A stretch of 45,327 nt of DNA, taken from assembly GCF_000315625.1 (NCBI RefSeq), contig NW_005434416.1, positions 1-45,327 on the forward strand. The letters are read 5' to 3'. Below, one piece after another: positions 1 to 45,327 of the stretch. Origin of the DNA: Guillardia theta CCMP2712. Lineage: Eukaryota > Protista > Cryptophyta. Position numbers and translations under genes: made by a program. How positions within the stretch are numbered: the first letter of the stretch is position 1; the number at the start of each line of letters is the position of its first letter. A model generated the notes under the pieces. That model was not told the origin of the DNA and searched no databases. It was given only the letters and a program-made list of their open reading frames with translations.

Positions 1-43
<43 letters not shown>

Positions 44-503
44 GTCCTGTCCTGTCCTGTCCTCTCTCTCCTCTTCCTCTCCTCTCTCTCTCTCCTCTCC
101 TTCCTCTCCTCTCCTCTCCTCTCCTCTCCTCTCCTCTTCTCCTGCATCGTTCGGAGTTGCATCAACTCGCTTCGTCGATTTTGACAACCATCATCGCTCT
201 TTATCATATGTTTGTCCCACATCCCCCCGCAACCCCGTACGGGTCCAGATCTGAGGCGGGTCGGTGATGACGTGAGGGAGCGAGCCAGGGAGCGAGCCAG
301 GGAGCGAGCGAGTGGAGGAGGAGGGCGAGGAGGAGCGAGTAGTGGGAGGCTTGTTCCCGAGGAGACGACTGTCGAGGAGAGCTAGGAAGGCAGGCAGGGA
401 GGGAGGCAACAAGGGAGGGAGGGAGGGAGCGGAAGTTGGAGCAAGGAGGGAGGCTCTAGCCTGTCAGACCTGCATGTAAGAAGGTAGGAAACGAACGAGG
501 GGA

Positions 504-3500
504 ATGAAATCCAGCAAGTCTCGGGGGTTCCAAGGAATCCTGGTGATATGCATCGTCGTCCTCCTCCTCCTCGCCAACCTCATGTGGATGAAGAAGGTGT
601 GCTGTCAGCGAGAAAGTCCGTCAAACTCGCCCTCTCATCCCATTGCCTCCCAGGTTCAGTCGGACCAGGCCCTCCATGATGCAGAGAAGCGGATAGTTGA
701 CTTGTCTTCCAAGATCAAAGTTCTTCAAGGGTCGCTGTCTACCTCTCAGGTGCGTCCTGAGGCAGCTGGGCGCCTCTGACCTGCAGCAGGTGGAGCAGGA
801 GACGGATCATTCGCGCGTCAAGACTCTGATGATGAGGATCAACGAGCTGGAGAGCAAGATGGGTATGCCGGCAGCCGCGTGCTCCTGCTCTGACTCATCT
901 GCCAGGATTCTCGGGCGCCAAGGACACTAGCTCAGCGCTGCAAGGCTCGCCCAACGCGCCTCCTCCCAGCATGTGAGGACGCTTGAGGACGCTGATGCTG
1001 CCGTCATGCGCTGTATGCAGTGTGAAGGGATCAACGGCTGGGAGAGGAGAGAGCGAGAGCGAGAGGAGAGAGAAGAGGTAACGAGCGTTCGTCTCACGAG
1101 ATGTCGTCATGACCGTGTCGGTGGTAGCAACGAGGTCAGTGCGAGCTTCCCCTCATCCGTCCAGCAGTCAGGTGGGACTTACCAAGTTTGACATGATCAC
1201 GGGCGTCTTGCCTTGTTGGAGCGCGATGTTCATACTGCGGTATCAGCAGGAGGAGAGGAGGCTCAAGTCGTCCCCATCATTATCTTTGCGTGCTGCCGAG
1301 CCAAGTACCTCGACAGGTAGAGCTCTTGTCCCCCCCAGCGCACCTGAGAGCTCCTTGCTTCCAGGACCCTCAGCATTGTGTTGGAAAGACTTCCGAAGCA
1401 GAGCAAAGTCAAGTTTGACATCATCGTCTCCCAGGATGGTATCCTCCTCCTCCTCCTCCTCCTCCTCCTCCTCCTCCTCCTCCTCCTCCTCCTCCTCCTC
1501 CCCTCTCTCGCCTCTCCTCTCCTTATCCTTCTCGTTTTTCGCTTCCTCTCCTTCTCTTTCCGTCAAATTTCCTTTCTCTGCTCCCGTCTTTGCTTCTTTC
1601 TTCTCTTCTTCTCTGCTCTCCTCCTCTCCCTTCCTCCGATTTTCGCTTCCCTTCTTTTCCTTCCTTTCGCATGTCTCCTATCGCGTCCTGATGGAATATA
1701 TCAAGGTAATGATCCATCTGTGAAGAGCCTGATGCACACCAAGTAAGAACAACCTTCCTTCAACCCACTCAACCTCTACACCTCCTCTCCTCAACCTTCC
1801 TCATCTCCCCCCACCCTCCTCTCACCCACAACTCTTCCCGTCTCTCCCCCTTCTCCCGCCTCTACTTTCTTCCTTCTCTTATCCTTCTTCTTCTTCTTCT
1901 ACAAGTCACCTTCGACTGCTTGTTATTTCTCACCTACCTCCCCTCTGCCTCTTTTCTCCCTCCCTTCCTCCTGTCTGCCTCCTCCTCTGCGCTTCTTCTT
2001 CCTTCCTCGCACTTGTCGCATGCGAGCAGCGGACTGACTGGCGCAGGTATGCAAACATAAAGTTCTTGGAGCACATGGAGCAGGTGGACCTCAGCACAGC
2101 CGGTCCCCAAGAGCAGGTAGCAGCACGATTTCTAGTGGCTAGTTGACGAAGAAGCATGCCAAGTTGAGAATGAGAGAGGAAGAGAGTGGAGGGAGGATTG
2201 GGGTAAAGGAAAGAGGAAGAGAGAGGAGGGAGGATTGGGGTAAAGGAAAGAGGAAGAGAGAGGAGGGAGGGAGGGCAGGGGGGCAGGAGTAGAGGGAGAG
2301 GAGGGAGGAGGAGTGGGAGGAAGGAGATTGTTATTGACAGAGAGGATTTTAGTTTATTTTGTGTTTCTCCCTCAGCACAATGTCGTCACTAGTCATTTGC
2401 AGGCGAGTTACTATCGCATCGCCCAGCACTATGGCTGGTGCTTCAGCAAAGTGTTTGCGGACCAGGTGGGCCGAGAGCTGGAAGGGTTTGACAAATCTGA
2501 CGTTAGATGGCCCAGAGATACGAGTGGGCGATCGTTCTTGAGGATGGTCAAAGTCGCACGTGCGAGATTCTCTTGCCTTTGACTCTTGACGGGCAGACTT
2601 GGAGGTCGCCGTTGACTTCTTCGAATACATGATGGCTGCTGCGGGCCCCCCCCCCCCCCTCCCCCCCTCGCTGCTGCTGCTGCTGCTGCTCCTCCTCCTC
2701 CTCCTCCTCTCCTCTACCCATCTCCTCTCCTCTTCTCACTTGTGTAACTCCCCGTCACATCTTCATGACCTGGTTGTCCTTAGAGCTTCTCAAGAAGGAT
2801 CCTACTCTCTGGACTGCGACTGCCTGGAACGACAACGGCTTTCCCTCCTACTCTCATGTTGGTTCCTCCTGACTGTCCTGTACTCTCCTCCTCTACCCTC
2901 AACAATTCTTCGTCCTCCTCCACCCTCCTCTCTCATTGTTGCCTTTGCTACTCTTCTTTCACCACCACCTCCACACCAACCCTCCTCCCTCCTCCCTCCT
3001 CCCTCCTCCCTCCTCCCTCCTCCCTCCTCCCTTCTCCCTTCTCCCACTCGTCCTCATGCATTCACAGGATCCTCACAAACTTTATCGCTCCGATTTCTTC
3101 GGAGGACTGGGCTGGCTGCTCACCCGCAAGCTCTGGCAAGAGTTAGGACCCAAGGTCCTCCTCCTCCCCCCTCCTCCTCTCGCCTCCTCTGCCTCCTCCT
3201 CCTTTCTTTCTTCCTCCTCCGCCTCCTCCTCGGTTCCTCGTCCTGTGCTCCTCTCGCCCTTCTCTTCATTGTAATCTCTCTTCCCCTCTCCCTTCCTCGA
3301 CTCTCTTCTTGTGCTTCTTCCTCCTAAAGTTCCTGCCTGCTCTCCTGCAGTGGCCTAAGGCGTACTGGGACGATTGGATGAGGTCAAAGCGCATGGAAGG
3401 AGAAGCAAGAGTAACTTGCACGCAGAGAGCCGAAGCAGAGGATGGGGAGAGCATGTATCCGACCACAGATCTCACGGACGGTGAGGAGGGGGAGGGGGAG

Positions 3501-5026
3501 GGGGAGGAGAGCAAGGAGGAGAAACAGGAGGATTTACAGAAGGAAAAGGAATGCAGGAGGATAAGGGGCCAGGGATTGACTGGATGGAGGGGGAGGGAGG
3601 GAGGGAGGGAGGGAGGGAGGGAGGGAGGGAGGGGAGGGAGGGAGGGAGGGAAAGATTTGATGTGTAGATATTTGTGGTTTCTGTTGAAATTTGAAGATCA
3701 CAAGAAACTGCAGGTGACATTTGGAAAGGAAGGAACAAGTAACGGGCAGGTCAAGACTACAATGTCCCCCTTCCGCCCCTGCCCCTGCCCCTGCCCCTGC
3801 CCCTGCCCCTGCCCCTGCCCCTGCCCCTGCTCCTGCTCCCCTCTGCGCTCGCTTGACAGGCAGGTTTGCAGTTTTTCGATAGTCACCTATCAAAGATGGT
3901 CCTGAATTCCGTGGTAACTCTCATTGCAGCTCTCCCTCCTCCTTTGGCTCCTCCTCTTACTCCTCCTCTTGCTGCTGCTGCCCCTGCTCCTGCTCGTTTC
4001 TCTCCTTCCCCTGTGCTTCACACCCTCACTCTCCTTCCCCTGTTCACGTCCTCGTCTACTCTCTTCCTCTTCCTCCCTCCGACTCTCCCTCTTGATCTTG
4101 CCATCTCATCTCGTTCCTTCAGCATATCGCATGGACCACAAAAGATATCTCCTTCCTCCTCAAAGAAAACTACGACGAGCAGCTCAGGAGGCAGGTGGAG
4201 GAGGCCCCGCTAGTCGGCCTGCATGACTCTCGAGGTTCTCTCCTCCTCCTCCTCCCAGTTCTGCACACGCTCCTGCTCTGCCTCTGCCTCACCTCCTCCT
4301 CCTCCTCCTCCTCCTCCTCCTCCTCCTCCTCCTCCTCCTCCTCTTCCCCCCTTCTTCCTCCCCTTCCTGCTTCTCTAGATCTCATGAAAGCTGGGCAGCT
4401 ACCGGCAAGATTTTCTACAAAGACCACCCGAGCTTCAAGGTTTTGGCGCAGAGTNNNNNNNNNNNNNNNNNNNNNNNNNNNNNNNNNNNNNNNNNNNNNN
4501 NNNNNNNNNNNNNNNNNNNNNNNNNNNNNNNNNNNNNNNNNNNNNNNNNNNNNNNNNNNNNNNNNNNNNNNNNNNNNNNNNNNNNNNNNNNNNNNNNNNN
4601 NNNNNNNNNNNNNNNNNNNNNNNNNNNNNNNNNNNNNNNNNNNNNNNNNNNNNNNNNNNNNNNNNNNNNNNNNNNNNNNNNNNNNNNNNNNNNNNNNNNN
4701 NNNNNNNNNNNNNNNNNNNNNNNNNNNNNNNNNNNNNNNNNNNNNNNNNNNNNNNNNNNNNNNNNNNNNNNNNNNNNNNNNNNNNNNNNNNNNNNNNNNN
4801 NNNNNNNNNNNNNNNNNNNNNNNNNNNNNNNNNNNNNNNNNNNNNNACGGGGGGGGGGGGGGGGAAGAGGACGTGGAGGGGGAAGTGAAAGGGGGTGGGA
4901 GGAGCGAGGAGGAGGATGAGAGGAGGAAGCAGGGAGGAGGAGAGAGGAGGTGACTTGAAGCCGCAGGACATTGTGATCGTCCAGCGAGCTGCAGATCGAG
5001 TGCTCTACCTAGTGAAGAAAGAATAG
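504..5026 (+). CDS. MGAT1: Alpha-1,3-mannosyl-glycoprotein 2-beta-N-acetylglucosaminyltransferase (GnT-I, GT13), multi-exon; part lies in an assembly gap
   Basis: N-terminal signal anchor (ILVICIVVLLLLANLMW) and coiled stem. GT-AG exons then encode VVPIIIFACCRAKYL, FDIIVSQDG, SYYRIAQHYGWCFSKVF, AIVLED|DLEVAVDFFEYM (DxD-type EDD), DPTLWTATAWNDNG, LYRSDFFGGLGWLLTRKLWQELGPK, WPKAYWDDWMR and TFGKEGTSNGQ|FFDSHL. Last exon DIVIVQRAADRVLYLVKKE* follows the N gap. These are diagnostic GT13 motifs. Confidence 0.93.
4455..4846. other. Assembly gap (N run) inside the GnT-I gene
   Basis: Run of 392 n. Confidence 0.99.
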
Positions 5027-5231
5027 AGAAACAACACCAACCCATGCTCACTCGCTTCTTCCTCTTCTGTCCTCCTGCTCCTCCTCTCCTCCTCCCTGCT
5101 TCTCCACTCCCCTCCACTTCGCCTCATACCCAGTCTCCCCCTTTGCCGTCATTGCATGGCAAATCGCATCGATACTATCACCACCCCTCTTTTTCCAGGT
5201 CACACCACCGGTAGTGACTCGATCATCGGGA

Positions 5232-6185
5232 ATGGCAGGGAAACCAGGGCCCCCGGGAGAGGAAGGGAGAGATGAGGCAGGAGGGGGAGGGAGGGAGGAG
5301 GAGAGGAGAGGAGAGGAGGAGGAGCGAAGAGAAGGAGAGAGCGGGGCTGGAAGCGAGCAAGGGGGAGAGAGAGCCTTGAACGGGATCAATCACGATGAGA
5401 GGAAGAGGAAGGGAGAGGAAGAGGAGGACAGAGAGAGCAAGAGGGCCAAGGGGCAGGACGATGGAGGAGGAGGAGGGGCAGAACAGGAGAGAGAAGGGTC
5501 TTCGGACAAGACTAAAGAGGTTCGACGGGAGAGCACAGCTTGCAAAGCATTGTCGCAGATCTTCCGAGGGATGGCGCAAGGGAACGTGAAGGAGGAAGGA
5601 GCAGGTTGCATGATCGAGACCGCGCGAGCCTCTTCCATGTCCGACCAGGAAGTGATCGTGGAAGGAAGAGACGCGATACTGTCCGAGCTCCAGCAGGCAA
5701 CCGACAACTCAGTGAAGGACAGCAAGGTGCGCGTGCTCGCACGACTGAGCATGGAGACGATGGAAGACGACAGCTCGTCTCTCTGCCTCCTCGTCCTTGC
5801 AAGCTCCAAGAACCCTCTCTCCCTTGCCTTCTCCTCCTGCTCCGTCGTGCTCGCTCTGGCTGACAGGCAGCAGCTGGTTGAGGTAGGGAATTCTTGACCT
5901 CCCACCATGCTCACTTGCTATGCAGTTGTGGGTCGGTGACTATGGGGAGACGAAAGAGGAGGAGGTGAGGAGCAAGGAGACGATGATGCGATGCCCGTGG
6001 TGGAGGGACGTCGTGAAGTTGCTCAGGTTTTCTCTTCCGATTGAAACAGAGTCGGTAAGAGAAGGAGGAGAAGAGGAGGAGGAGGAGGTGGTGGTGGTGG
6101 TGGTGGGATGTTGAAGGTTGTGAAGATCGAACTTATTGATTCGGGATGATGATGATAATGGTGGTGGTGGTGGTGGTGGTGGTGG

Positions 6186-6265
<80 letters not shown>

Positions 6266-7535
6266 CGCATAATGATAATGATTGTTAGAGCCTGCGGCAA
6301 TTGCAACCTGATCGACTCGTCTTACTGCAGAATGTCCATTTTGAACTTGCAAGGAGAGAGCAAGAGACGGGAAGTCTGACCATCGACTGCTCGTGGGAGG
6401 TAACGTTGAAACGTTTGGCCGTTACGATTGAGACAGAGGAAACGGACAGGCCAGAGTGATCGGAGCGACACCCACATCCCTGCAGGAGGAGGAAGAGAAG
6501 TTACAACGAGAACAAGTTGAGAAGTCGATCCTAGGTGAAGGAGGAAAGGGAGAGAGAAGAGGAAGAGGGAAGGGGTGGGAGACAGTATAGGAGGGAACAG
6601 GGCAGAAAAGGGGACGCGCGTCAGGGTAGAGGAGGGGAGAGTAGGAGGGAGACGAGGGAATTCAAAGGAGGTAGAACAAGTGTAAAGGAGGTAGAGGATG
6701 AGGGGAGGCTGACGAGGAGAATTGGGGGAGGAAGTGAAAGAGGAGGACATGATTGGTGTCATCAGCGTTCGACAAGGTCAGGTCGCATCTTTCGAGCGAC
6801 AAGAAGTTCGACAAGTCCGCTCCTCTTCTCGTCAAGGTAGACGCTTCTTCCCCCTGGCAGCCCCTGACCGGTAAAGCAGATGATCAGCTCGGATCTCAGA
6901 CAGGAGAATGCGAGCAAAGCTCTTGAGGCAGTCAGAGAAGCTATCGGAACAGGTGTGAAGAGAAGGAAGAGGACTGGGAGGAGGAGGAGGAGGAGGAGGA
7001 GGAGGAGGAGGAGGAGGAGGAGGGACATCGGTAAGGTGAAAGAGAAAGACACTTCAGAGGAGGAGGGGCAAGGGATGGGGAGAGGGAGGAGGAGGATACT
7101 CTGAGATCGCGTTCAGGGGAGCGAGCATTCGCAGACAGCACAAGATCTTTGATCAAAGAGATCATCGACAGCGTCACTAACAAGGTCAGTCAGTGCTGAG
7201 TTGCGCGTCCGTGAGCTCATGTCGGGTCAGTCGGACATTTTCAAGACGGTCACTGGCGACTTTGAGGCCTTGATCAAAGTCTGGAGCATCCTCTCTCACC
7301 TCTCCCACAAGCTGCGCACTGACGACTCGTTCGCGTACGCGAATGCGGCGAAGGAGGTGAGGGAGGAATGGGAAGGAGAGGGTGCGAGCAGGGAGGCGGG
7401 AGGGAAGTGGCAGCGATGGAAGGAGGACGTAGACGCAAGGAAGACGATGCACAGAGAAGATAAAGATGATGACGGAGGTGGCAGAGGAAATAGAGATACA
7501 AAAGTTGGTGGTAGTGATTGAGGTGGCGTAGGGAT

Positions 7536-7569
<34 letters not shown>

Positions 7570-8357
7570 CGGATATTGACGTGCGCTGTTTCAGTTGCTC
7601 GTTCACTTGGAGGGATTGAACGATCAAGCGATTGCATCTGATTACATCCGAGATGTGAGGAAATGCTTGTGTTGTGCTTGCTCCTGACGCTTCCCCGTCT
7701 TGCTTCCTCTTACCCTCCCTCTCCTCCTCCCTACGCTACTCTCAACCCCTCATCTGGTTCACTTCCTTGTTTTCTCTTCTCATCGTCCCACCCCTCCTCG
7801 TCCTCCGCTACTCTCCCTTCCTTTCCTCTGCTTTCATCTTCCTTTTCTCCTGTATCTCCTTCTTTTCCTCGCTCCCTTTCTTGCGGACTACTCCGCTTCC
7901 TCGCGCTTCTCTTTCTCTTCCTCGCGCTTCTCCTTCTCTTCCTCGCGCTTCTCCTTCTCTTCCTTGCTCTGCTCCTCCACCACAAGCAAACTGGCGTCGC
8001 TCTCCTCACCTGCCTCAAAGTCATGGAGAAGAAGCACACGTTCGCCTGGTCTCGCACTCCCCTAGAGATGTGCCTCAAGGTCCTCGTTGACCCCAAGAAA
8101 CGAGCCGCGTTTGGAAGCTCAAGAGAACAGGTCCTCCTCGTTAGCCGCTCCCCTCTCTCGTTACGTACCTGCGTCTTTGCCACCCTTCGTTCTTCGCCTT
8201 CGAGGCTCCCAAGTTCCTCTCCGCTGCTGACCTGTTACTTTCTCAGCTGGAGGATCTCATCAATCGTGTGCGCAAGAAGCGGGAGGGTCAAGTCTCGGAG
8301 GACTCCAAGCTTCACTACCAGTCCAGCGGCTTCCAGCACGGCAAACGAGGATGGTGA
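5232..8357 (+). CDS. Multi-exon uncharacterised protein: charged N-terminus plus a helical C-terminal domain with a TDDSF motif
   Basis: Exons splice in frame: NVHFELARREQ...KSIL|AFDKVRSHLSSDKKFDKSAPLLVK|MISSDLRQENASKALEAVREAIG...VWSILSHLSHKLRTDDSFAYANAAKE...ALLTCLKVMEKKHTFAWSRTPLEMCLK...LEDLINRVRKKREGQ...GW*. From memory it resembles an uncharacterised plant/algal family (KIASHI..KF.KA, TDDSF, L.TCL..A...Y..PW); not verified by search. Confidence 0.6.
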
Positions 8358-9352
8358 CCGGCCCCTGAGCCTTCAGTGTGGCGGCCCGGGGCGGCCCTCG
8401 GGCCCGGGCCGGGCCGGCCGCACTGACTTGAAGGCTCAGTGTAACCGGGCTTGAGGACAAGCAATCATTGAATCATGTTTCAAGTCCGTTTGGACTCTGA
8501 GAGTCGGTACCGTACAGTCACATGCCATGACTCGATGATCGGAACGGAACTTGACACAGTGGCTTTACTCAAAGTGAGTACGGTCCGAGGGGGCGTCACT
8601 GTAGTTTGTCATTGGGATGACTAGTAGGCCTCCCGGAGCCTCGGAGTCCCGGACCACCCAGTGCACACTGTCAGGTGACGCCGGTGGGCTGTCGGACCGT
8701 ACTCAACTGGTGACCCGGCGTGCCGGGGGCCAGTGTGACGGAATACAAGTTTGTTAGACTTGTACTAGTCCAAAGTCACGCAGATATCACATCGACCTTA
8801 GTTGTAGGGGACCTTAGTAAGACGGCTAGGAAAGCCCCCTCTTCGTCCCACACGCTACATGCCGCCTTGAAACACGTAAGTCGTCTTGGTTTACAGGAGA
8901 GTTTTTGTTAACTCGGCGCTATCTGACTGGCACGGCTGGCATACGTTCCATCACAGTGACCCTGGGCGCGCCGGCCGACCGTGCCCCGTGACCGTACGGT
9001 ACGGTACTAGACGCCGGGTCGGCGGTCGGACAAACTCAGACACGCTCGGTCACTGACGTATCGGACTGCCACGCTAGTGCGGCGGCCCCGGTCCGGTACG
9101 GTCGTCGGACGGCACTGCAGGCTTCACGGGCCGGGCGCGGCCCGGCCGTGACGTGTAGCCTGGGCTGGTCTTTTGACTCAAACTCCTTAGTACGCCGAAG
9201 AATGCTGACTGACTTGACTGACAATGCGGCCCAAAGTTAAAAGTCTGTAATAAATTCACTTATGAGATGTTGGTGCTGCCCGAAATAGATTACACGGTTG
9301 GAGCGTTGACTAAACATTTGTACGAAGTCTTTTTTTCCGTTGCTTGTGAGAG

Positions 9353-9373
9353 TTTAACTTAACTTTGAGTAAA
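9353..9373 (+). repeat. Short copy of the dispersed terminal motif
   Basis: TTTAACTTAACTTTGAGTAAA, identical to part of 40573-40613. Shorter copies at 13698-13714 (+) and 8563-8575 (-). Confidence 0.8.
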
Positions 9374-9619
9374 ACTCCAACCACGCAAGTGACCAGGCAT
9401 ACACCCCCCTGAAAGTAGGTCCGCAGCAAGGATACGGCTGCAGGGGGTAGGGTAGTGAAATGCACCAATGACCAAAGAACTTCGGAAGGGGGAGTTTGGG
9501 AGGGGTACTTGGTGTAGTCACCAGCAGGAGACGTGGGGGGTCTGCAACAAAAACATTATAAGTCAGCAAGTTTCGGAACTGCGGTAGTGGGGTGATAGGG
9601 GTGGGGTAGGGAAGGGTAG

Positions 9620-9627
9620 TATAAGTA
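9620..9627 (+). promoter_or_regulatory. Putative TATA box of small gene copy A
   Basis: TATAAGTA ~45 nt before ATG 9667, preceded by a GGGGT-rich tract. The paralogue has the same arrangement. Confidence 0.55.
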
Positions 9628-9666
9628 CGCGGCGTTCTGCGAGGTTGAGGAATCCCTGCCGACAAC

Positions 9667-9859
9667 ATGGTGAGATGAAAAATGAAGAGAATGTGCGCAA
9701 TGATGGTGACAAACGCCCGCCTGATGCGATGATGCAAGGTCTTGATGATTGCTGCTGCTTATGATAATGATAGAGATATGATGATTATCATGATGATGGA
9801 TATATGATGAGGATGATGACAACGACGACGACGACGACAAGGATGAGGATGAGGATGAG

Positions 9860-9918
<59 letters not shown>

Positions 9919-10279
9919 TGACGACGATGAGGATGAGGATGACGACGATGACGACGATAACGATGCATGCATGAATATCTTTTGGATGCGAAGCATGGCT
10001 TTGCCTCTAACATTTGACCTCCAGTTCTCCGAAGTTGTCAGTGGCACCCATGAGCCAAAGTTCACTTCCGAGTGGCCCACTACTACCATCAGCAACCAGA
10101 AGAGGGTCAGCGGCAACAAGGGAGCCAAGTGGAACTATGGTGACAACTTTGGCGGAGGTGACGATTACAGCACCGATCACACCATCTTCGGCAACTTTGG
10201 TGTCAAGGACACTGCTTACAGTGGAAGCGACGGGATCAAGCTCTGCCCTGGCACGCACAACGCTGAGTGCTCCGGATAA
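9667..10279 (+). CDS. Small Gly/Asn/Trp-rich protein, copy A (85 aa); exon 1 = ATG only (9667-9669), exon 2 = 10025-10279
   Basis: ATG|GTGAGA donor and ...TTGACCTCCAG| acceptor are both conserved in the paralogue. Product M-FSEVVSGTHEPKFTSEWPTTTISN...WNYGDNFGGGDDY...KLCPGTHNAECSG*. AATAAA lies downstream. Confidence 0.75.
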
Positions 10280-10708
10280 ACATAAACATCGGATGCAGAC
10301 GGTTGATGCCAACCTCCCCACTCACACTGGGAACGAGAGACTAATAAACGTCTTTCTATTCTATTACCTACATGTCTCTCTTGTACGTGCGAGCGTGATG
10401 TGAAGATGGCTTACGAAGCCTTGAAGACGATGAGATGCTTGACTCGAGCAATCGTTATCACACAAGCACACACCAGTCGATGTGACCTGCCTTGACTGTG
10501 ATACTCGCAAGGGCGACAGCACCGATGGCTGCGAGACAGAGTCTGATGTCTGCTTGCCTGCTATCATCACTGATGAGTGTGCGAGGCTTGTTGTGGGTGC
10601 TGCCAGGTCGAGCACAGGGATACCTGGGAGAGCAACACGAGGCTGAACGGCTGAGTCATGGCTGCAACGTTGAACGAAAGCTTATCGGATGAAGATGATG
10701 TTATGGAG
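9667..10708 (+). repeat. Direct segmental duplication, copy A (copy B = 14395-15340)
   Basis: Intron ends, exon 2 and ~430 bp of 3' flank align between copies. The first ~125 bp after the stop codon are identical. Confidence 0.95.
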
Positions 10709-10849
10709 GAACCATGCCGCTGAGGACAGAGAGAACGGTGAGTTATCAATGTAGTGCTTATTTTGCATGATTTATGTTTTCTCCCAGTCTAATTGTGTAT
10801 GTCTCTACTAGTACATTTGAACACTATCACATCAAATTGTAGTGATAGC

Positions 10850-13595
10850 TGCTGCAGGATTTCCCTCGGTCCTCCGCTCCCTGTATCTGCTCTGCGTCTG
10901 CACGTTCAACCATTGCCACTAGTGGAGGGAACCCATAGCGTGATGCCAAGGGCTTTCTGTCTTGCTTGGCATACCACCAACAGACAACTGGCTGCATTCA
11001 ATTCTTGGCTTGTCTTGGACTGAATCCAGTGAATCAAACAACCAGCAAGTCAATGCAGCAACTCACCGCTCCTCGATTGCACTGGCATCATGCCTCGCAC
11101 ATCATCTCACCTATGGTATCGGAGCACGGCCAGTTTGAGCATCACAGCTTTGAAAACACATAGTGAAATCTCCTTGACGCTGCTGACCTCCTTATGCCCC
11201 GCCCCTTTGCTCGAAATTTCCAATTCGATTTGCCAGGTAAGGATCAACACTGTCTTTGCAATAGTCTGAAACCATCCTCTCAGTGTAGCCTGCTGGTGGT
11301 GAGGGCCGGCACATGAAGGGAACAACTGTAGTAGTAGTAGTCTCAGACCAGACCAGGGCGAAGAAACGCCTTCAGCGAGTTCAGATCCTCCTTGCTCCTG
11401 AGCATCGTTGTGAGAATTTTTCGCAAGGAGTCCTCCCGTATGTTTATCAATATTATGGCAATGCAGGCAAGTTATTTCTGAAACATCAGCGAGAGACTCG
11501 GTCTTTTTCGGCCACTTCTGGGTTTCCCAGGGGGGCCCCTTGGCGATGGCTCTCTTTGCGCACACCACCTTCCCCTCCCTGGTCAAAATCGCAGAGACCT
11601 TTCCCGACTGTGTCTTCCCGGCCTATGCGGATAACATGGCCGTTTTTGGAAAGCTCTCTGTTGCCACACAAGCCACTGCATCGCTGGTTGATACGTTGAA
11701 ACAAGAGCTAGGATTGGAGATTCGAACATCAATCTAGCGAGTAACGGGCCATCCAAGAGCATATTTGCAGTAGGTACCAGGGCTTGCAGCAGTTTGCCTT
11801 GCAAGGCCAGGAGATCATCCTTGGAGGTAAGTCCTTTCAGCAAGAGTTTATCGCTGCAAAGGTGAAATTCCACCCTCCAATGCTTCTTACGTGGAATCTC
11901 CCCGGCCTTGACAGCTGCCCAGTGCAAGTGCTTTGACGTCGCGAGTTTCCGTCTTCTTACGAAGGTGTTTCAGTGGCCACAGCACCAGGCACAGGAGGGT
12001 TCATCCGACCTGCAACCTGCTCCTGACACCCCTCCGTCTGACCTTCAGTTCGCCTACTTCAAACGTCAGTTGCCTTTTGTGCTGGAGGAGATGGGTTCAC
12101 CCCGGCAGGAGGTTGTGGCCTACACCGCATTCTGGTCTGCGACTGCCAAGTTTCTCAAATGGGCGGGAGACATTGCCATCTTCCAGCATTGGATTTTACC
12201 TACACCGCCACTCTTCCCGGAGTCCACCGGATCAATTCTGGCACTGAACTTCGAATCCACCAACCGCAGCAAGCGGACGCTGGGGATGTTGTCCCCATGC
12301 TGGCTGCCTTCTTGGACACTCACAGGCACTTGATGGAGCAGGCAATCTCGGCGTACACCTCCTTGGCGGAGCTTCCTCAGGCGTGCGACAATGACTGGAT
12401 CCCCTCGCCTGATTTGTTTGGGACGTCTGGTAGTGTGCTTTTCATCCCCGCTCAGCAGGAGCTCACGGCTCAATCCCTCATGGAGTTTCCTCGGTTCTGC
12501 AGTATTCGAGCTAACAATGATGAGCGCCAGCGATCTTTGTTGGCACATGAACTTTGTCTCAGTTTACCCCTCAGCGCACGATCTGGCACTCAATTATGTA
12601 AAGTACCAACCTTGGGATCTTTGAGCAGCAGCCCATCAGCTTGGTGGCTGCCGCTGACAAGTTTCTTCATGGACTGCCCATTGAACTCCCGCCGCACTGC
12701 GATACATGTCACCTTCTTCTCCGTCGTCCTGGAGGGACTACTCACATGGCAACCTGCAGGCACCGCAGCCCATTATGGACTGATGCCCATGAGAAGTGCA
12801 ATGCCGTCCTCAGTACCCTCATCAAAGATTCAGGAGTGAGATGCCGCGTCGACGTGCAAGGCGTTCCCGGCACCAGGCAGAACGTTTCCCAACATGGCCC
12901 TGAAGATCATCACGTAGGGAATTTTGAGCTCCCGCAATTGCAGGCCACTGGAGGCGGATGGCATGGGTTGATCCTTGACTTCAGCATGTCACATGTTTCT
13001 GACTATGATGGAATACCGGACCAGGCTCTGAGCAAACTGCAGCAGCACAGGGAGAGATCCGAGGGCATCGTAATGCATATGCTCAGCACGTCCCGCCAAA
13101 GGCCTTTCTTCCCATTATCGCCAGCACTGATGGCCTCTTGCAGGACGATGCGTTGCGCTTTCTGTGGTGGCTGGCGGATCGCTCGGCGAACAAGGAAACG
13201 GCAGCGCTGGATGGTCTCTCGGCCTCGCAAGACGTCTCAGGTGATCCGACTTGCAAACACATCCGGTCCAGGATCTTCCGTCAGCTCAAGGCCTCCCTGT
13301 CACTCGCTGCCATAATCGCAGGTGCGTTCAGGTATGCGTCTCATTCCTTCAGCGGCGGCCACAGCGACATCGCTTGCATTGCGCCGGGGAATGGTCCTGC
13401 TCGAAGTTGAGTGAAGGTATCAGTTAAGTTTGGGGGACAGCAGTCGGAAGGATGAGTTGGTTCTCGCTGTCTTTTTTTCTCTTCTCGGTGTGTGGGAGTG
13501 AACTTTACTCAAAGTTAAATTAAAATCAGTACGAGGACAATCAAACTAGTAGGGACAGGGCCGATTGTCCTGGTACTGATTTTAACTTAACTTTG
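10850..13595 (+). mobile_element. Degenerate non-LTR retrotransposon of the RLE type (CRE-like), frameshifted; 5' boundary uncertain
   Basis: Read across frameshifts: RNAFSEFR (RT DxxNAF motif), LPYVYQYYG..SATSGFP(Q)GGPLAMALFA, VFPAYADNMAVFG (YADD-like), zinc knuckle CDTC..HMATC..H, endonuclease-like GPEDHHVG..LILDFSMSH, and C-terminal PFFPIIASTDGLLQDDALRFLWWLA..IFRQLKASLSLA. A 3' UTR follows. Confidence 0.85.
13501..13595. repeat. 33-bp inverted repeat (13510-13542 / 13563-13595, 2 mismatches) with 20-nt spacer, built from the dispersed terminal motif
   Basis: CAAAGTTAAATTAAAATCAGTACGAGGACAATC ... GATTGTCCTGGTACTGATTTTAACTTAACTTTG. Confidence 0.95.
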
Positions 13596-14355
13596 GCACT
13601 GCGCTCGTCAGGCTCCGGGGCCGACCCGGTCACCCACAAAAAGGCTTTTGGGTACGAACTTGGTCTGAAGCAAAAAAGATTGTAAGAGTGACAGTAGTAA
13701 CTTAACTTTGAGTAGTATTAAAAATGTCAGTTGTTGTTGACCAAACATAAAATTCGAATAACCCGCTTCACTGGTGACCACCCACCCCTTCTCCCAGTAC
13801 TTCGGAGTAAACTTACGGTGACTCAGCTACCCACCACCCAGTCTGCCATGCTGACCCTGCGTCTACCACCATCAACACTTGGAGGGGCAGGCTGTGGCTG
13901 TCACAGGCGATTTTATTAAGAGCGTTATCAGTCTGTCTCGCCCTATGCCTGACCTCTTGATGCCGAGGTACCCCACCTCCCATGCCCGTCACACCTGAAC
14001 CGTGGGGTGAGTCACGGGACCAGTTCAGTCAACTTTCCTAGAGTACCGGTGGTCACTAAGTCCCGAAATAGATTTTTGTTCATAGAAGTGTTCTCGGTAG
14101 GTCCCGGAGTCCGCCCCCTCCCCCCTCCCCCTCCGGTACGGGGTAAGCCTGAGAGGGGGGGTTCCCTAGTGATAGTACCGGGTACAACGGTACCCCAGCG
14201 GTGAACCGGGTCTATTATCTTGCCTGACCTGGGAAAACGTAGAGGTGGGGGTACTAAGTAGTGAGGTACCATGATAGATTCGGAACTGTAGGGGTCAGGG
14301 TCGGGACTTGGACCATTATTGCGCAAGAGGAGAGGGGTGGGATAGGGGACAGCAG

Positions 14356-14363
14356 TATAAATA
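14356..14363 (+). promoter_or_regulatory. Putative TATA box of small gene copy B
   Basis: TATAAATA ~40 nt before ATG 14395, preceded by GGGGTGGGATAGGGG. Confidence 0.6.
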
Positions 14364-14394
14364 CGAGTGCAGATGAGATATCGTCACTGAGAAA

Positions 14395-14903
14395 ATGGTG
14401 AGATGAAAAAAGATGAATAGAATGCGCGCAATGATGCTGACAAACGCCCGCCTGATGCGATCATGCAAGGTCTTGATGAACACAAAGAACGACGGAGATT
14501 ATGATGGAGATGATGATGGAGACGAATCGATGCCTGATGAATGTGACGCATGATCATGATGGATGACTGTCTTGGAATGGGAAGCATGTGTTTGTCTCTG
14601 ACATTTGACCTCCAGTTCTCCGACATCGTGCACGCTCAGGAGCTGTATAGCACTTACACTATCAGTAACACCTGGGAGCCCTATTTCGAATCCAAGTGGC
14701 CCACTACTACCATCAGCAACAACAGATGGAATGATGGCAACAGGGGAGCCTCTTGGAACTACGGTGACAACTTTGGCGGAGGTAACGATTACCGCACCGA
14801 TCACACCATCTTCGGCAACTATGGTGTCACCGACAGTGTTTACAGTGGAAGCAACCCAATCAAGCTGTGCTCTGGCACGCACAACGCTGAGTGCTCCGGA
14901 TAA
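14395..14903 (+). CDS. Small Gly/Asn/Trp-rich protein, copy B (96 aa); exon 1 = ATG only (14395-14397), exon 2 = 14616-14903
   Basis: Same splice signals as copy A. Product M-FSDIVHAQELYSTYTISNTWEPYFESKWPTTTISN...KLCSGTHNAECSG*. Confidence 0.78.
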
Positions 14904-16887
14904 ACATAAACATCGGATGCAGACGGTTGATGCCAACCTCCCCACTCACACTGGGAACGAGAGACTAATAAACGTCTTTCTATTCTATTACCTACATGTC
15001 TCTCTTGTACGTGCGAGCGTGATGTGAACATGGCTTACGAAGCCTTGAAGACGATGAGAAGCTTGTCTCGAGCAATCGTTATCACACAAGCACACACCAG
15101 TCGATGTGACCTGCCTTGACAGTGATACTCGCAAGGGCGACAGCACCGATGGCTGCGAGACAGAGCCTGATGTCTGCTTGCCTGCTATCATCACTGATGA
15201 GTGTGCGAGGCTTGTTGTGGGTGTCGGCAGGTGCTGCCAGGTCGATCGCAGGGATACCTGGGAGAGCAACACGAGGCTGAACGGCTGAGTCGTGGCTGCA
15301 CCGTTGAGCGAAGCTTATCGGATGAAGATGATGTTCTGGAGATGATAATGTTAATGATGATGAAGATGTAATTGATGATGTAATTTCTGTTGTTTCTTGT
15401 TTTGTTGATGATGGAGGACTGAGGAGGAGATCATCGGATAATGATCACGGTTTTTCATCAGACATCCGAGTATAAAATGCTGTCACTGTGACATACTGTC
15501 CAAACGGGTCCTGCAGCTTCTGTCTCCGAACCCTGATACATCCGACCGGAGCTAAAAGCCGCCAAAGTTGAATTACTAGTTAGCAGCTTCACTGTTACCC
15601 TGTGAATGCTCGACATGCAACCTCGATAGACTCGTAGAAGCATCGGGCTGCTGAGTCACTAAGACTGAGGGATCTTAAAGATCATCAGGGATCATGAGGC
15701 ACATCGGATGAGATGCTAAGCTTGTTGAACTGATCATACCGTAGTACTGATCAGTAGTACTAGTAACTGAGCCGCTGACTTGATACGGGCCTGCGGCGGC
15801 CCGGGTCCGAGTCAGTGGACTCCGAGTACCGTACACTTGTGACATCATGACTAGCACCGTGATGAGTGGCCCAGCACAGCCTGGCTGCACACCGTGGCAC
15901 CAGGCTTCCTCCGGGAGTCCGCCGGTCCGGTCGGATCAGTTCGAAGTCCAGGCTCGGAAGTTCTCAGATCCGATCGGATCGTCGGCCACCGCGAGTCCGA
16001 GCGGGCCCCTGAGTCCTGCTCAGCCATGATACCGGGTCACTCTGTTCGCTGTCAGAGTCTTTTCTCTTCCGGTCCTGCTCAGGCTAGCCCGCCCGGGCCC
16101 GGACCGGGCCCAGAGTCACTGCCGCCTGGCCGCCCCGGCCGGGCCGCCGCGGCCCGCCGAGCCGCCGCGCCGACGCCTGGCTGCCGCCGAGCCTCGGAGT
16201 TCGGAAGTGACTTGCAGAGCTGACTGCTGACAAGACGAAGGGGGGCAGAATAGTATTAAGCGTCGCCAGGAGATCTGAAAATAATTGTTTTCAAATTAAT
16301 TTTTATTGGCTGACAGAGATACTGAAAATTTTCTGTAATATATTGGATTGAGAAAGTATTAATAAAAGTTTTCCTATATAAAAAAATCCATTTTTAGCTA
16401 ATCTTCTTCATTACTACGGGTGTTCCTATAACCCTTTAGCTGAAGGAGTTAAATTCAAAGCAGTTCCTTCACAACCCGAGTTACATTGCTGACCGAACCG
16501 CCGTGATTTTACTATACCGAACCCCCTATTTGACCTTGAACTACCCGGCCCTATGTATGATGACAGAACCCCCAAACGCAAAGTACCCCTTATTCCAAGA
16601 GCTTCACCCCCAACGGGGTGGGGGTGAAGTAAAGAACCTTTCTCCATAGAGCAAGCGAGAGGAAGAGGAGAGGACGACGAAGTCGAAGAGGAAGAGGAAG
16701 AGGAAGAGGAAGAGGAAGAGGAAGAGGAAGAGGAAGAGGACAGGGAAATCAAAGAGGGGATAGCATTGCACAGAACAAGACTGGACACGCGGATTCTAGC
16801 ATATCAGGTTACTGTCTACTGTCTGCTGTGATAAGATTGGTGGGAGAACTTTTTATTGGAGTAGCCAGAGGGATATAGCAACGTAAA

Positions 16888-17550
16888 GTGAAAGCCCAAG
16901 TTAACAGAGTATACCAGCGCGCAATGGAAGGAATGCAACTGAACGTCGACGGTCGGTACTTGCCGGAAGCTTTGGACTGGGGGTTCGATCATATTCCCAA
17001 CGAACTTCATGGCTTGCAACATGCCAAGGCTGTCGAAACGAGGCAGAAAAGACTGGACAAGGAGGAAGAGGATGGACCTGTGGCGGCAGAGGCGATGAGC
17101 CATCGGCGCGACGTTGGAGGGGATCTCTCGTGCGAGGGGCTGAAGAGTAGGTCGCCAGAAACATTTGCTGCCATGTTCTGCTCAAGGTTCGACGATGAAA
17201 CTGAGGGGGAGAGGCTAGAGAACGTCTTTGCGAGTGAAAGTTACAACACCGAGCTCGGATCAAGCGCAGAGAAGGATAATCTTGACGAGTGTGGGAAGGA
17301 TTGGTTGGAGGGGAAACTGGATCTGGATGCAGGAAGCGACGAGGAGGACGAGGAGGACGAGGGGGAGCTTCTGACGGCCTCAGAGAGGAGAACCTGCCTG
17401 TATCAGTCTTCTTTCCGGTTGGGAGGAGCACCAGAGAGGAAGCAGATACAAGGTAGCGGATCTTTCAGGAGCCGATACAACCGGGAGATTGGCAAGTCAA
17501 TCACCGACGCCTTCATTGGCCTGATACAGCACTCGAGCCACTGTGAATGA
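16888..17550 (+). CDS. Possible exon(s) of a hypothetical acidic protein; downstream pieces to ~20 kb contain stops and may be a pseudogene
   Basis: 220-codon open frame that is not an SSR. No recognisable family motif. Confidence 0.3.
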   Translation: MKAQVNRVYQRAMEGMQLNVDGRYLPEALDWGFDHIPNELHGLQHAKAVETRQKRLDKEEEDGPVAAEAMSHRRDVGGDLSCEGLKSRSPETFAAMFCSRFDDETEGERLENVFASESYNTELGSSAEKDNLDECGKDWLEGKLDLDAGSDEEDEEDEGELLTASERRTCLYQSSFRLGGAPERKQIQGSGSFRSRYNREIGKSITDAFIGLIQHSSHCE

Positions 17551-19636
17551 CAAGAAAATAAACTTGTAACGCAGTCCCTTTCGCACTCTCTCTCCGCCTC
17601 CCTCCTATCCCGATCTCTCTGTACTCTTCCCCGTCCCCTTCGCACTCTCACTGGCTCTCCCTGTCATCATTGTCGCCCTCAAGGAAGAGGAGCATTGGGA
17701 GTGATGGAGTGGGCCCTGGTGGATGGTCAGAAACCTCAAAGGGAGGAGTAACAAGAGGAGGGCGTGAGACGAAGCGAGTTGTTGGAGGGTACCTGATCTT
17801 CATCGGAGGTTTCCCTTGCGGAAAGCATTCGGTAAAGATGATTTCAATGAGCTGGAGAAAGGTAAGGAACTCGCAACAGCAGATCCGAGTAGCAGAGCGA
17901 GTAGAAAGACTGAGAAAAGAAGCCGAATGCCGGAGAGAAGAGAGAGAGTCAAGAGAGGTTTTGGAAGAGGGCAAGGGGGTGGGGGAGATTTAAGACAGCA
18001 ACACAACGATGCAGAGTTTGGCGGACCTGCTTGAACTTTGACCGTAGATACAACTGCCACCAAGATAAGAGTAAAAGAAACAATGATCATAACAAGGATA
18101 TCATGTGGTGTGTGCGTGATGATGATGTCTGAGCGGACGATTGAGATGCTTTGACGATGAAGACTCAGAAGTCAAGGAAACTGAATGGGACACGTAGAAA
18201 GAAAAGACGTGAACGAGGACAAGAAGGGCGACGAAAAAGATGAGGAGGAGGGAGAGGGAGAGGGAGAGGGAGAGGGAGGAGGGAGAGGGAGGAGGGAGGA
18301 ACCTGCAATTCATGTGTCTGTTCCATGAAGTAAGTTTTGTCTCCAGGAATGTCGTCGACAGCCTTTAAACGGGTGAGATGTTTGTCTCCCTCTCTTTGCC
18401 TTCACCTCTGCTACTTTCTCGTCCACCAGATCCATCCCTCCTTGATCTGACAGACGTCGCAGTCAGATGCAACATTCAACGACTACCATGCTGCTGCTAC
18501 CATGCTGCTGCCTCAGCCTCCTCATTTCATATCAAGCCTACTTCTTATTGACCGCAGATTCTGCTTTACTTCCTCCCCTCCTGACCGACTCCCCCCTCTG
18601 CCTCCCAGGCTCCTCCTTCTCCGCTTGTCTTCACCTTCGGCGAGAGTATCGGTGAGCGAGTGGTAGAGGAGGAAGGCGACGATTCTGCTGCTAGTCAAAC
18701 TTGACGGGCATCAAACAGACTCACTTGAGGTTGTTGCTGTCAACCCTGCTGGGAACTGTGTTGGGCCCGATGTTGTACTGAAGTCACAACCATCAACATC
18801 GTCTGACACCCTTTGCACCATCACGATCCCTGCTGCTGCTGCTGCTGCTGCACCTCCACCTTCCGCCCCCCCTCCTCCCTCCTCTTCCTTTCCTTTCTTT
18901 TCTCCTGCTGCAACCCCGTTTTTCCGTGCTTTTAACTCTCTATACCTTCCAAGGAGTCAGAGTGAGCTGGAGGATGAGAATACGAGTGAAAAGAAATTGA
19001 GCCATGAGAAACTTTGCCTGCAACCAACGTCAAGTCCTCCCTTCCCTTACGTTTCTGTCTGCTCCTCCTCCTCATAATCGTCTTCTCCTCCTCCCTTTCT
19101 TCCTCTTCCTCATTCAACGTCCTCTCTTGCTCCTTCTGCTGTCCCCTTTATCAATTCATCTCGTTCTTCACCTTCCTTCCATCAATTTCTCCTGCTCTCA
19201 TGGTTTCCCAGTCAAGCTCGAGCACCTGAAAAGTGTCATCAAAAATAACTCCAGGCTGAGGAGAAGGTGCAGGAGGAGAAGGAGGAGGAGGAGGAAAAGG
19301 AGGAAGGGAGGAGGAGGAGGAGGAGGAGGAGGAGGAGGAGGAGGTGCAAAAAAAGGGGGGGGGAGGTGGAGGTGCAAGAGGGGGAGGAGAGACTTGAGAA
19401 GGGCAGGTCTGACAATGTTGAGTTGATGATGAAGGTTTGGAGTGGAGAAGGGGATCAAGGAGAAGAGGGAAGACAGGGAGCAGGAAGAGGAATGGATGGC
19501 AAGAAAACCTTCTCTTCGACCGGCATGAGATACTTTTCAGAGGATGCAGTCAAATCGCGAGAGCTCCCCTGGATGGATGGTTTGTCTGGATATTTCTGAG
19601 AGAAAATGTGAGCAACCGAGCGGGAAGTTGGGATAA

Positions 19637-19673
<37 letters not shown>

Positions 19674-19690
19674 GATGATGATGATGACGA

Positions 19691-19762
<72 letters not shown>

Positions 19763-20081
19763 TGATGGGAGGGAGGAGGAGGAGGATGGGAGGAGGATGG
19801 GAGGAGGAGGAGGGGGAAGATGAGAAGAATGATGAGAATGGCGATGACGAGAAGGAGTTTCTGCGTCATTACCTGTCTGTGTGCCACCAACCTGCGAAGA
19901 AACTCGACGATAGCTGAGGGAATTTTATCCTGCCAATTTACTGAGAGGATGAACAGCAAACAAATGGATAGAGACATGCCAGACACAACGAAAACTTTGC
20001 AAAAGAGGAGGATGAGGATGAGGATGAGGATGAGGAGCAGGAAAACGAGGAGCAAGAGGAGCAGGGACATGACGATGAGGA

Positions 20082-20181
20082 NNNNNNNNNNNNNNNNNNN
20101 NNNNNNNNNNNNNNNNNNNNNNNNNNNNNNNNNNNNNNNNNNNNNNNNNNNNNNNNNNNNNNNNNNNNNNNNNNNNNNNNN
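20082..20181. other. Assembly gap (100 n)
   Basis: N run between microsatellites. Confidence 0.99.
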
Positions 20182-20200
20182 TAGGAGGAGGAGGAGGAGA

Positions 20201-20237
<37 letters not shown>

Positions 20238-20271
20238 GGAGGAGGAGGAGGAGGAGGAGGACGAAGAGAAC

Positions 20272-20307
<36 letters not shown>

Positions 20308-20399
20308 GAGGAGGAGGAGGAGGAGGAGAGGAATGTAGTAGTTATGCAGCAGTGATGAGTGAGGGGATGGGGAGGAGGACCTGTGTGCATGCTGTTATG

Positions 20400-21380
20400 A
20401 GAGCATTGATGATAGCTTTACATCGAGTTCCAAGCTTGAGGACTCGAGCAGTAACGTCACTCTGATATGCCATCAGCGAAAATCATCCGCATCCCTTCTT
20501 CCTCCTCCCCGTCCTCCTCCTAATCCCCATCCCTCTTAACCCCCCCTCGCGACCCTTCTTTTCCTCTCCCTGCCATTTACCTCCTCCTCCTCTCTCTCCC
20601 TCCTCTCTCCTCTCCCGCCTCCTCCTCCCCCTGCTCTCTTCCCCTCCCCTCCTTCTCGCTTCGCTTTCTACTGACCTCCGTCAGCCCAGTTTTCCACAAG
20701 CTTCCCTTGAACGGCGGCATGATCTAAGGCAGAAGGCTCAGCAGCACAAGGGAGGGGAGGAAGAGGAGGAGGAGGTCGAAGAGCAGAGGAGGAGGAGGAG
20801 GACAAGGGAAGCAGATGAGGAGAGGAGAGGCTTGAAGAAGTGAAGGAGCACACCCGACACAAACGCATGCGTGAAAGAAAAGAACGGAGTGACAGAGGCA
20901 GCACAAGCAACACAAGGCGCAGAGCAAGATGTACGGACATAAGGAGGATGAGGAGGACAGATGACGAGGAAGAGGAAGAGGAGGAGGAGAAAGTGAGAAT
21001 AGAAGCAGGAGATAGGGGGAGGAGGGAAGGAGAGAGCCCATGGTGCAGGAGATTGAGCAAGGGCAGAAGCAGGAGGAGGGGTAGGAGGAGGAGGGGAAGA
21101 AGGAGGAGGGGAAGGAGGAGGAGGGGAAGGAGGGGCAGGAGGGAGGGGCCAGGGGTAGAAATCACCTCTAGAGAAACACCAGACTCGAAGAGAAGAACGT
21201 TGATGACATGCTGACACACCTGCCGCGATCCAATGACCTCCTGTCCCTGTCCCTGTCCCTGCCGCTGCTGCCGCTCCTCCTCCTCCTCCTCCTCCTCCTC
21301 TTCCTTCTGCTGCTGCTGCTGCTGCTGCTTCTCTCGCGTCTGCTGCCGCAGCTGCCCCCGCTCCCACTTCCACACATTGT

Positions 21381-21412
<32 letters not shown>

Positions 21413-23532
21413 TCCTCATCTTCCTCCCGCTCCTTCTCCTCATTGCTTGTCTCACCTTTCTCAACCATGATCGCGATATGTCGAGGTATTCCTTGATTTC
21501 CTCCATCCTGCTCTCGTCGCGTCACTTGAGCTCAAAGTTGATCTCACCGACTTGATTTCATCCCCATCGTCCACTGTCTCCTCCTTCGCCACTTCCTCCT
21601 CTTCCTCCTCCTAGCCACCATCACACTGTCACAACCGCATCATCGACTGATTGCACAACCTCTGCCTGCGTCAGCGGCAGAGACATCACGGAACTTCTTC
21701 TCGCAGCCGCGCGTGTCTGAGAAGGGGAGTGAGGAGGAGAATGAAGAATAAGGTCAAGACATCACATCGTTTGTCGCTTCCTCCGCTCTTCTCATGTTCT
21801 CTCTGTCCTTCTTCACTTTCTCCACAGCTTCGTTGGCAACCTTTCCCATTGTTATTCCCCCACCTCCCCACCCCCCGTCGGTTCTCCTCCTCCTCCTCCT
21901 CCTCCTCCTCGGCCACCGTCTTTGCTTCCACACTGGTCTGTGCAATCCGCTGGTTCAGATTCAAAACCTGCAGGATGAAGGGATCACACATCCTTTATAC
22001 ATCCTACGTTCCCCCCTCCCCCCTCTGCTCTGCTTCTCTCCTGGCTCCTCTCCTCCCTTCCTCGCTGCTTCTCTCGATTCCCCCCATCAACCAACTATCC
22101 CTGTCACCTCATCCTGTAGTTGTCGAACGCTCCCCTGCTGTCGATTTTGTGGAGGGACGAAGTTCTCTGTCAGAGAGGTTCAGCGATGGAAAGGCATAAC
22201 GAGACTCATCGAGCAGCAGCGGACGAGTGGAGGAAGGACCTTTCAGTTGTTTGTTTGCTCAAGGAGAGCCGGGGGAGAGACAACGAAGTGGAAATGAGAG
22301 GTAAGAAGGAAAAGCAACGAGGATGAAAAGGAAGCGGACAAAACGAGGACAAGAACAAAAGAGAACGCATGTGAGCAGGATGAGCAGGTCGAGAAGGCGA
22401 GAAATCAGCTCACGTTTGTTTTCTCTTGGAGTGTTGTCCTGGTTGAAGCCACGAGGTTGTGAAGTCATCTCCAAGATATATCGTCAGCATACGGATCAGC
22501 ATCAGCATCAGCATCAGATCAGCATCAGCATCAGCATCAGCATCAGCATCAGCATCAGCATCAGCATCAGCATCAGCATCAGCATCAGCATCAGCATCAG
22601 CATCAGCATCAGCATCAGCATCAGCATCAATATAAGCATACGGATCAGCATAAGCATAAGCATACGCATAATGACCATGATCATCATCAGCAGCAGCAGC
22701 TTGTCGTCGCATCACCATCATTATCGACATCGCACAACTTGAAAGTTACCGAAGGATCAGCGATTGCGGTATCTGCTGCTCTACCTTCTCCTAGACCCCC
22801 TCCTTCTCTCCATCGTTCACCTGCTCCACCACGAACTGAATTCTGATCTTTCATCTGTAAATTTGCTTCAGGATTTGAATCACAGCACGATCATTGAAAC
22901 GGCGATGACAAGAATCGAGGAGAAGTACCATGTATGCCATGAAGATCGACTGCATCTGGAGGGACTGAGCGAGGATGAGATCAAGTTTGCTGGACGTGCT
23001 GTCTTGCTCCATCTCCTCTCCTTGTTCTTCTGCTCTCTCCTCCACAGCTTCAACTCTCGTCATCTATCAAAAGCTCTCAGCCGGGGTTGACCTCCTTCTC
23101 ACAACCTGGGATGTCTTCTTCGCTTCCATCAAAGCTATCCTCAGCTGTTTGTTTGCCTCCTCAATCTCCATGAGCTGCATCTTCTTATTCTGCAGCTCCG
23201 CCATGATCTGATTATTCGTCAGGTTCCTCCTTTTTCCGGTCAGAGTCGCGAACCTCCTGGTGCGAACCTCCATCCTGCATCGTGAGCCCTTGCTTCGATC
23301 GCTCCTCCTCCTCCCTCTGTAACGCCATGCTTCTCTGCTTCTCCGCATCGAGGCGCTGCCGCATGAGCTGTAGTCTCATGCGTGTGACTTTCTCAAGGAT
23401 TTCCTTCTCCTCCTGCATAGCTCGTCGCTCTTCCCGCTGTCTTGCCTATGTGATATTCCACATCCACCACTCGCCTGTCATCCCCGCATCTTCATATGCT
23501 GCATGGTTGGTTTGGAAGATCAATTCCTCCAT
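20400..23532 (-). CDS. Multi-exon hypothetical coiled-coil protein; 3' end uncertain
   Basis: ATG at 23532 ([18 protein letters not shown]). Exons [36 protein letters not shown] and [31 protein letters not shown] are separated by a plausible GT-AG intron. Further exon-like islands lie between SSR tracts. Confidence 0.4.
22497..22628 (+). repeat. (CAGCAT)n microsatellite, one of many SSRs
   Basis: Direct reading. Others: (CCT)n ~1443-1500, (CCCCTG)n ~3776-3830, (GAT)n ~6187-6265, (GATGAC)n ~9860-9915, (GAAGAG)n ~16685-16740, (GTT)n/(GAC)n ~19637-19750. Confidence 0.97.
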
Positions 23533-24035
23533 CTAAAGCTCAGCATGTCAAGCGCCGCCGCAGCAACGGCCTTGATCAAGCCATCGCACCGTGTGGGGTT
23601 CCCCGATTGCCGGGCCAGTCATATGAGAAAAGTCCGCCTCAGGAGAATATGTTTTATCACAATGAGAAGAAAGGCAGCATGAAACATTTAGTGTCTGAGT
23701 TAGGATAGTGATTATTTCAGTGAGGGCAGTGATTGACCGGCTACTACTCGGCGGGCCTTGCCGGTGCCGCTCCGATGGCTCTTCATTACAACTATACTAC
23801 TACCCCACCCACTACTACAATACTACCCCACCCTCTAGGCTGGCTAGAGGGATAACAGATACAAAAGTTTTTCATCCACCCCTACCCACTCCCTGCCTTT
23901 GCTATCAGGCTTTTTACGGTCGATAACTACGGGTCATCTAGCATGGAAGTTAAAGGGGTAATCGGCACTGCAGGGTAGGGTATAGATAGGTCGAATGAGG
24001 GGGTGGGCGTTGCCCTTGAAAGGCGCAAGCGGATC

Positions 24036-27000
24036 ATGATACTCTCAGTGCAAGCAGGAGAGGGAGGAGAGGACGGGAAGGGAGGAGTCAGGAGACACCC
24101 TCTCTTCCCCAACTCCCTCATCTCCGACCCATGCTCGGCAGGAGGTGAAGGAGCCCGGCTTCTTGCCGAGGAAGGAGGAAAATACGACACAGCATGGCAC
24201 TGCTTGTGTACGAACGCTGCCAAGCATGGCGACAGAAACTTTCTTGGCCACAGAGCTTTTCCGAAGGAGAAGGGAGGACCAAGAGGCGACTACCAGGTAC
24301 TCTAAGTCAGCATGCTCGTGCTACGTAGCGAGTAGGGATGCCTGTTTTGATTTGTGGTCTCGGTTACCGCAAGACAAAGGGAGTGCCGAGGAAAGTGTGT
24401 ACTCGGTTTCATTAAGTAGCCACGAGAGGAGATGGGACGAAGGAAAAGAGGATTCAGGTTGCGACCTATGAGAGGAAAGCATCCTCGAGGATACGGGTGT
24501 TGGAAGGAAAGCATCCTCAACTAATTCCTTCCTCTTCAGTGGCAGTCGTACAAGAGTGTTGCCGAGGACATCAGGACTTGGGGCATTGGGCTTAAAAACC
24601 TCTGCAACCTCAAGGCAACCCCCACCCCCTCCTCTCAACTGCCTGCCTGCCTGCCTGCCTGCCTGCCCGCCCGCCCGCCTGCCTGCCTTCCCTGACTCCC
24701 CTGACCTCCATGACCTCCTTCTTGACCACCCTTCCCTCTCTCTGCTGCAGGCCACACGTTGAGATGTGTGTGTTGCAGGAGACGCCGGGGAAGCGAGGGC
24801 CGGAGGGACAACCGTGCGTTGGAATCTTCAGCATCAACAGGCCAGAGAACTTCAAGATCCTCTACTCCATCTTCTCGCAACGCTTCATCGCTTGCCCTCT
24901 CTATGACACTCATGGCTCCAACACCATCAAGGTAGCTCAGATGCGACGAGGTGGTGTTGATGATGTTTGTATTGCGTATTGCCTCCTTTGTCTGTTTGAG
25001 GTTTATTTTCTGTACCTGTCTTTGTGTGTTTTCGTTCAATGCATCATGTGGTGTTGGAATTCATCTCTTGCAGGTATCTTTTGTGTTTCTGACAAGCTCT
25101 TCAGTTCATTCTTGATCAGTCTGAAACAACTGTAGTTTGCGCAGAAGCAAGCAAGATGAAAGGTGTAGAAACTGCAGCAAGCAGCTGCGGCTGCCTCCCT
25201 TCCCCTCCCCTCCCCTCCCCTCCCCTCCCCTCCCCTCCCCTCCCCCCCTTCTCCTCCGCTCCTCCACTTCTGCCATCTGCTCGTCCTTGTTCTCCCTCTG
25301 CAATTGGTATTGACGTATTCCTTTCAGTTCTGCTGGAGGGACGAGGGGCCGCATTGAAGTACATCGTCATCTTAGACGAGAACTTGGATGATGAGGAGAA
25401 AAGTGTGCTTGAGAAGCAGGCAAAAGACGCCAAGGTCACTTCCAACATCTGATCCATTTCCGATGCTGCTGTATGTTACTGGACATGAATGTCTTGTCGT
25501 GATTGTGATCGGGCGAGGAAGATGTTTTCGTTTGTGCCTGATGTTTGTGTTTTAGATCACGTTGTTCACCATCAAAGACTTGCGGGAGTCTGCGGACAAG
25601 ACTCCTGGTTGCCTTGCGCTCGTTGATAGACGAGAGCTGAGCTGTAGCAGGGGAGACCTCTGATATCACTCCGGATGACTGGGCTTACATCATGGTAGCG
25701 AGAGGGGATGGAGAGGAGGGAGGGGAAGAGGATTAGCACCAAGAGGAAGAAGCTGAGGTAGAGGAAGAGGAAGACTGAAAGCAGAAAGACATCGAAGATT
25801 GGAACATTGATGCGAGCATGAGACGGAGAGGAGGGAGGAAGGGGAGGAGGGGAAGGAGAAGACGGAGAGGAGGGAGGGAGGGGAGGAGGGGAAGGAGAAG
25901 ACGGAGAGGAGGGAGGAAGGGCGGAGGAAGGGAAGGAGAAGTGCTGACTTGTTTTGCAGTATACATCTGGAACCACCGGAAACCCCAAAGGAGTTTGCCT
26001 GACGTGAGAGGAGGAGTTGTTTCTCTTGAATCGCCTGTTCCCTTTTCTCTTCTGATTTCTTTCATCCTGGCAGCCACAAGAACATTTTGAGTGCGGCTTC
26101 CGGTGTCATGAGACAATCACCGAGGTACGAGGGTGCTGGTGCTGGTGATGATGAAGATGAGTGAAAACGATGAATATGGTGCTATTGCTGCTGTTGCAGC
26201 AGCTGCTACTGGTGCTGGTGCTGGTGCTGGTGCTGGTGCTGGTGATGGTGATGGTGATGATGGTTGTATCGGTGATGATGGCGGGGTGAGGAGAACATGA
26301 GGGTTTTTTTTTCTCGCAGCATTCCCTTCAATGAGCAGGATATCTACATCTCTTATCTTCCTATGGCTCACAGCTTCGAGATATGTATTCAGGTTTAGAG
26401 CATGCCCTCTCTCATTGTCCTCCTCTTCATCGATATCACCTTGTCCTCGCTCTGTTGATCTTCCTGCTTCTGATCGCGGGACTCTCCTACCTCATCTGCA
26501 CTCGTGACGTTCTGTAGATCTGCATGGTCGCTGTCGGGGCGTCCATCGGGTTCTTTCAAGGAGACATTCGCCTCCTCGTGTCCTCTGACCTCCCGCTCCT
26601 CAAGGTGAGTGAGGGACTTGAAGCAGCCAGTGAGACGTGGACGAGGAAAGAGAGGGGGGAGGGGGGGAGGGATGCGATACGATCAGCAGGGGAGAAGGGG
26701 GATGGACTGAGAGAGATGAGATCGAGGAGGACAAGAGTTTTTTTTCTGACCTCTGCCCAGCCTACTCTGATGTCTGGAGTCCCGAGGGTCTACGGCCGAG
26801 TTTACGACAAAGTTATGCAACAAGTCGAGGTAGGAGGAGGTAGAGAGTAACATGAAGGGGACGGCAAGGAGAGGGGAGGGAAGAGTGGGAGGATGAGCTG
26901 ATCTTCGCTCTTGTAGGAGAAGGGTCCCGTAGCTAAATTGCTCTTTGACACAGCCTTTGCAAACCAAGCCTGGTAAGAGATAGAAAACTTGCATTTACGG

Positions 27001-29162
27001 GATAAAGGAGAGGAGAGAAAACATGTGCGTGAAATGATGGAATGGTGCAAGGTGTATGGAGATGGGCTTTAGAAACCCTCTCTGGGATCTTCTCGTCTTT
27101 AATAAGGTAAGTGTCTTTTCTATCTTTCCTCCTCTTCCTCCTCCGCAAGTTGAAAATCTCCTCCTTATGTGAATCTACTCCTTTGCTCCAGCACTCTCCG
27201 CCTACTCTCCTCTCACCGTGTCGCAGATCAAAGAGGCGCTGGGTGGAAGAGTTCGCCTCATGGCGAGCGGCGCGGCTCCGCTAGGAACTGAAGTGCACAA
27301 GTTCATGCGGGTAGATGAAGAGAGGAAGTGAACACGGGCGGAGCATCCTAAGAGGAAGAGAGCAGAAGCACAGGAAAGATTAGCGGGGGCGGGAGCTGTG
27401 GACGAGGATAAGCATTAGCGCTAGTAGTAGGATGGACAGAGGAAGAGATTCGGAATGAAGGCACGAGGGGGAGGGAGACAGAATGTGGTCAAGGGGCAGG
27501 AGAAGCCGGCAGAGCAGGAGTATCAGGAGAACATCCGAGGAATCAAAGTAGGAGATGGACCAGGAGGAGCAGGTGGTGGAGGAGGAGGAGGAGGAAGAGG
27601 AGATCGTGGGGGAGAGTTTGACTTCACCTCTCAGACAGTCTTCGGCGTCCCCATCTGCCAGGGCTACGGCATGACTGAGAACGCAGCAGCTGCTGTGTGT
27701 CAGCCGCCTGAGTACAGCGCGACCGGGAACGTTGGGGGACCGGTGCCATGCACAGAAGTGAAGCTCGAGGATACGGAATACTACAAGACCACTGACGAGT
27801 ATCCCAAGACGGCTCAAGAGTTCGAGGAACAGTTCGGGTTCAAGGGCGAGTTCGACCCCTCGCTTGCCGGCAAGAGGATGGTGAGAGGAGAGGTGTGCTT
27901 GCGAGGAAACAACGTCTTTCTGGGCTACTACAAGATGGAGGAGGAGACGAAAGAGGTGCTGGACAAGGACGGTTGGCTGCACACAGGAGACATCGGGATG
28001 TGGAACGAGGATGGATCTCTGTCTATCATTGATAGGAAGAAGAACATCTTCAAGCTTGCTCAAGGTTTCTCTTTTCATCTGTTTTGCCTGGCTGTGCGTG
28101 TCATGACATGATATGACGACATGAGACATGCGCGTTGCACATCAAATCCATGAGGCATTCGTTAATATCACAAGCTGCTGACGGTCCACTGGCAGGCGAG
28201 TATGTGGCTCCTGAGGTCGTGGAGTCAGCCATCTCTACCTGTAAGTGGGTCTCTCAGGTGAGGATGCGGTGATGTGGTGGATGTCAAAACGATGAAGCCT
28301 TTTGTGTTGATTCTTTGTTCAAGGTCTTCGTTTACGGAAATTCTTTTGAGAATCATCTCATCGCCATCATCGTCCCCTCCGAAGAAGTTCTGTCTGTAAG
28401 CAAACTCCAGATCATACACCTCCCTCTCTCATTCCACGTCAATCACAGAAACATGCTGAGCACTGCGGATGGACAGCAGACAACGGTGGCAAGATCAGTC
28501 TGGCGGACATTGTTGCGAAACCTGAGGTGGCTAAGATTGTATCTCACCTCGCCCTGCTTCTCTCCTTCTCCCCCCTCTTCTTTCAACCACTGCTCTGCTC
28601 GCTTTTACCCCATCATCTCCTCTTCTAGCTTTGATCTCGCCTCTTCATTTCTCCTCATTGGGTCTGCTTGCATCATTTCTCCTCACTGGGTCTGCTTGCA
28701 TCATTGCTCTGATGAGTGGTTCAGATGAAGAAGCAAATCATGGACGACATCGTCGCCTCCTGCAAGTCCAACAAGCTCAGAGGCTTCGAGGTGCCCAAGG
28801 CAATCGACTTTGAGGCGCAGGTATGAGAGGCCTACATAGAATGCCAGTGGTGAAAAGTGCAAGAGAACTTGATTCTGACATGAAGAAGAGACGATGGCAT
28901 TGATTGTTTTTAGGTCAATGACATGGGCTATGGATTTACCATCGAGAATGACTGTCTCACGCCTACGATGAAGTTGCGAAGACCACAGGTTAGAGTTTTG
29001 CATCAAGTTTTATTCTTGTCTCTGTCTTGGGTTTGTGAACTTCTGAGTTTCCGCATTCTTGTCCATATTCCTTACGGTTTCTTACATCTTCACTAGCTTG
29101 AGAAACGATACGCTGCAATGATCAAGAAGCTTTATGATACAATCAAAGCAGAGGCGGCATAA
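24036..29162 (+). CDS. Long-chain acyl-CoA synthetase (LACS/ACSL family), ~20 exons
   Basis: Exons encode FLGHR..GDYQ|WQSY, VGIFSINRPE, PLYDTHG, IM|YTSGTTGNPKG (AMP-binding loop), YISYLPMAHSFE, PTLMSGVPRVYGRVYD, LGGRVRLMASGAAPL, QGYGMTE, RGEVCLRGNNVFLGYYK, DGWLHTGDIG, IIDRKKNIFKLAQ|GEYVAPE, LTPTMKLRRPQ and LYDTIKAEAA*. Confidence 0.96.
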
Positions 29163-29861
29163 AAAACCGACAGAAGCCCATCGTCATATTAACAGTGCAA
29201 TTAAAATATTGCTGAGACAAACTTCAAATGTGGTTTCTTCGCACTTCGCATCACCTGTAATGATGCTGATGAACCTGCCCATTTGTCTTTCTAATAGTCA
29301 TATCTCATGCGCTGATGTTGTATGATCTAGGGTCTAGATCAATCTTGGTTCAATCGTGTTGCTTAGCTTCTCACTTACTGCATCCCTTTGTTTTCACTCC
29401 TGCCATTGCCTACACCTACCACCGTCACCACCCCTTTGGTAGGTAAGAGCACCGTCGTTGTACCCCCCGGACAAAGGCTGCTGACGGCCACTTATCTCCT
29501 ATAGAGTACCACCCCACCCCTCCTTCTGAGCCCCTTCAACCCTCTGATGAGAGCCGAGAGATGCACCCATCGTTTCCCCCACTTGTCGGACCCCAACCCC
29601 AGCCCACCCCCCAAATGATATGCGACCTTTCGATTCTTTCTTGTACCCGGGCAGCAAATGAGGACCAGGGGTGGTATATGATAATCCTTCCACCCAAGTT
29701 AATTCCTACAAAACCGTCAACACAAGACCCCTACATGCGTAGGTAGCATTGCGATGCACCCACCCACCCTACACCCACCCACCCACCAGGAAACCTACCC
29801 ACCCACCTACCCACCCACTTTTGCCACCAACTCAAGTCGCGCTTCAACGCCATGCTGACGA

Positions 29862-30036
29862 CAGCTTAGGTTCATACTCCATCTAGATCGGCAGCTTGAT
29901 TCATACTCCATCTAGATTAGCATCTTGATTCATACTCCATCTAGATTAGCATCTTGATTCATACTTCATCTAGATCGGCAGCTTAGATTCATACTTCATC
30001 TAGATCGGCAGCTTAGATTCATACTCCATTTAGATC
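29862..30036 (+). repeat. Minisatellite, ~6 copies of a 29-30 bp unit (CAGCTT[A]GATTCATACTYCATCTAGATYRG)
   Basis: Directly tandem units with no spacers. Confidence 0.93.
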
Positions 30037-30517
30037 TTCGATCTACCTGCCCGGGTCGCCTCTGCTCCATGCTTTGCTCCGCCTTTCTTAGTTCCTCCAT
30101 GTCCCTCTACTACAACACATCTTCTTGTGCTCATGAAGTCACAACATGACTTGATTCTTCTGCTACCTGCCTTGGTTGATGCCCTCCTGCTTATATCTTC
30201 ACTCTTGGCTTTCGTTTTTGTGGTTCCTTGGCTCATTTCTTTTGAGCCTGTAAGCCATCTTTCGCTAGTTTCTCTTCCATCTTGGCTTGATTGGTCTCAC
30301 ATGTGATAAATTGAATCTTGTAGATATGTCCACATCCTTTTCTTTTGGGCGATTCGCTCCATGCACTTTCAACTAATTGTGAGTCATGTGCTACGATCAT
30401 CGAATTAGCCTCCTACTCCTCCATCCTTTCACATCTCACATTTTTGACCGAAAGATTTTGCGACGTGAAATATCACAGTGCTCAGCACGTTTTGTGAATC
30501 AAGTGTGCAGGTACTAG

Positions 30518-30880
30518 ATGGGCAATCAACTCTGCTGCGCAAGGGAGAGGACGAAGGATCCGGCAGATAGACCTGTTCCACAGAAGGTCTATCTCAACCA
30601 CAATCCAGCACAGCGAACTCCTGCTAATGAGGAGGTGCAACCTCCTACGGTACACAGCGCGACTCTCAAGAAGATAGTGCTCTCATCCAGCGTGCCAGCA
30701 CAGCATGAAGAAGATCATTCACACCACGCCAAGGCGCAAGCAAGCACTCCCTTTGCTGACAGAGCCATTCTCCGTCGGTCGCCCTATGCCAGTGTGATGA
30801 TGACTCCCGTTGCAATGCCTTACGCCAGCATACAACACACGAGCAATCCGACAGAAGAATCTGAGAATACGTTGCTGTAG
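30518..30880 (+). CDS. Small hypothetical protein with a predicted N-terminal dual-acylation motif
   Basis: Begins MGNQLCC (Gly2 myristoylation, adjacent Cys palmitoylation). 120-codon ORF. Confidence 0.55.
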   Translation: MGNQLCCARERTKDPADRPVPQKVYLNHNPAQRTPANEEVQPPTVHSATLKKIVLSSSVPAQHEEDHSHHAKAQASTPFADRAILRRSPYASVMMTPVAMPYASIQHTSNPTEESENTLL

Positions 30881-32132
30881 GGAAGGGTGTAGGAATATCG
30901 GATGTACTCTAGCCGTGCTGAGCTCTTCTCTCTTTAACCGGTAAACTTATACCTGTCCATTTCATCTACTCGCTGGCGCTGTTGACAACTGACTTGATCG
31001 CTGTTCGGGGTCACAAATTTGTTTTCTTTAGTGATTCTAATGACTTTTGAGAGAAATTCATTGAGAAATTTAAGAAAATGAGAGTATTTTGAGCATTGTT
31101 TTCCCGTTTACGGTATATGCATATATCACAAACAATGTTTCACGCTGTCATTGCGTCCTTGCTGAAGATCTCTGCAAAGAGATATCAGGGCTGTTTTAAA
31201 CCCACCTCAAGCGTCAAAAAGAAAGTTAACATGAAATCATCCTGTATGGGGTCAAGCTGCCGTTGTTTTCTTCGCTCTGGAACTTTATTCCGTTGTGTCC
31301 GTCTCTCTGGAAATCTTCAACCCCTTCTTGATCAAGTCCTCTTGCTTTGGGGGATAGAAAGTACCTGCGGTGAATTTGTTTCTGTCGATTCACCCATTGG
31401 GTGCATGTTGCCCTCCATGAATCATTTCCCATGTCAATGTACATGTGCGCAAGTCAAGACTTCGCCTGCCTGTCTTCTGTGTCGCTGTTATGCCCTTTGG
31501 GTTGCTCGCATGATCAGTTTATTGGTCTGCAGATCGTTTGCTGTCACTTTTCTCAACGTATGTCGTTCACTGTCTTATCACATTTTCGCCCTCCCTCTCC
31601 CCCCCCCCCCCCTTCCTTCCATCGCTTTCCTTCGACCCTCACTGGCTATTTTTTCGCATCCTTGTGACTGACCTCATGGTGGGCTTACAGGTTCTGATCA
31701 TGAAGTCAGCAGCTGTCAGCTTCCAGTCTTGAGATCTATCGTCAACAAATCACTACCGGTGATTTGATAATGAAGAAGACTGGGAATGAGAGGGTAGGGG
31801 TTATACACTTTATTCCTGTCCCGTCATCAACCTCTTCACCTTGGAGTAAACATGAGAGCCTTCAAGGGCCTTCGCACAACTCCTGTTGCCCCCCCCAGCC
31901 TTCCGCCTTCCTCCTCCTTTACCATAATCTTTGTCAAAGTGCTTGTCGTAATCTTCTGCTAGGTAATCTGTCTACGCTACTACCACATTCTCGAGCTTCA
32001 ACTTGCTTCCATTTTCACCGTTGCCCAGTCTCCAGTTCTTTTGTCAGCAACGATATTATCTTGGATCCGACGCGATTGTGTTCTCCTCTCAGAACCATAC
32101 TTACTGTCTTGCATTCACTCCCTGGCGATTCA

Positions 32133-32838
32133 GATGGAATCCAGCATCAAGGACAAGGATTCAATGCTCAGTCACTCTAGCGCCTCACTGCCTCCGACTC
32201 TCCCTCGCCTGCCTTCCTACCCATGTGAAGGAACTGGGCCAGGAACAGATAGCATGGTTAGTTCTCCGATAACATCTAACGACTACAAAAGGGCGAGCAG
32301 CGAGTTAAGGAAGAAATGCATCGCCGACGCTTATTTTCTTGAAGAGCTAAAGTTGGATAAAGACAAAGAGGAATATTTGAAAAGTCTTGTCAGATCGGAA
32401 CAATCAGAAAAAGCCCCGATAAAGAGGAATTCTTGGAACACCCGCCCAATTCCAATCCGGTGTACTGGTGATGTGTTCGCAAGATCTGCTAGCGCTCCTA
32501 CCAATATTCAGCACTCAAACTATCCCCGGGTCAATGAACGCGATATCACATTGACAAAAACGAAAACGAAACCAAAAAAATTGTTTGGAATGCTGGTGTC
32601 ATTTCTCCAAACGATGTGGAATTTTATTTTGCGATCGTTGCAAGGGGAAAAATCAAAGAACAAAAAGATTACAGCAACTTCAGATGATTCAGATTTTGCG
32701 TTCAAAGGGAAAACCACGAATCATGCTAATGATCGTCACAGAAGATCATCAATCGGATCTCAACTTCTTAGATCTCTCTCCTCCGATAATCAACATCTTC
32801 TTTACACAGATGCAGCTCACTTAATCTTGTCACAGTAG
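32133..32838 (+). CDS. Hypothetical Ser/Lys-rich protein
   Basis: Open frame of >230 codons from MESSIKDKD in AT-rich DNA. No family motif; the 3' part may be spliced. Confidence 0.45.
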
Positions 32839-32931
32839 TGCAAATGAGTCGAATATTTTTGTTATTGAACATGAGAAAGGACAAGTTTCTTTGCTACTTG
32901 GTGGCTAGTCGTGACTCTTGAAAGGATGATG

Positions 32932-34420
32932 TCAAACACGAACCCTTTTGACTTGAATGTTCTTGATTTCGGCAAAAGAATCCTTTCGCTTGCGAGCGTC
33001 CCTATTGTCTTTCTTTGACAAAAACTGCACAGCGTCACTTACGTCCACATCTGCGGAAATTTCCTCTACAAGATGTAATATGCGGCCATACGAAATTTGA
33101 TTTGTCAAGTCAAATTGAATCACTTCCTCAAGAAGAATTTTGTAATTCGATTGAAGATTTGCACATATTGATTTGGCAGAAAACTCGGTTTTCATTTGGA
33201 ACATTTCCTGCATTTTTATGTCAGGGGCGATTGAAATTGGTTTCCCTTCTTTCAAATGTTAGATGTTACCTTCTCTGTACACCCTGTCCATGGTAACTTT
33301 TCCTTCATAAGTTTTATCAAGGAAATTGTGAGTGAATAGATGTCATCGAATTGATTGGGCTTAGATCCCTTCATCAATCGGGGGCTGACAAATTCAGGGG
33401 TTCCATCATAATCTAAGAATTCCCCTTCTTCATCTTGAGAATCCGCTTCCAAGCTGCTCGATGCCAAACCAAAGTCTGTTTGAAATCAAAAACATACATA
33501 TCCGGCCAAGCATACAGATCCCAACCAATGAGAAAATATTCCAGGTGGCCTCGGCGTATTCGAATCATAATGTTTCCAGCTGATATGTCTTTGTGAAGCA
33601 TTCCAGCGTTGTGGATGTCCTGCAAAGTTGAAAAGAGCTCTGGTCCAGCATCGGCAGCCTTAAAGCAAAACATTACAAAATAACTTGGAGGTGACTCAAA
33701 GGAGGATTACAATGTCAGCGCGGAAGATTTCTTCATCCTTCAGGATCGAAATCAAGTTATCTGTGAATACTGTCACAAGAATTGAGCAGAAAAGTTGACT
33801 TCTTACCGAAGCTATAACTCAATAACTGCTGGACCAAGACAGAATGGCCATGAAAACCAGTACTTGGATAATCTGTTTTTTTTGAAAAGAAATACACTTT
33901 GGGTACATTAATTTTGCTAGAAAATGTTTTGAGATGTCTCAAGACAATGTACTCATTTTCGAGTTGCCTGTGGACACATACAATCAGTTTTAGCACATTC
34001 ATACATTAGAAAACTCTTGCCCTGATGAATCTTCTTCTTGATCCGATCCAGATGTTATTTTACCCTTGTTTTGTTGAATTCTTGCTATTTTGATCGCGAC
34101 GAATTTATTTGTAACCATGTCCTGTTATATCGCCATCAAATTCTAAGAACCAAAATTTACAAACCATACTTTTGCTTTGAAAACCCGTCCGAAGCTCCCA
34201 CTGCCAATTTTCTGGACGATTTTCCAGCGATTCATCACTGCGAAGAGGGTCAATATAATATGAACAATTGTTCATGTGTCATCTCGAACATGTCGATGGA
34301 GTGTCTTGTTCGTGGCATTCATTCTGAACAAGCTCTGTTTTCTCAATATTTGCAGTAGAGCCTGGTTTCAATTGAAAGAGGAGTAAACGTGCATCGATGC
34401 ATTTTCGGGCATCTGGATTT
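32932..34420 (-). CDS. Casein kinase 1-like Ser/Thr protein kinase, multi-exon; N-terminus uncertain
   Basis: RWKIVQKIGSGSFGRVFKAK, FVAIK, QLENEYIVLRHL, VPKVYFF, LHKDISAGNIM, FLI|DFGLA (split by an intron), GTPEFVS, DDIYSL and LPWTG. Confidence 0.9.
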
Positions 34421-35623
34421 CCTGGAAAGGCCCACATATGTACACGATTCTGTCAGGCACGCCTGTAAACGTGTGAAGGCTGTTCACAACCATGTTTCAA
34501 CAATTCAATCATCTCAGACAACATCCATTTATGATTGGCTTGCCTGTACAAATAAGCCCAACAACAGCACAGGTTCTACTCTATGTGTTTGCATATAATC
34601 TATTCCATGCATTGGTTGTTTTGCCCTATCATTGTTCAGCATCTTGCCTCTTCTTTCGAGTCTCCATACGGTTAGGGTCCAATGCACATCCTCCTGGGCA
34701 TGGTTTTCCTTCCACGGAGTGCCACAAACTTTCCACGGTTCGCGCCAACTTCCGAAGTTCCAAGCGCGGCCCGGGCCGGGCCCGGCGCGCCGGGCCGCCG
34801 CCCGGCTAGGGCCGCCAGTCACTGAATGGCGGCGCCCGGCCCGGCCCGGCCACTCGGCCCGGCAGGCTCATCATTGTGTGACTGACCCGGTGACCCGGCC
34901 GGGGCGGCCGCGGAGTCCGATCGATCCGATCATTCGCACACCGGCGTGGCACAGTGACACTGCCGTGTGCCAGAGTGTGACAGTGACCGTCGGACCGACC
35001 CCGCCTGAGTGTCAGGTCACCGTCAGTGTGGCACCGTCACGGTACAGCAGTCCGATACGGTCACCCGTCGACAAGGGCCCGCGGGCTTCAAGGCTTCAGG
35101 CTCAGCTTGCCGCCCGCCCGGCGCCGGCAACTTGGCCGTGATCGGACTGAGTTCAGTGATCGGTCCGTGGCATCAGGAGACGGTCGAGGAGCGGCGTTTT
35201 TGTTTCGGTTTTAAAGCTTTCCAAGTTCAGAAGCTCTCTGGTCGCCGGGTATTGTGGAACGACAACGTGACGAACTGTGTACTAAATTTAAAGTGATCAT
35301 CACTGAGTCAGGCTTTTCAGAATGCATGCCAGTGGCTTGGGAAAACATAGGCAAGGGGAAAATAATCGTTCAATTCCCAAGCATTCCATCGAAACTTCCA
35401 ATGGTCGATTGCATGTAACGGCTGCTCTGGCACTGCGAGAGTAGCATATGTTTGGCATTGGACATGTCAAGTCCCACCACTTTCTCATATGAACTTGTGT
35501 AAAACTGAGATTGCAGGGCCACCATAGCTTTTGAATCTTCATGTAAGATAGTTAATGCAGATCCGAGCTAACTTATTACTCCTCTTTATTTCATATTGAA
35601 TCGACACAAGTACCTACTTTCCT

Positions 35624-36142
<519 letters not shown>

Positions 36143-36837
36143 TCAACGCTCCTGGGTCTCCTTTTGTTGCAACTCCCCGACACCTGTCTTTTTCCAACCC
36201 TACCCTCACACAATCATAAACCTTCAATGTACCCTACCCCTACTATTTTTGAAGATTCATTCTACTTCTTCGGAATGAGGAAGGGTTCTATGGAGTACCC
36301 CACCCTCTCTACTCCATCAGTTCTTACCTACTATACCAAAAGTCTAGAAGATGCTAGGACCCCTGAGATACACTTTCGTATGTGTTGGGTCCTAGTATCA
36401 TTTATAACGATTTTTACTACACAGACAATGACTAAAAATATCGATGCCGGTTACAGAGGCGTTGAAAATTGGTTACATATTTTAACCGTTTCTTGAAGAG
36501 CCGCCAAAGTTGGGTAATGGTTGACTTCTGAATGAAACTTGTACACTTCATGAAGTACCCAAAGAGTTACAAGCTACTATGACGATGATGTATAAAACAT
36601 TGCATGCTTGCTTTGGAAGTTGAGTGTGAATGGGTCATTGAGGATAGTATGCTCTTGAACAATAGGGTACAATCCAGCATCTAGTGTTTGATTTTTGGAC
36701 GGCAAGAAATCATTTTAGACTTTCTTTTTCAAGCAAGGACGCACTCGTGCTTTCTCTGTCGTCCCAGCAATTTTATACTCGAAAATTTTCCAAGCATTGT
36801 CTCGACAGACTCTAACGTTTGAACTCATGGACAGGCG

Positions 36838-38177
36838 ATGGCACCTGTACAAAATAGGAAGGGCGTTGCTGTAACAACTTCGCTGCTGGTCTTGCTTGCA
36901 GTTACTGGTAACGTAGCGAGGATCTCATTTTCATCTTCTGATATCTTTCTAGCAAAGCTTGCTTTTGTTACGCTTGGACAAACAAAGGCTGCGGTTTCTC
37001 TCCTCGCCGATGGCACCGGTAGCTTTACCCTACATGAGCTGGAGCGCGATAGATCTCAACTGCAGTCAATGCTTGCAAGAGTAACGGAGGAAGAAAAAGA
37101 AAAAATCAGGGAGAAGGCACTCAAGGAAGAGAGGAACGAAGAAGCTAAGAAGCTCAGGCGGGAGCAGCAAAAATTAGCATCCCATAGCAGATTCAAGGGA
37201 GACTATGGCGTCAAAACCGACGAGTCCATGGTCAAATGGATCCTGGGGAAGTCTGACAAAGAGCGAAGCCAGCAAGAATTGTCAAGACGAGCTGCTATCT
37301 TGCAAAAATCAATATCGAAGAACATCAATATGCGCAAAGATAGGGAAAAACAGATTGAGAGTGAGGCCGCAATAGAGGTTATGATTGTCTGTCACTGCTT
37401 ATTTGCTTCTGAGATCATAAATTTAGTTAAGGAAGGAAGGACTTATCTCAGGTTCTCCATCTATCAACTTGAAGAGACCAAGCAGCGATGAAGTTGCATT
37501 CAATGTTTTCTATTTGGTGCTGAAGATTCCGCAGAGACAACTAAGGTCATTTGATGAACACCTCAAGGAGAACAATCAGCTGCTAAAACAGGAAGTGCTG
37601 GCGCTCAATGTAGTCGTTTATGAATGTTTCTGGGCTAATTCTCATAACTCTGCGTACAGAACCAAGCAAAGCGATCGAAAGCGTTGAGACGTCATCGAAA
37701 ATTAGGGCCCGGAGGAGAGGTGGAAGTCCTGCTGTTGTGAATGTTTCTGAATGTCAATGACAGACTGGCCTCGCCCACGACCTCTCGAAAGTTGGCGTTG
37801 TCGTGGACTCTTGGGGACCCATCACTTCGGATGTCAGCACAAAGCCAGGTAAGCGAGCTCACCTCTTTCTCAATGCAGTTCGCCGTTGGGTTTCTCATAC
37901 TGCAGTAGATCCGCGGGATAATTTTGCGAAGCGTCCTGGCTCACACGAGCAGGTGGTATCACGAAAGACTCTTGTAAGGGTAACAGCAGAGAATGGGAGA
38001 GACATTGACATGCTCTTAGCAAAAGCTTCGCATCCTTCCCTCGGATAAGATCAGTCCTGTCCGTCAGCAAGTGGTACAATTCGGACTCTCTGACTTTGCT
38101 AACATGTATGATGACAGCTGAGCGAGAATGAGCTTGAGAAGGACCTGGGGTTCAAGGTGATGCAGGAGTACTTCTAG
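36838..38177 (+). CDS. Multi-exon hypothetical protein with N-terminal signal/anchor and coiled coil
   Basis: MAPVQNRKGVAVTTSLLVLLAVT, a long charged exon (EEEKEKIREKALKEERNEEAKKLRREQQKL), short introns, and last exon ENELEKDLGFKVMQEYF*. Confidence 0.55.
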
Positions 38178-38325
38178 CTCAAGTCGTTAAATTTATTCTC
38201 AGGGATCGTTCATGTATTCTCATTCCTTCTCGCATGCTCAACAGGAGAGGAAGAAGCCTTTATTCATCTGATGTACAATAAAGCATGCTTTAAATCGAAA
38301 GTTTTCGGAGAGATTCTCAAGAAAG

Positions 38326-39275
38326 TTGGATCTGAATATCTGCCACGTTGGCTTCTTGTCCGAAATGTTCTTACCCACTCGGCGGCTTGAAGTCAAGCAG
38401 GCCCGCCAGTTGCTTCGAATCTTCAAAATTTATTTGCAATCTCAGGAATTCAATGATCGTCTCCTTGCTCAATCATACGAGCTTCAAGACCGCCTGGTTT
38501 CCGCCCTGTCCACCTCTGTGTCAGCAATCCAGCGCTTGAAGCCCCTCCCTGCACCGTCTAGCGCGCAGACGTCTCCGCGCCTGGCGAGTTCTCCCACCCC
38601 TCCCATCCCTCGGCTGATGCAGACGCTTGCCCTCCCGGTTGAGTCAGACCCTTCGTCGATTCCCGAAGTTCCGCCTCCAGCTTCTCTCTTACTGGGCCAG
38701 AGAGACTGATACCTCCGTTACCAGGTATTCGTACTTCTTACACGCAGCAAGATTCCTCTGGTGACGCGTGCATGTCGCTGATTCCTCAGCCCACGCCCGT
38801 CAGTCCCTCAGCCTTTGATTGGTGACAAACTCCCGAACCTGAAGCCCAGAACGTCCATCACCCCCTTTCTTGGTCAGGCTGATTCTCAAAGCATTCACAG
38901 CTGGCACTCTCAGATGGGGCGTGCTCTGTCTGTTCTTGACGACCTGCGGCTCACATCGCCAAGCTCCAGCAACAAGTGACCAATCTCTGTCAAGGCGTCA
39001 ACGAATCGATCACTGATTATACTCTTCGGACGCAACGTTATGTTGACGAACTTTTACTCTACGAATCTGAGGCTGTCGTATTTCAAGAGCACAATCTTCT
39101 TCAACAATTCGCCAATGGATTCCTTGACCCTGATCTCCGCCTTGTCATGGCCCCCATCGCGCACATGCATCCTGCTACCGCTGCCACGGTGTCGCTTTTG
39201 GCACATAAAGCTTTCGCCTTCGTCAAACCGTCATCTCTGGTGTCTTTGTGCCCTTCAACTTCAGAGGCACAGTGA
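38326..39275 (+). pseudogene. Decayed retrotransposon gag-like sequence
   Basis: Pro/Ser-rich linker, then ITPFLGQADSQSIHSW and LCQGVNESITDYTLRTQRYVDEL..LLQQFANGFLDPDLR (Q-G-x-x-E-S-x-x-D-Y major-homology-like region). Interrupted by stops. No pol or LTR seen. Confidence 0.6.
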
Positions 39276-40430
39276 GGGCCGAGTCCGATCCAGGCCTCCG
39301 ACTGGCTTCAAGACTCAGGCCGCTCAGCCTAGTACGGTCCGCCTCCGACTTGGGGTGGCGGGCCTCCGACTCCCTCCGACTCTCTCCTCTGCCACGGACT
39401 CCATCGATGTGCCCGTCAAAATCGAAATCAGTAATTCCTTGCCGCTAGTAATGTTTGCGTTTCACTGTATACTTGCACCGCCACCGCTACGATACTCTTC
39501 ACTGCGGCTCAGCAGACTGCCTATACGCAGGCGAATGTCAGGTATATCCTGAGTCTGACAAGAACTCGTTTCTGGGTTGCGGCCCGATGCTATACAATCC
39601 GCTATCGCACATACAAATTCTCCGCACGACGATCCGTCTGACTGTTGCGGTACCTGTCACAGTGTGTCCGGGGTCGGAACGGTGTGTACAACTTGTCATT
39701 CGGCAACTCAGCTTGTCACCTTATCTGACGTCAGGTGTGAACGAGAACTCATGTTTGCACTCAACAATCAGTTTCAGTTTCATCCATGCTGGTTGCCAAT
39801 AGCTGGTTTCTGGTAGATTCAGCCTTCATTCATTTGACGCTGCCAATCCATTACCACAAAACCTGCGCGTTGCATGTACTTGCATCAGCGACAATCCGAT
39901 GAGTACAATATACATATCCACTTTCTATGTCCTTCGTACAATCCTTGTGCATGACTTTCATAGAGTCATATAACCTGGTAATAACCGTCAACGATACTGT
40001 ATGTCGCTGCTAAGTGATAATTTCATTACGTGACTGCCACATGACAAGCTGATCTCAGATCTATGGCAACGAGACCCCAATGCTCCTGTTCTCGGAGTAC
40101 TCTTCCCCTTCTCTCCTTACTTGGGACTCCCAGCGAACGGTTCGCTGCCTCTAACGTCACCTTCCATCCCGCTCGCCAGTTGAACAGAGAATGTAGGAAT
40201 CATCAGTGTCGAGTCATGTCAACACGATGTCCGTGGTTGGCCACCATATATGCCGCTTCATGCACTTGCAGCAATCAGCGTGCACGGAATCTGTCACCTG
40301 CAATGATGTGATCTGTCACACACCAGTCATCACCGGCACGTCACTGGCTTTGTTCGCGCACCTTATCTGCATCACCATAGTGGGCGATTTCCTGAATCAA
40401 TTTGGTGTACAGGTATGTCCCACAGCGCTG

Positions 40431-40613
40431 GTTAAAAATCAGTACGAGGACAATCAGGAGAGACGAGGAGGCTTGACTGTCGCACAGTCCAAACGGCGAG
40501 AAGAGAAAAGACAGCGAGAACCAAACCTATTCCTGCCGACTGCTGTCCCCCAAACTTAAGTACCAATGAATAGTTGTCCCAGTACTGATTTTTAACTTAA
40601 CTTTGAGTAAAGT
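40431..40613. mobile_element. 183-bp composite: reversed 3' end of the CRE-like element joined to a second terminal motif in the opposite orientation
   Basis: The reverse complement of 40497-40559 aligns to 13424-13487 (24-nt exact TTAAGTTTGGGGGACAGCAGTCGG, then TTCTCGCTGTCTTTT..CTCTTCTCG). Arms 40431-40455 and 40573-40613 are inverted motif copies. Confidence 0.85.
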
Positions 40614-41521
40614 AAGAGCTTGGTTTCTGTATATCGGATCCCGCAGTACGAAATGGCGGAAACCAGAGGCTGAGGATGCTGTTTGGACACGAGTGTCCAA
40701 TACGGAGAGCTCCCACTGCGACTGGAACTTGACACAAGTGCTGGAAACGTGGTGGCGATTTTCATGCAGTATATGCCAGCTTTCGAAGTGAGGATCCTGG
40801 ATTTTGTGGTTGTAAGTCGCCGCCTCCTCCCAGCGATAATGTGCAGTCAGCGATAGCAATTGACGAATCGGAAGGAGATGGCATGCCAGTATCCTCTTGC
40901 ACGTCACAAGTAGATGATGGGATAGGGGGAACAAGCTCGATGTCTCAAAATCCCACTGCTGCTGCAAGAACCAACAAAGCACCAGCAAAGAGAAAACATT
41001 CTTCTACAGAAGCTGAGTCTGCTTTGTGGGACAACTTACGTGTACAGGACGAAGCAGCGCTCGAAGCATCAGGGGAAGCTATCCGCGAGAATACGACATC
41101 GAAGAAGAGCAGGAAGATGTATACCAGCCCATGATACGTCTTCTGCAATGGCTCTTTGTCAACAGAAAAGAAGTTCTCACCAAGGAGTTGATGGAGCTCA
41201 TTGAAAGACAGAATATCACCAACTTGCACTACGTTCCCGATAAAGATCTACTGCATGATATCCTGACGCGTCGTGAAATCAAACCCATCGACTTTGAAAA
41301 TAAGGAATCAACCGACCCAAAGGGAAAATTTACATCCACAGACGTTTCCTTTCGTTTTCAGGACAACCTTCAGCAGTCATAGAGTGCACTAGAGCAATCA
41401 CTGCTGTGTTTACTAGAACACGACGAGGAAAGAATACTGAATAGAATACTGCTGTTGGCTTCTACATAAAAAGCCTTCTCCTGCTATTTCAGCCGGTAAC
41501 TCCCTCATCAATGTCGCCGCT

Positions 41522-44104
41522 CTACCCTCGCGGTCTGGGATCCATACCGAACACCTGAGCTTCGATCTCTTCATTGCCGCGTGTCCACCCGTACTCTGCA
41601 AGCATGCCTTTATTTTCCACATTCTTCACGCTGAACTTGTAGAGATTCTCCTTGGGAACGACAAACACTATCTCCACCTTCCAGCCTTCCTCCTTCCCAA
41701 TGCCCAAAAGTTGCAAGCACTGTGCCATGTATCGCAGTTTAAGGTCATGCGACTGCCCAGTCGTCACCTGCACGAAGCGCACAAAGTTTTCACTCCAGTC
41801 AACAATCACTGCATCGTAACCCCCCTGATTCCATTTCAATGGCTTCAGGCACACTCTTGTTACTTTCATCTTGTCCCGCAGCTTCTTGATTTCTCTTGTT
41901 TCCAGACTTTTCACGTTACAGCTTTTCCAATCGTCGACTTTCTCTGGATCGTCGTGTGTCTCTGACCTCATGATAAGCTGCATCCCTGCCCCTCGTCCTA
42001 TCCGAGCAAAGAACAGCATCTCAAACAACACCCCCCGAAGTGTCGGATTCTCAGTTGCGTCAGAGAGTTCTTCAATCTTCCTCACAAACGATTCTCCAAG
42101 CTTCTGTGCTAGCTCCGTGGAAACAAACCTGCTGACGAGCGTCCAGTGCACCTCGTCTCCGACACGATACTTCCCATGCAGGCGATTCACAGCATTGTTT
42201 GCACGCTCTCCCATCCCCATGTCAAACAGGGACGCAAAATCAGGAACAGCCTGTATCCCGTCACGAAGTTCTTGGATCGCTTGATCTGTCCTACGTTCAA
42301 ACATATATCGGCATGATCCTCCTACAATCTGATACTTTGACTCGATTTCTCTCGACCTTCTCTCTTGTTCCGTCTCATCCATGCTTCCCTCTTCTTCATC
42401 CAAGCTCCATTCCATCACATCAGCCACACTCTTATAGAACGCGTCGTACCTACAGGCTTCCAGATACTCTTCCATTGCCCACGAATACACCATCATTTCT
42501 TCGACATTCTCATTCGCATCTTGCTCGGAATTCTTCTTTGCTCGAGAGCTCATCGATGTCGTAATCACAAGCCGCCTGTTCTCCCGTTCAAGATGAACCC
42601 AATGCAGGCAAGCACTCAGCACAAAGTCATGTACTTGCACCCCCTGTAGGTAACCATCTATAGATACCAAAGACTTCTTCCTGCTTGGTGCCCATTCTCT
42701 GAGAAATTTCTTTATCCAAGCCACCGCATTGTCGGCAGGCATCTCACACTTGCTCAATACGCCATCATCAACCTGTAAAATTTTGACAATTCCCCACTTC
42801 CACAGCCGAACGCAAATCACCCTCCATCCCTCCTCCATGCCTCGCGATTGTATGAAGGACATCGTCGTCGCAGTCTTCCCCGTCCCCGGAGGCCCTAGAA
42901 TCCAACCCAAACACCCGGCCTTGCACACCCTGTCGTCAAGGAAACGCCACTGCTCATTGAAGCAATCTCGACAGTACAGCACACGCTCCACAGCTTGTGC
43001 CGAGCTGATTGGATCAAGAAACAATCGATCGAGACAGAAGAGCTTGTTCGCCTCTCTGTGCCCCACCAGATCACGATTCAAGGTTTTCTCTGTCCAAAAT
43101 GCGATGTCTGCCTCTTTCTCCCGGACCTCTGCCCTCTCATTGTCAAGCTTCTCCTCCTTCGCTCGGAGGTACTGCTCTTGCTCCTTCCTCTCCTTGTCAA
43201 GCTCCACCTCCTTCGCTCGGAGGTACTGCTCTTTCTCCTCCCTCTCCTTGTCTAGGTTCTCCTTTTGCAACCGGAGGTATTCCACTGTATCATTCCTCTC
43301 CTTGTCAAGCTTATCCTCCTTCGCTCGGAGGTACTGCTCTTTATCCTTCCTCTCCTTGTCAAGCTCCACCTTTTGCAACCGGAGGTACTGCTCTTTCTCC
43401 TCCCTCTCCTTGTCAAGCTTCTCCTTTTGCACTCGGAGGTACTCCACTGTATCATTCCTCTCCTTGTCAAGCTTATCCTCCTTCGCTCGGAGGTACTTCA
43501 CTGTATCATTCCTCTCCTTGTCAAGCTCCACCTTTTGATCTCGGAGGTACTGCTCTTTCGCCTCCCTCTCCTTGTCAAGCTCCACCTTTTGATCTCGGAG
43601 GTACTGCTCTTTCTCCTCCCTCTCCTTGTCAAGCTTATCCTTTTGCAACCGGAGGTACTGCTCTTTATCCTCCCTCTCCTTGTCAAGCTCCACCTCCTTC
43701 GCTCGGAGGTACTGCTCTTTATCCTCCCTCTCCTTGTCTAGGTTCTCCTTTTGCACTCGGAGGTACTCCACTGTATCATTCCTCTCCTTGTCAAGCTTAT
43801 CCTCCTTCGCTCGGAGGTACTTCACTGTATCATTCCTCTCCTTGTCAAGCTCCACCTTTTGATCTCGGAGGTACTGCTCTTTCTCCTCCCTCTCCTTGTC
43901 AAGCTTATCCTCCTTCGCTCGGAGGTACTTCACTGTATCATTCCTCTCCTTGTCAAGCTTCTCCTTTTGCTCTTGCCAGTATTTCTGTTTTGGTTGAAGT
44001 TTCTTGATTCTCTTGGTCTCTTCTTTTCTGTCCTCCCTTTGTGTATTCGGGGTCAGCTGCTCTCCATCTCCAGCCCTTCTCCCATCTCGCCTGCGCTTGG
44101 TCAT
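41522..44104 (-). CDS. Crinkler/RHS-type (CR) protein: repeat coiled coil + P-loop NTPase + PD-(D/E)XK restriction-endonuclease-fold domain, 860 aa, intronless
   Basis: LYCRDCF..GWILGPPGTGKT (Walker A), LVSIDG (Walker B-like), YSWAMEEYLEAC, KYQIVGGSCRYMF, GVLFEMLFF, and LKPLKWNQGGYDAV..FVQVTTGQSHDLKL. This pattern is typical of CR NTPase+REase modules. Confidence 0.88.
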   Translation of the reverse strand: MTKRRRDGRRAGDGEQLTPNTQREDRKEETKRIKKLQPKQKYWQEQKEKLDKERNDTVKYLRAKEDKLDKEREEKEQYLRDQKVELDKERNDTVKYLRAKEDKLDKERNDTVEYLRVQKENLDKEREDKEQYLRAKEVELDKEREDKEQYLRLQKDKLDKEREEKEQYLRDQKVELDKEREAKEQYLRDQKVELDKERNDTVKYLRAKEDKLDKERNDTVEYLRVQKEKLDKEREEKEQYLRLQKVELDKERKDKEQYLRAKEDKLDKERNDTVEYLRLQKENLDKEREEKEQYLRAKEVELDKERKEQEQYLRAKEEKLDNERAEVREKEADIAFWTEKTLNRDLVGHREANKLFCLDRLFLDPISSAQAVERVLYCRDCFNEQWRFLDDRVCKAGCLGWILGPPGTGKTATTMSFIQSRGMEEGWRVICVRLWKWGIVKILQVDDGVLSKCEMPADNAVAWIKKFLREWAPSRKKSLVSIDGYLQGVQVHDFVLSACLHWVHLERENRRLVITTSMSSRAKKNSEQDANENVEEMMVYSWAMEEYLEACRYDAFYKSVADVMEWSLDEEEGSMDETEQERRSREIESKYQIVGGSCRYMFERRTDQAIQELRDGIQAVPDFASLFDMGMGERANNAVNRLHGKYRVGDEVHWTLVSRFVSTELAQKLGESFVRKIEELSDATENPTLRGVLFEMLFFARIGRGAGMQLIMRSETHDDPEKVDDWKSCNVKSLETREIKKLRDKMKVTRVCLKPLKWNQGGYDAVIVDWSENFVRFVQVTTGQSHDLKLRYMAQCLQLLGIGKEEGWKVEIVFVVPKENLYKFSVKNVENKGMLAEYGWTRGNEEIEAQVFGMDPRPRG
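43133..43960 (-). repeat. Coding tandem array of 15 complete 54-bp (18-aa) units plus a partial unit
   Basis: Unit [KEN]LDKER-(NDTV[KE] or [EK]x[KQ]EQ)-YLR-(AKE[DVE] or [DVL]QK[VED]). Confidence 0.97.
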
Positions 44105-44522
44105 GACAGCCAGTGGTAGCCATCCGCTTTCAGTGGTGCTTTGAAAAAAGTCGGTCTAATTTGAGATTATGTGATCAGATTAGAATATTATTGCAGATGG
44201 CTTGAAACTTATAACTTCCTGAACCCTACTAGGTGTGTCCGGTACGCTAATGTCGGTATTTTTCCCGGCGAAGTTCCCTAGCCAGTCATTCTCAATTGAT
44301 GTGTTGCTCTTGTGGTCCACCTTGTTATTCTGGATGTAATCTCTTAGGCCTGCCGTTCACAATATATCATCCATCTTCCATTCCTAAAAGCCTGAGATCT
44401 TTACCTGCCTGTTTCTGATTGAATGATACCTTATGTTGTTATTGCATTCTGTATCAATATACAATCGTTCTGCTAACCTTACAACCCCGGGTGTATAACT
44501 AAAGCAACACTCCTTCACCAAA

Positions 44523-44738
44523 TCATGCACATATTCTTCTCCAAAGCTCTTTAGGTTCTCTACAGTTTATCTTATCGATGTAAACATTCTTTAGTGACAA
44601 ATCTAGATTGCATTTGAGTGTTTCTATGCTCTTGTCACTCTTGATTGATTTACAGATGTTCTTTCTATCTAGGTGTCTCCTAAAATTGAATAATTTATTT
44701 GTTGAATAATTGCACCTCTCACAATGAAAACAATTCAT
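44523..44738 (-). pseudogene. Short AT-rich ORF with an N-terminal C2H2-type zinc finger resembling giant-virus proteins; probably truncated
   Basis: MNCFHCERCNYSTNKLFNFRRHLDRKNICK. The CxxCxY.T....N..RHL.RK..C pattern is recalled from Nucleocytoviricota proteins; not verified by search. Confidence 0.5.
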
Positions 44739-44756
44739 CCTTGTTCTGAATGTTTG

Positions 44757-44840
44757 TTTAGGGTTTAGGGTTTAGGGTTTAGGGTTTAGGGTTTAGGGTT
44801 TAGGGTTTAGGGTTTAGGGTTTAGGGTTTAGGGTTTAGGG
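44757..44840 (+). repeat. Internal telomeric array (TTTAGGG)12
   Basis: 12 perfect units (84 nt) with unique sequence on both sides. Confidence 0.98.
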
Positions 44841-44853
44841 CCGGTTATTTCAG

Positions 44854-45310
44854 GCACCATGGCTGCACGCGTGGTGTAGGGGAAGCTGCCAGGGCGCCAA
44901 GGAAGCTGCAAGCGAGAGGTTTGTATACTTGAAATAGCTTTCTAAGTATGGTTCTTCAGTATGATGAAAATGTTCGCAACCTGCTGTATCGGAGATCATG
45001 CCAATACACGCAGAGCGGACTTGTGGATGCCTCTGTCCTCGAAGCTGATCTCGTCGAGAGGGTGAAGAGCTTCGCGAAGCGTTATCCGAACAGCAGGACA
45101 GCCCAGGCTTGCAAGGCTGTGGAGGGATGCACCCCCGACGCTATTGCAGAAGCCATCCGCTCGACATGTCAGCAGGCTCGACGTGACAGTGAGCTTCTGC
45201 AAGAAGCGATGACTGGATGGAGTGACGCATCCAGAGAGTGGTTTATGCAGCAGATTGAAGAAGCCAAGAAGGAGAAGGTCGAGACATACACCGCCTCAGC
45301 AGGCAACGAG
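44854..45310 (+). CDS. Partial spliced hypothetical gene running off the window end
   Basis: Acceptor TTATTTCAG just after the telomeric array, a short exon, then open frame SGLVDASVLEADLVERVKSFAKRYPNSRTAQACK...ASAGNE ending at donor GTGACT. Confidence 0.4.
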
Positions 45311-45327
45311 GTGACTTCCTTCATCTC

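Follow-up and report, generated by a model that had tools for sequence, protein, structure and literature searches.

The 45,327-nt stretch of the Guillardia theta CCMP2712 genome analysed here (contig NW_005434416.1; hereafter the window) carries seven copies of a short motif, all lying within 1-3 nt of the places where an initial annotation had put them. One is a 13-nt stub at 8563-8575 on the reverse strand, an exact reverse-complement match to positions 4318-4330 of the element described below. A solitary 22-nt stub occupies 9353-9374 on the forward strand (element 4309-4330), and a 17-nt stub, also forward, lies at 13698-13714 (element 4311-4327); both are 100% identical to the element in a BLAST comparison of its full length with the window. 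The remaining four copies form two tail-out pairs, with 3' ends pointing outward and fillers of 19 nt and 14 nt between the arms, just as the annotation had described them. These matches far exceed chance: a random 13-mer would turn up ~0.001 times in a sequence of this size, and in a chance control the 12-mer AACTTAACTTTG, with at most one mismatch, gave six window matches against 0.19 expected, and a 21-mer of the motif three against 0. An Rfam scan of the window returned no family, and a known RNA gene was therefore ruled out as the identity of the motif.

The first pair (pair A) consists of an inverted 41-nt stub with a complete 3' end at 13504-13543 on the reverse strand (element 4289-4329; 95% identity), a filler at 13544-13562 that is unrelated to the element, and a 33-nt stub at 13563-13595 on the forward strand that lacks the last 8 nt (element 4290-4323; 94%). 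The left arm had previously been placed at 13501-13542. A minority variant with four Ts is common to both arms. What the annotation overlooked is that the left neighbour and host of this pair is a degraded copy of the same element: an old, 5'-truncated forward-strand copy of 2.1 kb begins at 11349 or 11367 and ends at 13495 (element ~1853 or 1939 to 4248; 82-88% identity), stopping 83 nt before the normal 3' end. Its last 700 nt are ~91% identical to young copies and its reading frames are broken. The right arm of pair A may be this old copy's own tail, and we read the pair as an inverted stub, 41 nt long, that sits within the older copy's tail. The right flank is unique in the genome in an empty-site search through paralogues.

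The second pair (pair B) has a longer left arm, a 129-nt reverse-strand copy of the 3' untranslated region at 40431-40559 that lacks the last 17 nt (element 4178-4314; 90.5%). Its outer 25 nt are the motif copy first noted at 40431-40455, and the earlier observation that this copy continues through a reversed 3' UTR is correct. The filler lies at 40560-40573 and the right arm, a stub of 38-40 nt with a complete 3' end, at 40574-40613 on the forward strand (element 4292-4331; 92%). Pair B sits between two other repeat families: the left flank (40100-40426) has two other genomic copies, with both matches ending at 40426, and the right flank (40645-40950) has at least eight copies of 86-88% identity, with matches starting at 40645-40653. 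These flanks are not contiguous elsewhere, and the search yielded no empty site for either pair. A locus on another contig, L032, has the same layout as pair B with a different filler and different flanks. At neither window pair did we find a target duplication at the level of the arms or of the pair. In both, one arm is 3'-shortened: that of pair A stops at element position 4323 and that of pair B at 4314. The sequence differences between arms quoted in the annotation are present (TACGAGGAC versus TACCAGGAC, and versus TACTGGGAC); they had been taken as a sign of two templates, but they fit the ordinary decay of copies that have diverged by ~10%.

The motif marks the 3' terminus of an R2-like LINE of G. 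theta, a young and dispersed family with a restriction-like endonuclease (RLE). The proposal that a reverse-transcriptase element naturally ends in this motif is borne out, and intact copies do end in it. The intact element is a non-LTR retrotransposon of ~4.33 kb with a single ORF of 1348 aa; L063 and L064 are full-length copies, and their first base is common to many others. The ORF stops 165 nt upstream of the element end, which, again as noted earlier, has no poly(A). The terminal hairpin that had been suggested amounts to a possible stem of 4-5 bp, and the 3' UTR as a whole folds no better than its shuffled versions (z -1.28); a stem-loop at element 4209-4276 is more stable (-22.1 kcal/mol, z -2.4). 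Pfam places RVT_1 at aa 592-735 (E 6e-8), the sole annotation given for the ORF in the protein atlas, and detects no AP endonuclease (Exo_endo_phos) in it or its relatives. Motif C of the reverse transcriptase reads YADN, not YADD, a feature of its RT clade. Sequence similarity to R2 is marginal, consisting of a weak alignment to R2Bm (chain 8gh6_A, E 0.029). In the C-terminus there is a CCHC-type zinc-knuckle motif, and columns with D, D-x-T and K..Y are conserved. Sequence-only searches with this region against Pfam and PDB sequences found no endonuclease, so that the assignment of a putative R2-like restriction-like endonuclease to it relies on a medium-confidence structural model (pLDDT 62): in a comparison with the PDB, the predicted structure places R2 proteins at ranks 1-4 (9dou, E 4.5e-4; 9nl3; 9nl2; 8gh6), followed by PD-(D/E)XK nucleases. 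The only named match for the protein is a hypothetical protein of G. theta, and our literature search found no description of this LINE family.

The terminal 20-mer of the element occurs 1433 times in the 87-Mb genome (reversed control, 0). Most tails are 5'-truncated stubs of 20-165 nt, usually cut either directly after the stop codon (~150-165 nt) or 20-45 nt from the end, and the genome therefore holds well over a thousand tail-only stubs. Coverage falls off upstream, with ragged 5' ends and a common 3' end, as is predicted for target-primed reverse transcription and as the annotation had anticipated; the element is copied by this process, beginning at its tail. Of 30 solo copies at least 80 nt long, 13 have target duplications of 6-11 bp at their ends (null 4%), and of 11 shorter solo stubs only 1 has a duplication; duplications of 7-10 bp also accompany tail-in arms that measure just 19-21 nt. 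A comparison of the flanks of 130-150 copies revealed no common sequence and no fixed target site; there is a weak bias for G/A over the 2-3 flank positions next to the junction, and words of the GTGAC and ACTCA types are mildly over-represented. Inspection by eye found no shared non-element body upstream of the short stubs that would mark a SINE-like family, and an all-against-all comparison of these upstream sequences was swamped by neighbouring arms. The stubs pile up in limited, repeat-rich islands.

Pairs of the terminal 14-mer with a gap of at most 300 nt number 80 in tandem, 42 tail-out and 23 tail-in, where a uniform spread would give ~3.6, ~1.8 and ~1.8, and their ratio is close to the 2:1:1 of random orientation. 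Tandem pairs are the commonest class, and 45 of the 80 are less than 100 nt apart. Among the loci examined, additional tails 300-1500 nt away from a copy occur at ~5 times the uniform expectation, and the far tail of the tandem distance distribution is ~10 times that expectation. Regional clustering of ~5-10 fold, a correction built on small samples, thus accounts for much of the pair excess. Tight pairs, with an inner gap of at most 40 nt, still number at least 12-16 against ~1-3 expected after this correction. Almost all of them have an identical tail variant in both arms, so that some may come from one episode. The locus L089 (contig 2, 123553-123911) was left out of the pair set because the whole of it, flanks included, is one palindrome. 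Of the tail-in class, 11 of the 23 loci were inspected individually; the tandem class is described by its counts and distances.

Among the tail-out pairs, none of 42 is flanked as a unit by a duplication at a score of at least 6, which is no excess over the null, and arm-level duplications are found at 19% and 14%, where the null is 2.3%. Roughly one single arm in four is flanked by a separate duplication of 5-11 bp, examples being 11 bp at L086, 9 bp at L102 and L107 and 7 bp at the nested arm of L087. At L049 and L082 the target is present in three copies, and at L077, L078 and L087 a stub lies inside the 3' UTR of another copy.

The annotation had interpreted the tail-out arrangement as a special product of break patching, in which both ends of a double-strand break are capped with short cDNAs. 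Neither of the two outcomes that the annotation had named as fatal to its reading was obtained, since intact copies do end in the motif and the pairs are not of the MITE type. As a general mechanism, break patching is nonetheless not supported by our analysis. Tandem and tail-in pairs are enriched as well, the pairs as units are without flanking duplications while single arms often have their own, and several apparent pairs are stubs nested in another copy. A narrower version of the idea is that, at tight tail-out pairs, both 3' ends of one break prime reverse transcription on element RNA tails and that joining of the two short cDNAs follows; the break would be either the element's own staggered cut or pre-existing. 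We regard such dual priming as unlikely. The geometry of the pairs fits it, with element 3' ends toward the flanks and short filler between the arms, as do the missing arm-level duplications and the single 3'-shortened arm at each window pair, the latter also found at L032, L014 and L033. Also in its favour are the surplus of tight pairs over the regionally corrected expectation, the sharing of tail variants, and the arms of L086: both match the reference at 100% identity, and their 5' ends lie at element 4272 and 4274. Dual priming at the element's own staggered cut, however, should leave a 6-11 bp duplication around the pair, which was not seen above the null in any of the 42. Moreover, many arms carry a duplication of their own (L080, L081, L082, L049, L086, L087), and the supposed filler at these loci is therefore target DNA. 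Nor can dual priming produce the tandem and tail-in pairs, which show similar enrichment, and the equality of arm lengths that might be taken to favour it fails to reach significance without the 21-nt alignment-boundary class (p 0.27). For pair A, finally, the right arm is explicable as the tail of the old copy. That dual priming covers the tight tail-out pairs, both window pairs among them, as single episodes accordingly seems doubtful to us.

Another possibility is that pair A and the 2.1-kb copy to its left are one insertion made by template switching. Reverse transcription would have begun at the tail and stalled before the 3' UTR stem-loop; a switch to an antisense template would have supplied the next 41 nt, and a second switch would have returned the enzyme to the RNA at position 4248. 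The R2 reverse transcriptase jumps between templates, and the junctions are suggestive: the old copy ends at 4248, the right arm starts from 4290, one base off the 4289 of the inverted arm, and the four-T variant is in both arms. The stability of the stem-loop also speaks for it, as does the clustering at 4246-4275 of breakpoints in 3'-shortened or interrupted copies, 7 of 11 in the UTR, in addition to the nested cases L077, L078 and L087. On the other hand, the inverted arm holds the last 8 nt that are missing from the right arm and hence cannot be a snap-back of that arm's cDNA, free antisense templates are not directly evidenced, and a switch there and back is an elaborate path. Among the clustered breakpoints, that of L003 is a plain DNA-transposon insertion and others are deletions. 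We therefore consider a single switching event improbable.

A third alternative is that the pairs are the terminal inverted repeats of a MITE that carries a captured piece of the UTR. Beyond the inverted arrangement itself, nothing in the data speaks for it. Arm length varies from 14 to more than 150 nt and the inner ends are ragged, different loci have unrelated fillers and flanks, the pairs have neither constant termini nor a fixed duplication, and the same tail is also found solo, in tandem and tail-in. The variable termini refute a DNA transposon with terminal inverted repeats, and we assign the MITE reading a negligible chance.

We think it probable, then, that the window pairs are ordinary clustered stub insertions of the LINE and that no dedicated break-capping process is involved. 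Target-primed reverse transcription starts at the element tail and most copies end as short stubs. According to this interpretation, insertions would recur on either strand at the same or adjacent sites within islands, with occasional jumps of the reverse transcriptase between templates. Repeated hits and jumps may together yield tandem, tail-in and tail-out pairs alike. Pair A would be an inverted 41-nt stub in an older copy's tail, and pair B two stubs lodged between transposon ends. Several observations count against clustered stubs: the window pairs are without duplication and have one 3'-shortened arm each, tight pairs are in excess, tail variants are shared, only 1 of the 11 short solo stubs has a duplication, and by insertion-point gap tail-out pairs outnumber tail-in pairs 39 to 23. 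Endonuclease-independent insertion at a break would likewise be expected to combine 3'-shortening with no duplication.

Comparison with known systems places the element among the RLE LINEs while setting it apart in several respects. Like R2 and its relatives, it has a single ORF with a central reverse transcriptase and a C-terminal CCHC motif and predicted PD-(D/E)XK-type nuclease, has no poly(A), starts copying at a defined 3' UTR end and leaves many 5'-truncated copies. Unlike them, it has YADN as RT motif C in place of YADD and is dispersed, with at least 1433 tails at unrelated sites. The elements of the CRE clade (CRE1/2, SLACS, CZAR) are without poly(A), and they share with the Guillardia element this feature, the single ORF and the predicted endonuclease type; the earlier label "CRE-like" holds for the endonuclease type only, since the element is not in spliced-leader RNA genes and its flanks are mutually unrelated. 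Endonuclease-independent LINE insertion and cDNA capture at breaks occur with L1 in repair-deficient cells and with Ty1 cDNA in yeast. Both window pairs resemble such events in having no duplication and 3'-shortened ends, whereas the family at large has endonuclease-type duplications, even at stubs of 19-21 nt. The R2 reverse transcriptase performs end-to-end template jumping, which accounts for head-to-tail stub arrays and for joints with zero or few extra bases but alone gives no inverted arms. The term end-to-end template jumping is found in PMC6895275. In the twin priming of L1, reverse transcription is primed from the second DNA end as well, and inverted segments result (PMC2912911). Inverted segments are common to both systems, but the inverted part in L1 comes from a more upstream stretch of the same RNA whereas here both arms are 3'-terminal, and L1 has one duplication round its insert whereas pair-level duplication here is at null frequency. 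According to PMC4640811, most RLE LINEs target specific repeats.

If dual priming were true after all, the pairs would be an RLE-LINE example of reverse-transcriptase-templated break sealing, and short templated patches at breaks would often come from an R2-like element whose YADN reverse transcriptase is weakly processive. The present findings mainly explain a motif that, from sequence alone, could be mistaken for a signal, a spliced leader or a repair scar. For an RLE LINE, the family is unusual in inserting at almost any site, in consisting mostly of stubs of 20-165 nt, even those of 19-21 nt having proper duplications, and in the replacement of YADD by YADN across its reverse transcriptase clade. 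Together these traits may make the element a naturally occurring model in which to study how target-primed reverse transcription aborts and how copy length depends on RNA structure and on the processivity of the polymerase.

Each of the two tail-out pairs of the window, in which two short copies of the motif lie with their 3' ends outward, matches the Guillardia theta genome (87.1 Mb in 669 contigs) at hundreds of places, and the aligned copies share a sharp 3' boundary with similarity that fades progressively upstream. Extension of the longest copies yielded an element of 4.33 kb, many copies of which start at the identical first base. Its only ORF, of 1348 aa, stops 165 nt short of the 3' end, and there is no poly(A). 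The initial annotation had taken the motif to be the natural 3' end of a reverse transcriptase (RT) family, and intact RT copies do terminate in it. The family is young, since its long copies are mutually 97-99.8% identical. Its ORF, to which a hypothetical protein of G. theta CCMP2712 is 100% identical, contains a reverse transcriptase that aligns weakly to Bombyx R2, and in its C-terminus a CCHC-type motif precedes conserved D, D-x-T and K..Y columns. When the C-terminal 349 residues are modelled (pLDDT 62), the best PDB matches are R2 proteins from zebra finch, turtle and silkworm, with PD-(D/E)XK nucleases next; no AP-endonuclease domain was detected in the ORF or its relatives. Its endonuclease type makes the element an R2-like RLE LINE. 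Site-specific insertion is typical of this group (PMC4640811); the G. theta element resembles the group in its endonuclease but lacks site specificity, and it does not share the spliced-leader target of the CRE clade. Our literature search found no paper describing the family. RT motif C reads YADN rather than YADD in all four long copies (L061-L064; L063:7840-7880, ORF residues ~695-705), and (Y/F)ADN occurs in 28 of 53 motif matches among 153 retrieved homologues (P0003, P0005 and others), so that a whole clade is without the second aspartate, a feature that might be linked to the very short copies.

Short copies dominate the family. The last 20 nt of the element, at no more than one mismatch, occur 1433 times in the genome (reversed control, 0), and the ragged 5' ends cluster just past the stop codon (element 4155-4181), at 4286-4301 and at 4309, making most copies stubs of ~20-165 nt. 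Of 30 solo copies at least 80 nt long, 13 lie between target duplications of 6-11 bp (null, 4%), as against only 1 of 11 solo stubs below 80 nt; stubs of just 19-21 nt in tail-in pairs, whose 3' ends point inward, do have duplications of 7-10 bp. No positioned target motif was found in the flanks of the copies. In 63% of copies the flank opens with a G, and the following two positions are A-rich, which fits an end that varies slightly or microhomology to the RNA tail. Across loci L002-L060, GC content is 0.59 within 100 nt of the stubs as against 0.52 at 500 nt or more, and many stub flanks contain CCGGGCC-type runs.

The whole 3' UTR folds no better than shuffled sequences; an inner stem-loop at element 4209-4276 (L063:9858-9925) is stable and reaches -22.1 kcal/mol (z -2.4). 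Stub 5' ends concentrate 5-25 nt 3' of its base, and 7 of the 11 UTR breakpoints in 3'-shortened or interrupted copies fall at 4246-4275, as do the sites of nested insertion. The stem-loop may stall the reverse transcriptase and so promote dissociation or template switching. The breakpoints have mixed causes, one being insertion of a 1.1 kb TIR transposon (L003) and others being deletions. That transposon (L003:391-1487) sits in a LINE tail copy, where it is flanked by a 3-bp duplication (ACT); its terminal inverted repeats are 22 bp long (AGGTGTGTCCGGTACGCTACTG), and this terminal repeat occurs once in the window, at 44231-44252, with 2 mismatches.

All motif copies listed by the initial annotation were found in the window, where the motif 12-mer (up to one mismatch) has 6 matches against 0.19 expected and the 21-mer 3 against 0. 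Alignment of the entire element to the window by BLAST places an old, frameshifted copy on the plus strand at 11349/11367-13495 (element ~1853/1939 to 4248, 82-91% identity), followed after ~8 unrelated bases by the first pair. This pair (A) consists of an inverted 41-nt tail stub at 13504-13543 (minus strand, element 4289-4329), 19 nt of filler between 13543 and 13563, and a forward 33-nt stub at 13563-13595 (element 4290-4323); a 17-nt plus-strand stub lies 102 nt beyond, at 13698-13714. The second pair (B) joins a reversed 3' UTR copy at 40431-40559 (minus strand, element 4178-4314, without the last 17 nt), through 14 nt of filler between 40559 and 40574, to a forward stub of 38-40 nt at 40574-40613. 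Two more stubs stand alone, at 9353-9374 (+) and 8563-8575 (-). Pair B is in keeping with the remark that copies sit at or near junctions of unrelated blocks, and a transposon nest has this appearance too: the left flank of pair B (40100-40426) is another repeat family with two further genomic copies (83% and 75%), both of whose matches stop at 40426, and the right flank (40645-40950) is yet another, with at least eight copies (86-88%) sharing a start point. The right flank of pair A is single-copy in the genome, and neither pair has a paralogous empty site there. Two sets of direct repeats, 10300-10708 versus 14924-15341 (94.7% over 419 nt) and 9594-9748 versus 14330-14479 (78% over 158 nt), bracket the old copy and pair A and may reflect local duplication or a repeated gene segment. 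Elsewhere, an 860-aa ORF at 41522-44104 (-) includes ~20 tandem 54-nt units (18 codons) at 43024-44079, purine/pyrimidine trinucleotide-type low-complexity tracts (GAG/GGA, GAT, CAG) are very abundant at 1-7100, 16600-21400 and other places, and a short N run lies near 20082.

Genome-wide, exact terminal 14-mers within 300 nt of one another form 42 tail-out, 23 tail-in and 80 tandem pairs, against uniform expectations of ~1.8, ~1.8 and ~3.6. Every orientation is thus enriched, at a ratio near the 2:1:1 expected for neighbours in random orientation; counted by the gap between insertion points, tail-out and tail-in pairs number 39 and 23. The excess is in part regional: extra tails lie 300-1500 nt from the central copy in 8 cases versus 1.7 expected (42 unique 3-kb loci), and at its far end the distribution of tandem distances is about ten-fold over uniform. 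Beyond this each class has a local excess of roughly 2-4 fold, greatest for tandem copies less than 100 nt apart (45 of 80); many such copies adjoin with no bases, or just a few, between them. R2-type reverse transcriptases are known for end-to-end template jumping, and the close tandem pattern is what such jumping would be expected to produce.

The initial annotation attributed tail-out pairs to a double-strand break whose two ends were each capped with a short cDNA and then joined. We assembled 40 pattern-derived loci together with the pairs already in hand, setting aside L089 (contig 2, 123553-123911), a ~250-nt near-perfect palindrome with two 21-nt LINE tails and ~23 nt of flank per side that reflects an inverted duplication or else a fold-back in the assembly. 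Treated as units, the pairs show no target duplications above the null (0/42 at score >=6, null 1.9%; 1/41 with an exact repeat of >=5 nt, null 5%), a point of difference from L1 twin priming (PMC2912911), as is the 3'-terminal nature of both arms. Tested alone, 19% of minus arms and 14% of plus arms reach a score >=6 (null 2.3% for each), with duplications of 11 bp (L086), 9 bp (L102, L107, L049) and 7 bp (L080, L087, L097). In those pairs the filler consists of target DNA, and each arm is an endonuclease-type insertion in its own right. In the tight pairs L049 and L082 the target sequence is present three times, to the left, between the arms and to the right, the pattern that cutting the same site twice would be expected to leave. 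At three further loci a stub is nested in the 3' UTR of another short copy, which is split between element 4258 and 4259 with nothing lost (L078) or at 4271-4273 (L077); in L087 the nested stub has its 7-bp duplication. Pair A fits this nested class, with the old copy stopping at 4248 and the forward arm restarting at 4290. The layout of pair B recurs on another contig (L032) with different filler and flanks, and so arose independently more than once.

Priming from both ends of one break is nonetheless a live minority reading for tight pairs, if an improbable one. Pairs A and B show no duplication at the level of arm or pair, and one arm of each is 3'-shortened, by 8 nt (A) or 17 nt (B), as are arms in L032, L014 and L033. 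Pairs with an inner gap of up to 40 nt number at least 12-16 where roughly 1-3 are expected even after regional correction, and in almost all of them one tail variant is common to the two arms (in pair A, the minority four-T form). In L086 both arms match the reference fully and start at element 4272 and 4274. Against a concerted origin, the tendency to equal arm lengths loses significance without the 21-nt alignment-boundary class (p 0.27), looser pairs often mix variants, and roughly 10% decay would produce the differences between arms that had been cited for independent priming. What stands of the original proposal is thus the observation itself and the assignment of the motif to the 3' end of an RT element, and not break capping as a general explanation. 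In a few details the family and its pairs are unusual, but the biology is that of an ordinary retrotransposon.
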